Positions 1 to 64,000 are shown, counted from the stretch's first letter. The stretch: DNA of 64,000 bases from Thermoplasmata archaeon (GCA_021809545.1 JAKAYL010000001.1:101710-165709), one strand, 5' to 3'. The notes: generated from the sequence alone by a model not told the origin. Numbers and translations: made by a program.

Positions 1-256
1 TGACGACCTCCTGCAGGGGAATGCCGACGCCCTGCAGAAGGTGATCATCGACGTGAACCGGCTGGAGAACGAGGCCGACGACCTGCTGCGGGTGGAACTC
101 GCCAAGCTCTTCGGCGAGAAGCACGACCCGGTCATGATCATCAAGATGAAGGACTTCTACGAGCGGCTGGAGGTCATCACCGACCGGTGCGAGGATGTGA
201 CGGACGTCTTCAAGGACCTCATTGCACGGTACAGCCCGCTCTCGATGCCTGAGTGA
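1..256 (+). CDS. PhoU_div/DUF47-family putative phosphate-transport regulator, C-terminal fragment (5' end outside window)
   Basis: ORF enters from the window edge; C-terminal motif ...LEVITDRCEDVTDVFKDLIARY resembles the conserved TDRCEDV region of DUF47/PhoU-like proteins. Confidence 0.6.
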   Translation, partial: DDLLQGNADALQKVIIDVNRLENEADDLLRVELAKLFGEKHDPVMIIKMKDFYERLEVITDRCEDVTDVFKDLIARYSPLSMPE

Positions 257-537
257 ACTCACCCCGGCCGACCCTGGCTCTTCGAGCCGCGCTGAGAAGA
301 AGCCTCGACCCCCGCATGCCATCTCACCTCTGCAAAGGCTCGCTTAACTCCCACCGTAGGAAAGGAAGGTCCCCAACGGCGGCCCAAGGCCCCTATCGAT
401 TTAACAGCCTGGACAGCCCTCAACCCGGGAGGGAGAATCCCCAGAGCCGGTGCTGATGGAACTCCCTTAGACCCGAAGGGTCACCGTCAAGCCCCCCCGG
501 AGGGGGGCCCCAGTGCCGGAAGAAGAATCCGGTCCGT

Positions 538-909
538 TCAGACGTACTGCTTGCAGTTGTAGCAGTAGTAGCGGTTGTACTGGGCGACGAAGGTCGCGGG
601 CTTGCCGCAGGTCTTGCAGGTAGGCACTCCTCCCGCGGCTGGGGCCTGTGCGGGGGCGGCTGCCGGGGCGGGGGCTGCGGCGACGGGGGGCGCGGTGTAC
701 TGGCCCTGGGCCGGGGCAGGCTGGTAGTAGGCAGGCTGGGCGGCCACAGGTTGATAGGTACCCAGTTGCTGAACCGGGACCTTCGGGCGGGTGAAATAGT
801 AGATGATCGCAGCTGGCCAACAAACGATGATTAGAACGACCAGAATGATCAGGGAATACTGCCGCTTGTACTCGACCGGGCCCGCTACCATCATCGGTTG
901 TGCTGCCAT
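538..909 (-). CDS. membrane-anchored zinc-ribbon protein (one TM, Pro/Ala/Gln-rich linker, C-terminal CxxC...CxxC)
   Basis: ATG at complement 907-909 with a TATA-like 'TTATATAT' about 28 nt upstream on the minus strand. The hydrophobic segment LIILVVLIIVCWPAAIIYYF and C-terminal CKTCGK...CYNCKQY are visible. The track ORF extends to a TTG at 996. Confidence 0.5.
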   Translation of the reverse strand: MAAQPMMVAGPVEYKRQYSLIILVVLIIVCWPAAIIYYFTRPKVPVQQLGTYQPVAAQPAYYQPAPAQGQYTAPPVAAAPAPAAAPAQAPAAGGVPTCKTCGKPATFVAQYNRYYCYNCKQYV

Positions 910-930
910 ATCGTGGCGAGCACAGCCAGC

Positions 931-944
931 AGATATATAACCGC
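931..944. promoter_or_regulatory. TATA-like element ATATATAA between divergent genes 538..909(-) and 959..1495(+)
   Basis: AT-rich octamer in a GC-rich context, about 28 nt from the ATG of the minus gene. Confidence 0.4.
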
Positions 945-958
945 TTACCTGCCAGAAG

Positions 959-1495
959 GTGGTGGCCGAAAGCAACGGAAAGGGAGTGAATCCCAAGGAG
1001 TTTCTCCTCTCCCATCATATTCCTTCCCGATACAATCGGACGTTCTGCCTGTCTCTGGGCCATCGTCGTGTCAGGGTCTGCTCCCGCTGCACGGGCCAGA
1101 CCCTGGGCGGGTTCGCCTTCCTGCTCGTGTTCGTCCTCAGTTCCTTCTTCCGTGAGCAGCTCTTTCTTCCCATTCCCCAACTCCTCATCGCCTTGGCGCC
1201 GCTACTGGCCACCGTGGACTGGCTCACCCAGAGCCTGGGCAAGAGAGAATCCTCCAATTCCTTGCGACTGGTCTCAGGTGCCCTTCTGGGATTCGCGTTG
1301 TCGGATGCGGGGACCCTCCTTTTGACCTGGCGCTGGCTCTACTTCCTCTACGCGGTGGCCTTCTTCTTGATCTACGCTGCGGCGATCATTGTGGTCCTCT
1401 TCGCCCGCGGGGACGTCTCGCGGATCGTCGCGGAGCACTTTCCTCCGGCCGTCCGACCTTTCCCGCCTTCCACGCCCGTTCCCAAGGAGAAGTAG
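959..1495 (+). CDS. DUF2085-family membrane protein
   Basis: N-terminal 'HRRVRVCSRCTG' resembles the CHxxPxRSF...CxRCTG signature of DUF2085, followed by several TM helices. The start is GTG at 959 and is uncertain. Confidence 0.5.
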   Translation: MVAESNGKGVNPKEFLLSHHIPSRYNRTFCLSLGHRRVRVCSRCTGQTLGGFAFLLVFVLSSFFREQLFLPIPQLLIALAPLLATVDWLTQSLGKRESSNSLRLVSGALLGFALSDAGTLLLTWRWLYFLYAVAFFLIYAAAIIVVLFARGDVSRIVAEHFPPAVRPFPPSTPVPKEK

Positions 1496-1559
1496 CGGGA
1501 GAGGGACCGACCGGCTCCAGAGGGGGCTGGCTTTTGTCCTCTCCGGGTCTACCCTAGGC

Positions 1560-1994
1560 ATGTACGTTCAGGCATCACCCCCGCCGCAACCACCGAACGA
1601 GCGGCCGACGGGCGCGTTCGTCCTTTCCCTGATAGGAGGCATCTTCATTGTCCTGGGGGGCATCACCCTCATGTCCCTTGGGGCCTTTTTCGCCTTCTTC
1701 CTCATCATGTTCGGCGTCAGCGTCTACGTCCTCGGGTTCATCGGGGTCGTCGTAGGGGTCCTGGTCTGCATTTCCGGATACATGGTCTACCGGGATCCCG
1801 GCGCCAAAGTGGTGTGGGGAGCCCTCATCATCGTCTTCGCGCTCCTGAGCTGGGTCGTCGCCTTCGGCGGGTTCTTCATCGGCTTCCTCCTGGCGCTCAT
1901 CGGAGGCATCCTTGCGCTCACCTTCAAGCCCGTCCAGCCCGCGTTCATCGTGGTCGGGCCGCCCGTCTATCCGCCGCCTCCCCCGTATCAGTAG
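1560..1994 (+). CDS. small polytopic membrane protein with Pro-rich C-terminus
   Basis: ATG at 1560, in frame within track ORF 1389..1994. Four predicted TM helices rich in G/A/I/V/F; ends ...PPVYPPPPPYQ. Confidence 0.5.
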   Translation: MYVQASPPPQPPNERPTGAFVLSLIGGIFIVLGGITLMSLGAFFAFFLIMFGVSVYVLGFIGVVVGVLVCISGYMVYRDPGAKVVWGALIIVFALLSWVVAFGGFFIGFLLALIGGILALTFKPVQPAFIVVGPPVYPPPPPYQ

Positions 1995-2075
1995 TTGGAG
2001 AGGCGGGCCCTGCCCAGGCTCCGGAAGCGAGTACGCATCCCAAAAGCCTATCTTCCCCTCCGGCTCAAACTAGGC

Positions 2076-2381
2076 ATGCCTACCAAACAGCCAAAGGGAA
2101 AGGAAGCGCCGTCCAAGCCAGGGAAGTCCGGCCCCAAGGAGGGCCTCTCGGTCAAGTGCGTGGGCGACTGTGGGGCGGTGACCCAACTTCAGGGCAACGG
2201 TGACATCCCCGTCGGTGAGATGACCTTCTCGGCGAAGGGCTGGTCCGCCCTCAACTCCCCGGAAACAGCGTCCGTGTCGTTCATCTGCCCCGAGTGCTTC
2301 AAGAGCCTCGAGGAGGAGTCCGATGTCGAGGTCGACGAGGACGTCCTCATCGGGAACGGTTCCACGGACAAAGACGCGTAA
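2076..2381 (+). CDS. small zinc-ribbon protein with Lys-rich N-terminus and acidic C-terminus
   Basis: ATG at 2076, in frame in track ORF 1995..2381. Motifs CVGDCG...CPEC. Function unknown. Confidence 0.4.
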   Translation: MPTKQPKGKEAPSKPGKSGPKEGLSVKCVGDCGAVTQLQGNGDIPVGEMTFSAKGWSALNSPETASVSFICPECFKSLEEESDVEVDEDVLIGNGSTDKDA

Positions 2382-2390
2382 CCGGAGCCC

Positions 2391-4004
2391 ATGCCTCCCG
2401 CTCCCCACTCCCCGGGGACCCCTTCCCCGAACCAAGGCCTTGACCGCGAGGCCGAGCATCTGCTCGCAGAACTCGTCCATCTCGACACCACCAACCTAGA
2501 GGATCCGGGCGGAGGGAGGATCGAGAAGCGCAACTATGCGAAGGCAGCGGAGGTGCTCCTCCGCCGGGCCCGCGACCTGGGGTTGGAGGCCCGTGTCTGG
2601 GATGCGCGGGAGGAGCTCAAGGACGGTTCCCATCGGTTCGCCGAGCCGCGGCCGAACGTCATCGTCGACCTGAACCGAGGGCAGAAGGACCGACTCCTGA
2701 TCGTCTCCCACTTCGACGTCGTTCCCGTCCCCGACGAGCAACTCACCCGGTGGAAGAGCCCCCCCCACGAGCTGACCCGGCGGGAGGACGGACGCTACTA
2801 CGGCCGCGGGGCGGCCGACGACCTCGGGAGCGGCGTGGTCCCGGGACTTCTGGCCCTCCGGGATCTGGCCCGGCGGGACGACCTCCGGGTGAACGTCCGC
2901 ATGATCGCCTGCTGCGACGAGGAGACCGGAGGGGCGGGCGGCATCGAGGCTCTCCGGGAACACGATGCGGAGCTTCCGTCCGGGAGCCCGGAGGCGATCC
3001 TCTCGGGGCTCATGACGGTCATCCCCGACGGCTCCCCCTACGTCGCCGCGGGTTCGAGCGGTGTCTCGTTCGTCGACGTTTCCCTTCCCCCCAAATCCCG
3101 CGTGACGGAGTTCCTGCGGGTGACGGAATCGCTGACCGAGTTCCGAACGGTCGCCGCCTCCTGGGTCTCCGCGCTTCCTTCGCCTCCCGAGCCCGAAGGC
3201 GAGCCCCCGAACGCCCACATCACCGGCCGGGCCACCCTGACCCTCACCCACCTCCGCGCCCCCGCTACCGGGGGGGCGGTTGCTCAACTGACGGCCCTGC
3301 GCTCCGCTTCGCTGGCCGCCAACCAGATCCCGGCCGTCGTGAAGCTCTCCTTCGCTGGTAAGACGTCGGCCCTGGGAAAACTGGAGTCCGTGCTCACCTC
3401 CCAGGTCCGGCTCCCGTTCCAACTGCGCATCCAGGCCTCGGAAGGGGAACTCGTTGCGGAGGTGGTGGGACGCTCCGGCCACGGGGGCTATCCTCATCGG
3501 GCCCACAACCCGGTCCCGGAGTCTGCCCGCCTTCTGCTCGAGGCCCTGCAGGCCGGGGCCCTGGAGGACGGACGGGTCGAGAGCGCCACGATGACGCTGG
3601 ACCTCCGTTCTCCCCCGGAGATGGAGGCTGAGCAGGCGCTGGAGATCTTCCGCAACTACTTCCGCCAGTTGGAGAACGAGGTCGCCGGGGTCAAGGCGGA
3701 CGTGCCTCCCGGGCGGGAGCGCTCGGGCTACTTCATCTCCCCGTCCGATCCCCGGGTCGAGAGCCTGCGCCGCATCTTCTCCGAGGTGAGCGGGAGGACC
3801 GTCGGCATCTACGGAGAATATGGAGGGACGGACGCCAGCGCCCTGCGCCGGATCACGACCCCGCGGGGAGACCCCATGCCGGTCGTGGTCGTCGGGGCGA
3901 TGGACGAGACGGCCCACATCCACGACGCGGAGGAGAGCCTGGACCCCCGCTACTTCCATGAGGTCATCCGGCTCCTGACCACGTGGGTCGAGCGCACTCC
4001 GTGA
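2391..4004 (+). CDS. M20-family metallopeptidase (ArgE/DapE/carboxypeptidase-like)
   Basis: 537-aa ORF with ATG start. Motifs HFDVVPV and GRGAADDLGSG are typical of peptidase M20. Confidence 0.75.
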   Translation: MPPAPHSPGTPSPNQGLDREAEHLLAELVHLDTTNLEDPGGGRIEKRNYAKAAEVLLRRARDLGLEARVWDAREELKDGSHRFAEPRPNVIVDLNRGQKDRLLIVSHFDVVPVPDEQLTRWKSPPHELTRREDGRYYGRGAADDLGSGVVPGLLALRDLARRDDLRVNVRMIACCDEETGGAGGIEALREHDAELPSGSPEAILSGLMTVIPDGSPYVAAGSSGVSFVDVSLPPKSRVTEFLRVTESLTEFRTVAASWVSALPSPPEPEGEPPNAHITGRATLTLTHLRAPATGGAVAQLTALRSASLAANQIPAVVKLSFAGKTSALGKLESVLTSQVRLPFQLRIQASEGELVAEVVGRSGHGGYPHRAHNPVPESARLLLEALQAGALEDGRVESATMTLDLRSPPEMEAEQALEIFRNYFRQLENEVAGVKADVPPGRERSGYFISPSDPRVESLRRIFSEVSGRTVGIYGEYGGTDASALRRITTPRGDPMPVVVVGAMDETAHIHDAEESLDPRYFHEVIRLLTTWVERTP

Positions 4005-5071
4005 CAGGGCCCGGCCGCCTCCCCGGCCACGCCTCGCCCGAGGGGACGGCCCGGTTCGCCGAACGGGCGGGCCGCGAGGACCGTACCGACCCGGGACATT
4101 TCCGCACCTTTCTCGATCTCACTTTCTCCAGCCTCGGGATGGGGACCTATCTCGGCCGGCCCGACGAGCCGACCGACCGGCGGGTGACCGCGGCGGCGGT
4201 CACCTCGGTCTCGAGCGGGGCGGTGAACGTCCTCGACTCCGCCATCAACTACCGGAACGGAAGGGGAGAGCAGGCGATCGGCCAGGCTCTGCGGAGCCTC
4301 CTCGAACTTGGTGTGGTGCGCAGGGACGAGCTCTTCGTCGCCACGAAGAACGGCTACACCGCCGACCGTGCGGCCCTCGCGCGCCTCGAGGATGAGGGGA
4401 AGATCCGGGGGGATGAGGTCGCCTCCGAGTGCAATTGCCTGAGCGTCCCCTTCCTCGCGGAGGAGCTCCCGAAGAGCCTCGCCAGTCTCGGGGTCGACAC
4501 CATCGACCTGCTCTACCTCCACAACGTGACGGACGAGCACCTTCCCCTCCTCGGGAAGGAGGCGTTCCTGGAGCGGCTCCGCTCCGCCTTCGACTTCCTG
4601 GAGCGTTGCCGCACCGAGGGAAAGATCCGATACTACGGGCTCGCCACCTGGGACACCCTGCGTCTCCCCGCCAACGCCTCCGGCTACTTGGCGCTCGAGG
4701 AGGCCGTCGGGGTCGCCCGAGCCGCCGGAGGAGCGGACCACGGATTCCGCTTCGTGCAATTCCCGTTCAATATGGCGATGCCCGAGGCGGCGCTCCGGAA
4801 GAACCAGCCCGTCGAGGGGGAGCTCCGGACCCTTTTCGACGCGGCCCGCACCCTGGGACTCGGGACCTTCTCTTCCGTCCCGCTCCTGCAGGGGAAGCTC
4901 CCGCCCCGGGAAGCGCTCCAGTTCGCCCGCGGCGCGCCGGGACACCTCGCACCGTTGGTAGGGCACAAGGACCCGCAGCATGTCACCCAGAACCTCGAGG
5001 TGGCCCGCGTGCCACCCCTCGAACCGGAGGAGTTCGAGGGACTCCTCCACCACCTCACTCAACCGGACTGA
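3983..5071 (+). CDS. aldo/keto reductase
   Basis: Signature ...LGMGTYLG... plus an AKR-like barrel sequence. GTG start at 3983 overlaps the M20 gene by 22 nt. There is no alternative in-frame start before the conserved N-terminus. Confidence 0.75.
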   Translation: MGRAHSVTGPGRLPGHASPEGTARFAERAGREDRTDPGHFRTFLDLTFSSLGMGTYLGRPDEPTDRRVTAAAVTSVSSGAVNVLDSAINYRNGRGEQAIGQALRSLLELGVVRRDELFVATKNGYTADRAALARLEDEGKIRGDEVASECNCLSVPFLAEELPKSLASLGVDTIDLLYLHNVTDEHLPLLGKEAFLERLRSAFDFLERCRTEGKIRYYGLATWDTLRLPANASGYLALEEAVGVARAAGGADHGFRFVQFPFNMAMPEAALRKNQPVEGELRTLFDAARTLGLGTFSSVPLLQGKLPPREALQFARGAPGHLAPLVGHKDPQHVTQNLEVARVPPLEPEEFEGLLHHLTQPD

Positions 5072-5162
5072 GCTGACTTTCCCCACGCTCTTCGGTCCTG
5101 ACACCCCACCCTTATACAGTCGGAGGCCTCCCCCTCTTCCCTGAGGACGCGCGGTCAGGGAC

Positions 5163-6836
5163 ATGTCGGCGTTGATCGTGGTTTTTCTTCAGAACCTTCC
5201 CGAGGCGGGCTGGGACATGGGGGCCTCGCTGGTCCGCATGGTGCTCGCGTACCTCCTGTCGCTGGCCTTTGCGATCACGTACGGCTACTTTGCCGCGACC
5301 TCCCGCGTGGCGGAGCGCATCTTGCTTCCGATCCTGGACATCCTCCAATCGGTGCCCATCATGGGCTTCTTTCCCGTGGCCATCGTCTTTTTCGTGAGTC
5401 TCACCGGACCCCAGAGCATCGTCGGGCCCAACTTCGCCGCGGTCTTCCTCATCTTCACCTCGATGTCGTGGAACATGGCATTCGGCGTCTACGAATCCGT
5501 GAAATCGCTCCCGGGGGACCTCAAGGAGGTCTCGGATTCGATGGGGGTCCGGGGGTGGCAACGCGCCCGCCGGCTGTTCCTCCCCTCCACCGCGAACCGG
5601 CTGGTGTACAACTCCGTCCTCTCCTGGACGGCCGGATGGTACTATCTGGTCACTTCCGAGATCTTCTCCACCTATACGACCACCATCGCGCTGCCCGGCA
5701 TTGGGACGTACCTTCTGCGCGCCGCCGCGGGAGGGAACCCCGGCACCATCCTGGCCGGAGTGTTCGTCCTCGTGCTCGTGATCATGCTCCTGAACTTCCT
5801 CTTGTGGAGACCCCTTTCGAAGTGGGCGGAAAAGTACCGCTACGATGTGTCCCCCAGCGGTGAGGCCGGGGAACTCCCGGGCGCTGCCGCAGATCGACGG
5901 GCGTCCCGCATCGTCGGCCGGGCCTTCGTCCGCGGGGCCAGCGTGGTCCGCCGACCCCTCACCCGCCTCGGGGAACGTACCCTCGGTGCCCTAGCCCGGC
6001 AGCCCTCCCCAACCCCGGAACTCGTCCCTTCGAAGAAGTCCCACATGATTGCCCGGAACTCCCTTCATTACCTGGCTTTGGGGATCATTCTCGTCGTGGG
6101 TTGGCTGCTCCTCATCGTCCTCGGGGTCGGGGTGTACAGCACCTACACCTCCCCCATCTCTCCGACGGCGCTGCACTACATCCGGCTGATCCCGCTCGCC
6201 CTCGCCTTCTCGGCCGGACGGGTATTCCTCGCCTACCTCGTGTCCCTCGCCATCGCTTTCCCCCTCGCCCTCTGGATCTTCCGAAGCCGTCGGGGCACGA
6301 GGTTCGGCATGCCCGTGATCCAGGTCATCGCGAGCATTCCGGCCACGGCCCTCTTTCCGCTCTTCCTCTTCAGCCTCAAGGATGTCATCGGGACCGAATC
6401 GGCCGTGATCTTCGTCGTGGTGACCGGCATGCTCTGGTATCTCTTCTTCAACCTCTACTCCGGCCTCCGCACCATCCCTCCCGACCTCGAAGAGGCCGCC
6501 CGATCGATGGGCCTGAAGGGACGTCCCTACTACCGTAAACTGGTCCTCCCCGGCACCTTTGCGGCGTTCGTGACGGGGTCCATCACCGCCTTGGGCGGAG
6601 GATGGAACACGCTCGTCATCGCGGAGTACCTGAGCTACGGGAACCAGCACATCAGCGTCCTGGGACTGGGGGAGCTCATCGATCTCGGGGTCTTTGCCCC
6701 TCCCACAGGCATCGCAGGGGGCTTTCCCCTCATGGTGACCGCCCTCCTCACGCTTACCCTAACGGTGGTCGTGGTCAACAAGTTGATATGGAGGCCCCTC
6801 TACCGCATCGCCACGGAGAAGTACCGGTACGATTAG
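5163..6836 (+). CDS. ABC transporter permease, two fused BPD-type permease domains (NitT/TauT-like)
   Basis: 557 aa with two repeated permease halves and many TM helices. Precedes the ATPase gene. Confidence 0.75.
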   Translation: MSALIVVFLQNLPEAGWDMGASLVRMVLAYLLSLAFAITYGYFAATSRVAERILLPILDILQSVPIMGFFPVAIVFFVSLTGPQSIVGPNFAAVFLIFTSMSWNMAFGVYESVKSLPGDLKEVSDSMGVRGWQRARRLFLPSTANRLVYNSVLSWTAGWYYLVTSEIFSTYTTTIALPGIGTYLLRAAAGGNPGTILAGVFVLVLVIMLLNFLLWRPLSKWAEKYRYDVSPSGEAGELPGAAADRRASRIVGRAFVRGASVVRRPLTRLGERTLGALARQPSPTPELVPSKKSHMIARNSLHYLALGIILVVGWLLLIVLGVGVYSTYTSPISPTALHYIRLIPLALAFSAGRVFLAYLVSLAIAFPLALWIFRSRRGTRFGMPVIQVIASIPATALFPLFLFSLKDVIGTESAVIFVVVTGMLWYLFFNLYSGLRTIPPDLEEAARSMGLKGRPYYRKLVLPGTFAAFVTGSITALGGGWNTLVIAEYLSYGNQHISVLGLGELIDLGVFAPPTGIAGGFPLMVTALLTLTLTVVVVNKLIWRPLYRIATEKYRYD

Positions 6837-6849
6837 TTCCGGGAGGAAT

Positions 6850-7608
6850 ATGGCGCTCATAGATGTTGAGGGGATTTCCAAGAAGGTTCCCGTGCGCCAC
6901 GGGAGCATGGAGATCATCAAGGACGTGACCTTCTCGGTGGCGGACAACGATTTCGTGGCCATCGTGGGTCCGTCCGGGTGCGGAAAATCGACCATCCTCC
7001 GACTCATCCAGGGACTCGATCATCCCTCCGGCGGGCAGATCCGTTTCAAGGGAACCCCCGTCACCGATGTGCGCAAGGAGATGACCATGGTCTTCCAGAG
7101 CTTCGCGCTGTACCCGTGGTTGACGGTGAAGGAGAACGTGACCCTCGGGCTCGAGGCGAGAGGGGTCTCTGCCGAGAAGCAGAGCGAGCTCGTCGAGAAG
7201 TACCTCTCCATCACGGGCCTCGTGGGCTTCGAAGAGGCCTATCCGAGGGAACTCTCGGGCGGGATGCGACAGCGCGTGGGCCTCGCCCGCGCGCTCATCG
7301 TCGATCCCTCCGTTCTCCTCATGGACGAACCCTTCTCCTCGCTCGATCCCCTCACCGCCGAGAGCCTGAGGGACGAAGTGCTCCAACTGTGGGAGGATCC
7401 CTCCATCCCCCCCGAGGCCGTCATCCTCGTAACGCACAACATCGAGGAGGCCCTGATCATGGCGAACCGCATCATCGTCCTCTCCAACCGTCCAAGCACC
7501 GTGCTCGCGGGGGTCCCGGTGAAGCTGCCCCGCCCCCGTGACCGGAAGTCGAAGGCGTTCTACGACATGGTGGACTACGTCTATTCCCTCGTCACTGAGA
7601 GGAAGTGA
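6850..7608 (+). CDS. ABC transporter ATP-binding protein (NitT/TauT family)
   Basis: Walker A GPSGCGKST, signature LSGGMRQR, Walker B LLMDEPF. SD-like GGGAGG sits 4 nt upstream of the ATG. Confidence 0.85.
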   Translation: MALIDVEGISKKVPVRHGSMEIIKDVTFSVADNDFVAIVGPSGCGKSTILRLIQGLDHPSGGQIRFKGTPVTDVRKEMTMVFQSFALYPWLTVKENVTLGLEARGVSAEKQSELVEKYLSITGLVGFEEAYPRELSGGMRQRVGLARALIVDPSVLLMDEPFSSLDPLTAESLRDEVLQLWEDPSIPPEAVILVTHNIEEALIMANRIIVLSNRPSTVLAGVPVKLPRPRDRKSKAFYDMVDYVYSLVTERK

Positions 7609-8022
7609 GAAGTTCTTGGGAACTTTCCCGGTTTGCGACGCGGCTGCCCTCTTGATTCACGGGTTTCCCCGAGAAGGACGCAGGTTCCCGGGCGGAGCCC
7701 GGGCATGAAACTGGAGTCGCAACCGATCGAACCCTGCTCAGCCACCCTAAGAGAAGGAGTTCCGAGGTCGTCCCCCGGTTGGGGGATCTCGCCAGGGCGC
7801 CCGGGGCGAAACCTCGCTAACCCCATCCCTGCTTGACCACTTCTCCGACGACCTCCGCGGACCCTGCGACACGGTCCACCGGGCGCTCCCACAGTGTTGG
7901 GTCGGCCCGGGAAAGTACCCGCTGGGAGGAACGAATTCCACGAGGGCAGGAACCCCACGACTCGCCGCTCCCTCACCCACGGCGCTAGGGGGTCGTTGGC
8001 TGGCGGTTCCCAAACACCAACG

Positions 8023-8982
8023 CTACGAGATTCGGCGTGACTTCACGAGGACTCGGAGGGCATTCAGGGTGATCATCTCATTCGGCCCATCGTGGCCCCA
8101 GTCGACCACTTCCGTATTGGCGGCCGAATGTCTTCCCCGATGCCAGTAACGGCCCTCGGAGCGCCAGGTACCATCGTTCGCGCGCTTGGATGCGACGAGG
8201 TCGAGAGCTTCCCGGGTCCTCGGGTCTCCCAGTTTGCCGGCTCGATCGAGCACCCTAAGGGCCTGAAGTATGTCGTAATGCCAGTAGAGGGGATAGTGGA
8301 GTTTCACCCATCGAGGGTTGACCACTGCCTCGCCATGGCAGGACCGGAACAGGCGATGCCTCAGAAAGAACTCGGCGGCCCGGTTGACAGCGTCCCGGGC
8401 CATGCGATCGTCTGTGGCCCGCAGATATTCGCTCAGCCCCCACAAGGTTGCGAGGCTCTCATAGAACGAAGAGTGGGATGCTTCTTTCGATGAGTCACAG
8501 TTCCACCCACCATCTGGCCATTGCCACTGCACGAGCGAGCTGGCGATTCGAATCACACGTGGGTCGTGAGCCATTCCCAGCCGGCAAAACACGCCCAACG
8601 GATTGCCCAACACGGAAGCGTGCAATCTCCATTTGCCGGCGATATTCAAGGGCCTCACCTTGCCATACGGAAGTCGAGAGAGGAGATACTTCGCCGCCTC
8701 GCGGGCGGCGCGGTTCCCCGAAGGCACCCCCAGCTCGACCGCTGAAACAAGACGCCATTGCGGACCGGCCCACTTCTTGTACCAGTGGACGCCAAACCCT
8801 CCGTCGGCCCGCTGGCCGGAGAGGAGCGACCGCAGGCGCGTTCCCCCAGGAATTTGTCGTTTTGTCTCAAGTACTTCGGTGACCCGCGTCGACAGGCCAA
8901 GGAGTTCGGTGAGGGCGAAGTACCGCACCGAGGGATCCTTCGAATTCAAGAGCCAGCGTACGCCGGGTTCGTCTCTATCCAT
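8023..8982 (-). CDS. QW-motif alpha/alpha-toroid protein (terpene-cyclase/prenyltransferase-repeat-like), paralog 1
   Basis: QW-like repeats (LVQWQWPDGGWNC, KRANDGTWRSEG). ATG at complement 8980-8982. Paralogous to 18259..19239. Confidence 0.6.
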   Translation of the reverse strand: MDRDEPGVRWLLNSKDPSVRYFALTELLGLSTRVTEVLETKRQIPGGTRLRSLLSGQRADGGFGVHWYKKWAGPQWRLVSAVELGVPSGNRAAREAAKYLLSRLPYGKVRPLNIAGKWRLHASVLGNPLGVFCRLGMAHDPRVIRIASSLVQWQWPDGGWNCDSSKEASHSSFYESLATLWGLSEYLRATDDRMARDAVNRAAEFFLRHRLFRSCHGEAVVNPRWVKLHYPLYWHYDILQALRVLDRAGKLGDPRTREALDLVASKRANDGTWRSEGRYWHRGRHSAANTEVVDWGHDGPNEMITLNALRVLVKSRRIS

Positions 8983-9162
8983 CAACGTTCATTCGCGGGC
9001 TGAGATGGGACTCATCCTCCAAACCCCGAACGGAGAGACCTGAAGAGGATCGGACCTGCCTTCCCTGAGTCCCAGGGCTTGCCATGGATCCACGCTTTCG
9101 ATCCAGCCCCCCGTCACCCAGGGAGACCATGCCGGATGCGCAGGGGTTGAGTCCTCGCGAGC

Positions 9163-9837
9163 TTAGTAGCTCTTGGCCTGGGTCGACCCCTTCGGGTATT
9201 TCTCCCGGAGGTGGGTGAGGAACTTCTCCCGGTCCCGGTTGATGTGGCCGGCGTGCCAGGCGAGGACCACGTCCTTGACGATGCCGTGGAGGTGGGCCAT
9301 GTTGGCCTCGGCCGCGGGAGCGTCATAGAGGACGACCTGCGTGATGATGCGCATCCAACCGGAGTACTTCTGGTAGGTCTCGCCCTCGCACCACTCGAAG
9401 ATCATGCGGAGGTGGGTCTTTCCTTCCTGGGTGGTGTAGTACCACATCCGGAGCGAGTCACCGACCCAGCCAGGGGTGCGGTCCTTGAGCTCCATGGAGT
9501 TGAGGGCCGAGAAATCGTAGCCCTGCTTGAAGCTCCACTTGTCGGGGAAGCTGTCGAAGAGTGCAAAGCTGGTGTGCGGCGGGTCGATGGTCATGTGGAT
9601 CCCGACCTCGTCGAACATGTTGTGGACCTCCCAGAGATCCTGCAGCAGCCGGCGGGTCGTGTCGATCTTGAGCTGCTTGTTCTCATCCACCTTCTCCGTA
9701 GTCTCCCGGCGCAGACGCTCCACCTCGGAGCGGAGAGACGAGAGAAACTCCTCGTCCCCAATGAGCTCCTTGGCCTGAATTGGCTCTCCCGGACCTGTTG
9801 GAGCGGTGTTGTCTCCCCGCTCGGTTCGCTTTGGCAT
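9163..9837 (-). CDS. hypothetical protein (N-terminal coiled-coil, C-terminal globular domain)
   Basis: 224-aa ORF with ATG start. A TTAAAT TATA element at 9873-9878 lies about 38 nt upstream on the minus strand. No recognisable family. Confidence 0.5.
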   Translation of the reverse strand: MPKRTERGDNTAPTGPGEPIQAKELIGDEEFLSSLRSEVERLRRETTEKVDENKQLKIDTTRRLLQDLWEVHNMFDEVGIHMTIDPPHTSFALFDSFPDKWSFKQGYDFSALNSMELKDRTPGWVGDSLRMWYYTTQEGKTHLRMIFEWCEGETYQKYSGWMRIITQVVLYDAPAAEANMAHLHGIVKDVVLAWHAGHINRDREKFLTHLREKYPKGSTQAKSY

Positions 9838-10074
9838 GGATGAAAACCTCAGGGGGGCATTGGTTGGGGAGGTTAAATTACTTGCTCTCGTGTGGAAAGG
9901 AGACGACCGACCACGGAACCCGCGGGGATTGTGCGCTCTGGGAGAATCTCAGGGTTTCCTGTCCCGCGCCGAGAGGCGAGGGTTTTCCGGAGCGATTTCT
10001 CCCCAGGACCTCACGCGGCGGACAACAGAAAACTCTTAAAGGGACCGTGGCTCCCACCCCTGAGGATACCAAGA

Positions 10075-10359
10075 ATGGTAGCAGTAGATATCGCCATCGC
10101 GAAGTGCACTGGATGCGCCCACTGCAGGGACGTTTGTCCCGTGAATGTGTTCGAACTCCGCCCGAGGAACAACCCAGAGTTTTCCCGTGTGGTCGACGAT
10201 CCGGAAGTGGCCGCCAAATTCCAGTTCCGTGGCGAGAAGTCCGTGGTCATCAACGGTCCCGAGTGCATCGTCTGCGAGGCATGCCTCTTCGAGTGCGAAG
10301 GGGAGTGCATCACGATCACCGACGACGAGGGCACCGTCCACCACTCCACCTACAAGTAG
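10075..10359 (+). CDS. 2x[4Fe-4S] ferredoxin
   Basis: Two cysteine clusters, CTGCAHCRDVCP and CIVCEACLFECEGEC. ATG at 10075, in frame in track ORF 9892..10359. Confidence 0.75.
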   Translation: MVAVDIAIAKCTGCAHCRDVCPVNVFELRPRNNPEFSRVVDDPEVAAKFQFRGEKSVVINGPECIVCEACLFECEGECITITDDEGTVHHSTYK

Positions 10360-10468
10360 GACCCTCTCGGGAACTCCGGCCCCGTCCTGAGCGGGGCCAA
10401 CATCTCCCTTGGTCGACGGGGGATGGCCATCGAGGTAAAGAGTCTCTTAGGCTCTCGAGAAACGAACC

Positions 10469-11587
10469 ATGAACGGAGATCGTTGGCGCGAGCGGGCCCG
10501 GGCGATTGCGGAGGAACTCATCGTCCCCGTGGCGAACCGTATCGACCGGGAGCACTCGATCCCCCCCGAGATCGTTCGACGCATGGCCGGGGAGGGACTC
10601 TTCGGCCTCGCGATCCCGAAGGAGTTCGGGGGCTCGGCCGCCAGTGCCCGGGACATCGCCGCGGTGGTCGAGGAGATCTCCTTCGGAAGCCTCTCGGTCG
10701 CTACGGACCTGGCCGTGCACCTGTCGGTCGCTTCCGCTCCGATCGCCCAGTGGGGCACTCCGGAGCAAAAACAGCGCTGGCTCCCCGCGATGGCCCGGGG
10801 GGAGTGGCTCGGAGCGTTCGCCCTCACGGAGCCTGGCGCTGGCTCCGATGCCCAGCATCTGACGACCCGCTACTCATCCTCTCCCGAGGGTTTCCGGATC
10901 GACGGCGCCAAGACCTTCATCACCAACGGGGGACAGGCCCGGGTCGTGCTCGTGTTCGCCACTCGGGATCCTGGTCTCGAAGCGCGCGGCATCAGCTGCT
11001 TCCTCGTGGAGCACGGGACCCCGGGCTTCACCGTCGCCCGGACGCTGGAGAAGCTTGGGCTCATGGGTTCGGAGACCACCGAGCTCCATTTCGAGGATTG
11101 CCGGGTGGATCGCACCTCCCTCCTCGGTCCCGAAGGGCAGGGCTTTCGCATCGCCATGTCCTCCCTGGAGGGCGGGCGGATAGGGATCTCTGCAAGCTCC
11201 CTCGGGGTGGCCCGGGCCGCCCTAAAGGTACTCCGCGAGAGCGTCCGCACCGATTCCGAGGAATGGGCCCGGGCCGCACTCGCCCGCGCCCACGTCGAGG
11301 TCGAGGCGGCGGGTGCCCTGGTGGAACGCGCCGCGACCCAGAAGGATGCGGGCGTGGACTACGGGCTGGCCGCCTCGGCCGCGAAGCTCTTCGCATCCCA
11401 AGCCGCCTTCCGCGTCGCTTCGAAGGCCCTGGAACTGGTCCTGCAGGGGAACGCGGACGAGAATGCACGGGCCACGGCGAAACGGCTCTTCCGAGATTCG
11501 AGGGTCCTCGCCATCGTGGAAGGGGCCACCGAGATCCAAGAGCTCATCCTGGGCCGGAGACTTGCCAGCCCGCCTCGCGCAGATTGA
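10469..11587 (+). CDS. acyl-CoA dehydrogenase
   Basis: 372 aa. The C-terminus IVEGATEIQELILGRRL is typical of the ACAD family. Confidence 0.85.
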   Translation: MNGDRWRERARAIAEELIVPVANRIDREHSIPPEIVRRMAGEGLFGLAIPKEFGGSAASARDIAAVVEEISFGSLSVATDLAVHLSVASAPIAQWGTPEQKQRWLPAMARGEWLGAFALTEPGAGSDAQHLTTRYSSSPEGFRIDGAKTFITNGGQARVVLVFATRDPGLEARGISCFLVEHGTPGFTVARTLEKLGLMGSETTELHFEDCRVDRTSLLGPEGQGFRIAMSSLEGGRIGISASSLGVARAALKVLRESVRTDSEEWARAALARAHVEVEAAGALVERAATQKDAGVDYGLAASAAKLFASQAAFRVASKALELVLQGNADENARATAKRLFRDSRVLAIVEGATEIQELILGRRLASPPRAD

Positions 11588-11605
11588 GGAGGGGAAGGGA
11601 ACTCG

Positions 11606-11926
11606 CTAAGCCAAGCGAGGCCCCGCCGCACGGTAGGCGGCGAGGAGGCGCTCGACCTCGTCGGGGGAGAGGCCCTGCACGGTCACCGTCTTCTCGCGCG
11701 AAGTCTGCCCCCGGGTGACCAGGACAGCGGAGCGGGGGACCTTGAGCGCGTTCGCCAGAAAGGATTCGATGGCCCGGTTCGCCTCCCCCTCCACAGGGGG
11801 AGATCGGACGGAGACCACCCACGTCTTTCTCCACTCGTCCCACTCCAGGGATTCCCGTTTTGCCCCGGGTCGGGCATGCACCGCGATCCGTGCCTCGGGA
11901 GGCTCCTTGACCACCGGCTTGGACAT
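11606..11926 (-). CDS. DUF167 (YggU-like) protein
   Basis: 106 aa. Pattern ...VHARPGAKRESLEW...VSVRSPPVEGEAN...VTVQGL... matches the DUF167 layout. Confidence 0.65.
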   Translation of the reverse strand: MSKPVVKEPPEARIAVHARPGAKRESLEWDEWRKTWVVSVRSPPVEGEANRAIESFLANALKVPRSAVLVTRGQTSREKTVTVQGLSPDEVERLLAAYRAAGPRLA

Positions 11927-11948
11927 CTCAAGGAAAGGTAGTGTCTCC

Positions 11949-11969
11949 GGAAGGATAAGCTATCCTTCC
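11949..11969 (-). promoter_or_regulatory. perfect 9-bp inverted repeat GGAAGGATA-AGC-TATCCTTCC (TATA-containing palindrome) upstream of the DUF167 gene
   Basis: Seen directly. Centered about 35 nt upstream of the start at 11926. Contains the recurring CTTATC promoter motif. Confidence 0.4.
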
Positions 11970-12009
11970 GACAAAGACTCCGATGCTCCCCGCTTCCAGG
12001 AATCTTTCC

Positions 12010-12075
12010 AAAAAAACGAGGGGGAGCAAGGTCGGAGGAATGGGTTAAGGTGGCAGGGGGGGAATCCCTGCCACC
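12010..12075 (-). terminator. GC-rich hairpin (10-bp stem GGTGGCAGGG/CCCTGCCACC, 12049-12075) followed on the minus strand by a T7 run (12010-12016), downstream of the DUF981 gene
   Basis: Perfect inverted repeat plus oligo-T on the transcribed strand, 40-100 nt past the stop. Confidence 0.45.
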
Positions 12076-12111
12076 CTCGGGGAGACTTCTGTTTGTGGTG
12101 ACGGCCTCCTT

Positions 12112-12900
12112 CTAGGGTGCGCCCCCGGGCCCCGACCCGAGGTGTCCTGGCAAAGTGGAGCCAAACAGAAGTAGTGCAGCGATACCCGCCAGCGCCATGA
12201 AGAACGGGAAGGCCAAGACGAGGAGCTGCACGTAGTAGGGCACGCGGCTCAGCACAGGCACCGACTCCTTGGTCTCCGACGCGTCTCCATCAGCCCCCGG
12301 GATGGTGGCAACTCCGCGGGCCCCCATGGCCGACCGGGCCGAGGTCCGGGACCCGACGGTCGCCCCCCAGATGCTCTTGGAGGCGTCGACGGCCCCGAGG
12401 TAGTAGTCCACGATCACGCTCACCGGGAAGGCGGCGACTCCCGCAACCCCGAAGCCCACGTAGAGCAGGAGGGTCTCGAAGGGGTCCTTGGTGAACTGCG
12501 GGTTGGCCGTGTAGCCCACCCAGCCGTAGAAGGCGACCGCCGCACCCGCAACCAGCGCGAAGATCCCCACGTACTGGAAGCGGAGCTGGGCGAAGACCGC
12601 CACGGCATAGGCGATCAGCACCATCGAGAACAGCATGATGGCGTCAAAGAAGAAGATGTTGTACCCGGCCATGTGGTAGGAGGCGGGGAAAGGCCAGGCG
12701 AGCTCTCCCGCCATGCCCAACACAAAGGCTACGCTGCCTACGATCCCGAGCGGCGCCGCGGCCCCCTTGAGGGTGCTGCGCAAGGCCTTGGCATCGTTCT
12801 TCCGGAGGTTCCACCAGCCGACGATCCCGACATAGGTCAGCACCGCGGCGGCCATGACGAGCAAGAGCTCGACGAACGCTAGATCATCAATGAATGCCAT
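12112..12900 (-). CDS. DUF981-like archaeal polytopic membrane protein
   Basis: Multi-TM protein. ATG at complement 12898-12900; the track extends to a GTG at 12909. An SD-like GGGGGTGA lies upstream. Confidence 0.5.
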   Translation of the reverse strand: MAFIDDLAFVELLLVMAAAVLTYVGIVGWWNLRKNDAKALRSTLKGAAAPLGIVGSVAFVLGMAGELAWPFPASYHMAGYNIFFFDAIMLFSMVLIAYAVAVFAQLRFQYVGIFALVAGAAVAFYGWVGYTANPQFTKDPFETLLLYVGFGVAGVAAFPVSVIVDYYLGAVDASKSIWGATVGSRTSARSAMGARGVATIPGADGDASETKESVPVLSRVPYYVQLLVLAFPFFMALAGIAALLLFGSTLPGHLGSGPGGAP

Positions 12901-13108
12901 GTTCGTCACCCCCTACAGGGTTGGCCCCTGCTCATCTCCTTGGAATGTTCGTTCATATGTGTCGTTCCCATCTCTCACGATAGGTTTCATCTTCGTCACC
13001 TCTGACCATCCCAGCCCGGATAGGGGTCTTAAACGCTGGGAAATTTCCAATCGCTTGTTCCAATTTCTTGTAAGGGATGCGCCGGGGTGGCTCCCCCGGA
13101 GATTGGGG

Positions 13109-14101
13109 CTACGGTCCCTTCGATTTCGTTACGAGCGCCGTCAGCGCGGGGAGGATGGTCAGGGCGTCCCCGGCAAGACCATAGTCGGCGACCTTGAAGA
13201 TCGGGGCAGCGGGGTCTTTGTTGATCGCCACGATGCAACGGGAGTTCGTGATCCCCACGAGATGCTGGATGGCGCCGGAGATCCCCGCGGCGATGTAGAG
13301 CTGCGGGGCGATGATCTTCCCGGTCTGCCCGACCTGGTAGGAGGCGGGGCGCCAGCCGGCGTCGACCACGGCCCGGGACGAGCCCACCGCCGCCCCGAGG
13401 ACCTTGGCCAGGTCCTCGACCATAACGAAGTTCTCGGGCCCCTTGAGGCCCCGACCCCCGGAGACCACGATCGCGGCCTCGGTGAGCTCCGGGGTGTCCC
13501 CCCGGGTGCTGACGACCTTCTCGACCGCCACGCCCTGGGCGTGGACGGGAAGGGCCCCCAGCTCGACCTTCTCCACGGGAGGATCCCCTGCCGCGGGCGC
13601 GTCGACGGCAAAGGAATTGGGACGGAGGCTGAGGACGGGAGTTCCCTTGAGTTCCAGGGTCTCGGTGGCCTTGCCGCCGAAGACCTTGCGCTTCACGGTC
13701 ACCTTTCCCGCAGGGTCCGCGTGGATCTCGACCACCGCAGTGGCTGTCCCGGCCCCGAGGAGGGCCCCGAGGCGGGGGGCGAGCTCACGGCCCAGGGCGG
13801 AGTCGGGCAGGAAGATGGCCCATGGCAGGGTGAGCTTGGGGATGAGCCGGGAAACCGCCTGGGCGTAGGCAGAAGCGGAGAACGCCCGCAAATGCTCGTC
13901 GTCCACGACGAGCACGCGGTTGACCCCGCGGGTCTTCGCTTCTTCGATGACCGCGGAGAGCCCCGAGCCGACGAGCGCCGCGACGACCTCGCCACCGCCC
14001 GCTTGGGCGGCGACGCGACGGGCCTCGGAGAGTGCTTCCAGGGAGGCGCCCTTCAGGTGGCCGTCCCGCTGGTCGGTGACCACGAGGATGCTGAGCGTCA
14101 T
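13109..14101 (-). CDS. etfA: electron transfer flavoprotein alpha subunit
   Basis: 330 aa with the EtfA FAD-binding C-terminal region. Its start overlaps the etfB stop (ATGA). Confidence 0.85.
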
Positions 14102-14901
14102 AGTACCTTCGCCTCCTCCTTGAGGACCTTGAGGAGCTTCGTGGCGGCCTCCTCGGGGGTCTGGAACTCGAGCATCTTGGCGCCCGAGCGCGGGGGTGGG
14201 AGCGTGAAGGAGGTGACCGCCGAGGTCGGCTGGAACCCTCCCTTGAGGACGGAGACCTTCGCCTCCAGGTCCTTCACCGGGATCTTCTTCAGGGGCTTCT
14301 TCCGGGCCTTCAGGATGTTCGGGAGCGTAGGGGTACGGGGGTCCTTGGCCCCCTTGAGGATGGAGAGGACCGCCGGGAAGGGGCCGGAGAAGACCTCCTC
14401 GCCCCCTTCCAGGTACCGGCGCATCTTGAGCTGGTGGCTCGCGGCGACGGGCGTGAGCTCGGTCACGAAGGAATAGCTTGGAAGCCCTAGGTACTCCCCT
14501 AGAGCGCTGCCTACCGCGCCCGCCTCGTCGTCCTGGGCGTGGCGCCCCACGAGCACGAGGTCATGGGGAATGTCCGCGGCGGCGGCGGCGAGCAGGCGTG
14601 CCGTGAACAGCGGGTCCAACTCCATGCCCGGCGGGGTCTCGACGAGGACCGCCTCGTCGGCGCCCATCGCGAGGGTGGCCCGCAGGGCCTCCTCGGCCCG
14701 GGCCGGTCCCACGCTCAAAGCCCGAACGGAGGTGAAGCCGAACTCCTCCTTCATGCGGAGGGCCTCCTCGACCATGGCCTCGTCGTAGGTGTTGTTGATC
14801 GTGAATTTGACCCCGTCCGTGTCGAGGGCCTTTCCGGAGGGAGCGACTCGCAGCTTGGTCTCCGGGTCGGGGACCTGCTTGACACACACCAGGACGTCCA
14901 T
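14098..14901 (-). CDS. etfB: electron transfer flavoprotein beta subunit
   Basis: N-terminus MDVLVCVKQVPD is typical of EtfB. Confidence 0.85.
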   Translation of the reverse strand: MDVLVCVKQVPDPETKLRVAPSGKALDTDGVKFTINNTYDEAMVEEALRMKEEFGFTSVRALSVGPARAEEALRATLAMGADEAVLVETPPGMELDPLFTARLLAAAAADIPHDLVLVGRHAQDDEAGAVGSALGEYLGLPSYSFVTELTPVAASHQLKMRRYLEGGEEVFSGPFPAVLSILKGAKDPRTPTLPNILKARKKPLKKIPVKDLEAKVSVLKGGFQPTSAVTSFTLPPPRSGAKMLEFQTPEEAATKLLKVLKEEAKVL

Positions 14902-14911
14902 CGGGAGCCTT

Positions 14912-16063
14912 CTAGGCGAACCGCTTGAGGAGCTCTTTCGCGATCACGAGCCGTTGGATCTCGTTCGAGCCCTCGTAGATCTGGGTCAGTTTCGCATCCC
15001 GCAAGAGCTTCTCCACGGGGTACTCGCGCATGTAGCCGTATCCGCCGAACACCTGGATCGCCTCGTTGGCGACCTCCATAGCGGAATCTGAGGCAAAGCA
15101 CTTGGCGATCGAGCTCTCCATCGGGACCGGTTTCCCTTGGTCCGCAAGCCAGGCGGAGTACCAGACCAACAACCGGGCCGCGGTCACTTTCTGCGCCATA
15201 TCGGCCAGCTTGAGCGCGATGGCTTGATGCTCCCCGATCGGCTTCCCGAAGGAAGAGCGCTGAAGGGAGTACTTGGCCGCGTGGTCCAGGGCGGCCCGGG
15301 CGATCCCCGTGGCCAGGGCCCCGATCGGGGTCCGCGTGGAATCCAGCGTGTTCATGGCGATCTTGAAACCATCCCCTTCCTCTCCCAACCGGTTGGCGAC
15401 CGGGACCCGGGCGTTCTCGAAGGTGATGGAACTGGTCGCCGAGGCGCGGTGTCCCAGCTTGTCCTCATCCTTTCCGACAGTGATGCCCGGGGTGTTCCGG
15501 GGCACGACGATGGCCGTGACCCCCTTGTGGCGACGGGCGGCGTCGACAGTGGCGAAGAGGGTGTAGATCGAGGCGTGGGGGGCGTTCGTGATGAAGACCT
15601 TCTCCCCGTTGATGACGTACTCGTCCCCTTCCCGCTTCAGGGTCGTCTTCATGGAGGCGACATCGCTCCCTCCACTGGGTTCGGTGAGGGCGAAGGAGGC
15701 GAGGTTGTACGATGCGCAGAAAGGCTTCAGCAACCGCTCCTTCTGCTCCTTCGTGGCCGCGAGATTGATGGGCTGGAGTGCGAGGCAGTTGGCTGAGATG
15801 GATGTGGTCATCCCCCCGCAAGCGTAAGCCAGTTCCTCGGTGATGATACACTGGTCGAGCTCGCCCAGACCCGAGCCACCGAACTCCGTCGGTACGTTGA
15901 GGTTCATGAGACCGAGCTCCCAAGCCTTGCGGTAGACGTCCTCGGGGAACTCCCCCAGTTTGTCGGCCTTGGCGGCGCGGGGCGCCATCACGTCCCGTGC
16001 GAAGCGGCGGGCCAGTTCCTGGAGCTCCTTCTGCTCCTGGGTCAGTTCAAAGTCGATCGCCAT
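14912..16063 (-). CDS. acyl-CoA dehydrogenase
   Basis: 383 aa. The ACAD C-terminus ...YEGSNEIQRLVIAKELL is present. Confidence 0.85.
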   Translation of the reverse strand: MAIDFELTQEQKELQELARRFARDVMAPRAAKADKLGEFPEDVYRKAWELGLMNLNVPTEFGGSGLGELDQCIITEELAYACGGMTTSISANCLALQPINLAATKEQKERLLKPFCASYNLASFALTEPSGGSDVASMKTTLKREGDEYVINGEKVFITNAPHASIYTLFATVDAARRHKGVTAIVVPRNTPGITVGKDEDKLGHRASATSSITFENARVPVANRLGEEGDGFKIAMNTLDSTRTPIGALATGIARAALDHAAKYSLQRSSFGKPIGEHQAIALKLADMAQKVTAARLLVWYSAWLADQGKPVPMESSIAKCFASDSAMEVANEAIQVFGGYGYMREYPVEKLLRDAKLTQIYEGSNEIQRLVIAKELLKRFA

Positions 16064-16088
16064 CTCGACCGGGTCCCAACGAGAAAGG

Positions 16089-16098
16089 CTATTTCAAA
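16089..16098 (+). promoter_or_regulatory. TATA-like TATTTCAAAT, 30 nt upstream of the larB ATG
   Basis: AT-rich element in the 43-nt divergent gap between ACAD(-) and larB(+). Confidence 0.4.
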
Positions 16099-16124
16099 TC
16101 TAGTACGTGCCCCTACCCAGATTC

Positions 16125-16937
16125 ATGGGAGACCACCTAGAAGACCTGCTGCACGCGGTGCGCAAAGGGGACGTCAGCGTCGCGGACGCGGCCCGGGCCC
16201 TCTCCGAGGGACACCTCCCGGGAGGGAAGGGAGCACGGATCGACTTCCGCCGGATGGAGCGGACGGGGCTCCCGGAGATCATCCTGGCGGAGGGTAAGGA
16301 CCCGGAGGACCTGCGCAAGATCGTCGAGGAACTCTCGCGCGCCCACCAGGAAGTGATCATCTCCCGCGTGAGCGGGGCGAACCGGCGTCTCCTCGAAAGA
16401 CTCGCTTCCGCAGGAATCCCCCTCACCTTCCCTCCCCGGACCTCCCTGGCCCTGCTCAGGGGACAGACCATGACCCCCCTCCAGGGCCGGGTGGTCGCCG
16501 TCCTCACGGCCGGCACCGCAGACCTGTCGGTAGCCGAGGAAGCCGCGATCGTCCTCTCCTCGCTCGGGGCGGAAGTGGTCCGGGCCTACGACATCGGCGT
16601 CGCGGGGCTCCATCGCCTGACCCGGGCCCTGGCCGACCCTGCGGTTCAGAGGGCCCAGGTCTTCGTGGTCTGCGCAGGCCGCGAAGGGGCTCTCCCTACG
16701 GTCGTGGCCGGGCTCGTCGATCGGCCCATCGTCGCCATTCCCACCTCCGTAGGATATGGTCGGGGGGCCAAGGGGGAAGGGGCCCTCACCGCCATGCTCC
16801 AGTCCTGCGCACCCCTCGCCGTGGTGAACATCGACGGCGGAGTGCCGGCCGCGCTGGTCGCTGCGCAGATACTGCGCCATCTCCCCCCCGCAGGGAAGAA
16901 GCGGCGCGGGCCGACGAAGGCCCGGGCGGGCCGGTAG
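16125..16937 (+). CDS. larB: LarB-like nickel-pincer-cofactor biosynthesis carboxylase (PurE-like)
   Basis: N-terminal ...LLHAVRKGDVSVADAA...RIDFRRMERTGLPEIIL plus a PurE-like C-terminal half. ATG at 16125 lies 30 nt downstream of the TATA-like TATTTCAAAT. The track starts at a GTG at 16107. Confidence 0.65.
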   Translation: MGDHLEDLLHAVRKGDVSVADAARALSEGHLPGGKGARIDFRRMERTGLPEIILAEGKDPEDLRKIVEELSRAHQEVIISRVSGANRRLLERLASAGIPLTFPPRTSLALLRGQTMTPLQGRVVAVLTAGTADLSVAEEAAIVLSSLGAEVVRAYDIGVAGLHRLTRALADPAVQRAQVFVVCAGREGALPTVVAGLVDRPIVAIPTSVGYGRGAKGEGALTAMLQSCAPLAVVNIDGGVPAALVAAQILRHLPPAGKKRRGPTKARAGR

Positions 16938-17034
16938 CCTACCACCTTCCGAAGGACGGGCCCCGGAGGCCCGGAGTGTTACGCTCCAAAAAAACGTCAT
17001 AACCCTTATCTACTGCCGCCTCGTGGTCGGTGCG

Positions 17035-18135
17035 ATGGAGGCCGTCTCAGCGGAGGCCCCTCAGGTTGCCCTGTCCAAAGGGGAAGTCACGGGGGTCATC
17101 CTTCTCTATGTGGCCATCGGGATCTCCACCGCGGTGGCGATCGCCCTCTCGATCACCATCGGGAACGCCTACCCCATCTTGGCCGGGCTCGGGGTCGTCT
17201 CCTTCATCCTGGGGCTCCGGCACGGGTTCGATGCGGACCACATCGCTGCGATCGACAACACCACGCGCAAGCTCCTCAACCAGGGGGAGAAGCCGCTCAC
17301 GGTCGGGACCTGGTTCTCCCTGGGGCACTCCACGATCATCGCGGGCCTCTTGGTGGCCCTCGTGGTCGCCACGGATTTCATCGCGAACAACATCACGAAC
17401 TTCGCCGCCTACGGGGCGGTGATCGGCACGGTCATCTCCGGGGTCTTCCTCTGCATCATCGGCTTCATCAACCTCCTCATCGTCTTCGAACTGTACGGCA
17501 CCTTCCACGGGCTGCGCTCGGGAAAGCTCGACCAGGCCCGCCTGGAGGAGCAGCTCAACCAGCGGGGCTTCATGAACCGGATCTTCGGCGGGCTCTTCCG
17601 CTTCGTGAACAAGCCCTGGCAGATCTACCCCATCGGTATTCTCTTCGGCCTGGGCTTCGACACCGCGACGGAGGTCGCGTTCTTGGCCCTCGGGGTCACG
17701 GCCGCTACCGCGTTCAATCATCCGCCGCTCTGGACCATCATGATCCTCCCGTTCATGTTCACCTGCGGGATGGTCCTCTCCGACACGACGGACGGCGTCT
17801 CGATGCGCTATGCCTACGGGTGGGCGTTCCTCAACCCCATCCGGAAGATCTACTACAACCTCACGATCACGGTCATCTCGGTCCTCGTCGCCTTCCTCAT
17901 CGGGGGGGTGGAGTTCCTGCAGGTGATCTCTAGGGAACTCGGCTGGTCCGGTCCGGTCTGGGCGACCCTGCAGGGGATCTCCTTCACCCGACTGGGCCTC
18001 CTCATCATCGGAGTGTTCCTCGTGGCCTGGATCGTCGCCATGGCCGTGTACCGGCTCAAGGGATACGAGCGCACGGGCTTCGGGGCCGCCCCGTCCGGAC
18101 CCCCCCAGAAAGAGCCGGAACCAACGGTCACCTAG
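17035..18135 (+). CDS. NiCoT-family (HoxN/HupN/NixA) nickel/cobalt permease
   Basis: Signature GLRHGFDADHIAAIDNTTRKL with eight TM helices. ATG at 17035; the track has a GTG at 17023. Confidence 0.85.
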   Translation: MEAVSAEAPQVALSKGEVTGVILLYVAIGISTAVAIALSITIGNAYPILAGLGVVSFILGLRHGFDADHIAAIDNTTRKLLNQGEKPLTVGTWFSLGHSTIIAGLLVALVVATDFIANNITNFAAYGAVIGTVISGVFLCIIGFINLLIVFELYGTFHGLRSGKLDQARLEEQLNQRGFMNRIFGGLFRFVNKPWQIYPIGILFGLGFDTATEVAFLALGVTAATAFNHPPLWTIMILPFMFTCGMVLSDTTDGVSMRYAYGWAFLNPIRKIYYNLTITVISVLVAFLIGGVEFLQVISRELGWSGPVWATLQGISFTRLGLLIIGVFLVAWIVAMAVYRLKGYERTGFGAAPSGPPQKEPEPTVT

Positions 18136-18258
18136 AGCGTTCCGTCCCTTTTTCGGGAACCCCACGGCCTCGCCGGATCCTTTTCGCTGACGAGGGGAAA
18201 CGGCGTCCGCTCGGGTGGGCATCGATGCGCGTTCCTGACGTTCTGCTCTGTTCGTGCC

Positions 18259-19239
18259 CTACGGATCGGCGCCCGCTCTCTTCAGGACGGTGAGCGCCTT
18301 GAGCGTGATCCACTTGCTCGGCTTCCCGGGGGCCTCGATCTGGAGCGGCCGTTCCTCTTTCGCGTCCGAGGACCGGGTCCCCAGGTCGGGATGCAGCTTG
18401 TCCATGGCCCACGTCCCGTCGGGCCGGCGCTTCTCTCTCAGGACGTCCAGGGCGGGGCGCAGCCTGCGGTCGGCTCCGAAGCCCAGTTGGGTGAGGACAT
18501 CGAGTCCCACCAGGATGTCGTAATAGTAGTGGTTGGGATAGTGGAAACGGAACCACGGAGGATACCGGCGCCCCTCCTCGAAAAGCTTGCGTTCGAGGTA
18601 AAACTCGGCCCCTCGTACAATTGCTCGCTCCATGGCCGGAGAGCGTTTCGGCCGTGGGACGGACCCGAGGGCGGCCAGCGGCTCCCAGGCGTCGAGCGTC
18701 CCGGGAGTCCCCTGGGAACAGTTCCAGCCGCCGTCCTCCCGCTGATCCTCGAGGATCCAATCGAAGAGCTTCCGAATCCGGCGGTCGTCGCCGTATCCGA
18801 AGCGGGTCATCATCCGGGCCGTGTTCCCGACCATGCACATCTCCTCGTAGAAGAAATTGAAGGGGGAACTGAAACGAAGCTTGTAGTCGAACATCAGGTC
18901 GGCGATCCTACGGATCCTCGGATCGGCTTTGTCGAGGCCGAGGTCGGAGAGGACCAGCGCCCTCCACAACGTGGCGTGATACATCGGGCGCCAGAGGAAG
19001 GTGGTCCACTCCGCGAAATTCCGGGGCTCACGGCGCTCCCAGAATCCCTTGGGTCCCTGCTGCCGCAGCAGGTCCGCGGCCCACCCCATACGGCCTATCT
19101 GGGACCGGACCCGCCGAACCTCCGGGTCCGTTTCCTTGCGGTCGAGGAGATCCTTCAGCGCGAGATACCGGACGGCGGGTTGCTCCTTCTCGAGAAGCCA
19201 TCGGAGAGTGTCCCCAGCGTCTCCGGTCTCCGCAGGCAT
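18259..19239 (-). CDS. QW-motif alpha/alpha-toroid protein (terpene-cyclase/prenyltransferase-repeat-like), paralog 2
   Basis: Motifs ILEDQREDGGWNC and KRRPDGTWAMD. The N-terminus aligns with paralog 1 (LRWLLEKEQPAVRYLALKDLL vs VRWLLNSKDPSVRYFALTELL). ATG at complement 19237-19239. Confidence 0.6.
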   Translation of the reverse strand: MPAETGDAGDTLRWLLEKEQPAVRYLALKDLLDRKETDPEVRRVRSQIGRMGWAADLLRQQGPKGFWERREPRNFAEWTTFLWRPMYHATLWRALVLSDLGLDKADPRIRRIADLMFDYKLRFSSPFNFFYEEMCMVGNTARMMTRFGYGDDRRIRKLFDWILEDQREDGGWNCSQGTPGTLDAWEPLAALGSVPRPKRSPAMERAIVRGAEFYLERKLFEEGRRYPPWFRFHYPNHYYYDILVGLDVLTQLGFGADRRLRPALDVLREKRRPDGTWAMDKLHPDLGTRSSDAKEERPLQIEAPGKPSKWITLKALTVLKRAGADP

Positions 19240-19427
19240 AACATCTGTTGTAGAGGTCCTGGCGCTACTTAATCTGGCGTTGACGAAAACAGGACTCTGC
19301 CGGCGCTCTCCGGAGTGGGACCATCGCTCCCCAGGAGTCCCCAACGGAACAGGGTGGTGCTTGCGGTCCAGTGACTTGGGTGTGTAAGAGAGGGGGGCGT
19401 CCGCTTCCCAAACCGACTCCGCGATTG

Positions 19428-20522
19428 TCAGTGGAGGAATCCACCGATCCCGAGCCCTATGAGATAGGTCAGGGCGGCAGAGCCGAGTCCGATGACCACC
19501 ATCTCGAGACCCCCGCGTCCCAGGGAGGTAAGGGTGGAGAGCGAGCGGAATACACCGGTCGCGAACAGTACTATGGTACTCGCGGCCACGCTCACGATCA
19601 TGGACGGGAGCGGGGCCAGGAAGAAGAAGGGAAGGAGCGGTACGGCGCCGGCCAGTCCAAAGGCGACCCCGGTGATGAGCCCGAGCCGGACAGGGTTGCT
19701 GAAACTGCTCTCCCCCACCCCGTGGCGCTCGGCCAGGAGGACGCGGGCGAACTCCTCGTCGTCGGTGGCGATCCGGGCCACGATCGACTGTGCCTCAGCG
19801 CGCGAGAAACCTTTCTGGAGGTAGATCTCGGTGAGCTGGAGGACCTTGGTAGAACGATCCACCTCGATAGCATCCCGTTCCAAGGTGCGCAGCCCCGTGA
19901 ACATCTCCGCCTCCGCCTTGACGGAAACGTAGTTGGAGGCCGCCATCGAAATGGCCCCGGCAACGAGACCCGCGGTGCCGGCGATCAACACCTCGGGGTT
20001 GGAACTGGTGGCCCCGACCACCCCGGCGGAGAGCGCGAGGATGGTCCCGATCCCATCGTTCGCCCCCAGCACCGCGCTCCGGAGGGATCCCCCCTCACGG
20101 GCCGCGCTCCGCGCCTCGTTCGAGGTGTCGATCTCGTGGGAGAACTCGTCAGGGAGCAGCGTCTCGAAGATCCGGGTGAGCTCCGGATCCTTCCAAGCGG
20201 TCAGCTGGGCATGGTACTTCTTGATCCCGTCCACCTCGTCCTTGTGGACCGCGGAGAGGACGGTCGTCACCCCGAAAACGCGGGCCAGTCCGGCGAAGAT
20301 CCGGTGCTTCAGGATCATCCGTTCCGTCGGGGCCGGATACTGATGATGGTCCAGCACGCTCTTCCAGAGGGAGGCATGGCGGTCCTCGAAGGACGCCAGC
20401 ACCGAGAGGGTGTCCCTTCTCTTGGGTTTAGGATCGAGCGCCGCCAGGCGCTCGTAGAGCATCTTGCTGGAGACCTCCTCGAGGTAATTCCGTGCGACCT
20501 CCCTTAACACTCTCGCGTCCAT
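19428..20522 (-). CDS. ferritin-like (erythrin) and VIT1/CCC1 fusion membrane protein (MbfA-like iron transporter)
   Basis: The N-terminal domain has two E..H motifs (FEDRH, EFSHE). The C-terminal half has a VIT1-like TM region (GANDGIGTILALSAG...). ATG at complement 20520-20522 from sequence alignment. The track ORF extends upstream through implausible low-complexity sequence. Confidence 0.6.
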   Translation of the reverse strand: MDARVLREVARNYLEEVSSKMLYERLAALDPKPKRRDTLSVLASFEDRHASLWKSVLDHHQYPAPTERMILKHRIFAGLARVFGVTTVLSAVHKDEVDGIKKYHAQLTAWKDPELTRIFETLLPDEFSHEIDTSNEARSAAREGGSLRSAVLGANDGIGTILALSAGVVGATSSNPEVLIAGTAGLVAGAISMAASNYVSVKAEAEMFTGLRTLERDAIEVDRSTKVLQLTEIYLQKGFSRAEAQSIVARIATDDEEFARVLLAERHGVGESSFSNPVRLGLITGVAFGLAGAVPLLPFFFLAPLPSMIVSVAASTIVLFATGVFRSLSTLTSLGRGGLEMVVIGLGSAALTYLIGLGIGGFLH

Positions 20523-20631
20523 GGCCAGTGAGAGGAGATGCAAGGCGGTGGTATTAGCCCCTTCGATGCCTGCGGGACCTTGGTTGGAAACGTAAGAACA
20601 GCTATTTGCCTCAAAGTACCTTGTACGGAAC

Positions 20632-21516
20632 ATGCTCCGAGAGTACCTGGTGGAATGGTTCGAGCCGTCCCTCTTCCTGGCCCTCCTGATCGGGGTCGTG
20701 GGGGTGGCGGCTGCGGCCGGCATGGGACGATGGAACCTGCTCGATGCGGGGCTCGCGGTCGGAGGCGCCTTCATGGCACAGGCCTCGGTCAATCTCATCA
20801 ACGACTACCACGACTTCACCTCCGGCATCGACCGGGAGAGCGTGAAGACCCGGTTCAGCGGGGGAAGCGCCCTGGTGGCGTCGGGCGCCGTCCCCCACCG
20901 GGACGTCCTCTATCTCGGGATCGTTTCGGCCGCCGCTGCGGGGATCGTCGGGATCTACCTGGCGATAGCCGTCACTTGGCTGCTGCTCGCGCTCATGGGC
21001 CTGGGCGGGATTGCGATCTTCCTTTACACCAAGTACGTCACCCACTTTGCCTTCCTTGCGGAGCCCTTCGTCATGCTCTCGTTCGCCGCGGTCGCGGTGG
21101 GGACCTATGTGGCGGCCCATGGATCCTTCGCGGGCATGGTCCCCGCCCTCTTCGCGCTCCTCCCCGCGGGTATGCTGGGCGGCCTCGCGCTCCTCGTGAA
21201 CGAAGTCCCCGACGCAGAGGTGGACGGACGGCACGGACGCCGCCACGCCGTCGTCCTGCTCCGGGACCTCCGGAAAGTGACCCTCTACTTCGCGTTGCTC
21301 GAGATCCTGATCTACGGCATCGTGCTCGCCGGTGTGCTCGCGAGGGCGCTTTCCCCCTTCTTCGTGCTCGTCCTCCTCGCCCTACCGTTCACGCTCTACG
21401 TGGGCCGCGGCATCCTCAGATTCCGGGATGCCCCGAGCTACGAGAGGATCATGACCGTGAACGTCGGGGGTACGCTGCTCTTCCTGGGAGCCCTGATTGC
21501 TTCGTACAGTCTGTGA
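20632..21516 (+). CDS. UbiA-family prenyltransferase
   Basis: Motif NLINDYHDFTSGID (the NxxxDxxxD Asp-rich motif) and nine TM helices. Confidence 0.8.
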   Translation: MLREYLVEWFEPSLFLALLIGVVGVAAAAGMGRWNLLDAGLAVGGAFMAQASVNLINDYHDFTSGIDRESVKTRFSGGSALVASGAVPHRDVLYLGIVSAAAAGIVGIYLAIAVTWLLLALMGLGGIAIFLYTKYVTHFAFLAEPFVMLSFAAVAVGTYVAAHGSFAGMVPALFALLPAGMLGGLALLVNEVPDAEVDGRHGRRHAVVLLRDLRKVTLYFALLEILIYGIVLAGVLARALSPFFVLVLLALPFTLYVGRGILRFRDAPSYERIMTVNVGGTLLFLGALIASYSL

Positions 21517-21523
21517 GGAAGGG

Positions 21524-22567
21524 ATGAAGGCGGTCGGCTTCGAGAGGTTTGGGGAGCCGGAAGTGCTCCGTGCCCTGGACCTGCCAGACCCCGTCGCGGG
21601 TCCGGGAAAGGTCGTTCTGCGGCTCCGGTACGCCTCGGTCAATCATCTGGACATCCTGGTACGGCAGGGACTCGGAACTGTGGGACTCCCCCTCCCTCAC
21701 GTTCCCGGGACGGACATCGTCGGCACGGTAGAAACCGTGGGGGAGGGAGTGGAAGGTGTTACGGAGGGGGAGACCTTCGTAGCCAACACCGTGGTGGGCT
21801 GCGGGCAGTGCGACCACTGCCGTCGGGGGAACGACGCTGACTGCTCCCACTGGCGTACCCTCGGCATGCATTTCTGGGGTTCGTACGCGGAGAAGGTCGT
21901 GGTCCCGGCTCAGGGGCTCCTCCCCGCGCCCCCTGCGCTCTCCCTCCCCGAACTGGCCTGTCTCCCCCTTTCCCTCTCGGTCGCCTGGCGGGCCCTGCAT
22001 ACCCTGGGGGACGCGAGACCGGGGCAGAAGGTGCTCCTCTGGGGAGCCTCCGGAAACGTGGGGCTTGTGGCCCTGCAGGTCGCCCGGGCGCTCGGTCTCG
22101 AGGTGTTCGCAGTGACAAGGGATCCCAAGAAGGTCTGGCTCCTCCGGGAGATGGGGTCGGACCACGTGGTGGTCTACGGGGAGGACCCGGGCCAGGTCGC
22201 GGAAGAGGTGCACGCCCTCACGCACGGCTCCGGGGTCGACCTCGTTCTCGAGGCGATGGGAGGTTCCCTCCACGGGTCCGTGCGGGCTCTTCGAGACGGG
22301 GGAAAGGTCCTCCTGTTCGGTTCGCTCGCCGGTCCGGAGGCACAGCTGGACGTGGTCGGGCTCTATCGGAAGCGGGGTCAGGTGCTCGGGCTCCACAACG
22401 CGAACCGCGGGGAGCTCCAGGAAGCCCTGGACTTCTACTCCCTTCACCATCTTCACCCCAAGATCTCAAGGACCCTCGACGTCCGCGAGGCGGCGGCAGC
22501 CCACCGCGCGCTGGAGCGTTCGGAGGAGTTCGGTAAGATCGTGCTCGAGCACCGGTGGGGCGAATGA
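21524..22567 (+). CDS. zinc-type alcohol dehydrogenase / quinone oxidoreductase (MDR superfamily)
   Basis: N-terminus MKAVGFERFGEPEVL, a GxGxxG-like Rossmann region, and the typical C-terminus GKIVL. Confidence 0.75.
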   Translation: MKAVGFERFGEPEVLRALDLPDPVAGPGKVVLRLRYASVNHLDILVRQGLGTVGLPLPHVPGTDIVGTVETVGEGVEGVTEGETFVANTVVGCGQCDHCRRGNDADCSHWRTLGMHFWGSYAEKVVVPAQGLLPAPPALSLPELACLPLSLSVAWRALHTLGDARPGQKVLLWGASGNVGLVALQVARALGLEVFAVTRDPKKVWLLREMGSDHVVVYGEDPGQVAEEVHALTHGSGVDLVLEAMGGSLHGSVRALRDGGKVLLFGSLAGPEAQLDVVGLYRKRGQVLGLHNANRGELQEALDFYSLHHLHPKISRTLDVREAAAAHRALERSEEFGKIVLEHRWGE

Positions 22568-23178
22568 AGCGGTCGGCCTCTGAGATCCTCTTCCTCGGCC
22601 TTCCCCTCCTCCTCTGGCCCCTCTCCTTCATTGTCCTGAGGAGCTACTTCATCTATGCGATGGTCGGTTCTACCGGCCTCCTCGCGCTTCTTTCCCTTCG
22701 TCTGCACCCCGAACGGATCCACTGGGTCCGCACCCGGACCCCGGTTCTCGCGGTGCTCGGGGGCGCGCTCGGCGCCTTCGTGCTCTACGGCCTCTTCGTG
22801 CTCGGCAACATCGGGACCGCGGATCTCGGCCTGAGCTCCTACGTGAGCAACGTCTACGCCATGATCTACCAGGCGAGCAGCCGGGAGATCACCATCGTGC
22901 TCCTCGCCCTGATCGGCATTTTCGAAGAGATCTACTGGAGGGGCGCCCTCCAAGGCACCGTCGAGGGGCACCCCGGCCGCTTCCAGAAATATCCTTGGGT
23001 CCTCTCCACGGCGTACTACACGTTCGTCCACATATCGACCCTGAACCCCATCCTTGTCGGAGCGGCCATGGTGGTGGGTCTGGTCACCAGCCTCGTGGCC
23101 GATCGCGTGGGAATCTCGGGGTCGATCGTGACCCACCTCCTCTGGATCGAGGCGATCGTCGTCTTCTTCCCCGTATAA
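22564..23178 (+). CDS. CPBP-family (CAAX) intramembrane metalloprotease
   Basis: Motif EEIYWRGAL plus a downstream H motif in a TM context. The ATG overlaps the upstream stop (ATGA). Confidence 0.7.
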   Translation: MKRSASEILFLGLPLLLWPLSFIVLRSYFIYAMVGSTGLLALLSLRLHPERIHWVRTRTPVLAVLGGALGAFVLYGLFVLGNIGTADLGLSSYVSNVYAMIYQASSREITIVLLALIGIFEEIYWRGALQGTVEGHPGRFQKYPWVLSTAYYTFVHISTLNPILVGAAMVVGLVTSLVADRVGISGSIVTHLLWIEAIVVFFPV

Positions 23179-23278
23179 CGAGTCCCTCACGTTCGGTTGT
23201 TCCCGTCGGGGGAAGGGCGAGGAAAAGAGGGTTGCCGGGGCGGCGCAGCTTAAGTGTGCTGGGCCCCATGGGTCCCCG

Positions 23279-23734
23279 ATGCCTTCCCGCGTGGTTCGTC
23301 TTGGGGTCTCGCTGGAGCCCGAGCTCCTTCAGGCGCTCGATCGATGGATCAGCTCCCGCAACTCGGCCAGCCGCTCGGAGGCCCTTCGATCCCTCATCCG
23401 GAAGGAACTGTCCGATACGGTGCTGGGCGACCCTTCTGCGGACGCCGTGGCAACGGTCATGATCCTCTACCGGCACACCGCCTACGGGGTGCAGCGACGG
23501 CTCACCTCCGCGCAGCACCGCTGGGGTGAGCACATCCGCTCCGCCACTCACTTTCACCTCCAAGGGGATGCTTGCCTGGAAGTCTTGGTCCTCGCTGGGA
23601 AACATTCCGAGCTCGTGCGGGCGGCCGAAGACCTCCGCGGCGTGAAGGGGGTGCTCCACGGGGACTACATGCTGAGCACCCCGAAGGTGGCCGGGGGAAA
23701 GACGGGACACCGGCACCCGCACGCCCCCCACTGA
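23279..23734 (+). CDS. nikR: NikR-type nickel-responsive regulator (RHH plus ACT-like metal-binding domain)
   Basis: N-terminal ribbon-helix-helix (VRLGVSLEPELLQALDRWI). The C-terminal domain has conserved His/Cys (HTAYG...HxH...C). Size is about 150 aa. Confidence 0.7.
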   Translation: MPSRVVRLGVSLEPELLQALDRWISSRNSASRSEALRSLIRKELSDTVLGDPSADAVATVMILYRHTAYGVQRRLTSAQHRWGEHIRSATHFHLQGDACLEVLVLAGKHSELVRAAEDLRGVKGVLHGDYMLSTPKVAGGKTGHRHPHAPH

Positions 23735-23767
23735 GCCGCAGGGGGCTTTCCCCAGGGCCCGGGGGGA

Positions 23768-24766
23768 TCACTCCGGAGCGGGGGTCCCCAGGATGGCCGA
23801 GAAGAAGTCCGAAAGGTCGTCCTGCCGGAACGCACTCCCGCAGTACGGGCAGGTTTGCAGCTTCGACTCAGAGGTCTCCTTGGTGACGCGGATCGAGGCG
23901 CCGCAGGAGGGACAACGATAGGCGGAGACGAGCCCGGACTGCCGGAACTGCTGGAGGAGCGCGGAGAGGTCGCGCTGAGAGACAGGGGATCCGCGGGCCC
24001 GGATCTCTCCGGCTTCTTGGAAGAAGCCCCCGATCTCGAAGACCTTCGCGGCCTCCTCGAACCGGCACGCCACGGAGAGGACATTGGCGATCCCCCGCAC
24101 CGAGTCGGCCCACGTGGTGTCCCAGTAGCTCCCGGCCCCGCGCGATATCGCCTTCTCCAGCATCTCGAGGAAGAACGGCTGGCCTCGGAGCACGACGAAC
24201 TGCGCGGGATCGGTGGAGTCGGGGTATAGCTTCCCCGTCCCATCGGAACCCATCTGAAGACCCCGGGTTCCCTGGAGAAGGGCGTCGACCGCGTACCGGA
24301 TCGGAACCCGCCGTGTCCCCTCCGTGCGGCAATACTGGCCGATGTGCCCGGTCAATTCCTTCGGGAGACCGGGAAGGTTCAGGACGAACTCCGGACCGTA
24401 AAAGCCTCGGGATTGGTCCACGGAGGTCCCTGCCTTCCGCAACCGCTCCCGCAGGTCGTCCAGAAGTCGGCTCGCCACGGCGACCGTCAGCAGACCTTCG
24501 GCGCAGTCGGGAGAACAGACTCCCGTCCGGGCCACCTCTTCGTCGAAGGAGTGGGAGAGGCCGAGATGATCCTCGGCGGAGTGGAGGGCATGGAGCGAGA
24601 GAACGACACCGCACTGACTGCAGATCTGTTTCGAGCAGGAGGCGCACGGGGTGATCTCGGACCGGGGCACCGATCTGCCGCAGGAGGGGCAGGGAAGCGG
24701 GGGCGCGTGCGGCGCCCGGTGGCGGACCCTGCCTAGGAACTCACCCGTAGACCTTTCCGCGCCCAT
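23768..24766 (-). CDS. hypothetical protein with N- and C-terminal zinc ribbons
   Basis: N-terminal CPSCG...CASCSKQICSQCG and C-terminal CPSCGASI...CPYCGSAF flank an uncharacterised roughly 230-aa core. A TATA-like element lies about 33 nt upstream on the minus strand. Confidence 0.5.
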   Translation of the reverse strand: MGAERSTGEFLGRVRHRAPHAPPLPCPSCGRSVPRSEITPCASCSKQICSQCGVVLSLHALHSAEDHLGLSHSFDEEVARTGVCSPDCAEGLLTVAVASRLLDDLRERLRKAGTSVDQSRGFYGPEFVLNLPGLPKELTGHIGQYCRTEGTRRVPIRYAVDALLQGTRGLQMGSDGTGKLYPDSTDPAQFVVLRGQPFFLEMLEKAISRGAGSYWDTTWADSVRGIANVLSVACRFEEAAKVFEIGGFFQEAGEIRARGSPVSQRDLSALLQQFRQSGLVSAYRCPSCGASIRVTKETSESKLQTCPYCGSAFRQDDLSDFFSAILGTPAPE

Positions 24767-24832
24767 GCGAACCTCATTCCCGTCAGGGACGGAAGCAAAT
24801 TAAGCCCGACGGAGCGTTATCGCCGCGGGAGG

Positions 24833-24838
24833 TTAAAT
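24833..24838 (+). promoter_or_regulatory. TATA TTAAAT (with GGGAGG just upstream) 37 nt ahead of the hel308 ATG
   Basis: The same GGGAGGTTAAAT dodecamer also occurs at 9867-9878. Confidence 0.4.
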
Positions 24839-24874
24839 CTCGACCCCTCTTACCAGCCCCGGCGATGGAAATCC

Positions 24875-27115
24875 ATGGGAACCTCAGGCACCGGCGCGAA
24901 CACTGAAGGGACCCCCCTCTCGGATTTTCCCCTCGATCCCCGGATCGCCGAGATCTTCCGTGCCGACGGCATCGACCGGCTCTACCCGCCCCAGGCCGCC
25001 GCCCTCGGCCCCGTGCTGGAGGGAAAGAGCGTCGTGCTCTCCTGCCCCACCGCTTCCGGGAAGTCGCTCGTCGCCTATGCGGCCATTGCTACGGCCGTTC
25101 TCAAGGGCGGTCGCTGCCTCTACATCGTCCCCCTGCGCGCCCTCGCCGGCGAGAAGTACCGCGATCTGCAGGCCTTTGAGAGACTGGGGATCAAGGTGGG
25201 CATCACGATGGGGGAGTGGGATCTCCCCGCCCGCGAGCTCGAGCAGATGGACGTCCTGGTGGCCACCAGCGAGAAGGCCGACAGCCTCCTCCGCCACAAG
25301 AGCAAGTGGATGGACGGACTGAGCGTGGTCGTCGCCGACGAGGTCCACCTCCTGCGCGAGCGGACCCGGGGTCCGACGCTGGAGATCACGCTCACCCGCC
25401 TCCACCGGCACAACCCGTCCCTTCAGGTCATCGCCCTCTCGGCCACCATCGCGAATTCCCGGCAACTCTCCGAGTGGCTGGACGCCGCTCACATCTACAG
25501 CACCTACCGGCCCGTGAAGCTCCGGTATGGGGTCTTCCTGGATGGCTGGGTCCGTTTCCTCGACGGGGACGCACGGCGCATGGATCCTCCCGGCGACCCG
25601 GTGGAGCGGTTGACCCGCACTGCGATCGAGGGCGGCGGGCAGAGCCTCGTCTTTGTCAACACGCGCAAGTCCTCGGAGTCGCTGGCCGACCGCCTTGGCG
25701 GGGTCGTCGAGAAGCTGCTCAAGGACGAGGAGAAGACCGGTCTCGAGGCCGTCTCGAAACGACTCCTCGGATCCTCGGAGGAGTTGACCGGCTCGGCCCG
25801 GAAGCTGGCGCTCCTCGTCGGGCGGGGGACCGCCTATCACAACGCCTCTCTCACCAACGGGGAACGCTTCCAGATCGAGGAGGCCTTCCGCAAGGGACTC
25901 CTCAAGTGCCTCGTGGCCACCCCGACGCTCGCCGCGGGGGTCAACCTCCCGGCCCGGCGGGTCATCGTGCGGGACCTCACGCGCTACGAGGACACGCTCG
26001 GGATGACCGCGCCCCTTCCGGTCTTCGAGGTGCAACAGATGTGCGGTCGGGCGGGACGCCCCCGCTACGATCCCTACGGAGAGGCCATCCTCATCGCCCG
26101 GACGGAGAGCGAGGAGCAGGACTCGCGGGAGCGCTACCTCCTCGCGCCGCCCGAGGAGGTCGACAGCAAGCTGGCCTCCGAGAGCGTCCTCCGGACCCAT
26201 CTTCTCGCCCTCGTCGCCTCCGACGAGGTCCGGAGCGAGAAAGAGCTCCGGGAGTTCATGCAGGGGACCTTCTACGGGCACCAGCTTCCCATCAAGGACC
26301 TGGAGGCCCATCTCTTCCTCGCCCAGGATTTCCTCGAGCGGCACGGTCTCCTCTTCCGAGGGGAGCTCCGGGCGACCCCGTTCGGGAAGATGGCCTCCGA
26401 TCTGTATCTCGACCCCGTGACCGCGGTGCTCATGCGCCTTGCCCTCAAGCGGGCGGGTTCCCACACCAACACCTTCTCCTACCTTGCGGCCGTGGCCGCC
26501 ACCCCCGACATCGCCCCGATGTACCTACGGCGGGACGACTATGCCCTGGTCCAGCCCAAGTGGGAGGAGGAGCAGCGGTCGCTCCTCCTTACGCACGAGG
26601 ACGAGATGCTCGAGATGGACGAGGAGACGTTCCTTTCCACCCTCAAGACCGCCATGGCCCTCGAGGAGTGGATCGATGACCGCAAGCCCCTCGCCACCAT
26701 CACGGAGACCTACGGTCTCGGCGCCGGTGACCTACACTCCCGGATCGAGCGGATGGAGTGGCTCCTTTCTTCCATGGGGCAGTTGGCCCGGTGGGAGCGG
26801 CGCGCGCTGGCGAACCCCCTCGACGAGCTCTCGGTGCGCGTCCGGTACGGGATCCGTCCCGAGCTCCTCGAGCTGGTCACCTTGCGGGGCATCGGGAGGG
26901 TCCGGGCCCGGCTCCTCTACCAGAACGGGCTCCGTACGCTCGACGATCTCCGGAAGGCCTCGGAAGGGGAGGTGGCCCACATCCTGGGCTCCCCCCTCGT
27001 CGCCAAGGACGTGCTCTCTCAGGTCAAGGGGGAAGGAAAGCGCTCGGTCCCCTCTCCCCAGGAGGAGGAGCGGCGCTGGGTCCAGAAGGAGCTCCTGGGA
27101 AAGGACTGGCCATAG
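24875..27115 (+). CDS. hel308: Hel308/Hjm-type Ski2-like DNA helicase
   Basis: 746 aa. Walker A CPTASGKS and DEVH, with a C-terminal winged-helix and HhH-like region. A TTAAAT element sits 37 nt upstream. Confidence 0.85.
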   Translation: MGTSGTGANTEGTPLSDFPLDPRIAEIFRADGIDRLYPPQAAALGPVLEGKSVVLSCPTASGKSLVAYAAIATAVLKGGRCLYIVPLRALAGEKYRDLQAFERLGIKVGITMGEWDLPARELEQMDVLVATSEKADSLLRHKSKWMDGLSVVVADEVHLLRERTRGPTLEITLTRLHRHNPSLQVIALSATIANSRQLSEWLDAAHIYSTYRPVKLRYGVFLDGWVRFLDGDARRMDPPGDPVERLTRTAIEGGGQSLVFVNTRKSSESLADRLGGVVEKLLKDEEKTGLEAVSKRLLGSSEELTGSARKLALLVGRGTAYHNASLTNGERFQIEEAFRKGLLKCLVATPTLAAGVNLPARRVIVRDLTRYEDTLGMTAPLPVFEVQQMCGRAGRPRYDPYGEAILIARTESEEQDSRERYLLAPPEEVDSKLASESVLRTHLLALVASDEVRSEKELREFMQGTFYGHQLPIKDLEAHLFLAQDFLERHGLLFRGELRATPFGKMASDLYLDPVTAVLMRLALKRAGSHTNTFSYLAAVAATPDIAPMYLRRDDYALVQPKWEEEQRSLLLTHEDEMLEMDEETFLSTLKTAMALEEWIDDRKPLATITETYGLGAGDLHSRIERMEWLLSSMGQLARWERRALANPLDELSVRVRYGIRPELLELVTLRGIGRVRARLLYQNGLRTLDDLRKASEGEVAHILGSPLVAKDVLSQVKGEGKRSVPSPQEEERRWVQKELLGKDWP

Positions 27116-27125
27116 TCCGCCCGCC

Positions 27126-28160
27126 TCAGAGCGAGACCCAGCTCCGCGAGCCTCCGTCTCCCCCGAGGGAGAATTCGCGCGAGAGCATTCCCCGGGCCTC
27201 CAACGCGGCCACATGTCGCCTCAGGAGCGACGCGGAGGGGGGGCGGCGGCCGTCCTGCCCGAGGTGCTCCGTCACCCGCCGATGAAGGAGGCTCATGGGG
27301 AGGCGTCGTCCCTGTTTTCTCAAACATTCCAGGATCGCAGCATCGACCAGGAGTGGTTTCCGCCGCCCGTCGGGTAGGTGAGGGAAGCCGATGTCCCCTT
27401 CCTCCACCCGGGAAGCCCCCCGGGCCTCCGCGCGTTCCCCCGCCTCCCGGACGAGCTCGACGGCGGCGGCGAGACCCACCCCGCGGGCCCGTGTTCTCTC
27501 GACCACCAAGGTGACGACCTCGGGAGCGGGGGGCCAGGCGAACGACTGCTGGCAAAGCTCGGAGATCCGGGCTCGCAGCTCGGCCGGTGTCGGAGGACGG
27601 ACCGCGATCCGGCGGATCTCCGGCCCTTCCCGGGCCGATTGGGTCGGGTCAAAGCACCCTGAGATCACGACCCGGAGCCCCGGGACCCACTCGACCTCCT
27701 CCGGGTCGAAGAGCGACCAGAGCAGCGGAAGGGAAGGGGTGCTACGCGAGTTGTCCAACCAGAGAACGAAGGGCGTTCCTTCGGCACGAAGACGGCGGGA
27801 GAGGAGGACGGCAAGCTGGCCCGCGGAGAACCCCTTGCCGGTGAACTGCGCGTCGAAATGAGCGAAGATCTCCACCAGGGCCTGGTGGTCCGTGCGGCAC
27901 TTCCGGAGATCGACCCTGAGGACCCGGACCGCCCTGTCCCTGCGGCCCGCAAAGGGGCTGCACGAGAGCACACGGACGACCCGGCCGGCCACGGTCGATG
28001 TTCCGCATCCGGAGGGCCCGGTCACGGCCAACACCTTCCACTCGGGGCCCGGACCCCGGGCTCCCGCTACCTCGTAGATCTCTTCGACTGCGACTCCTAC
28101 CAACGATCCCGCCGGCCCCCAAGGGCGCTCGAGGGCCCAGCGGTCTTTCCAGAGCTCCAT
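27126..28160 (-). CDS. Orc1/Cdc6-family AAA+ protein with degenerate Walker A/B and a C-terminal winged helix
   Basis: Collinear with Orc1/Cdc6 (lid and WH regions align). Walker A reads GPSGCGTS, with no lysine. Walker B reads LWLDNS. I place the start at the ATG complement 28158-28160, about 25 nt from a TATA-like element. The track gives a GTG at 28196. Confidence 0.5.
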   Translation of the reverse strand: MELWKDRWALERPWGPAGSLVGVAVEEIYEVAGARGPGPEWKVLAVTGPSGCGTSTVAGRVVRVLSCSPFAGRRDRAVRVLRVDLRKCRTDHQALVEIFAHFDAQFTGKGFSAGQLAVLLSRRLRAEGTPFVLWLDNSRSTPSLPLLWSLFDPEEVEWVPGLRVVISGCFDPTQSAREGPEIRRIAVRPPTPAELRARISELCQQSFAWPPAPEVVTLVVERTRARGVGLAAAVELVREAGERAEARGASRVEEGDIGFPHLPDGRRKPLLVDAAILECLRKQGRRLPMSLLHRRVTEHLGQDGRRPPSASLLRRHVAALEARGMLSREFSLGGDGGSRSWVSL

Positions 28161-28269
28161 GCAAGGGCCAAGGCTCATGCATATAAGAAATCTCACATAT
28201 CACAGTTGGATACAGCGTGGAGGCCACGGGGCCGAACCCTCCGGGGAGGGCGGTGGAGAGATTCCAGGG

Positions 28270-28300
28270 TTTGCACCAACCGATGCGGGCTTTGCACCAA
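28270..28300 (+). promoter_or_regulatory. two direct repeats GGG(c)TTTGCACCAA spaced 21 nt apart (28270-28279, 28291-28300)
   Basis: Exact 10-mer repeated on the same face of the helix, between the Orc1-like gene and the propeller gene. Confidence 0.35.
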
Positions 28301-28340
28301 AAGTGACTTAATGGGTCTCGGAGAATTCTTCTCCCAAGTT

Positions 28341-29879
28341 ATGCAGAGAACTCTTTGGACCTGTGCGGCCCTGGCCCTGTTGGTGATCGCCCTTCCGCTC
28401 GGTACCGCCTCTCCCGCTCGGGGAGCCGCACCCCTTCCGCGGGCGAGCGGTCCGGAATGGACCGAGTTCCAGGGAGACCTGAGCCTCACGGGGATCGCTC
28501 AGGGCGGCTCTCCGGCGGGGACCACCCTCTATTCCGTCAATGTCGCGAAGTACCTCGGTGGAACTCTGCCCAATCCCCTGAGCAACGACTACCCCTATCA
28601 GTCTTCTCCGGTCACGGATGGGAGCTCCGTTTACGTCGCCCTGGGAAACACTCTCCTGTCCTTCTCGGCCTCGAACGGTGCCTATCAGTGGCAGAGCAAC
28701 CTCCCCGGGGGCGGGGGTGGCGGGCCCGTCGTCGGCACCCCTTTCGTTGCGGGCGGTATGGTCTTCGTCAATCAGGACGGGGGCCCCAACGACCTGGCCG
28801 CGTTCTATGCCAACAACGGCACGCTCGCGTGGTCGCTCCAGCCTCCGGGCGGAGGCAGCGCGAGTTCGAGCTCACCGGTGCTCGCCAACGGTAACCTCGT
28901 GCTGACGGACACCTCGGGAGGTTTCTTCCTTCACCCGCCCTCGGGCACGGGCCCTTGGACCGCACCCTCCGTTCCCACCGGGGCAAGCTACTTCGCGACC
29001 GCCAGCTTCGGCACGATTTCCGGGGTAGGACCCGCCTGGATCATTCCCGATCGCGGGAACCGTTCCCTGGACGCCTTCTCCACGGCCGGGGTCGCCCTGC
29101 CCGGTTTCCCCATGAGCGGGCAGCCCCGGCTGGACCGGCTCTTCTCCTCGGCCTCTCTCGCGAACCTTTCGACCCCCGGGGGGGGCCTGGACACCTGGGC
29201 CTTCTTCGGAGGTGAGGGAGGGCAGGGAAACCCGAGCCACCTCTATGCAGTGGACGTGAGCCACCCCTCGCAGGTCTTCGCGCTGACCCTCCCGGCGGTG
29301 GGAACCGGAGACTCCGGCATCCGTTCGACCCCCGCAGTACTCGCTTCGGGATCCCTCGCCTCGCTGATCGTGGGTTCCCGGGACGGCGCCGTGATGCGCA
29401 TCAATTTCCAAGCGGCGAATCCCCTGTCGCCCACCTGGCAGTGGGGGTGGAACGCCTCGGCCGGCGGTCCTGTGGACGCCTCCCCCGTGGTGGTGGGAAG
29501 CGAGGTCATCGTGCCTTCGGAGAACGGGAACGTCTACTCGTTCGGGGTCGGGAATGGCACCCAGCTGTGGTCGGTCGCTACCGGGGCCCCCATCTATGCC
29601 AGCCCGGCCGTCGCGGGCGGCCTGTGCTGGGTCGTGAATTCGAACGGTGAGCTCCTGGCCCTCGGAGGCAACCTCCCCGGAGGCGGGAACGGCGTGATCC
29701 CGAAGGGGGGTGCGTCCGCCATCTCGACCCTCCTCATCCTCCTTGCCGCGGTCGCTGCCGTGGTGATCGCCACGATCCTCGTCCTCTGGCTCCACCTGCG
29801 ACGGCGGAAACCCGCCCAGCCCTCCCCAACGCCCCCGCCGCCCACACAACCCTCCGGAGCGACGTCCGGAGGGAGGTGA
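28341..29879 (+). CDS. secreted PQQ-like beta-propeller repeat protein (BamB-like fold) with C-terminal TM anchor
   Basis: ATG at 28341, in frame in track ORF 27858..29879. Signal-like N-terminus, Trp/Gly-rich propeller repeats and a C-terminal hydrophobic helix with a basic tail. Confidence 0.6.
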   Translation: MQRTLWTCAALALLVIALPLGTASPARGAAPLPRASGPEWTEFQGDLSLTGIAQGGSPAGTTLYSVNVAKYLGGTLPNPLSNDYPYQSSPVTDGSSVYVALGNTLLSFSASNGAYQWQSNLPGGGGGGPVVGTPFVAGGMVFVNQDGGPNDLAAFYANNGTLAWSLQPPGGGSASSSSPVLANGNLVLTDTSGGFFLHPPSGTGPWTAPSVPTGASYFATASFGTISGVGPAWIIPDRGNRSLDAFSTAGVALPGFPMSGQPRLDRLFSSASLANLSTPGGGLDTWAFFGGEGGQGNPSHLYAVDVSHPSQVFALTLPAVGTGDSGIRSTPAVLASGSLASLIVGSRDGAVMRINFQAANPLSPTWQWGWNASAGGPVDASPVVVGSEVIVPSENGNVYSFGVGNGTQLWSVATGAPIYASPAVAGGLCWVVNSNGELLALGGNLPGGGNGVIPKGGASAISTLLILLAAVAAVVIATILVLWLHLRRRKPAQPSPTPPPPTQPSGATSGGR

Positions 29880-29886
29880 GCGGATC

Positions 29887-30297
29887 TTGTCTCTTCCGCC
29901 CCCGTCCAGTCCCGCTCCCGTCGACCACTCCAACGTCCGCGACCTGCTCAAGGTCACGAAGACCCTGACGCTCGTCTGGTTCTTCCTGGGGGTTATCCTT
30001 GCGATCGTCAGCCTTGTGTCGATCTTCTTCGCCATCCTCTTCTTCCACTTCGCTGGTGGGGCCGTGGAAGGATTCGTCTACTATGTGCTCTGGGCGGGGG
30101 TGGATCTGCTCGCCTACCGCAAGATCCCCGGCTGGCTGGCCCTTCTCGAGAGCGGCCGGTATGGCCAAGTGAAGGAACCGCTCCTTCTCTGGGGGATCCT
30201 TGCAACCGTCTTCGGGATCCTCCCCGGGTTGCTTCTCCTCGTGGTCTATCTGAGGATCATGCCCTGGGCGGAATCCCCGCCCGCCCCTCCGGCCTAG
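29887..30297 (+). CDS. small membrane protein
   Basis: Three or four TM helices. TTG start, uncertain. Lies directly downstream of the propeller gene. Confidence 0.35.
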   Translation: MSLPPPSSPAPVDHSNVRDLLKVTKTLTLVWFFLGVILAIVSLVSIFFAILFFHFAGGAVEGFVYYVLWAGVDLLAYRKIPGWLALLESGRYGQVKEPLLLWGILATVFGILPGLLLLVVYLRIMPWAESPPAPPA

Positions 30298-31877
30298 GAC
30301 TGGGCTCGGAGCGGCGTGCCGAGGGCGGGCACTTCGGTGCCAACGGGCTTCTCGTCCCGCTCGTCACTCGCGAGGGCCTCCTTGTGGGCCCGCTTCCCGA
30401 GGATCTCCTTGGCGAAGAGCGAGATGAAGCCCGCGAGGAGCAGGGCGACCGCGGCGATCAGGAAGGCGTACAAGAACGCGGTCCCGTTCGGTTGCTGCTG
30501 GAGCGAACTGTAGGGGGTGCCCGGGATCTGCGTCATCACGAGGACCGTGTACGTGGACATGAGGGAGCCTGCCAGGGGTGCCCCGAGGGCGCTGCCGACG
30601 TTCCGGAAGGTCGCATTCATCGCGGTGGCGAGCCCCATGTCCCGGGGCTCGACGGTCAGGACCAGGATGTTGATGACCGAGGAGTTCAGTATCGCAAGGC
30701 CCGCCCCGATGACGAACATGGAGAGCAGGAGTTCGACGAGGGTCCCGGCCCGAGTGGCGGCGTAGAATCCGACCGCTCCCACAATGCTGCCGAGCAGGGT
30801 GAGGGGCTTGGTCCCGACCCGCGTGACGAAGAGGCTCGCCAGCGGGGCGAAGATGAGCATGGGGATGGCGAAGGCGACGAAGGAGAGCCCGATATGGAAG
30901 GTGTCCTGGGCGAAGCCTCCTGCCGCCACCGGCTCGTCCAGCCGGAAGGTGAAGGCCTGGAAGGCGAGGAACATGGCGAACCCAGCGACCGTCAGGACCA
31001 GGTTGGCCACCATCACGTTCCGTTCGCTCAGGAGCCGGACATCAAGGATGACCTCCTTGCCCCTACGGTGGTAGAGGATCTCGACGAGGGCCGTGGGGAC
31101 AAGGAGGATGCCTCCCGTCGCGAACAGAGCGAGGACCGAGAAGCTCGTCCACCCCCAGGAGGGTCCCTGGGAGAGGGCAAGGACGATGCAGGCGAGGGAG
31201 CCGGCGAGGAAGCCCGCCCCCACGTAGTCAATGAACGCGTTCGGGCGCCGGTAGGGAGACTCCCGCAAGACGATGATGGTCGCAATCGTGATCAGGACGA
31301 CGACGGGGATCGCAGAGTGGTAGGTCCAGCGCCAGCCGAAGGAGTTCGACACGAAGGCCCCGAGGGGGAGGCTGACCGCGAACCCGGCCCCGAAGAGCCC
31401 GCTCAGGAGCCCCTGGGCCTTGGGCACCATCTCGCGGGGGAACTCCTCCCGGACGAGGCTCATCGCCAGCGGGAAGATCGTCAGGCCGACCCCCTGGATC
31501 GCACGGGAGGCGACCATGAAGGTGAAGGAGGGGGAGAAGCCCGTGACCGAGACGGCGACGGTGTAGATGACGAGGACGACGGAGAGCACGTGCTTCTTGC
31601 CGTAGATGTCCCCGAGCTTTCCCGCGATGGGGCTCAGGGCGACCCCTGTGATGAGGTAGGCCGAGAGGACCAGGCTCACCTGGGAGTAGTCCACACCGAA
31701 CTCCTGGGAGATCTGGGGGAGCGAGGGGGTGAGCATCCCCTCGATGTACATGACGGTCATGACCATGGCGGCCATGATCAGCATGATCCGGGTAGCATAG
31801 GCCCGGTCGAAGTTCTCGAGGGTCTTGGGGGTCGGCGCAGGGGGGTCGGCCAGTTTGCTCGGGGAGGAGGGCTTCAT
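30294..31877 (-). CDS. MFS transporter (DHA2-like, about 14 TM)
   Basis: Long polytopic protein with MFS motifs. ATG at complement 31875-31877 chosen over the track start at 31991. Confidence 0.75.
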   Translation of the reverse strand: MKPSSPSKLADPPAPTPKTLENFDRAYATRIMLIMAAMVMTVMYIEGMLTPSLPQISQEFGVDYSQVSLVLSAYLITGVALSPIAGKLGDIYGKKHVLSVVLVIYTVAVSVTGFSPSFTFMVASRAIQGVGLTIFPLAMSLVREEFPREMVPKAQGLLSGLFGAGFAVSLPLGAFVSNSFGWRWTYHSAIPVVVLITIATIIVLRESPYRRPNAFIDYVGAGFLAGSLACIVLALSQGPSWGWTSFSVLALFATGGILLVPTALVEILYHRRGKEVILDVRLLSERNVMVANLVLTVAGFAMFLAFQAFTFRLDEPVAAGGFAQDTFHIGLSFVAFAIPMLIFAPLASLFVTRVGTKPLTLLGSIVGAVGFYAATRAGTLVELLLSMFVIGAGLAILNSSVINILVLTVEPRDMGLATAMNATFRNVGSALGAPLAGSLMSTYTVLVMTQIPGTPYSSLQQQPNGTAFLYAFLIAAVALLLAGFISLFAKEILGKRAHKEALASDERDEKPVGTEVPALGTPLRAQS

Positions 31878-31902
31878 GGTTCGTGTTTGGGGGTCGGGAG
31901 AC

Positions 31903-32817
31903 CTAGGTGAATTCCTCCCGTTCAAAGAGATACAATCCCGCGATGGCCGTGAGGATGAAGTAGGCGAGCATGATGACGACCCCTTCCGCAACGCCCGGAG
32001 TATAACTGGTCACGGTGTCGAACCCGCCCCCGCGGCCCAGAGGGACCTTGGTCACGGTGACGGTCCCGGAGAGACCCCAGTTGATCGTGGGCGCAAAGAC
32101 GTCCCCGATCGCCCCGTTCGCATAGGAGATGATCATCCAGGGCTCGATCTTGACGACCGAGGTGATGAGGGTCTGCAGGAGTCCGAAGCCGATGAGGAAG
32201 AGTATCGCGGTGAGCACGAAGCCGTAGGCGCTCGTCTTGAAGAGCGAGCTGAACAAGAAGGTGGTCCCCAGAACGGCCATGAGATAGACCAAGGCGAGCG
32301 CGAGGGAGGGGAGGAACTGCCAGGGGAAGGCACTGGCCCCGAAGTAATGGACGCCGTTCAGGAGGAGGAGAACGAGGTAGAGCAGCAGCATGCTGGCGGA
32401 CGCGAGGAAGGCTGCGATGTACTTGCCGATATAGATGGCCGAGCGGCGGATAGGCAGACCCATGAGGAAGTAGCCGGTCTTGTTCTGGAACTCCCCGGCG
32501 ATGGCATCCCCGCCGAAGAAGACCGCGGAGAGCACGACGACGAATCCTGCGCCACCTCCCCAGAAGGAGCCGTAGAAAGCGTCGGGGCTGGCGAGCAACG
32601 CCTTGACCGCGGCGTTCGACTGGAGATCGGCGACGATGAAGGTGATGATGGCGGCGATCACAACGACGATCCCGACCAACGCCACGAACCGTCGCGAGGA
32701 GAGGTACTCCCGGAGTTGGTAGCGGGTCAGCTTGATGATCTGGTCCACCGTCCCCGGGACTTGGAGGCGGGGCGACACCGGATCTGCGGATTCGGAGGAC
32801 ACGGGGGATTCGGCCAT
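31903..32817 (-). CDS. ABC-2 family transporter permease
   Basis: Six TM helices in the ABC-2 layout. Adjacent to the ATPase gene. Confidence 0.7.
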   Translation of the reverse strand: MAESPVSSESADPVSPRLQVPGTVDQIIKLTRYQLREYLSSRRFVALVGIVVVIAAIITFIVADLQSNAAVKALLASPDAFYGSFWGGGAGFVVVLSAVFFGGDAIAGEFQNKTGYFLMGLPIRRSAIYIGKYIAAFLASASMLLLYLVLLLLNGVHYFGASAFPWQFLPSLALALVYLMAVLGTTFLFSSLFKTSAYGFVLTAILFLIGFGLLQTLITSVVKIEPWMIISYANGAIGDVFAPTINWGLSGTVTVTKVPLGRGGGFDTVTSYTPGVAEGVVIMLAYFILTAIAGLYLFEREEFT

Positions 32818-32822
32818 GATCC

Positions 32823-33770
32823 TCAGTCTCCCTTCGCGATCTGGCGGAGGTAGATGTCCTCGAGGACGCTCTGCGGCTCGCTCAGGCTGTTGACCCCGAG
32901 GTGGAGGGCGACGAGGGACTCGAGCAACTTCTCCTGGGCGTCGGGTCCTCCGGAGAACTTCAAGCGGAGGCGGCGGGGCTCAAGGAGGACGCAGGAGGTG
33001 ACCCCCGGGAGCGCGGCTACTTGGCCGAGGAGGGCCTCGTCGGCCAAGGGGTGGGAGAGCCCCACATCGATCGTCGGGTGGCCGTCCGCGAACTTCGAGG
33101 TCACGTTCTGCAGGGTATCGTAGAAGAGGAGCTTCCCCTTGTCGATGAGGGCCACCTCGTCGCAGACGTCGGTGACCTCCTGGAGGATGTGGCTGCTCAT
33201 GAAGATGAGACGGTTGCGCTTCTTGAGCCCCCGTACGATGTCCCGAACCTCGGCCATCCCCCGGGGGTCGAGCCCGGTGGCCGGTTCGTCGAGGATCACG
33301 ACGGAAGGGTCATGGACCAGGGCCGCGGCAATGTTGATGCGCTGCTTCATCCCCTTCGAGAAACGGCCCACTTTCTTATCGGCCCAATCCCGCATCTTCA
33401 CCTCTTCGAGCACGGTGGCGATGCGGTCGCGGCGCTCCGAAACGGGCACGCCGCGCAAGTCCGCCACCATCTCGAGGGCCTGGTTCGGAGTGAGGGAAGC
33501 GTAGATCTCGGGGCTCTCGATGAGGACCCCGACGTCGGCGAGGGCCCGCTTCCTTCCCTCCCGGACGGATAGGCCGTTGATGAAGCACTCCCCTTCGGTG
33601 GGGAAGATCATGTCCGACAGGAGCTTCAGCGTGGTCGTCTTCCCCGCCCCGTTGGGGCCGAGGAAACCCACGCATTTCGCCCCCGACATCTTCAGGTCGA
33701 GGGAGGACAGGGCCGTGAAGCTGCCGAACCTCTTCGTGAGGTGCCGGGTCTCGATGGAGGGGACGCTCAT
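32823..33770 (-). CDS. ABC transporter ATP-binding protein (ABC-2 type)
   Basis: Walker A GPNGAGKTT, signature SKGMKQR, Walker B ILDEPATGLD. Confidence 0.85.
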   Translation of the reverse strand: MSVPSIETRHLTKRFGSFTALSSLDLKMSGAKCVGFLGPNGAGKTTTLKLLSDMIFPTEGECFINGLSVREGRKRALADVGVLIESPEIYASLTPNQALEMVADLRGVPVSERRDRIATVLEEVKMRDWADKKVGRFSKGMKQRINIAAALVHDPSVVILDEPATGLDPRGMAEVRDIVRGLKKRNRLIFMSSHILQEVTDVCDEVALIDKGKLLFYDTLQNVTSKFADGHPTIDVGLSHPLADEALLGQVAALPGVTSCVLLEPRRLRLKFSGGPDAQEKLLESLVALHLGVNSLSEPQSVLEDIYLRQIAKGD

Positions 33771-33872
33771 GGGCGATCCCCGTCCCGGACACCCAGGCCC
33801 GCTATCGAAGCCTCTTCGGCAGTTCCGTTCGGAAGGTAAATCTTCAGCATGTATTGATTATCCCTCGATTCG

Positions 33873-33886
33873 TAATTATATTTAAG
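33873..33886 (-). promoter_or_regulatory. TATA-like TTAAATATAATTA (minus strand) upstream of the ABC-2/MFS operon
   Basis: Strongly AT-rich 14-mer in the gap between marR and the ABC ATPase. About 100 nt from the ATG. Confidence 0.35.
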
Positions 33887-33923
33887 TTGTTTGAAGCGTG
33901 AACTCTTAGCACGGAACGGCCGT

Positions 33924-34370
33924 CTACGCCTCTCCCCTTGGGTGGTCCCGGGCGTATGCCTTCTCGGCGATTCGGACAGCCTCGGCGGCCGCGCGTAGCT
34001 TGCTCTCAGGGGCGACCGACAGGATGGATTCCAGGCGACGAACGAAGTCCGAGTGCACAGAATCGATGGTCCGGCGCCCGCGGGGGGTCAGAAGGAGGAT
34101 CGTCCGACGTCGGTCCTCCGAGGAATCTGCTCGCCGGAGCTGGCCACTCTGCTCCAGGGAGTCCACGATGTGGGTGACCGTCTGGGGCTTGACCCCTAAC
34201 TTGGTGGCCAGACCCGACATCGTCACGCCGCGGCAGGAGGAGACGATCTTGAGCACCACGAACTGGAGGGGGGTGAGCTTGCGGTTCCGGGCAGCGAACC
34301 GGTGCTCCTCCTGGAAACGGACCATGAGGTCCTCCAGGGCCAGTACGAACTCGCGGGCTGCTTCAACCAT
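33924..34370 (-). CDS. MarR-family transcriptional regulator
   Basis: 148 aa with a winged-helix core ...LTPLQFVVLKIV...MSGLATKLGVKPQTVTHIVDSLE. Confidence 0.8.
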   Translation of the reverse strand: MVEAAREFVLALEDLMVRFQEEHRFAARNRKLTPLQFVVLKIVSSCRGVTMSGLATKLGVKPQTVTHIVDSLEQSGQLRRADSSEDRRRTILLLTPRGRRTIDSVHSDFVRRLESILSVAPESKLRAAAEAVRIAEKAYARDHPRGEA

Positions 34371-34599
34371 CCGTCAGCCCCCGAGGGTGTCTCTCATTGA
34401 TTCGCATGTGCTGATTATACGTAGAGTCTGTGGTTCTTAACGTTGACCCGGTACGGCTACGGAGGCTGCGAGTGCGAGGGATGCTCCGAAACGTCGGAGA
34501 AGGCGGGTGTCCCCTCGGGGTCTCTGGGTGACTCCGCACCACGTCGGAACCCACGGCGGCACCTCCTTGTCCCCCTGCGGACACCCCTTGGGATGGTCC

Positions 34600-35652
34600 C
34601 TACGTGCCGAAGGTCGACGTGTCGATCACGAAACGGTACCGGACGTCTCCGGACCCCATGCGCCGGTACGCCTCGTTGATCTGGTCGGCGCGGATGAGCT
34701 CGATATCGGCGACGATGCCATGCTGGCCGCAATAGTCCAGCATCTCCTGCGTCTCCGCGATCCCGCCGATGTTGGAACCGGCGACGCGCTTGTTGCCGTG
34801 GACGAGGCCCGTGACGTTGACGGGAGTGGGGGCGGGCGGCAGCCCCACAAGCACCAAGGTCCCGAAGCTCCGCAACAACGCCGAAAGCGCATCCATATCG
34901 TGCGGAGCGCTCACCGTGTCGATCAGGAGGTCGAACTTTCCCTGGCTCGCGTCCAGTGCGCCGGGATCCTTCGTGCAGAGGAAGTGCTTCGCACCCAACC
35001 GGAGAGCATCCTTCTCCTTTCCGCCCGAGGAGCTCAGGACGGTCACCTCCGCCCCCATCGCGGCGGCGATCTTCACGGCCATATGCCCCAGCCCGCCGAG
35101 GCCCACTACGCCCACCTGGCTGCCTCGCGTGCACCCGAACTGGCGCAACGGGGAATAGGTGGTGATGCCCGCGCACAGCAACGGGGCTGCCCGCGCGGGG
35201 TCAAGGTCCTTGGGCATGCGCAGCACGAAGCTCTCGTCGACCACCATGCGCGAGGAGTACCCGCCCCACGTCCAGGACTTCCCGTCCCGTTCGAGGCTGT
35301 CGAACGACCAGGTGGCGTCCCGATCGCAGAACATCTCGTGGCCGGCACGGCACTCCGGGCACTCGCGGCACGAATCGACAAGGCACCCCACGCCCACGAG
35401 GTCGCCCTCGTGAAACTTCGAGACGTTGGCGCCGCGTCCCACGACTCGGCCGACGATCTCGTGGCCGGGAACCACGGGGAAGTGCGTGCCGCCCCAGTCA
35501 TTATCGACCTTGTGCACGTCGCTGTGGCAGATGCCGCAGTAGAGGATCTGGATTTCCACGTCGCGGGAACCCGGATCGCGCCGCTCGATGGTCATGGGAA
35601 CCAGTAAGGCCTTCGCCGCCGGGGCCCCGTAAGCAGGGATTTTCTTCGGCAT
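34600..35652 (-). CDS. zinc-dependent NAD(P) alcohol dehydrogenase (cinnamyl-alcohol-dehydrogenase-like)
   Basis: GICHSDVH zinc motif, GHEIVG, and a Rossmann GLGGLGH. Confidence 0.85.
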   Translation of the reverse strand: MPKKIPAYGAPAAKALLVPMTIERRDPGSRDVEIQILYCGICHSDVHKVDNDWGGTHFPVVPGHEIVGRVVGRGANVSKFHEGDLVGVGCLVDSCRECPECRAGHEMFCDRDATWSFDSLERDGKSWTWGGYSSRMVVDESFVLRMPKDLDPARAAPLLCAGITTYSPLRQFGCTRGSQVGVVGLGGLGHMAVKIAAAMGAEVTVLSSSGGKEKDALRLGAKHFLCTKDPGALDASQGKFDLLIDTVSAPHDMDALSALLRSFGTLVLVGLPPAPTPVNVTGLVHGNKRVAGSNIGGIAETQEMLDYCGQHGIVADIELIRADQINEAYRRMGSGDVRYRFVIDTSTFGT

Positions 35653-35732
35653 GCTGTGCGACAGGGCTACCGAGCTTTTGAACCTTGCAGCGTCGCGGCG
35701 CCCGGGATCGGCTCACCCGAGGGCGTGGCCGT

Positions 35733-36164
35733 CTAGAGTTCTGGGATGCACCGGTGGACGGTGCCTGCCACGCCCCAGCTCTTACCCGTGGAGCGACCCA
35801 CCATCTCCGCCACCAGATAGGTGTCGTTCCAGTGGTGCAACCGGGACTCGGGAGTCCAGAAGCTGATGCCCGCAGTCACGATGCGGCGCGGGGGCTTCGC
35901 GGTCGGATCCAGGATCGAGATCCCGTCGATCGTGACGAACACTTTCGCGCCCTCGGGGGTCGTAAGCATCCCGCGCAGGGTGGGAGTGAACGCACCGTCG
36001 GGCCGCTGACGGGTGATATTGGTGACGTGAAGGGTGCCGCTCAGGTCCCCTGCCTCCAGCGTTCCCTTGAGGATCCCATAAACGTGACCCCCTTCGGCAT
36101 ACGTGAGCTCGTCGTCCACATCGGTATACGTCAACTCGATCTTTCCCAGTTTTTCCAGCCGCAT
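35733..36164 (-). CDS. DUF3237 family protein
   Basis: About 143-aa beta-rich protein. ATG at complement 36162-36164 chosen in frame within the track ORF. Confidence 0.5.
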   Translation of the reverse strand: MRLEKLGKIELTYTDVDDELTYAEGGHVYGILKGTLEAGDLSGTLHVTNITRQRPDGAFTPTLRGMLTTPEGAKVFVTIDGISILDPTAKPPRRIVTAGISFWTPESRLHHWNDTYLVAEMVGRSTGKSWGVAGTVHRCIPEL

Positions 36165-36236
36165 AACTGTCTCGTGCCTCAGGCAAGTTAGAGAGATCGA
36201 CAACTTAAGCGCTATCCCCCTGCGCGTCGACTATCT

Positions 36237-37181
36237 TTACGTAACAGGAGGGGTAGTTTCCTTTGTCAAGGAACTGCTTTCCTTATTGGAGAGGGCCTTC
36301 GCTTCGCGGAAGGCCTTGAGGATGCTGGTGCCCCCGATGAACCCCACGACCAGAACCACCATGACGAAGGCGATCCCGAGGAAGTCGAGGTTCGGGACTG
36401 GGTTTCCCGTGGAGATACCCACCGCGTCGATCTGGGGGAGAAGGATGATCACCGCCCCGAGGACGGCGAAGGCGAGGCCCCCCCAATAGAGGGTTCGGCC
36501 CGCCGTCTTCTGTCCGATGAACTTGACCTGCTCGAGGGTCATCCGGCCCCGCCGGATGAGGTTCGCGAAGATCGCCCCCGTGAGGATCTGCATGAGCATC
36601 GTGCCGATCCCGAACATGAGCCCGACGAGAGGGGCGAGGAAGACCGATCCCACCTGGGGAGCGAGGAAGAAGACGAGGATGGTCGCGAATCCCCCGAAGC
36701 CCCAGCCGGCGACGAAACCGTGGCCGAGGGCCATCCGAAGAGAGGTAGGACGGGGATGGACCTCCTCCGTCGGAAGACGCTGAGCCTCGTCGGTGTGGTG
36801 CCCCTTGCCCCCAAAGAGCACATCGAAGGGCAGGTGGAGGTACCGCCCCTTCAGGATGTAGGAACCGGCCATGAACATGACGACCCCGACCAGTACGTAG
36901 ACCGGGCCATCGAGATTGTAGACGAGATAGATCGAGGCGAGACCGAGGAATCCGAGCGTGGTCAGTATGGCCCGCTGGATGGTGAACCCGGTCGAGAAGA
37001 CGAACCCCGCGCGCATCCCGCCCTTCGTGCTGTAGCTGCCGACGGAGTAGCTGAAGGTGATCGGCCAGGTGTGTTCGTCCGGGGTGCCCCCGTGAAGTAT
37101 CCCCAGCACGAGCGCGAGGCCGAGGATCTCCCACAGCGACAGACCGGTCGGGGGGCTGAACAGGAGGTTGAGGAACGACAT
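36237..37181 (-). CDS. putative metal-ion transporter membrane protein (His-rich loops), co-oriented with the DtxR-family regulator
   Basis: Polytopic. Motifs HGGTPDEH and GKGHHTDE. Lies immediately downstream of a DtxR-like gene on the same strand. Confidence 0.45.
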   Translation of the reverse strand: MSFLNLLFSPPTGLSLWEILGLALVLGILHGGTPDEHTWPITFSYSVGSYSTKGGMRAGFVFSTGFTIQRAILTTLGFLGLASIYLVYNLDGPVYVLVGVVMFMAGSYILKGRYLHLPFDVLFGGKGHHTDEAQRLPTEEVHPRPTSLRMALGHGFVAGWGFGGFATILVFFLAPQVGSVFLAPLVGLMFGIGTMLMQILTGAIFANLIRRGRMTLEQVKFIGQKTAGRTLYWGGLAFAVLGAVIILLPQIDAVGISTGNPVPNLDFLGIAFVMVVLVVGFIGGTSILKAFREAKALSNKESSSLTKETTPPVT

Positions 37182-37193
37182 GGGCCTGCTTCT

Positions 37194-37613
37194 TTACCGT
37201 CCCTTGCAGGGAGGAATGGGTTGTCCGTGAGGGCAGCGGACTGGGTGTCCCTTCCCCTCGCAGACCTGTTCGATGGTGCGGTGCGACAAGGCGAGGTCGA
37301 CCTCGCGGGCCGCCTCGCAGGTCTCTTCGGGGGAGAGACCCAGTTCCTGGAAGAGACTCTCCGCCACACGGTGGTGCCGCTGGTACTCGACGATCGTGGC
37401 GCGGCCGCTTTCCGTGAGGCGGGACTTCCCCCGGTGCCGCTCCACGAGCTTGAGGTCCTCCAGGGCCCCCACGTGGTCCAAAGCGGACGGGGAGGAGACT
37501 TTCAGGCGGGCGGCGATCGCCTTGAGAGGAGCACCCCGGCCGTCCTTGTCCGCCTCGACGATCGAGCGGAGAGTGTCGACCTGGCGCCGGGTGAGCCTCT
37601 GCAGCAACTCCAT
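37194..37613 (-). CDS. DtxR/MntR-family metal-dependent transcriptional regulator
   Basis: Winged-helix N-terminus with a metal-binding helix (ESLFQELGLSPEETCEAAREVDLALSH). A TTAATAAAC TATA-like element lies about 20 nt upstream. Confidence 0.7.
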   Translation of the reverse strand: MELLQRLTRRQVDTLRSIVEADKDGRGAPLKAIAARLKVSSPSALDHVGALEDLKLVERHRGKSRLTESGRATIVEYQRHHRVAESLFQELGLSPEETCEAAREVDLALSHRTIEQVCEGKGHPVRCPHGQPIPPCKGR

Positions 37614-38111
37614 ACCCCCCTAAGGCGGGGCCATGTTTATTAAGTACACCCTAATTATTTGGTTCAAACAAAGATGCGGGAAGCCGAAAGGAGTCAGGTG
37701 CCTACCGAGCCAAGGTGAACCATCGAACGGGGAAGCCTCGACTTTCAACCGACCAGCGTAGAAATGCAGGAATCCCGAGGCAAATTCTCAGCGGCGGCGG
37801 TCACCCATTTGTGCCGATCCCCACTTCCTTCTCGGTAGCTTTCGACCCGGTATCCCTAGTTGCGCTCGTCCCCATCCTTGAACTCTCTCTGTACGGTTCA
37901 CAAGAAACACAAGAACTGTCGAGTATCCTACTCATAACACAGATACCCGAATTCCCGATGGAACGTTCCAAGCCGAGCACTCTTGACCGATTCAATTCCA
38001 CCGATGATTGCCACACTGTAAATCAACCAGTTCCTTACCAGAAAAGGGGAACAAGACCGCTAGCGTTGGGTACTGCAGCGACTCCGCGCGAACACTGGCC
38101 CGATACAGTTC

Positions 38112-38120
38112 TTTAAAATA
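38112..38120 (+). promoter_or_regulatory. TATA TTTAAAATA 35 nt upstream of the low-GC-island gene
   Basis: Seen directly. Confidence 0.45.
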
Positions 38121-38154
38121 TGCACCGTCCTTTACTACTTGCTTTGTAACGGAA

Positions 38155-39102
38155 ATGAGTTGCAAGAGTGCATCCAATGGTAGGCGAACGGCAATCAATC
38201 AAAACGCCAGACAAGCTTTGGTGGTAATCCTATCGATAGCCGTAGCCGTGCCCCTGAATGGCTGGCTGCTCTACGAGGAGTTCTGGGGTCATCACGTCGA
38301 ATGTTCGGTTGGGAATGCTGTGGCCAACAGCGAGATGGTGACTCCCTACGCCATGGCGAATCGCCCCTATCTGGGTGGGAACCAGACGATGAACATCAGC
38401 TACCTGGCGGGCCCGGACTACACGTTCGATTCAGGTGGCTTGCGAGTGACCACGCCGTTGTTTTCACCGATGTCACGAACCAATTATGCCTATCAGTCCG
38501 TTGTGGCTTGGGGTAATCTTTCCTTCACGAATGAGTCTTACATTTGGACCGTTGCAGTTTACTGGGACTTCAACTGGACGATCTACTCTGTGAAGAACGT
38601 CAGTGTGTTCACCTCGAACCCTAGCGAGCCGTGCACGCAAGCATACGTGGCCATGGTAGCCAATGAGGGAGCATTCATGACTAGCGGAGGAAGTCAGGTT
38701 GTCGGTTCCCTTCCGTTGCAGAACTCCACCACGGATGCCAGTGAGGGGCACTATCTCCCCTCCAACAATCTGAGCGTCACGGGAGACTGGCCAAGCATTT
38801 GGTACAACAACAGTTTCTATGGGTCCAATCGCCCCACCATTGACACTTGCAATCAAAGCAACGATACAGTGATCAAGTCGTACGGTTGGGTCTACCTCCC
38901 TATCGCGGTCACCTTGAGGGCAGGGGGGCACAACGTAACGGCATATGGTTCGCTGGGGTGGAGCGGGGGGCCGAGCCCCTCTTCGAGCAACCCTGCGACC
39001 ATGACTTACGTCTTTCCTGCCCACGGTGGCATCTGGAAAGTCTATTCCATTCCGGGATCAGGGAATCCTGGAGCCTTGGCGTTCCAGTACTATTCGTGTT
39101 GA
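38155..39102 (+). CDS. secreted/anchored protein rich in Asn-x-Ser/Thr sequons, inside a low-GC island
   Basis: ATG at 38155 with TTTAAAATA 35 nt upstream. N-terminal hydrophobic anchor. At least 14 N-x-S/T sequons. Local GC is about 50% against about 65% for the window. Confidence 0.45.
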   Translation: MSCKSASNGRRTAINQNARQALVVILSIAVAVPLNGWLLYEEFWGHHVECSVGNAVANSEMVTPYAMANRPYLGGNQTMNISYLAGPDYTFDSGGLRVTTPLFSPMSRTNYAYQSVVAWGNLSFTNESYIWTVAVYWDFNWTIYSVKNVSVFTSNPSEPCTQAYVAMVANEGAFMTSGGSQVVGSLPLQNSTTDASEGHYLPSNNLSVTGDWPSIWYNNSFYGSNRPTIDTCNQSNDTVIKSYGWVYLPIAVTLRAGGHNVTAYGSLGWSGGPSPSSSNPATMTYVFPAHGGIWKVYSIPGSGNPGALAFQYYSC

Positions 39103-39158
39103 ACTGTCGGAAAGACGGCGCCTCCGAGCGAGCCTAGGTTCCGAGCTACAGGTTTCAC

Positions 39159-39172
39159 GCCGAAAAATCGGC
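39159..39172 (-). terminator. hairpin GCCGATTTTTCGGC (minus strand) immediately after the DUF169 stop
   Basis: 4-bp GC stem around a T5 run on the transcribed strand. Confidence 0.3.
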
Positions 39173-39186
39173 GGCCGCGGACCAGA

Positions 39187-39918
39187 TCAGTGCTGGAAAG
39201 TCCTGAGCGGGACCGCCGCCTTCCGGCGGGCCATCTCCGCCCCGACCTCGAGGTTGGCGCCCTGGAGGCGGTGGACCGAATGGCTGAACTCCTCCACGTA
39301 GTCCCCGCGGACCGCGATCAGCATCTTGTCGTTCCCCGGTTCGACGAACGTCCGGAATCCTCCGCACCCGAGGCTCACCGCGAAGGGAGCCTTACCCTGG
39401 AGAACGGTGGGGATGACGGCGCACGCGGGGCGGCCGCTGAAGCCGACCCCGAAGGGGTGGGCTTGCCCGGGGCTCGCCGCCTCCATCGCGACCATCGCGG
39501 AGGAGGGACGGGCAAAGAGAACCACGGCACTCGGGGCAGAGGGGACCTGACCCAGAGGACCGTAGGCGACGAACTTGGGTGGGGCATCCAGATGGGGGAT
39601 GTGCGCCTCCTCTCCCTTCTCGAGGTAGCCCTGCTGCTGCATCCACGAGAGGGTCATCGTCAATTTCTCCCCGACGGCTCCGCCGAGAGGAGCGCCCAGG
39701 ACAAAGGCCCCTATCTCGCAACTCATGTGGTCGTCGAGGGGGGCGTAGAAGGACTCCTTCCGGGCCTCGGCCCAGAAGGTGCACCACGAAGGGACATTGC
39801 GGTCGTACTTCTTCATCTCGCTCGGAACTTCCGTGAGGAAGGAGATCTGGATGGGCGGTACATCGAGGTCGAGATCCTTGGTGAGCGTCTGAGCCACCTT
39901 CTTTGTATCCATTCCCAT
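39187..39918 (-). CDS. DUF169 family protein
   Basis: ATG at complement 39916-39918. Sequence pattern is typical of the DUF169 layout. Confidence 0.6.
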   Translation of the reverse strand: MGMDTKKVAQTLTKDLDLDVPPIQISFLTEVPSEMKKYDRNVPSWCTFWAEARKESFYAPLDDHMSCEIGAFVLGAPLGGAVGEKLTMTLSWMQQQGYLEKGEEAHIPHLDAPPKFVAYGPLGQVPSAPSAVVLFARPSSAMVAMEAASPGQAHPFGVGFSGRPACAVIPTVLQGKAPFAVSLGCGGFRTFVEPGNDKMLIAVRGDYVEEFSHSVHRLQGANLEVGAEMARRKAAVPLRTFQH

Positions 39919-40018
39919 CACCCGCTACGGCCCAGAAACAAGGCGCAGCCTATCTACCCGTTCTGTAGGAAGGGGCGCTACAGTCCCAGCCCCTCCGACT
40001 TGGTTCCTGGGGCGGTTC

Positions 40019-41251
40019 TCAAAGGATTCCCAGGATCCCGCAGACGACGATCGAGGCGAGGCTTCCCCAGTAGGCCACCTTCCACCATCCTCGGGACGCG
40101 TGGGCTCCCATGACTCGAGGATCGGTGACGAGGAGCCCCGTCAGGACTCCGGGTACGATCAGGATGAACACCAGGAGCAGCATGAGGGAGAGGACAATCG
40201 TGAGCGGATGGGGGTAGAGAAGGGGAACGGCGACCGCGGGGAGGCTCTCAAGGACGTACGCCCAGAAGGCGCGCGTCCGGGGGATCCGCAGGGCCTCGAC
40301 CACTCCCCAGGCGCTGCCGAGCGAGATGACAACCAAGGCAAGGAACGCGGCCGCGATGAGACCGATCCCGAACGCATACGGCAGGAGCGCTCCGCCGGCC
40401 GCTGCGAGGGCGCCCGCAAGACCGCTCGACGTAAAGAGATTGGCCGTCGAGGGCATCCCGGCCCCCAGCAGGAGGAAGGCGACCATCAGGAGCTCGCTCA
40501 CCATGGCCCCCACCAGGGTCTCCCGACGGACCCCCGGAACGGTGGCTCCCCCCTTCTCCGCGGTGGCCGAGGACTGGTAGAAGAGCATGAAGGGCATCAC
40601 AACGGCCCCCGCGTTCGCCGCCAGGAGAAAGAGGAAGCTGGGGCTCCAGGAGAAGCTCATCGAGAGGTACTCCGGGGTGCCTCGAAGCATCAGGGCCGCG
40701 CCCACCGTGACCACGAAGAGGGCGGAGATGGCGAGCAGGACCCGCTCCAGCCAAACGTAGCGACCCCGGACCACCAGTCCGATATGGGCAAAGAAGGTCA
40801 AGGGGAGCGAGATCTCGAGGGGGACCCCGAAGATGCCGAGACCGAGCGCGATCGCCGCATATTCGGCCACATAGCTGGCCATGTCGGCGAGGGCCATCGG
40901 AATGGCTGCGAGGAGGCTCATCCGGGCGGAGCGGGTCTCCCGGATGAGCTCCCCCAGCCCCTTGCCCGTCACCGCGCCGAGCCGCCCGGCGGCCTCCTGG
41001 ACAAAGAAGAGCGGGAGGATCAGAAGGAGCAGGAACCAGACAAGGTCGTACCGGAAGGCCACCCCGGACTCCAGGCCGGTGAGGATGCTCGCGGCGTCCA
41101 CATCCGCGATCATGACCAGCCACGCCGGCCCCCAGGCCGCCGCCCATCGAGGGAGACGCAAGCGCGCTTCCCCCAGGGAGAGTCCCCCACGCGGACGAGC
41201 CCCAGCCTCTGCGATCGTGCCGTCCTTCAAGGAATATCCCTCCACGCCCAC
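40019..41251 (-). CDS. Nramp-related transporter with divergent metal-binding motifs
   Basis: Aligns with MntH TM1 (YIDPGNFATNIQAG vs ADVDAASILTGLESG) and TM6 (GATVMPH vs GAGMPS). Asp and Met are retained while Asn becomes Ser and His becomes Ser. The start is a GTG at 41251 and is uncertain. Confidence 0.7.
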   Translation of the reverse strand: MGVEGYSLKDGTIAEAGARPRGGLSLGEARLRLPRWAAAWGPAWLVMIADVDAASILTGLESGVAFRYDLVWFLLLLILPLFFVQEAAGRLGAVTGKGLGELIRETRSARMSLLAAIPMALADMASYVAEYAAIALGLGIFGVPLEISLPLTFFAHIGLVVRGRYVWLERVLLAISALFVVTVGAALMLRGTPEYLSMSFSWSPSFLFLLAANAGAVVMPFMLFYQSSATAEKGGATVPGVRRETLVGAMVSELLMVAFLLLGAGMPSTANLFTSSGLAGALAAAGGALLPYAFGIGLIAAAFLALVVISLGSAWGVVEALRIPRTRAFWAYVLESLPAVAVPLLYPHPLTIVLSLMLLLVFILIVPGVLTGLLVTDPRVMGAHASRGWWKVAYWGSLASIVVCGILGIL

Positions 41252-41350
41252 CCGCCTCAGGTGGGGGAGGCTGTATAAGCGTTCGCCATGTGAAACAACT
41301 TTTAGAACTGTTCACAATCAGAACACCCTCATATACTCCTGCTGGGTGGG

Positions 41351-42160
41351 TTGGGCATGCCCAAGAAGGCGTACTCTCCGGCCAAGCTCGTCCAATTGTT
41401 GCAGGCCCTCGTGGCCCGCGAGCTCGTGGAGCGGATGGGGGTCCCCGTCCGCCGCGCCGCACAGCTCCTCGGCATCGCCCCCTCTGCCATCTCCCAGTAC
41501 CTGAGCGGAAAACGCCGCCAGGCACCCATCGACGAGCTGTTCCTGAACGAGGCCGCGGTGAAACGGGCCCGTGACCTCGCCACCCTACTACTAGAGGGAG
41601 ACTATTCGGAGGGCGCGTCCGTCCGTCTCATCCTGGAGGCCTCCGCCCGGCTCGCGGGCGAGACCAAGGAAGAGGTGCCCCTGGACCCCGAGCAGACGGC
41701 CCGGATCCGCGTGGACCGCCGCCTGACCCGCCAGCTCCGGCAGCGCATCGCGGCCGAGCAGGCCTCGGTCTCGGAGTGCATGCAGCTGGCGCAAAAGGCC
41801 CGGGACGAGCTCACCCGGGCCATCTTCCGGCAGATCGCCTCCGACAGCCTGCGCCACGCCGAGATCGTGGCCTCCATCGAGACCTACCTGGACCGCGGGG
41901 TCAACCGGACCCTGGCGAGCGGGATCACCCGCGCGGACATCGAGCGCCTGATCGAGAGCGAGCGGGTGGCCGAGGCCCAGACCAGCGGGTACATCCAGAA
42001 GCACTTGGGGGGCGTCATGTCCCTCCTTGCCCACAGCATGCGCGCCGACGAGCGCAAGCACGACGAGCTCCTGATGGGATTGCTCCGCTATGGCTTTCCC
42101 ACTCCCGAGGGAGCCGCGGAAGCGGCCCTGCCCGAAAGGTCCCGGAAGAACCCCGGGTGA
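41351..42160 (+). CDS. HTH transcriptional regulator with C-terminal ferritin-like/helical domain
   Basis: N-terminal HTH (VRRAAQLLGIAPSAISQYLSGKR). The C-terminal half has E..H pairs (DSLRHAEIV, ADERKHDELL). TCATATACTC lies 25 nt upstream. Confidence 0.45.
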   Translation: MGMPKKAYSPAKLVQLLQALVARELVERMGVPVRRAAQLLGIAPSAISQYLSGKRRQAPIDELFLNEAAVKRARDLATLLLEGDYSEGASVRLILEASARLAGETKEEVPLDPEQTARIRVDRRLTRQLRQRIAAEQASVSECMQLAQKARDELTRAIFRQIASDSLRHAEIVASIETYLDRGVNRTLASGITRADIERLIESERVAEAQTSGYIQKHLGGVMSLLAHSMRADERKHDELLMGLLRYGFPTPEGAAEAALPERSRKNPG

Positions 42161-42264
42161 TCCGGCCTCCCCGCTATCCTGGGGCGACAGGGCCCGGGAA
42201 GGTGGGGGGATACTCTCCGGACCAACAACCTTTTAATCGGGGTCGGTCAGTGAGGAATGAGAAC

Positions 42265-43047
42265 ATGGCCTCGACACAACCCACCGCCCCATCCCCCAAG
42301 CCGGTCTCACCGCTCGAGGGTCTCCACCGGATCGAGAACCCGGTCTCCAATTCCTACCTCTTCAGGGACACGGACGGGATCTACATCGTCGACACGGGGT
42401 TCTTCGAGTCCGCGAAGCCGATCGCCGCTGCCCTCCCCGAGCTCACGGAGGGGGGGAAGGTCCCGGTCCGCGGCATCCTCCTCACGCACCAGCACCTGGA
42501 CCATATGGGGGGAGCGGCCCGGCTCCACTGGCTGACCGACGCCCCCGTGAGCGCGCATCGGTTCGACGTTCCGGCCATCGAGGGGATCGGACCCCTGGTC
42601 GGCCCCCCGCTGATCACCCAGCTCTTCCGCAAACCCGCGGTCAAGGTGGCGAACGTCCTCCAGGACGGCGCGACCGTGGGGCCCTTCACGGTCCTCCATG
42701 TGCCCGGTCACACCCCCGGCAGCGTGGCCTTCCTCCACAAGGCCCGGGGCCTCCTCTTCACGGGGGATTCCCTCATCGTGGGCAAGCGCGGCAGTCTCAC
42801 CACGGCGAAGCGCTCCCTCAGCTACGACCCCGAGGAGGCGGCCCTCTCCCTGAGGAAGTTCGCGGGGCTCACGATCGAAGCGGTCCTCCCGGGGCATGGG
42901 GATCCCGTCACCCAGGACCCCTCGGGCCAATTGGCCGCCGCCGTCGACCGGCTGAGCCACCCCGAGGCGAAGGAGGACAAGACCCTCTTCGGACCCGACG
43001 GTCGACCGGAAATCCACCCGGGAATGCCAGGGTGGAGGGAGGGATAG
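42265..43047 (+). CDS. MBL-fold metallo-hydrolase
   Basis: HQHLDHMGG (the HxHxDH motif). ATG at 42265 in frame within track ORF 41776..43047. CTTTTAATC lies 30 nt upstream. Confidence 0.75.
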   Translation: MASTQPTAPSPKPVSPLEGLHRIENPVSNSYLFRDTDGIYIVDTGFFESAKPIAAALPELTEGGKVPVRGILLTHQHLDHMGGAARLHWLTDAPVSAHRFDVPAIEGIGPLVGPPLITQLFRKPAVKVANVLQDGATVGPFTVLHVPGHTPGSVAFLHKARGLLFTGDSLIVGKRGSLTTAKRSLSYDPEEAALSLRKFAGLTIEAVLPGHGDPVTQDPSGQLAAAVDRLSHPEAKEDKTLFGPDGRPEIHPGMPGWREG

Positions 43048-43049
43048 AG

Positions 43050-43057
43050 TTTTAAAC
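43050..43057 (+). promoter_or_regulatory. TATA TTTTAAAC upstream of rpl15e
   Basis: 38 nt from the ATG. Confidence 0.45.
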
Positions 43058-43091
43058 TGGGCACTTGTCGCCCACCATCCCGTATCAGCAA

Positions 43092-43706
43092 ATGACCGAG
43101 TCCGTATTCCGACGTTACAGCGATGCTTTTCACCAAACCCTGACCGACGAAGGGGCCCAATGGAAGAGGGAACGTCTCTTCCTCTGGCGGCAGGAGCACG
43201 CCATCACCCGCCTCGAGCGGCCGACCCGGTTGGACCGGGCCCATGCCCTCGGCTGGCGCTCGAAGCCCGGTTTCATCATGGTCCGGGTCCGTGTGCGGCG
43301 CGGTGGCCAGGGAAAGCGGCACATCATCGCGGGCCGGCGGCCCAAGCACAAGGGGATCAACAAGATGACCCTCTCGAAGTCCATCCAGCGCATCGCCGAG
43401 GAGCGGGCGCAGCGGAAGTACCCGAACCTGGAGGTCCTGAACTCCTACTGGGTCGGGGAGGACGGCAAGCACAAGTTCTACGAGGTTATCCTTGTCGACC
43501 GCGCCCACCCGGTCATCGTACACGACCGCCGGGTGAACTGGGTCCTTGACCCGGGCAACCGTGGCCGCGCCTACCGCGGACTCACGAGCGCCGGGAAGAA
43601 GGGCCGAGGCCTGCGCTGGAAGGGAAAGGGAGCCGAGCGGATGCGCCCGTCCCGGAAGGCCAACCGGAAGCTCGAGGACCGGACGCACGTCAAGGTGATC
43701 CCGTAG
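43092..43706 (+). CDS. rpl15e: 50S ribosomal protein L15e
   Basis: IERPTRLDRAHALGW...GFIMVRVRVRRGG... are hallmark L15e motifs. TTTTAAAC lies 38 nt upstream of the ATG. Confidence 0.85.
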   Translation: MTESVFRRYSDAFHQTLTDEGAQWKRERLFLWRQEHAITRLERPTRLDRAHALGWRSKPGFIMVRVRVRRGGQGKRHIIAGRRPKHKGINKMTLSKSIQRIAEERAQRKYPNLEVLNSYWVGEDGKHKFYEVILVDRAHPVIVHDRRVNWVLDPGNRGRAYRGLTSAGKKGRGLRWKGKGAERMRPSRKANRKLEDRTHVKVIP

Positions 43707-43715
43707 GATCACCCG

Positions 43716-44144
43716 CTACCCGGACTCCGTCGGCAGCGGCTCGCGAAAGGCCTCTGCGTTCTTCTCAGCCCAGGTGGAGAGCCCTTCGACGCTCACGAGG
43801 TCCCCACGGACGGCCCGCGCCATGCGACGGCGGATCTCCGTGTCCACGGGAAGCCCCGTGCCGTGGAGGATGCGCGCCATGTGCTGGGAGAGCTTTCCCC
43901 CCTTGCCGTCCCAATCGGTCAGGAGGACGACCGGGCGCTGGCGTGAGATGAGTCCCTCGGCCACCTCAAGGAGGCTGTGCCCCTCGTTCAAGAGCACGAT
44001 GGAGTCGGCAGGCAACCCGATCCGGGTGAGCGCCCGGCGGTCCTTGACCCCCTCCACGAGCACGAGCCCGTGCTCTTCCAGCACGATCCTGCGCAGGCGG
44101 CCGAGCGCGGAGAGGAATTCCAGGAACTTCTCATGGGTCGTCAT
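43716..44144 (-). CDS. small Toprim-domain protein
   Basis: 142 aa with Toprim-like ...VLVEGVKD... and ...LLTDWDGKGG... acidic clusters. Confidence 0.55.
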   Translation of the reverse strand: MTTHEKFLEFLSALGRLRRIVLEEHGLVLVEGVKDRRALTRIGLPADSIVLLNEGHSLLEVAEGLISRQRPVVLLTDWDGKGGKLSQHMARILHGTGLPVDTEIRRRMARAVRGDLVSVEGLSTWAEKNAEAFREPLPTESG

Positions 44145-44215
44145 CGGAGCGTTCCCGTCGTGCAGAGGCGCATTCCCCTATATATGTGGCTTCCGGGACG
44201 GTGGACGCGCGCGCT

Positions 44216-46999
44216 TCACTGCGGGGGGAAGCTCCCCTGGAACTGCCGGTCCCTCCGGTGCTTGCGGGCGATCACGACAAGGGCCACGGCCCCGACGATG
44301 ACCACTCCGGAGATGAGCGCCCAGTCCGCGAGCGCGGTCGTGCTGGGGCCCGACGAGGGACCGGACGAGGGGGGCACGGCGGCCTTGACCACGAGGGAGT
44401 AGGTCGCGAAGACCTGTTGGCCTGCCGGGTCGGAGACCGCCACGGTCACCGTGAAGTTACCGGCGACCCCCGGTGTGCAGAGGAGGGAGGCCGTGTCCGC
44501 GGAGGTGCATCCCTGCGGAAGCCCCGAATAGGAGTACGTGAGGGGGGTATCCCCGCCGTTCGTTGTGACGTTGAGGTAGGTGCCCTCGCCCACAAGGTCC
44601 GGGTTCCGGCTCGCGGCGTACCCGACGATCTTCAGGGGGGACACTGCGACAGTGACCGCCACGTTGGTGGAGGCGAAGACCGAGTGACCCAGCGCATCGG
44701 TCAACTGGACCTGCACGGTGAAGTTCCCCGCCGCGGAGGGCGTGCAGTTGAGAGAGGAGGTGTTCGCCGAGGAGCACCCGGTCGGCAGGCCCGAATAGCG
44801 GATCGAGTAGGGAGCCTGACCCCCGGACGCCGACACCCGGAGGACCGTGGTCCCCCCGAGGGTGAGGCTCGCGGGAGTGGCCGTGAACGTTTGGATGGAC
44901 GGGTACCCTGCGGGCGAGGTGACGGTAAGGCTGGCCCCCCGGGTCGCCTGATGACCCGCTGCATCGGTCACCACCGCGGTGACCGTGAAGGTGCCCGCCG
45001 CGGTCGGGGCGCAGGAAAGGGAGGCCTGGTTCGCCGAGCTGCACCCCAGCGGCAGTCCCTGATAGGAGTACACGAGGGGAGCAACTCCCCCGCTAGCCGT
45101 GACATTGAGGTAGACCGTCCCGTTCACGGAGACAGTGGATGGTGCGATCGTGAAGGCAGAGATCGTCGGTGAGCTGGGGGTCACGGGCGACACGGTGAAG
45201 ACGACAGATCCTGTCGTGATCTTTCCCGAGGAATCCGTCACGGAGACGGTGACCGTGAAGGGACCCGTGGCGGTGGGAGTGCAGAGAAGAGTGTTCTGGT
45301 TGGCGGTGGCACATCCCGCGGGCAGCCCGATATACGCGTAGGAGTAGGGGGCGACCCCTCCCGTGGCCGAGACCGTGAGGGTGGTGGAGTTCCCGAGTGT
45401 GAAGTTCTGGGGGGAGGCCGTGAAGGCAGTGATGACCAGTCCGGGGGCGGCCACGGTGAGGAGGGCTCGTGAGCTCGTGACCGTCGTTCCCCCAGCGTCG
45501 GTCACGTTCACCTGGACAGAGAAGTTGCCCGAAGCGGTGGGCGTGCAGGCAAGGGACGCCGTACTGGACGTCGTGCATCCGGACGGAAGACCCGTGTACG
45601 CGTAGGAATAGGGAGTCGTCCCCCCGGTGGCCGTCACGTTGAGGTAGGTCGTGCCCCCCAACGGAATGGTGGAGGGACTCACCGTGAACTGGGAGATGAT
45701 GAGCGCCGACGCCGTGATAGCGAGGGTCGTGGTGGCCGACGTGGACTGGCTGCTGGGGTCCGTGACCGTGACCTGCACGGTGAAGTTTCCGGCCGCGGTA
45801 GGGGTGCAGGAAAACGAGGCGCTGTTCGAGCTGGTGCACCCCGCGGGAAGGCTGGTGTAGGCGTAGGTATACGGGGTGACGCCCCCGGTGACGGAGGCCT
45901 GGAACGTCGTGGCATTCCCAAGCTGGAGTGCGGCCGGGGAAGCGATGAAGGAGGAGATCGCAAGCGCGGGCGGGGCAGTGACAGTGAAACTGCATCCCGC
46001 ACCGGAGGAGTTGGTGAGCCCTTTGCTGTCAGTGATCGTGACGGTGGGGTTCACGGTCCCGGCGGAGAGGTATACATGGGTGGGGGTCTGGCCCGTTCCG
46101 GTGGACCCGTCCCCAAAGGCCCACGCGTAGGTGTACGGCGAAGTTCCCCCCGTGGGGGTCGCAGAGAATTGGATCGTGTTGCCCGCGGCGAAGGTGCCTC
46201 CGCAGAGGAGACTGGTCGATGTCGTCGTGTCGCTCATGGCGTAGGACACACTGAGGGGGGTGGAGGATGAGTTCCCGCAGACGTTGCCGGGGCAGACCGT
46301 GCTCCAGGGGAGGTTGGCCAGGTTTTCCCCGCCGCTCGGGAAGCCGTTGGTGGAATCACAGAGCATGGAGCCGGTCCCCGCGAAGCCTACGGGAGCCCAC
46401 TTGCAGTAGGCGCCACTGAGGTAGCTGCCCCAGAAGTTGTAGGAGTTATAGTTGTAGTAGGCGAGGGCCCACTGGAAGGAGCAGAGGGGGTTGAAGTAGA
46501 TGCCACCCCAGTCCGACGAGCTCCCCGACCAGGTGGAGCACGAGGAGGGGCTGTACCCGGAGACAGCGAAGGATCCGCCTGCGGGGGGGCACTGTCCCCC
46601 CGTGCCCTCCTGTAGGATCCCCTCGGCGTCCGGAAGGCCGGAACCGCAACCGGGGCTCGTGGACATGCAGGTCCCGCTGCCGGACTCGATGGCGCCCGGG
46701 CAGAAGGTGCTCTCTTGATAGGCCATGGAGACGAAGGTGATCTCAAGGTTCCCGGAGAAGCCGGCCGCTCCGGCGCAGTCGACGGTCTGCTGGAGGTCCA
46801 TCTGGGTCCCGCTGCCGTAGTAGTACACATTGGGGCAACTGTTCTGCGCGACCGAGGGGACGCCCCCAGAGGTCGTCGGTGCGGCGGACGCGAAGGGGAC
46901 CACCGCGAACGCAGACAAGAGGAGGGGAAGGAGCAAGAGGGAGAGGCCCACCGCTCTCCGGCGCAGACGGCCGGGGCTCGGAACGGACCTCAGAAGCAA
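44216..46999 (-). CDS. large PKD-repeat cell-surface glycoprotein with C-terminal TM anchor
   Basis: Signal peptide RRRAVGLSLLLLPLLLSAFAVVPFASA follows a TTG start with GGAGG 7 nt upstream. It carries at least eight roughly 90-aa repeats (...TGGTTPYSYAYTGLPSGCTTS...GNFSVQVNVTD...), a PKD-like motif FGDGSTGTG, and a C-terminal TM helix with a basic tail. The track ORF extends farther upstream. Confidence 0.7.
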   Translation of the reverse strand: MLLRSVPSPGRLRRRAVGLSLLLLPLLLSAFAVVPFASAAPTTSGGVPSVAQNSCPNVYYYGSGTQMDLQQTVDCAGAAGFSGNLEITFVSMAYQESTFCPGAIESGSGTCMSTSPGCGSGLPDAEGILQEGTGGQCPPAGGSFAVSGYSPSSCSTWSGSSSDWGGIYFNPLCSFQWALAYYNYNSYNFWGSYLSGAYCKWAPVGFAGTGSMLCDSTNGFPSGGENLANLPWSTVCPGNVCGNSSSTPLSVSYAMSDTTTSTSLLCGGTFAAGNTIQFSATPTGGTSPYTYAWAFGDGSTGTGQTPTHVYLSAGTVNPTVTITDSKGLTNSSGAGCSFTVTAPPALAISSFIASPAALQLGNATTFQASVTGGVTPYTYAYTSLPAGCTSSNSASFSCTPTAAGNFTVQVTVTDPSSQSTSATTTLAITASALIISQFTVSPSTIPLGGTTYLNVTATGGTTPYSYAYTGLPSGCTTSSTASLACTPTASGNFSVQVNVTDAGGTTVTSSRALLTVAAPGLVITAFTASPQNFTLGNSTTLTVSATGGVAPYSYAYIGLPAGCATANQNTLLCTPTATGPFTVTVSVTDSSGKITTGSVVFTVSPVTPSSPTISAFTIAPSTVSVNGTVYLNVTASGGVAPLVYSYQGLPLGCSSANQASLSCAPTAAGTFTVTAVVTDAAGHQATRGASLTVTSPAGYPSIQTFTATPASLTLGGTTVLRVSASGGQAPYSIRYSGLPTGCSSANTSSLNCTPSAAGNFTVQVQLTDALGHSVFASTNVAVTVAVSPLKIVGYAASRNPDLVGEGTYLNVTTNGGDTPLTYSYSGLPQGCTSADTASLLCTPGVAGNFTVTVAVSDPAGQQVFATYSLVVKAAVPPSSGPSSGPSTTALADWALISGVVIVGAVALVVIARKHRRDRQFQGSFPPQ

Positions 47000-47209
47000 A
47001 GAGTTCCCTCCTTCCGTGGGAGCGGGCAGATCCGTTCGTGGGTTCGACTCCCAAGATCTCGCGCAGTGTGTGCCATGATGCCAGTGGGCAGGGAGAAGGT
47101 GGAGGTCGTATTTAATGGATGCTGTCGAGGGTGGCAGCGGCGCAACCCACCGCCAGAACCCGGGGCACGGCTCCGGCTTATCTATTCCATCCGTCTCCGT
47201 TTTCCCGCG

Positions 47210-47824
47210 ATGGGGACCAAGGAAGACCGCAGTGCGCGTCTCCTGCAGCAGCGCAGGGAGGAACGGTCCTCCCCGTACCGGCTCTCCAAACTGGGGCACG
47301 ACTTCTACCCCGGGACGCGGGAGTACCTGGAGGAGCTCCGTTCCCTCCTCGAGAAGGAGCTCAAGGAGAACCCGATGTCCCAGAAGGTGGATTTCACGCG
47401 GGGCCAGTACCAGCGGGCCCTCGCCTCGGCCCTCGAGGTGCGCAACCTGCGCATGGGAAAGATCGCCAGCCTCGCAGCGCTCGCCGCGGCGAGCGGCACC
47501 GGCGCGGACGAGCTTCTCCCCGAGGAGAAGGGGCTCTACGAGGCCCTTTTGCGCGAGCTCAAGGCCTTTGCCCACCAGTACGAGTTCGACAGCGCCCGGG
47601 AACGCAGCGTGGACACTCCCCCGGCCGCCACCCCCCAGAGCCCTCCCGCCTCTCGCAAGCAGATGGTCGTCCGCATCGTGGCGGACGACCCCCAGTCCCC
47701 CCTCGAGACGACGGGGATGACCCCTCTCCACAAGGAGGAGATCGCCTCCCTCCCGGAGGAGGCGGCCCGTGCCCTCCTCGACGCAAAGCGTGCCGTCACC
47801 GTAGACACTTCGAAATGCAGCTGA
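47210..47824 (+). CDS. hypothetical alpha-helical protein (possibly replication/GINS-like; unverified)
   Basis: ATG at 47210 with CTTATCTATTCC about 25 nt upstream. Its stop overlaps the RNase Z start by 10 nt. Confidence 0.4.
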   Translation: MGTKEDRSARLLQQRREERSSPYRLSKLGHDFYPGTREYLEELRSLLEKELKENPMSQKVDFTRGQYQRALASALEVRNLRMGKIASLAALAAASGTGADELLPEEKGLYEALLRELKAFAHQYEFDSARERSVDTPPAATPQSPPASRKQMVVRIVADDPQSPLETTGMTPLHKEEIASLPEEAARALLDAKRAVTVDTSKCS

Positions 47825-48720
47825 CCTTCCTCGGCACCGCGGGATCCTGGCCCACAAAGGAGCGCAACGCGAGCGCCGTCGCGCTCGACATGGACACCGA
47901 GGTGGTTCTTCTCGATTGCGGGGAAGGGACCCAGCGCCAGTTCTTCCTCAGCCCGATCTCCTTCATGCGCGTCCGGAGGATCCTCATCACCCATTTCCAC
48001 GGGGACCACTTCCTCGGTCTTCCCGGGCTCATCCAGAGCATGGGGCTGAACAACCGCACCGAACCGATCGACATCTACGGTCCCGCAGAGGTGGAGAGGT
48101 TCGTGGCGGCGATCATGGAACTCGGTCACTTCACCAAGAAGTTTCCCGTGAACGCCCACCCCGTGGAACCCGGAGAGGAGGTCGACCTCGGCACCTATAC
48201 CGTGCGTGCGGCCCGGGCGGCCCATCCCGTCCCCGCCCTCGCCTTCCGCATCCAGGAGAAGGACAAACGCGGGCGCTTCGACGCGGACCGGGCCCACGCC
48301 CTGGGCTGCCGGGGTCGGGATTTTGCCCACCTTGAGAGGGGCGAGACCGTGACCCTGGGGAACGGCACGGTGGTCACTCCGGCCATGGTGATCGGCCCTC
48401 CCCGGCCGGGCCGCTCGGTGGTCTACACGGGGGACACCGCCCCTTCTCCTGAGATCGTCCGTCTGGCCCAACAAGCGGACGTTCTCATCCACGAGGCCAC
48501 CGTTGAGCTCTCCCTGGAGAAGGAGGCCAACGAGTGGGGGCACTCCTCGGCCCGACAGGCGGCGCAGGCCGCCCGCGAGGCCGGGGTGGGCGAGCTCTAC
48601 CTCACCCACTTCTCCTCCCGCTATCCGGATGTGACCCCCCTCGAGAACGAGGCACGGGAGCATTTCGAGCGTTCCGTCGCCGCCCACGACCTGTTCACTA
48701 CCATCCTGCATCAACGGTGA
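47815..48720 (+). CDS. rnz: ribonuclease Z (tRNA 3' endonuclease, MBL fold)
   Basis: N-terminus MQLTFLGTAGSWPTKERN, motif HFHGDHFLGLPGL, and C-terminal ...THFSSRY. Confidence 0.85.
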   Translation: MQLTFLGTAGSWPTKERNASAVALDMDTEVVLLDCGEGTQRQFFLSPISFMRVRRILITHFHGDHFLGLPGLIQSMGLNNRTEPIDIYGPAEVERFVAAIMELGHFTKKFPVNAHPVEPGEEVDLGTYTVRAARAAHPVPALAFRIQEKDKRGRFDADRAHALGCRGRDFAHLERGETVTLGNGTVVTPAMVIGPPRPGRSVVYTGDTAPSPEIVRLAQQADVLIHEATVELSLEKEANEWGHSSARQAAQAAREAGVGELYLTHFSSRYPDVTPLENEAREHFERSVAAHDLFTTILHQR

Positions 48721-48723
48721 ACC

Positions 48724-49998
48724 ATGGTCCGGGCGGATACTATCCTCACCGGCTTCGAGGTCGCCGCCACCCTCGCCGAGGGCAGCCTCCCGCGGCGGGG
48801 GGCCGAGCTGGGGAACCTTTCCCTTCTCGAGCGGCCGACCATCGCTCTCTCGGAGGGACGCATCGCCTGGATCGGACGGAGTTCCGGTCTGAGACGCCAG
48901 GTGATCCTCCGGAAGGGGGGCACCCGCAGGGAGTTCTCAGGAGGGACCCTCCTCCCTGGGCTCGTGGACGCTCACACCCACCTCGTCTTCGCGGGGGATC
49001 GCTCCGGGGAGGTCCGCCGGAAGATCCTCGGGGAGAGCTACCTCGATATCGCCGGCAGCGGCGGGGGGCTCTTCCGCACGGTCCGGGAGACCCGGAAGGC
49101 TTCCGAGAAGGCCCTCGTGGAGGAGGCCCGCGGCCGCCTTCACCGCCTCCTTCGGTGGGGAACGACCTCCCTTGAGGCGAAGAGCGGCTATGGACTCAGC
49201 CTCTCCTCGGAACTCAAGCTGCTCCGGGTGGTTCGGGAACTGCAACGGTCGACCCCGGCCCAGATCGTCCCGACCTTCCTCGGGGCCCATGCCGTACCCC
49301 CGGAGTACGAGGGGCGGCGGGAAGTCTACGTGAACGATCTCGTGCGCCGCCAGATCCCTGCGGTGGCGAAGCAGGGGATCGCGCGGTTCTGCGACGTCTT
49401 CTGCGAAGAGGGCTTCTTCACCGCGGAGGAGTCCCGCTGGATCCTGACCGCTGGGAAGGCCTCGGGCCTCGCCCCGAAGATCCACGCCGACGAGTTCACC
49501 TCCTGTGGTGGCTCGGCCGTCGCCGCGGAGGTGCGGGCGGTGAGCGCGGACCACCTTCTCGCCGTCTCTCCGGACGACGTGGGACGTCTGGCGAGGACTG
49601 GGGTCGTCGCTGTGCTCCTCCCGCTCACCCCTTTCGCCTCGATGTCTAACGGTCGGTCCAAGGGGCGGGAACTCGTGGACGGCGGTGTCCCGATCGCCCT
49701 CGGCTCCGACCTGTGCCCGAATTCCTGGGTGGAGGGGATGCCGCTGGTGATCTCGCACGCCGTCTACTCGGCCCACCTCACCCCCGCGGAGGCCCTGTCC
49801 GCAGCGACCGTGAACGCGGCGTTCGCGATCGGGCTGCCCGAGGCGGGGCGTCTCGTCCCGGGCGCCCGGGGTGACCTCGCCATCTTCGATATTCCGGGGC
49901 CGGAGCACCTGGGCTACCGGCTCACCGCTCCCGCCCCGACCGAGGTCTTCCTCGCCGGGAAGAGCCTCTCCGCGCCGGGAGGGGCCCCATCAAGGTAG
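48724..49998 (+). CDS. hutI: imidazolonepropionase-like amidohydrolase
   Basis: GLVDAHTHLVFAGDRSGE...SY..IAGSGGGLFRTVRETR matches HutI signatures. No other hut genes are seen in the window. Confidence 0.7.
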   Translation: MVRADTILTGFEVAATLAEGSLPRRGAELGNLSLLERPTIALSEGRIAWIGRSSGLRRQVILRKGGTRREFSGGTLLPGLVDAHTHLVFAGDRSGEVRRKILGESYLDIAGSGGGLFRTVRETRKASEKALVEEARGRLHRLLRWGTTSLEAKSGYGLSLSSELKLLRVVRELQRSTPAQIVPTFLGAHAVPPEYEGRREVYVNDLVRRQIPAVAKQGIARFCDVFCEEGFFTAEESRWILTAGKASGLAPKIHADEFTSCGGSAVAAEVRAVSADHLLAVSPDDVGRLARTGVVAVLLPLTPFASMSNGRSKGRELVDGGVPIALGSDLCPNSWVEGMPLVISHAVYSAHLTPAEALSAATVNAAFAIGLPEAGRLVPGARGDLAIFDIPGPEHLGYRLTAPAPTEVFLAGKSLSAPGGAPSR

Positions 49999-50041
49999 CT
50001 TTATGTCAAAACCCCTTGTTTGACAACTGAGCGTGGAATCC

Positions 50042-51313
<1,272 letters not shown>

Positions 51314-51605
51314 ACCGGGACCCTCCCTATCCGCGGGGTCCTTGGCCTATCCCCGGAGCAATCCATAGACCAGAACATCGACTTACCGGGATCCGAGCCG
51401 GGCCTCTCCCCGGAGGCGCCCCTCCCGCGGGAGGGTCGGGGGGGGGGTCTGGGACTGACCGTGGATGCGCCAAAAGAGGTGGGCCCCGGACGCGACGGCC
51501 CGAGGAATGCCCGCGCGGTCTGCCGGCCGGAAGGGCACTTCCACGGCTCTTCCCCTACAGCACCGATATGAGGCGAACCGGCTTGCGCTGCAACGAGCGT
51601 GGCCC

Positions 51606-52520
51606 ATGCCCGACGCAACCCTTCTCAGATCCCTCACCCTTTCCGCCAGGGGAAGCCCCCTGAGCCGGGTCCAGGTCCGGCTCGCGGAAGAGGAACTCCG
51701 GCGCCACTTTCCCGGGACCGAGCTTCGCGAGATCTGGCTGACCACCACCGGGGACAGGTCGCGGAAGATGGGGTTCGAGGACCTTCCCACCCCCGGGGTC
51801 TTTGAGAAAGAGGTCGACGAAGCCGTCTTGGACGGCCGGGCCGACCTCGGGATCCACTCCCTGAAGGACATCCCCACCGATCTCCCGAAGGGGCTTGCGA
51901 TCGTCGCTGCGCTGGCGCGGGGACCCTCGGGAGACCTCCTCGTCGGCCGGGACAAGGTCCCCCCGACCATCGGACGCCTTCCCAGCGGCGCCCGCGTGGG
52001 TACCTCGAGCGTGCGGCGGAGGGCGATGGTCCTCTATCACTCCCCGGAAGCCAAACCCGTGCCGCTGAGGGGGAACGTCGGCACACGCGTACGAAAGCTC
52101 GAGGAAGGGGAATGCGATCTGCTGTTGCTGGCCGAGGCGGGCGTGACCCGTCTCGGGCTTCATCCCCCTTCCCGGAAGATCCCCATCAATCTGTGTCCCC
52201 CGGCCCCGGGCCAGGGGATCGTGGCGCTCGTGGCCCGCGCGGACCGGAGCGAAACCTTTTCGGGCCTCCGGGATGCGGCCCCCTACGCTTGGTGGGAGCT
52301 CTTGGTGGAACGGGCCTTCTTGCAGGAGATAGGGGGAGGATGCTCCCAGGCCCTGGGGGGGCAGGCCAACCGGGCCCTCTCCTCCTTCACGGCCGCCGAG
52401 TGGGCGGAGGATGGCCACGCCCAGCGCAGGATCACCGTGAGCAGCAGGGGCCGACGGCCCGAGGAGTTCGGACGGTACGTGGCCGAGCAGCTGCGGGAGG
52501 CGCCGTGGGTAGAACGGTGA
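51606..52520 (+). CDS. hemC: hydroxymethylbilane synthase (porphobilinogen deaminase)
   Basis: LSARGSPLSRVQ..., GRADLGIHSLKDIP, and ...GGGCSQALGG (cofactor Cys). ATG at 51606 in frame in track ORF 51465..52520. Confidence 0.85.
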   Translation: MPDATLLRSLTLSARGSPLSRVQVRLAEEELRRHFPGTELREIWLTTTGDRSRKMGFEDLPTPGVFEKEVDEAVLDGRADLGIHSLKDIPTDLPKGLAIVAALARGPSGDLLVGRDKVPPTIGRLPSGARVGTSSVRRRAMVLYHSPEAKPVPLRGNVGTRVRKLEEGECDLLLLAEAGVTRLGLHPPSRKIPINLCPPAPGQGIVALVARADRSETFSGLRDAAPYAWWELLVERAFLQEIGGGCSQALGGQANRALSSFTAAEWAEDGHAQRRITVSSRGRRPEEFGRYVAEQLREAPWVER

Positions 52521-53278
52521 GGTCCCCTCCCCGGAAAGGCTGGCTCCCGTCCGTCACGTTCCGCCCCGGCACCGTGGTGATCACCGGAGCGGGTCCCGGG
52601 GACCTCGGACACGTCAGTCTCCTCGCCTTCGCCTACCTGCGCAAGGCCGATGTGATCATCTACGACCGGCTGACGGACCACAGCATCTTCCAACATGCGC
52701 GGAAGGGAACGGAGCTCATCTACGCGGGCAAGGGCCCCCGCCGCAAGGTCCAGCAAGCCCGGATCAACCTCCTCCTGCGGGACCAGGCACGGAAAGGGAA
52801 GCGGGTGCTCCGCTGGAAGGGGGGCGACCCGTACATCTACGGGCGCGGCTACGACGAGCGCCAATTCTTGGAGGAGGCGGGGATCCCGGTCCGGTGCCTC
52901 CCCGGCATATCGAGCGTGACCGGCCTTCCCACCATCGCCGGGATCCCGGTGCTCCACCGGGGCACTGCGAGCACCTTTGGGGTCTTCACCGGAGAGCTGG
53001 GAAAAGAGAATACGTCGGACGGGATCTCCCTGCAGCGGATCGCCCTCGCCTGCGACACCCTGATCGGGGTCATGGTGGTCAAGAAGCTCGGTCTCATCGT
53101 CAAAGAGCTCCGGAAAGTGCGCCGCGCGGACGAGCCCGTGGCGCTCATCGTGGAGGGAGCCACGCCCCGGCAGAAGGTCCTGCGGACCACACTTGCCAAG
53201 CTTCCCGAGCTCGCCCGGCGCCAGAAGGTGACCTCTCCCGCGCTCCTCATCGTGGGAAAGGTGGCGGCCCTCCCGTGA
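52517..53278 (+). CDS. cobA: uroporphyrinogen-III C-methyltransferase (SUMT)
   Basis: VVITGAGPGDLGHVSL..., GGDPYIYGRG and the canonical SUMT layout. GTG start overlapping the hemC stop (GTGA). A downstream GTG is an alternative. Confidence 0.8.
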   Translation: MRSPPRKGWLPSVTFRPGTVVITGAGPGDLGHVSLLAFAYLRKADVIIYDRLTDHSIFQHARKGTELIYAGKGPRRKVQQARINLLLRDQARKGKRVLRWKGGDPYIYGRGYDERQFLEEAGIPVRCLPGISSVTGLPTIAGIPVLHRGTASTFGVFTGELGKENTSDGISLQRIALACDTLIGVMVVKKLGLIVKELRKVRRADEPVALIVEGATPRQKVLRTTLAKLPELARRQKVTSPALLIVGKVAALP

Positions 53279-54294
53279 CCGGCCGGTTCCTTCGGACCCT
53301 CCGGGGCGAATCGACCGATGGGGTCCCGATCTGGCTGATGCGCCAGGCGGGCCGCTATCTTCCCGGCTACCGGAAGCTGCGCGAACAGCACGGTATCCTC
53401 GAGCTCGCCAAGGATCCGCGCCTCGCCTCCGAGGTCGCGCTCGAGCCCCTCCGCCTCTTCGATCTCGATGCGGCCATCGTCTTCGCGGACATCGTCCATC
53501 CGCTGGAGGGAACGGGAGTCCCCCTCCGCCTGGACCCGGGGACAGGACCCGTGGTCCTGCATCCGGTCCGGAGGTCCGAGGACCTGGAGACGCTCCGCGC
53601 CTCCCATGACGTTGCGAAGGAGACGGCGTTCGTGGGCGAGACCATCCGCCGGCTCCGGGACGCGACGGACAAACCAGTCCTGGGCTTCTCCGCGGCGCCC
53701 TTCACCCTTGCCTGCTATCTGGTGGAGGGAGCCTACGCCCGCGACTTCCCCGAGGTCCGCCGCATGATCTTGGGTCAGCCGGACCTCTTCCGCAAGCTCC
53801 TCATGCACCTCACGGGCGTCGTCATCGACTACCTCCGCATGCAGGAACGGGCCGGGGCCCAGGCGCTCCAGGTCTTTGACACCTGGGCCGGCCTCCTCTC
53901 CCCCGGGCAGTACAGCAAGTTCGCCCAGCCCTCCCTGAGCGAGGTGCTGACCTCGGTCGATGTCCCGACCCTCTACTTCTCCACCTCCTCCCGCCACCTC
54001 CTCGAGCTCCAGGCCAGCCTCGGGGCCACGGGGATCAGCGTGGATTGGCGCGTCCCGATCGACGAGGCACGGAAGGTGGTCGGGGCACCCACGGTGCTCC
54101 AGGGGAACCTCGATCCCGCCGCCCTGCTCGCATCCCCCGAGGCGATGGAGGTCGCCGCGGGCGACGTGCTCCGGCGTCTGCCCCGGGACGGACACCACAT
54201 CTTCAACCTCGGCCACGGTGTGCTTCCGCAGACGGACCCGCAAAACGTAAAACGGCTGGTCGACTTCGTGCACGCACACAGCGGAGGAGAATAG
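53275..54294 (+). CDS. hemE: uroporphyrinogen decarboxylase
   Basis: PIWLMRQAGRYLPGY (the UroD PxWxMRQAGR signature). GTG start overlapping the cobA stop (GTGA). Confidence 0.85.
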   Translation: MTGRFLRTLRGESTDGVPIWLMRQAGRYLPGYRKLREQHGILELAKDPRLASEVALEPLRLFDLDAAIVFADIVHPLEGTGVPLRLDPGTGPVVLHPVRRSEDLETLRASHDVAKETAFVGETIRRLRDATDKPVLGFSAAPFTLACYLVEGAYARDFPEVRRMILGQPDLFRKLLMHLTGVVIDYLRMQERAGAQALQVFDTWAGLLSPGQYSKFAQPSLSEVLTSVDVPTLYFSTSSRHLLELQASLGATGISVDWRVPIDEARKVVGAPTVLQGNLDPAALLASPEAMEVAAGDVLRRLPRDGHHIFNLGHGVLPQTDPQNVKRLVDFVHAHSGGE

Positions 54295-54298
54295 GAGC

Positions 54299-55360
54299 AT
54301 GGATCTCGCCAAAGCTCCGCACGTTCTCACGTGGGAGCTCACCCGCGCCTGCGGCCTCAAGTGCCGTCACTGCCGCGCGAACGCGATCCCCCGGCGCAAT
54401 CCTCGCGAGCTCACCCTTGCCGAGGTGGAGGCGGTGCTCGACGACCTCTCGACCCGGTTCGAGATCCCCCCGCTCATGGTCTTCACGGGAGGGGACCCCG
54501 TCGAGCGGCCCGATCTCCGGGAGATCCTGAAGGCGAGCGTCGCTCGCAAGCTCCACACGGCCGTCTCTCCCAGCGTCACCCCCCTCCTCACCCGGAAGGT
54601 CCTCGCCGAGTGGAAGGAGATCGGTGTCAAGACGGTCTCCATCAGCATCGACGGGCCTTCGGCCGCGGTCCACGACGGCTTCCGACGCATGGACGGAACC
54701 TTCGTCGCCTCGCTCGAACGCGCGCGGGACGTCACCGAGCTGGGCATGAACCTGCAGGTCAACACCTCCGTCTGCGGGGACACCGTCGCCGGGATGCCGT
54801 CGATGGGGGAGCTCGTCAAGGAGCTCAAGGTCTCGAGCTGGGAGGTCTTCTTCGTGGTGCCGACAGGCCGGGGAAGGGCACTTCCCAAGATCACCACGGA
54901 GGATACCGAGGCCACCCTGAAGTGGCTCGCGCTCTACTCGAAGACCGTGGATTTCCGGGTGACGGCGATCGCCGCCCCCCAGTTCCGACGGCTCCTGCTC
55001 CAGAACGTGCCCGGAACGAAGTGGCCCACCATCCCCGCGGTCCGCGAAGCCCAGGGATTCGTCTTCATCGACCACTTGGGCGAGGTCTACCCCAGCGGCT
55101 ATCTCCCCGTCTCCGCGGGAAACGTCCGGCACACGCCGCTGACCTCCCTCTACCGCGACTCGCAGCTCTTCCGGGAGCTCCGGGACCCGGACCTCCTCCG
55201 GGGCCGGTGCGGGGCCTGCGAGTACAAGCGCATCTGTGGCGGTTCCCGGGCCCGCGCCTACGCCGTCACAGGAGACCTCCAGAACGAGGACCCGGCGTGC
55301 CCCTACATCCCTGAGGGGTGGGAGGAGCGGCCCACCGTGGTCCTTCCGGTGCACGCCTAG
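54299..55360 (+). CDS. radical SAM/SPASM-domain protein (AhbD/NirJ-like; candidate coproheme decarboxylase or heme synthase)
   Basis: CGLKCRHC is a Cx3Cx2C radical SAM motif. A C-terminal Cys-rich twitch/SPASM domain is present (GRCGACEYKRICGGSRARAY...CPY). GGAGGAG SD lies 9 nt upstream. Sits in the heme cluster. Confidence 0.6.
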   Translation: MDLAKAPHVLTWELTRACGLKCRHCRANAIPRRNPRELTLAEVEAVLDDLSTRFEIPPLMVFTGGDPVERPDLREILKASVARKLHTAVSPSVTPLLTRKVLAEWKEIGVKTVSISIDGPSAAVHDGFRRMDGTFVASLERARDVTELGMNLQVNTSVCGDTVAGMPSMGELVKELKVSSWEVFFVVPTGRGRALPKITTEDTEATLKWLALYSKTVDFRVTAIAAPQFRRLLLQNVPGTKWPTIPAVREAQGFVFIDHLGEVYPSGYLPVSAGNVRHTPLTSLYRDSQLFRELRDPDLLRGRCGACEYKRICGGSRARAYAVTGDLQNEDPACPYIPEGWEERPTVVLPVHA

Positions 55361-55429
55361 CCCGAGGTAGCAGAACCCTCCTCGGCCCCGAGAATCTCTC
55401 CGCTCCCCCGGGCCGCCCGAACCAGGTCG

Positions 55430-55443
55430 CCGAACATGTACGG
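55430..55443. promoter_or_regulatory. 14-nt palindrome CCGAACATGTACGG
   Basis: Near-identical to 57285-57298. Confidence 0.4.
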
Positions 55444-55503
55444 GGGTCCTGTCCGGAATTCTTCCCTAATCCCTCCGAGCCTTGTTGGTATTCGAAGGTG
55501 ACG

Positions 55504-55782
55504 ATGATGCAGATGATCCGACCCAGGACCCTGGAGATGTTCCACAAATACATGCCCCCCGATGAGACCTCGAGGCCCCAGCCGGAGGCCGGGGAGAGGT
55601 CCCCTGCGCTCATCGAGCTCTCCTCTCCTGGGGAGCGCAAGGCACCCGGAGCGATCTTCCTCCTCTCCGACGGGGTTGGAGACGCAGGAACGCCGGGTCT
55701 CCCAGTGCTCTTCGACCCGGTCCATCTTGCCGCCCGCGTCGCGCGACTTCGTCGCACACTACCCTATGGTGACCTGATCTGA
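55504..55782 (+). CDS. hypothetical small protein (92 aa)
   Basis: ATG at 55504 in frame in track ORF 55318..55782. GAAGGTGA lies upstream. Sits downstream of palindrome 55430-55443. Confidence 0.3.
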   Translation: MMQMIRPRTLEMFHKYMPPDETSRPQPEAGERSPALIELSSPGERKAPGAIFLLSDGVGDAGTPGLPVLFDPVHLAARVARLRRTLPYGDLI

Positions 55783-56361
55783 AGGAGCTCACATGTTCGG
55801 AGATCCCTTCTTGCTGGAACAGGTCCTGATGATAGCGACCGAGGGCTTCGTCATCTTGACCCTCTGCCGCCATCTCAGGAACGATATCGTCCGGAGGGGG
55901 TTGGCTCGCCGCTATCCCCAGCGCGTCCGCCCCTCCTGGCCGACCGCCGAGTCCCCCTAGTCCCATCCTCGGGTGGAGAGTACGGGGCCGCACTAGGTTA
56001 CCAAGAGACGAAATCAACGATAGTTGAGTTCCTGCGTCTGTACTGAGGAGACCGGGACGAGCGGGGAAGGTACTCTTTGGAGACCTTGACGCATCTCACC
56101 CACTATGGAAAATGCTTTCCGAAGTTCTAGACGAACCGCAACGTGAAACAAGTGAGGCAGATCCACTCCAGATGACTTTCGGGAGTGGCGGGTGGTTCAC
56201 TACTCTCCAGACCGGCAGAGTGCGGCGGTGGAGGAGTGCGTCCCGGGCCCTCTTTGGGACTTGATTCTGTACCTTCTGTGGATGTGAGTGGGTGGGCCGC
56301 ACCCCTAGGAGAACTTCCCAAGGACGGGCAAGAAGGGCCGCTCGGCAGAAGAGGGGGCCGG

Positions 56362-57096
56362 TCAGAGTCCGAGGGGGTCGAGGCCCTCCTTCAGGACCTT
56401 CCTCTCGATTGTGGCCAGCACCTCGGAGACCGCCGACTTGGAGAGACCAAGAACCTTGGCGATCTCGGTTAGCGTGATCCGGCGGGGGGTGTCCCAGTAG
56501 CCCGAGTTGCGGGCCATACGGTACAGCTCCAACTGTCGTGTCGTGAGCCCCCCTGGCGAACCGCGCGTCCTCGCAGCAGTACGGCTGAGGTTGCCGAGTA
56601 CGACGTCCGCTCCTCCCTCCCGTAACCGGGAGTACATTTGCTGGATCTTCTGCCGGGAAGCCCGCACGTTGAAGAAGAGACGATCTTCCTCGACCTGGAT
56701 GGGCAGCATGGGGGCGATGCCCAGGGCCTGGAGCGTGTCGATCATGAGCCCTGCGCGGGCCGTCATCCTCAGGAGCATCCCCCCAGAGGAAGAGCCGAGG
56801 ACCTCCAGTAGGAACCTCCGAGAGACTTCTAGGATCTTGGGGGGAAGGGCAGGGTCCGAAAGTTCCCCCCGGACCTCCACATCCGTGAGGACGAGGCCAT
56901 TTCCCAGGGGGAAGAGCGCGACGATACGGATGTCCAGGGCAGGGAACTCCATCGCCAGGACCGGGCAGGCACAATCGTCCGGGTCGATCCGCAATTCGAA
57001 CCGGGCCGTCATGATGTTCTCCCCGACGGAGGAGAGTTCTCCCACATCAAGCGGGTGACCGAAGGTCACCGGCGAGGAAGCGGGGATGGCCGCCAT
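56362..57096 (-). CDS. HTH_10 (bacterio-opsin-activator-like) family transcriptional regulator with N-terminal sensor domain
   Basis: The C-terminal ...TTRQLELYRMARNSGYWDTPRRITLTEIAKVLGLSKSAVSEVL... is typical HTH_10. ATG at complement 57094-57096. Confidence 0.6.
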   Translation of the reverse strand: MAAIPASSPVTFGHPLDVGELSSVGENIMTARFELRIDPDDCACPVLAMEFPALDIRIVALFPLGNGLVLTDVEVRGELSDPALPPKILEVSRRFLLEVLGSSSGGMLLRMTARAGLMIDTLQALGIAPMLPIQVEEDRLFFNVRASRQKIQQMYSRLREGGADVVLGNLSRTAARTRGSPGGLTTRQLELYRMARNSGYWDTPRRITLTEIAKVLGLSKSAVSEVLATIERKVLKEGLDPLGL

Positions 57097-57284
57097 GTTC
57101 ACACCCCCTCCGGGGCCGCCAAACTTCCGCAGTCTCCCCGGACGGGACCGGAAGGGGGGCGGGGGCCGTTGGGTTGCGTTTTCGGAAGGGGGCTCCGGAA
57201 GACGGGGATTGACATTTCCATGCTCTACCTTATCCTAAGGACCGATATCCACCGCGTCCCGTACCCGGACGACGTTCAGGTTCG

Positions 57285-57298
57285 CCGAACATGTTCGG
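57285..57298. promoter_or_regulatory. 14-nt perfect palindrome CCGAACATGTTCGG
   Basis: Second copy of the motif, in the divergent region between the HTH_10 regulator and the HAD gene. Confidence 0.4.
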
Positions 57299-57473
57299 GT
57301 GGTCGATTCAAGAACCCCCTGAGGGAAGGGCGACCCCTTCCGAGGGAGTCCTCTGCCAGGAAACCCGCGCCCCTCTAGTACTCCCGAAGCAAGGACTCCT
57401 CCATGAACCGGTACGTCGGGTGGGGGCCCTCCCGTCCCTTTGGACTCCGACGGGCGGCCGAGGAGACGGAACC

Positions 57474-58265
57474 ATGAAGGCACCCCTCCCCTCTTCGGCC
57501 ATCACCTTCGACCTCTGGCACACGCTCATCTACCTTGGCCCCCGGGCCGAGGAACGCTACGTGCAACGACAGATCTCCCTGGCCGTCGAGACCCTGGAGG
57601 TCGCGCGACCGCTTCCGGGAGCCCCCCGGCGGAGCCGGGAGGACCTCGCGGCCATCTTCCAGCAGGAAAGGGTCCGCGCGGTCGCGGAAGCCGACAAGGG
57701 ACACGTCGTGTCCCTCACGGAGCAGTTGACCCGGGTGGCGCGGGCCGCGGGACGGCAGCCACGCCCCGCAGCATACCTGACGGCACTGGGAAAAGAGATC
57801 GCCCGTACCCCCTTCCGGATGGCTCCCGGGGCGATCGCGACCCTTCGGAGACTCCGTTCGGAGGGCTACCGGATTGCCGTGGTCTCGAACACCGTGGGGG
57901 AGCCGGGGGCTTTCCTGCGTCCCATCCTTCACCGGATGGGGCTCGACCGCGGGTACGAGTTCGCCCTCTTTAGCGACGAGGAGCGATGGACGAAGCCCGC
58001 ACCGGCCATCTTCCGGAAGGCCCTCCGGGCCTTGGGCTCCCGCCCCTCGCAGGCGCTCCATGTCGGGGACGGATGGGGCGACCTCGAAGGCGCTCGCCGG
58101 GCCGGATACCGTGCCGGGATCTACTTCACGGGGCTCCAGGAGTACGGGCCCAGCTACCGGGCGCTCCACGCTGCCTCGAATACGAAGGACCTTGGCGCGG
58201 ATTTCCGGATCCAACGCTTGGCGGAGCTACCCGCCCTGGCGCGGAAGCTCCTGCCGGTACCCTAG
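57474..58265 (+). CDS. HAD-family hydrolase
   Basis: N-terminal ITFDLWHTL (DxD-variant motif I), ...VSNT..., ...GDGW.D... ATG at 57474 in frame in track ORF 57291..58265. Confidence 0.65.
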   Translation: MKAPLPSSAITFDLWHTLIYLGPRAEERYVQRQISLAVETLEVARPLPGAPRRSREDLAAIFQQERVRAVAEADKGHVVSLTEQLTRVARAAGRQPRPAAYLTALGKEIARTPFRMAPGAIATLRRLRSEGYRIAVVSNTVGEPGAFLRPILHRMGLDRGYEFALFSDEERWTKPAPAIFRKALRALGSRPSQALHVGDGWGDLEGARRAGYRAGIYFTGLQEYGPSYRALHAASNTKDLGADFRIQRLAELPALARKLLPVP

Positions 58266-58333
58266 CCCGTCACCTTAGGCTTCGGACCTCTCCAGGGATC
58301 CCAAGCGGGACCTCCGTCCACCGTCCTTCTTCC

Positions 58334-58342
58334 CTTATATAT
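58334..58342 (+). promoter_or_regulatory. TATA CTTATATAT 26 nt upstream of the giant surface-protein ATG
   Basis: Seen directly; no SD, consistent with leaderless mRNA. Confidence 0.45.
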
Positions 58343-58363
58343 CGACGCCTCCTTCCCTGCCCC

Positions 58364-61300
58364 ATGCCAAGGCGCATCAACCCCCTCCTTGCCCGAGCGA
58401 TCCCTGTCGTGCTCCTGATCGTCCTTCTCGCGGTTCCCGGGAACGGCGTCCTCACCTCCCCCTCTCCTCGGTCGGTTACCCTGGGAGCGGGGTCGTCTTC
58501 CCTGGCCGGGCTCTCCTCCCCCTTCGCACCGGTCCAGTACCCGGTCACGTTCCAAGAGAGGGGGCTCCCGGCCGGGACGAACTGGACCGTCGTGCTGAAC
58601 GGCTCGGCGACCTACTCTCTGGGTTCCTTCGCCTCCTTCTCGGTACCCAACGGAAGCTACTCCTACCATCTTCCCGTCGTAGCAGGGTTCACCCCTTCCC
58701 CCTCCTCGGGCCGCGTGCTCGTCACCGGGACCCCGGTCCTCACGACGATCCACTTCCTTCCCGCGGCGGTCCAGAACACGCTCTCCCTGTTCAACAACAC
58801 GCTGCTGCCGGGCAACGCCACCGCCCAGAGCGGCAGCCAGCCCTTCGCCTCGGCCTTCGATGCGGCCACCGGCACGCTCTTCGTTGACGACTACGCCACC
58901 AGCAACGTGGCGATGGTCAACACCACGACCCGGAGCGTGACGGGCTACGTGCCCCTCGTCGGGCTCCCCTGTGGCATCGCCTACGACAGCACGAACGGCT
59001 TCCTCTACGCGTCCGTGCTCACCAACGGCGCCCTCGCCGCCGTGAACGGGACGACCGGATCGGTGACGGGCTATCTCCACGTCGGGAAATCTCCCTGCGC
59101 GGTGGCCTACGATCCTGTGAACGACAAGATCTACGTGACCAACACCGAGAGCAACTCGGTGGTCGTCGTGAACCCCTCCAGCTTCTCGGTGACCGCGACC
59201 GTCGCGGTAGGCAACGTGCCTCGGGCGCTCGCCGTGGACACCGTGACCGGCAACGTCTACGCGGTCTCCATGAACGGGAACAAGCTGGTCGAGATCAGCG
59301 GGGCGACCAACACGGTCCTCGCGAACACGACCACCCTTCCCAGCCCCGATGCGATCGCCTACGATGCGCACACCACCAACCTCTATGTCGCGAGCTTCAA
59401 CGACAGCACGGTCACCGTGTACGCGGTCGCCACGCTCAAGGCCGTGGGAAATGTCTCGGTGGGCTCCAAGCCCTTCGCCCTGGCCTACGAACCCTCCAAC
59501 TTCGCGGTGTACTCAGCGAACTACTTCTCCGACAATGTGTCGGCGATCTCGGGCCTCACGCTCGCCGCGACCCTGACCGCAGGGGCAAACCCGGAGGGGG
59601 TCGCGGTCGATGCCTCAGGGAACGTTTACGTTGCCAACCGAGGATCCAGCAACCTCACCCTCCTCGCGGCCGCGACGAACCAGGTCATCGGCTCCATCCC
59701 CGTGGGATGGTCACCCTCGGCCGTGGCCTACGACCCACTGGCCACAGCGTTCGTCGTGGCCAACCAGGTCACGGACACTCTCTCCGTCGTGAGCACCTCC
59801 ACCGGACGGTCGGTCGGCACCGTCCCGGTGGGAAGCGGTCCCGGGGCGCTGCTCTACGACGGGGTCGACCACCTCCTCTTCGTAGCCAACACCCGCTCCG
59901 ACAACCTGACGGTCCTCAACCCCACTACCTTCGCCCCGGTCGCCAGTCTCCCGGTGGGATCGGACCCCGTGGCCCTGGCCTACGACACGGCCAACGCACG
60001 GCTGTACGTGGCGAACAGACTCTCCGGGAACCTGAGCATCATCGATCCCGCGACCCCGTCGGTCGTCGGGTCCCTGGCCACGGGAGGGTCCCCCGGGGCG
60101 CTCCTCGTCGATCCCCTCAATGGCCTCCTCTACGCGGTGGGCGTCTCCGCCCAGAATCTGACAGCCTACAACGTCACCTCAGGAAAGGTCGCGGGTACGG
60201 TCGCGGTCGGAAGCTTCCCCTCGGGGATCGCGATGGACCCCTCGACCGGGTTCCTCTACGTGGCGAATTACGCGTCGAACTCCGTCACGGTCGTGAACGG
60301 CACGGACAACACCGTGGTCTCGTCCTTCTCCGCCGGCTCGGAGCCGGCGGCCATCGCCTTCGATGCGGAGACCCGGGGCGTCGAGGTGGTCGACTTCGCC
60401 TCCAACAGCCTGGCGATCTACTCGACGGAGACCCAAACGCTCGTCGGGCTCCTTCCCCTCAACAACTCCGGACCGGTGGCGGAGGACCTTTCCCCCTCCA
60501 CAGGCATGGTGGCCGTCGCGGACCAGCTCTCGGGGGCCCTCTCGCTCGTCCACCTTCAAGTCCTCCCGGCGGTCTTCCCCGTCTCCTTCACGGAGTCCGG
60601 ACTACCCTCCGGGACGAACTGGTCCGTCACGGTGAACGGTACCTCCTCCTTCTCCGTCGGGCCGGCGATCCGGTTCTCCCTGGTGAACGGGTCGTACTTC
60701 TACACGGTCGCCCCCGTGCCGGGCTTCGTCTCCACTCCGACCTCGGGTGATCTCTCGGTCAACGGCACCATCCTCACCGTCCCGGTCTCCTTCACCCGGG
60801 TGATCCTCCACTACACCGTTTCCTTCACCGAGCTCGGACTCCCTGCGGGAACCAACTGGTCCGTCTCCGTGAACGGGTCGACCCAAGGCTCCAACACCAC
60901 CTCGATCTCCTTCCTGCTGCCGAACGGGAACTACCCGTATTCCGTGGGAAGTTCCCTAGGGTACGGCCCTTCGCCCAGGTCCGGGACCCTGACCGTCCTC
61001 GATGGGCCGGTGACCCAGATCGTGGAGTTCCAGCTTCCCGTCTACAACATCACCTTCCAAGAGAAGGGCCTTCCCGCGAACACCTCCTGGTCGGTCGCGC
61101 TCAACGGTTCCGCAGCGACCTCCCGTACTTCGGCGATCGCCTTCGCGAACGGCTCGGCGCAACCCAACGGGACGTATCCCTTCCACATCGACAGCCTGCC
61201 CGGCTACGTCCCGGAGCCGGCGGCTGGGAACGTGATCGTGAACGGCTCGTCCCGGGTCGTTTCGGTGACCTTCGTCCAGATGACCTATTCCGTCACCTTC

Positions 61301-61705
61301 TCCGCCACCAACCTTCCTTCACCGAAGAACTGGTCGGTCACGATGGACGGGACCACCCGCTACTCGACCACGGCCACGCTCCAGTTCTTCCTCCCCAACG
61401 GGACCTACGACTACACCGTAGGGAAGCTGAAGGGGTACGACCGGCTCCCGGCGGGAGGCGCGATCGTGGTGAACGGTCACGCGCAGTACCTGGTCATCAA
61501 GTTCCTGACCCCTCCGCCCTCCGGGTTCACCGGGCTCATCGAGTCTCCGGCCTTCTATGCGGCACTGGCCACCGCCGCGGTCGTGGCCGTCGTCTTCCTG
61601 TACTTCGTGCGCAAGAAGAAGAAGAAGGCCGCCACCGCTGCCGAGGAAACGGAGAGCGAGGACGAGTCCGAAGAGCTGACCCCGAACGAGACGACCAAGG
61701 AGTAG
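58364..61705 (+). CDS. giant cell-surface glycoprotein: signal peptide, one N-terminal and five C-terminal 'GLPxGTNWSV' modules, a YVTN-type beta-propeller array, C-terminal TM anchor and Lys-rich acidic tail
   Basis: ATG at 58364 with CTTATATAT 26 nt upstream. About 14 roughly 40-aa YVTN-like repeats (...YVANxxSNxVTVxN...). Repeated FxExGLPxGTNWSVxVNGS...NGSYxY modules. Ends ...AVVFLYFVRKKKKKAATAAEETESEDESEEL. Confidence 0.7.
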   Translation: MPRRINPLLARAIPVVLLIVLLAVPGNGVLTSPSPRSVTLGAGSSSLAGLSSPFAPVQYPVTFQERGLPAGTNWTVVLNGSATYSLGSFASFSVPNGSYSYHLPVVAGFTPSPSSGRVLVTGTPVLTTIHFLPAAVQNTLSLFNNTLLPGNATAQSGSQPFASAFDAATGTLFVDDYATSNVAMVNTTTRSVTGYVPLVGLPCGIAYDSTNGFLYASVLTNGALAAVNGTTGSVTGYLHVGKSPCAVAYDPVNDKIYVTNTESNSVVVVNPSSFSVTATVAVGNVPRALAVDTVTGNVYAVSMNGNKLVEISGATNTVLANTTTLPSPDAIAYDAHTTNLYVASFNDSTVTVYAVATLKAVGNVSVGSKPFALAYEPSNFAVYSANYFSDNVSAISGLTLAATLTAGANPEGVAVDASGNVYVANRGSSNLTLLAAATNQVIGSIPVGWSPSAVAYDPLATAFVVANQVTDTLSVVSTSTGRSVGTVPVGSGPGALLYDGVDHLLFVANTRSDNLTVLNPTTFAPVASLPVGSDPVALAYDTANARLYVANRLSGNLSIIDPATPSVVGSLATGGSPGALLVDPLNGLLYAVGVSAQNLTAYNVTSGKVAGTVAVGSFPSGIAMDPSTGFLYVANYASNSVTVVNGTDNTVVSSFSAGSEPAAIAFDAETRGVEVVDFASNSLAIYSTETQTLVGLLPLNNSGPVAEDLSPSTGMVAVADQLSGALSLVHLQVLPAVFPVSFTESGLPSGTNWSVTVNGTSSFSVGPAIRFSLVNGSYFYTVAPVPGFVSTPTSGDLSVNGTILTVPVSFTRVILHYTVSFTELGLPAGTNWSVSVNGSTQGSNTTSISFLLPNGNYPYSVGSSLGYGPSPRSGTLTVLDGPVTQIVEFQLPVYNITFQEKGLPANTSWSVALNGSAATSRTSAIAFANGSAQPNGTYPFHIDSLPGYVPEPAAGNVIVNGSSRVVSVTFVQMTYSVTFSATNLPSPKNWSVTMDGTTRYSTTATLQFFLPNGTYDYTVGKLKGYDRLPAGGAIVVNGHAQYLVIKFLTPPPSGFTGLIESPAFYAALATAAVVAVVFLYFVRKKKKKAATAAEETESEDESEELTPNETTKE

Positions 61706-61736
61706 TCCCGACCCCGCGGGCGACGGAGCAAAGTCC

Positions 61737-62675
61737 ATGGGGCTCTCGGGGACAGTGGTGTTGCTCGCCCACGGGGCGGTCACTCGCCCCGATGATGTCG
61801 AAACGTACTACCGTCACATCCGCGAAGGGAAACCGCTCGTCCCCGCCGTGCTCGAGGCCCTGAAGCAGCACTACGCGGCCATCGGGGGCAGCTCCCCGCT
61901 CAACGGGATCACGCGCGTGGTGGCGCACGATCTTGAGGTGGAGCTGGCGCAACGGCATGGGCCCGGGAGCTTCTCCGTCCGCTTCGGATTCCGTCACACC
62001 CCTCCCTTCGCGGAGGAGGTGATGGCCGAGGTGGGCGCCCGGGCGCAAGGGAAAGTGGTCGCGATCCCGATGGCGCCCCACGGTTCCCCCTTTGTCGAAC
62101 AAGGATATGCGCGGGCCATGGAGAAGGGAAGGGAAGCGGCGAGGGGAGGTGCCCAACTCCTCTTTGCCGGATCCTGGCACTTGGAGCCAAAGCTCCTCGA
62201 ATGCTGGAGCCAGGCCCTGGACGCAGCACGGAAGGGGCTCCCGGCCGCGGTTTCAGGACACCCCCTCGTGGTCTTCACGGCCCACAGCCTCCCGGTGCGC
62301 GTGCTCCAGGGGACGGATTACGAAAGGGAGCTCTGCGAGAGCGCCGCCGAGATCTGCCGGAGGTCCGGGATCCCGGAGGACGGGTACCGGGTGGCCTGGC
62401 AGAGCGCCAGCCCGAGCGGGGAGCCGTGGATGGGGCCCGACATCCGCGAGGTCCTCCGACAGGCTTCCGACGAGGGCCGCAGCGCCGTCGTGGTCGTCCC
62501 TCAGGGCTTCGTGGCCGACCACCTCGAGGTGCTCTACGATCTCGACCTTGTCGCACAAAAGGAGGCGAGGACACTAGGACTGGCATTCGCACGGGCGGCG
62601 ATGCCGAACACCTCCCCCCTCTTCGTCGGAGCCCTCGCCGACCTCACAGAGCGTACCCTTCGCTCGGGACCATGA
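61737..62675 (+). CDS. hemH: ferrochelatase (coproporphyrin/protoporphyrin ferrochelatase)
   Basis: ...HSLP...QSASPSGEPWMGPDI...HLEVLYDLD... is the ferrochelatase core. Confidence 0.8.
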   Translation: MGLSGTVVLLAHGAVTRPDDVETYYRHIREGKPLVPAVLEALKQHYAAIGGSSPLNGITRVVAHDLEVELAQRHGPGSFSVRFGFRHTPPFAEEVMAEVGARAQGKVVAIPMAPHGSPFVEQGYARAMEKGREAARGGAQLLFAGSWHLEPKLLECWSQALDAARKGLPAAVSGHPLVVFTAHSLPVRVLQGTDYERELCESAAEICRRSGIPEDGYRVAWQSASPSGEPWMGPDIREVLRQASDEGRSAVVVVPQGFVADHLEVLYDLDLVAQKEARTLGLAFARAAMPNTSPLFVGALADLTERTLRSGP

Positions 62676-64000
62676 TCCGGATCGCGATCGTCGGGGGAGG
62701 GATCGCTGGCCTCGCCGCGGCCTGGGAACTGCGGCCCCTTGCGGAGTCGGGACGGGCCGAGGTGACCCTCTTCGAGGCCTCGGAACGGTTGGGCGGCGCG
62801 GTCCGGACCGACCGCGAGAGCGGAGCGGTGATCGAGTGCGGCCCCGACTCCTTCCTTGCCCGCAAGCCCGAGGGCATCACCCTCGTCCGGGAGATGGGGA
62901 TGGACAAGGAGCTGATCGAGGTACGGAATCCGGGGAGCTACCTCTATCTCCGGGGCAAGTTCCGCCCCTTTCCTCCCGTGACGCCTGCGGGACTTCCCGC
63001 CAGCCTCTCCAGCATGGCCCATTCTCACCTGCTCTCCCCCGCGGGAAAGCTGAGGGCCCTGGGCGATCTTTTCGTCCCCCGGAGCCGCAGCCTGTCTCGA
63101 GGAGAGGACGTCTCGCTGGGAGATTTCCTCCGGCGTAGGATGGGGCGGGAGATCGTCGAGCACCTGGCGGGTCCGGTGGCCGGCGGGACGCACCTGACCG
63201 ACATCCACGAACTCAGCCTCCGGGCCACCTATCCTGACCTCGCGAGGATGGAAAAGGAACATCGGAGCCTCCTCCTCGCGCTCCTCCGGGAGAGAACGCC
63301 TCCGGCCCAAGGGGGCGCTCCGAGGTCTCCCTTCCTCACCTTGCGGAACGGACTGTCCTCCCTCGTCGAGGGGATCGAGGCTCGGCTCCCGGCGAACGCA
63401 GTTCGGAAGAGCTCCCCGGTGGAAACGATCTCGAGGGGAGATGGGGGGCAGTACTTCCTGCGGACCGGGGGACGGGAGGAGGGCCCCTTCGATGGGCTTG
63501 TTCTTTCGGCCCCTGCTCCCGCACTCTCGGCGATGTTGAGCAAGTCGTTCCCGGAGTTGGCCCGAGCCTTCTCGGAGTTCCGCTACTCTCCCCTCGTGGT
63601 CGTGGGCCTGGTCTATCCGCAAGTTCCGGAGAACATCCCCCTGGACAAGGGAGGATTCATGGTGCCCCGGGACGAGCCGCTCCCCATTTCCGGGGTTTCC
63701 TGGGCGACCCGGAAATGGGGGTTTGCCCCACCGGAGGGCGGGGAGGTGCTTCGGGTCTATCTGGACGAGAAGAGGAACCCCGGGATCCTCTCCCTTTCCG
63801 ATGAGGAGATACTCGAGAGGGCCAGGAAGGGAGTGGCCACGACCATGGGGATCACCGGGGCGCCTCGCTACTCCAGGGTCTACCGTCACGGAGCGGCGCT
63901 GCCTCAGTACGCCGTGGGTCACCCGGAGCGCGTGGCCCGGGTGAGGTCCCTGGCGGCGCAGTGGCCCCGCGTCGCGCTCGCCGGAGCACTTCTCGAAGGC
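62672..64000 (+). CDS. hemY: protoporphyrinogen/coproporphyrinogen oxidase (HemY/CgoX family), 3' end outside window
   Basis: N-terminal FAD motif IAIVGGGIAGLAAAW plus the HemY-like core. The ATG overlaps the hemH stop (ATGA). The ORF runs off the window end. Confidence 0.8.
   Translation, partial: MIRIAIVGGGIAGLAAAWELRPLAESGRAEVTLFEASERLGGAVRTDRESGAVIECGPDSFLARKPEGITLVREMGMDKELIEVRNPGSYLYLRGKFRPFPPVTPAGLPASLSSMAHSHLLSPAGKLRALGDLFVPRSRSLSRGEDVSLGDFLRRRMGREIVEHLAGPVAGGTHLTDIHELSLRATYPDLARMEKEHRSLLLALLRERTPPAQGGAPRSPFLTLRNGLSSLVEGIEARLPANAVRKSSPVETISRGDGGQYFLRTGGREEGPFDGLVLSAPAPALSAMLSKSFPELARAFSEFRYSPLVVVGLVYPQVPENIPLDKGGFMVPRDEPLPISGVSWATRKWGFAPPEGGEVLRVYLDEKRNPGILSLSDEEILERARKGVATTMGITGAPRYSRVYRHGAALPQYAVGHPERVARVRSLAAQWPRVALAGALLEG

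What the first reader, a model, noticed from the sequence alone, without database searches (positions are those of the whole stretch)
58364..61705. Giant surface protein combining a YVTN beta-propeller array with a repeated, sequon-embedding 'GLPxGTNWSV' module
There is one N-terminal and five C-terminal copies of a roughly 70-aa module (F-x-E-x-GLP-x-GTNWS/TV-x-V/LNGS...NGSY-x-Y). The N-glycosylation sequons NWS/NWT and NGS are part of the conserved core. That implies obligate glycosylation of a beta-sandwich domain. The modules flank about 14 YVTN-type propeller repeats. The protein ends in a TM helix plus a KKKKK/acidic tail. I cannot place the module in a known named family from memory.
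Basis: partly seen in the sequence, partly recalled or inferred. Interest (0 to 1): 0.5.

Follow-up and report, generated by a model that had tools for sequence, protein, structure and literature searches.

The report
Glycan-studded archaeal surface protein stalk module
This gene encodes an ordinary kind of membrane-anchored archaeal cell-surface protein, a double beta-propeller head on a stalk of small beta-sandwich domains. The stalk domain belongs to a very large, unnamed archaeal family of a well-known fold that appears to be selected to carry N-linked sugars.

Summary
The ORF at 58364-61705 (+) is real. It encodes 1113 aa and is identical to a called gene in a Thermoplasmata MAG.

- **Layout:** signal peptide, one module, 14 YVTN blades, four more modules, a TM helix, then an RKKKKK/acidic tail. 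The model matches solved tandem seven-bladed propeller proteins.
- **Family size:** 8393 clusters at 50% identity, up to 44 copies per protein. Named members are mostly Thermoplasmata, with some from ARMAN-5 and Thermoproteota. The usual layout is a variable head, then modules, then a TM helix and a basic tail.
- **Sequons:** family-wide, only the NG[ST]Y sequon is conserved. NWS and the first NGS are not. Even so, Asn and Ser/Thr at +2 co-occur with a column-stratified odds ratio of 3.5. 66% of module Asn lie in sequons, about 2.9 per module. This supports selection for N-glycosylation, though not "obligate" glycosylation of one fixed core.

Verdict: a known kind of surface protein with an uncurated stalk-domain variant. 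Interest is modest.

The parts
58334..58341 (+). TATA-box-like element (TTATATAT) upstream of the start codon. It implies the gene has its own archaeal promoter and a leaderless or short-leader transcript.
   Evidence: Read directly. It is an AT-only octamer in a 65% GC region and ends 22 nt before the ATG at 58364. That it functions as a promoter is inferred.
58364..61705 (+). Coding sequence of the 1113-aa surface protein, stop codon included.
   Evidence: It is identical to a called gene in GCA_027387255.1. Per-codon-position GC for the longer ORF 57986-61705, which contains this CDS, is 0.60/0.53/0.85, typical of coding sequence here.
58364..58447 (+). N-terminal signal peptide (aa 1-28, MPRRINPLLARAIPVVLLIVLLAVPGNG).
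   Evidence: Sequence. The full-length model has a helix at aa 13-22 followed by a low-confidence linker. The cleavage site is inferred.
58532..58759 (+). Module copy 1 (aa 57-132), N-terminal to the propellers.
   Evidence: HMM domain, 89.6 bits. Coordinates. Eight strands in the full-length model.
58763..60556 (+). Fourteen YVTN-type blades (aa 134-731), read as two tandem seven-bladed beta-propellers.
   Evidence: TIGR02276 at 177.6 bits and TIGR03866 at 215 bits. Pfam Lactonase and YNCE are above their cut-offs. 12 regular anchors 40-42 aa apart. 57 strands, pLDDT mostly above 90. phmmer E 2e-33 to PDB 1L0Q. Best full-length Foldseek hits are double seven-bladed propeller proteins.
60572..60799 (+). 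Module copy 2 (aa 737-812).
   Evidence: 90.4 bits. The AlphaFold model of this copy has pLDDT 98.1 and eight strands.
60809..61033 (+). Module copy 3 (aa 816-890).
   Evidence: 96.7 bits.
61043..61279 (+). Module copy 4 (aa 894-972), with a 4-residue insertion (ANGS) and a shifted NTS sequon.
   Evidence: 88.5 bits. Alignment.
61280..61507 (+). Module copy 5 (aa 973-1048), the most divergent (NLPSPKNWSV).
   Evidence: 86.9 bits. 33% identity to copy 1.
61550..61609 (+). C-terminal transmembrane helix (aa 1063-1082, AFYAALATAAVVAVVFLYFV).
   Evidence: Sequence. A helix at aa 1073-1080 in the model. The same TM-plus-basic ending recurs in most family members.
61610..61702 (+). Cytoplasmic tail: RKKKKK stop-transfer cluster, then an acidic stretch (AATAAEETESEDESEELTPNETTKE).
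   Evidence: Sequence. The topology (N-terminus outside, C-terminus inside) is inferred from the positive-inside rule.

Best explanation
This is a type-I membrane-anchored, N-glycosylated cell-surface protein of a Thermoplasmata archaeon.

**Proposed mechanism**
- The signal peptide directs export.
- The C-terminal helix and RKKKKK cluster hold the protein in the membrane, with the acidic tail in the cytoplasm.
- Four tandem prealbumin/CnaB-like beta-sandwich modules form a stalk. This stalk holds a head of two seven-bladed YVTN propellers away from the membrane.
- A fifth module sits N-terminal to the head.
- The 33 ectodomain sequons, 18 of them in the 388 module residues, are the likely targets of the archaeal oligosaccharyltransferase. 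On this view the stalk doubles as a glycan-bearing scaffold.
- The propeller head most likely serves as a binding or scaffolding platform rather than an enzyme.

**Wider family**
- The module is a Thermoplasmata-centred stalk domain reused under many different heads: propellers, thermopsin protease, PKD, Sortilin-like and unknown domains.
- Together these proteins probably make up a heterogeneous glycoprotein coat.

**Shown versus inferred**
- Shown: domain layout, fold class, family size and architectures, sequon enrichment and N/+2 co-selection.
- Inferred: topology, actual glycosylation, stalk function, head function and membership of a coat.
For: **Layout**
-.

**Propeller head**
- TIGR02276 scores 177.6 bits against a 27.85 cut-off.
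- The best solved relative is the Methanosarcina mazei surface-layer YVTN+PKD fragment 1L0Q, E 2e-33.
- The full model matches double seven-bladed propellers.

**Module fold**
- AlphaFold pLDDT 98.1, pTM 0.86.
- Foldseek TM 0.72-0.76 to UafA and SdrD.
- Profile hit to a SpaA-like prealbumin domain, E 0.0044, aligned on the PNGxY motif.
- hhalign probability 81% to the PEGA-type terminal domains of family members.

**Family**
- 8393 representatives at E<=1e-3, up to 44 copies per protein.
- The typical architecture is head + modules + TM + RRRK tail.
- Named members are Thermoplasmata MAGs.

**Glycosylation signal**
- Sequons are 2.3-fold above shuffles in the whole protein and 3.5-fold above in the modules.
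- Family-wide Mantel-Haenszel odds ratio for N(i) with S/T(i+2) is 3.5, bootstrap 95% interval 3.1-3.9. It is 3.3 without the conserved column.
- Other offsets give 0.77-1.09. D, Q, G, K, H and E at the same offset give 0.64-1.05.
- 66% of module Asn lie in sequons, against 29-32% for Asp and Gln.

**Literature**
- Thermoplasmatales N-glycosylate NXS/T sites on surface filaments (PMC12448462).
- They carry an unordered, unidentified 'likely glycoprotein' outer layer (PMC12448462).
- YVTN (COG3391) genes are the ones annotated as surface or S-layer proteins in Picrophilus and Cuniculiplasma (PMC5155288).
Against: - There is no experimental evidence for expression, localisation or glycan occupancy of this protein or of any family member.
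- No model coordinates were available, so inter-module contacts, exposure of the sequon Asn and the position of the N-terminal module could not be examined.
- The strongly conserved E-x-G-L-P-x-G-T-x-W loop (E, G, L and W at 90% or more) is unexplained by a purely passive spacer role.
- The gene lies inside a heme-biosynthesis gene run, and this is conserved in a 48%-identical orthologue. That could point to a different role.
- Phylogenetic non-independence could inflate the sequon statistic, although the offset and residue controls argue against this.
Confidence: 0.7

Rival explanations
1. It is a true S-layer protein. The propeller heads would self-assemble into a paracrystalline lattice above the membrane, with the modules as the anchoring stalk.
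For: - The best solved relative is annotated 'Surface layer protein' (1L0Q).
- YVTN/COG3391 genes were annotated as the Picrophilus S-layer protein (PMC5155288).
Against: - Most Thermoplasmatales lack an ordered S-layer, and their outer layer is described as heterogeneous and unordered (PMC12448462, PMC5155288).
- The stalk module is shared by thousands of proteins with many different heads. This fits a mixed coat better than a one-protein lattice.
- Lattice formation cannot be tested from sequence.
Confidence: 0.1
2. The protein acts in heme or iron handling at the cell surface, for example uptake, delivery or a redox step. It would be functionally tied to the heme-biosynthesis genes around it.
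For: - The gene sits between a radical SAM/SPASM gene and ferrochelatase plus a HemY-like oxidase. hemC, a methylase and URO-D lie just upstream.
- The order radical SAM - this gene - ferrochelatase - oxidase is kept in a 48%-identical orthologue.
- Only 31 bp separate its stop codon from the ferrochelatase start.
- Weak NCBIfam similarity to hydrazine synthase beta and lactonase-type NosZ propellers.
Against: - It has its own TATA-like promoter.
- Downstream genes (Cas4, FTHFS, HTH_10) are also syntenic in the orthologue. The conservation therefore looks like general local synteny between related genomes.
- A 35% homologue lies in an unrelated context.
- The protein has only two Cys (aa 203 and 245), so it can carry no CxxCH motif.
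- All the NCBIfam enzyme models score far below their cut-offs.
Confidence: 0.07
3. The module is itself an adhesive or glycan-binding unit rather than a spacer. The invariant E-x-GLP-x-GT-x-W loop and the aromatic residues would form a ligand site, so arrays of 5 to 44 copies would act as multivalent adhesins.
For: - Loop residues E, G, L and W are conserved at 90% or more, more strongly than most core strand positions.
- Some proteins are almost nothing but modules.
- Some structurally related domains are carbohydrate-associated, for example the DUF3823 and rhamnogalacturonan lyase domains.
Against: - The top structural matches are non-binding stalk domains: SdrD and UafA B repeats, pilin CnaB domains and NOMO.
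- The loop may instead form the inter-module joint.
- No ligand evidence exists. This rival is compatible with much of the main explanation.
Confidence: 0.13
4. The sequons are a by-product rather than a selected feature. Asn-Gly is favoured at tight beta-hairpin turns and the protein is very rich in Ser/Thr, so N-x-S/T arises without any need for glycosylation.
For: - In the model, three NG pairs (aa 23-24, 40-41 and 65-66 of the module) lie exactly between consecutive strands.
- A bacterial SpaA-like domain has the same LPNGDY turn without a sequon.
- S+T make up 21.8% of the protein.
- NWS and the first NGS are not conserved across the family.
Against: - Composition-preserving shuffles give 5.2 +/- 1.9 sequons in the modules against 18 observed.
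- At the conserved turn, P(S/T at +2) is 0.95 when Asn is present and 0.50 when it is not.
- The column-stratified odds ratio of 3.5 is specific to Asn and to offset +2. It persists without the conserved column and with one module per protein.
Confidence: 0.1

Closest known systems
Methanosarcina mazei surface-layer protein fragment (PDB 1L0Q; tandem YVTN beta-propeller and PKD domains)
   Same: Both are archaeal surface proteins in which a seven-bladed YVTN propeller is followed by small beta-sandwich domains. It is the best sequence match among solved structures (E 2e-33; 23% identity in Foldseek).
   Different: - Here there are two propellers (14 blades).
- The sandwich domains are prealbumin/CnaB-like modules rather than PKD domains.
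- One module precedes the propellers.
- The protein ends in a TM helix with a charged tail.
CnaB-type stalk domains of Gram-positive surface proteins (SdrD and UafA B repeats; SpaA, RrgB and BcpA pilin domains; Pfam SpaA PF17802 / Cna_B PF05738)
   Different: - No Pfam hit at threshold; 1 of 103 copies touches SpaA, at E 0.006.
- No conserved Lys for an isopeptide bond.
- Few acidic residues, so no SdrD-like calcium sites.
- TM anchor instead of LPXTG.
- Archaeal, and loaded with N-glycosylation sequons.
PEGA / CarboxypepD_reg domains (Pfam PF08308, PF13620; transthyretin-like clan)
   Different: - The window's five copies give no PEGA or CarboxypepD_reg hit, even at E<=10.
- The E-x-GLP-x-GT-x-W loop and the NG[ST]Y sequon are specific to this family.
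COG3391 (YVTN) 'surface protein / S-layer protein' genes of Picrophilus torridus and Cuniculiplasma
   Same: They come from the same archaeal class and share the propeller type and the predicted surface location (PMC5155288). NCBI and JGI name the window's homologues 'YncE family protein' or 'YVTN family beta-propeller protein'.
   Different: Those genes are known only from annotation. I could not fetch their sequences to test whether they carry the module.
NOMO (BOS complex) rod of tandem prealbumin-like domains
   Different: It is a eukaryotic ER protein with no sequence relationship at threshold.

Membership tests
YVTN beta-propeller repeat proteins (TIGR02276; Pfam YNCE PF21783 / Lactonase PF10282) | Repeated ~42-aa YVTN blades scoring above the curated cut-offs. 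| tested here: met
   TIGR02276 scores 177.6 bits against 27.85, with 9 stretches. PF10282 scores 60.2 against 21.7 and PF21783 scores 53.1 against 27.1. There are 12 regular anchors plus 2 degenerate blades.
YVTN beta-propeller repeat proteins | Blades close into seven-bladed propellers. | tested here: met
   The model has 57 strands over aa 134-731 at pLDDT mostly above 90. The best full-length matches are proteins with two seven-bladed propellers (2ymu, 1nr0, Utp12/13). The 2x7 arrangement was not inspected in coordinates.
CnaB / SpaA prealbumin-fold stalk domains | Prealbumin-like beta-sandwich fold. | tested here: met
CnaB / SpaA prealbumin-fold stalk domains | Match to the Pfam models (PF05738, PF17802) at the gathering score. 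| tested here: not met
   None of the five window copies hits them at E<=10. Only 1 of 103 family copies touches SpaA, at E 0.006.
CnaB / SpaA prealbumin-fold stalk domains | Intramolecular isopeptide triad: Lys in the first strand, Asn/Asp in the last, and a catalytic Glu/Asp. | tested here: not met
   No column of the 582-copy alignment has Lys as its major residue. Glu at column 8 is conserved (85%) but has no Lys partner.
PEGA / CarboxypepD_reg (transthyretin-like clan) | Match to PF08308 or PF13620 at the gathering score. | tested here: not met
   The window copies give no hit. Only separate membrane-proximal domains of some relatives pass PEGA. The remote relation is supported by hhalign probability 81% and by fold.
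Archaeal N-glycoproteins | N-x-S/T sequons on the extracellular part, in excess of chance. | tested here: met
   33 ectodomain sequons against 14.8 +/- 3.3 expected. Family-wide odds ratio 3.5.
Archaeal N-glycoproteins | Glycans actually attached at those sites. | not testable with these tools
   This needs glycoproteomics. Only indirect support exists, from Thermoplasmatales filament structures (PMC12448462).
S-layer proteins | Self-assembly into a regular two-dimensional lattice covering the cell. | not testable with these tools
   Only annotation-level resemblance to 1L0Q.
PGF-CTERM / archaeosortase substrates | A C-terminal PGF motif, TM helix and short basic end recognised by the NCBIfam sorting-signal model. 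| tested here: not met
   No such family appears among the NCBIfam hits at E<=1. There is no PGF motif, and a 31-residue tail follows the helix.
Thermopsin (peptidase A5, PF05317) | Presence of the thermopsin catalytic domain. | tested here: not met
   The window protein gives no PF05317 hit. The domain occurs in other module-bearing proteins (P0342; a module-only fragment is named 'thermopsin precursor').

The most novel reading that the evidence does not exclude
The module family may be the common glycan-bearing stalk of the still unidentified, unordered 'exterior protein layer' that replaces an S-layer in Thermoplasmata. In that case its nearly universal NG[ST]Y sequon would be needed for folding or acid stability. 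Its presence in ARMAN-5 giant proteins would then reflect exchange of coat parts between these episymbionts and their Thermoplasmatales hosts.
Probability: 0.25. Interest if true: 0.6.

Novelty: new variant of a known kind. Interest (0 to 1): 0.35.

Why it matters
- **The protein as a whole is ordinary.** Archaeal surface proteins with YVTN propellers on beta-sandwich stalks have been known since structure 1L0Q.
- **What is useful is the module.** It defines a very large domain family (8393 clusters at 50% identity). Pfam and NCBIfam do not name it, so thousands of Thermoplasmata proteins are currently 'hypothetical'.
- **A profile would help annotation.** It would label these proteins as surface proteins and mark off their unknown head domains.
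- **Link to an open question.** A 2025 cryo-ET study left open what makes up the disordered glycoprotein coat of S-layer-less Thermoplasmatales (PMC12448462). This family offers concrete candidates to test.
- **Glycosylation evidence without a glycoproteome.** The Asn/+2 Ser-Thr co-selection statistic gives sequence-only evidence that these stalks are selected as glycan carriers.

Tried and rejected
- **Sequence libraries.** Pfam and NCBIfam scans of the whole protein, of the five copies at E<=10 and of 103 family copies gave only scattered sub-threshold hits (pulA_all-beta, DUF1214, Cadherin_4, Fn3_arc and others). I reject these as chance or summed weak repeats.\n- **First homologue search.** A search with the 5-copy profile found only 3 proteins, because an 80-aa profile has too few bits against 5.8 billion sequences. 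The four-copy query and the exhaustive profile search showed the true family size.\n- **Tool failures.** The search for related loci with the module alignment failed because no stretch was conserved enough. The afdb50 fold library was unavailable.\n- **Inconsistent look-up.** The listing of cluster members reported the exact protein as absent. However, an identical 1113-aa protein, P0284, and the called gene were found. I treat the first result as a look-up miss.\n- **Head domains.** Pfam scans of the heads of 12 other module proteins gave almost nothing: DUF2341, PKD, Sortilin-Vps10. No common head emerged.\n- **Literature.** The thermopsin-family paper (PMC3842238) does not mention C-terminal repeats. 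Four literature searches found no description of the module.\n- **Cultured species.** Two look-ups of 20 family representatives returned only MAG names, so presence in Cuniculiplasma, Oxyplasma, Thermoplasma or Picrophilus could not be shown.\n- **Longer ORF.** The ORF from 57986 was rejected as the start. It overlaps the HAD gene, gene callers use 58364, and the TATA box lies at 58334.\n- **Heme role.** A heme-related role was considered and ranked low.
Full report
**1. The observation**

The region holds one long ORF on the + strand. The mechanical ORF starts at 57986. The real start is the ATG at 58364, for three reasons:
- The product is then 1113 aa and begins with a typical signal peptide.
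- It is 100% identical to a gene called with the same start in NCBI assembly GCA_027387255.1, contig DAHXSH010000008.1.
- An AT-only TTATATAT box lies at 58334-58341, ending 22 nt before the ATG, in a 65% GC genome.

The five module copies lie at aa 57-132, 737-812, 816-890, 894-972 and 973-1048.
- They share 33-44% identity.
- Each scores 87-97 bits against a family HMM.
- Nothing else in the six-frame translation of the window matches the HMM.
- So there are one N-terminal and four C-terminal copies, not five, each about 76-79 aa.

Between the modules lie YVTN blades.
- TIGR02276 scores 177.6 bits against a 27.85 cut-off.
- Twelve anchors of the form P-x-x-[IVL]-A-[YV]-D recur every 40-42 aa.
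- The full-length AlphaFold model (mean pLDDT 84.5, propeller region mostly above 90) has 57 strands between aa 134 and 731. That fits 14 four-stranded blades.

The protein ends with AFYAALATAAVVAVVFLYFV, then RKKKKK and an acidic tail.

It has 34 N-x-S/T sequons against 14.8 +/- 3.3 in composition-preserving shuffles. The modules have 18 against 5.2 +/- 1.9.

**2. What the module is**

No sequence library names it.
- Pfam and NCBIfam give nothing for the module in the whole protein.
- They give nothing for the five copies, even at E<=10.
- No family matches more than 3 of 103 diverse copies.

The fold is clear.
- An AlphaFold model of copy 2, built on a 103-sequence alignment, has pLDDT 98.1 and eight strands.
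- Foldseek gives TM 0.72-0.76 to the B repeats of UafA and SdrD.

Two weak sequence bridges agree with the fold assignment.
- The family profile hits a 'SpaA-like prealbumin fold domain' (9vo5) at E 0.0044, aligned on the shared LPNGxY turn.
- Some family members end in a true PEGA domain (30-34 bits against a 20.8 cut-off). The module profile aligns to these domains with hhalign probability 81%.

The module lacks the features that define CnaB proper.
- It has no conserved lysine, so no isopeptide bond.
- It has few acidic residues.

I therefore file it as a divergent archaeal family of the transthyretin-like sandwich class, not as a member of any named Pfam family.

**3. How widespread it is**

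- An exhaustive profile search of 1.84 billion cluster representatives found 8393 proteins at E<=1e-3. Of these, 4006 are at E<=1e-30, and one protein carries up to 44 copies.
- Every named source is archaeal and nearly all are Thermoplasmata MAGs.
- Exceptions are giant ARMAN-5 (Candidatus Parvarchaeum) proteins and one Thermoproteota MAG protein.
- The dominant architecture is a variable N-terminal head of 200-900 aa, then 3-20 modules, a TM helix and an RRRK-type basic cluster with a Pro- or acid-rich tail.
- Heads include YVTN propellers, thermopsin (P0342), PKD and Sortilin-like repeats, DUF2341, and many with no Pfam match.
- Among YVTN-headed relatives, modules are almost always only C-terminal. 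The extra N-terminal module is peculiar to this protein, its two 48%-identical orthologues and a few others.

**4. The sequon question**

Across 2392 distinct copies, only the NG[ST]Y site is conserved: N 84%, S/T 87%, sequon 80%.
- The Asn of the first NGS motif is present in 34% (one search gives 24% and 33% on the smaller set).

In the model, the three NG pairs lie exactly at hairpin turns. They therefore have a structural reason to exist. A bacterial relative has LPNGDY at the same turn.

Sequons are nevertheless selected.
- At every column where Asn is reasonably frequent, S/T at +2 is commoner when Asn is present. Examples are 0.95 against 0.50 at the conserved turn and 0.90 against 0.51 at the NWS column.
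- The column-stratified Mantel-Haenszel odds ratio is 3.5.
- Other offsets give 0.77-1.09. D, Q, G, K, H and E at the same offset give 0.64-1.05.
- Bootstrapping over proteins gives 3.1-3.9. Leaving out the conserved column gives 3.3. Using one copy per protein gives 3.5.
- 66% of all module Asn lie in sequons, against 29-32% of Asp and Gln. Copies carry 2.9 sequons on average, and only 2.8% carry none.
- In the propellers, a blade sequon (S-x-N-[VL]-[ST]) recurs and is kept in 40-63% of homologues.

This is strong indirect evidence that these proteins are glycan carriers. It does not show that one fixed core must be glycosylated.

**5. Likely mechanism**

Shown:
- the domain order;
- the fold classes;
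- the family architectures;
- the sequon statistics.

Inferred from standard membrane-protein rules and from the behaviour of the matching stalk domains:
- The signal peptide drives export.
- The helix and the RKKKKK cluster fix the C-terminus in the cytoplasm.
- The four modules form an extended, glycosylated stalk, perhaps about 15 nm long at 3.5-4 nm per domain. That length is my estimate.
- The stalk lifts a double seven-bladed propeller above the membrane.

Supporting points:
- The full model's best matches are tandem seven-bladed propeller proteins.
- The ectodomain is only 7.6% charged and rich in S, T, N, V and A. In my experience this composition is typical of surface proteins of acidophiles.
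- The literature fits. Thermoplasmatales glycosylate NXS/T sites on pili and archaella, and they carry a dense, unordered, unidentified 'likely glycoprotein' layer (PMC12448462).
- YVTN/COG3391 genes are the ones annotated as surface or S-layer proteins in this order (PMC5155288).

What the propeller head binds is unknown. A binding or scaffold role is my best guess.

**6. Rivals**

- **Lattice-forming S-layer protein.** This is possible but fits the diversity of heads poorly.
- **Heme- or iron-linked role.** The conserved position between a radical SAM gene and ferrochelatase suggests it. Against it are the gene's own promoter, the wider local synteny, the loss of linkage in a 35% homologue and only two cysteines.
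- **Adhesive module.** The module may itself be adhesive, because its E-x-GLP-x-GT-x-W loop is the most conserved part. I could not inspect coordinates to see whether that loop is an inter-module joint.
- **Sequons as a by-product.** This view is contradicted.

**7. Verdict**

- The protein is a new member of a known kind, an archaeal YVTN surface protein.
- The module is an uncurated sequence family of a well-known stalk fold, with a built-in sequon and family-wide selection for sequons.
- I rate it a new variant of a known kind, of modest interest.
- Its main value is for annotation and as a source of candidates for the unidentified Thermoplasmatales outer layer.

Noticed in passing
window 51465-55360 and 61737-64000: The surface-protein gene interrupts a run of tetrapyrrole and heme genes. 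Upstream are porphobilinogen deaminase, a TP_methylase, URO-D and a radical SAM/SPASM protein. Downstream are ferrochelatase and a HemY-like amino oxidase. A URO-D + ferrochelatase + HemY-type set is, to my knowledge, not the usual archaeal siroheme-dependent route. The order radical SAM - surface protein - ferrochelatase - oxidase is kept in a 48%-identical orthologue.
   Followed up: partly
window 44216-47857 (-): A second large predicted surface protein (1213 aa). It has PKD, Y_Y_Y, He_PIG and Big_13 Ig-like domains but none of the GLPxGTxW modules.
   Followed up: partly
window 27858-29879 (+): A 673-aa protein with PQQ_2 (BamB-type) beta-propeller repeats. This is another propeller protein in the same window, without the module.
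   Followed up: no
proteins P0217, P0410, P0411 (not in the window): The module occurs 28-30 times in giant (about 4100 aa) proteins whose 90% cluster includes Candidatus Parvarchaeum acidophilus ARMAN-5 entries (EFD92471.1, EFD92729.1, with DUF2341). ARMAN cells attach to Thermoplasmatales hosts (PMC5498576, title and abstract only). Shared coat parts, gene transfer or mis-binning are all possible.
   Followed up: no
proteins P0019, P0086, P0352, P0435 (not in the window): In several family members the last domain before the TM helix is a bona fide PEGA domain rather than a standard module (30-34 bits against a 20.8 cut-off). The window protein lacks this membrane-proximal PEGA domain.
   Followed up: yes
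window 58796-58804 (aa 145-147 region, LFNNTLLPGN): A short L-x-NNT-L-x-PGN motif between the N-terminal module and the first blade carries a sequon. That sequon is kept in 81% of 43 aligned homologues, which makes it the best conserved sequon outside the modules.
   Followed up: no
window 56362-57102 (-) and 57474-58265 (+): An HTH_10 (bacterio-opsin-activator-type) regulator and a HAD hydrolase lie between the radical SAM gene and the surface-protein gene. In the 48% orthologue's locus no gene is called between the radical SAM gene and the surface-protein gene, so these two look like an insertion.
   Followed up: no
tool behaviour: The exact-sequence look-up reported the 1113-aa protein as absent from the collection. 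However, an identical protein (P0284) and its encoding contig were returned by the other tools.
   Followed up: partly
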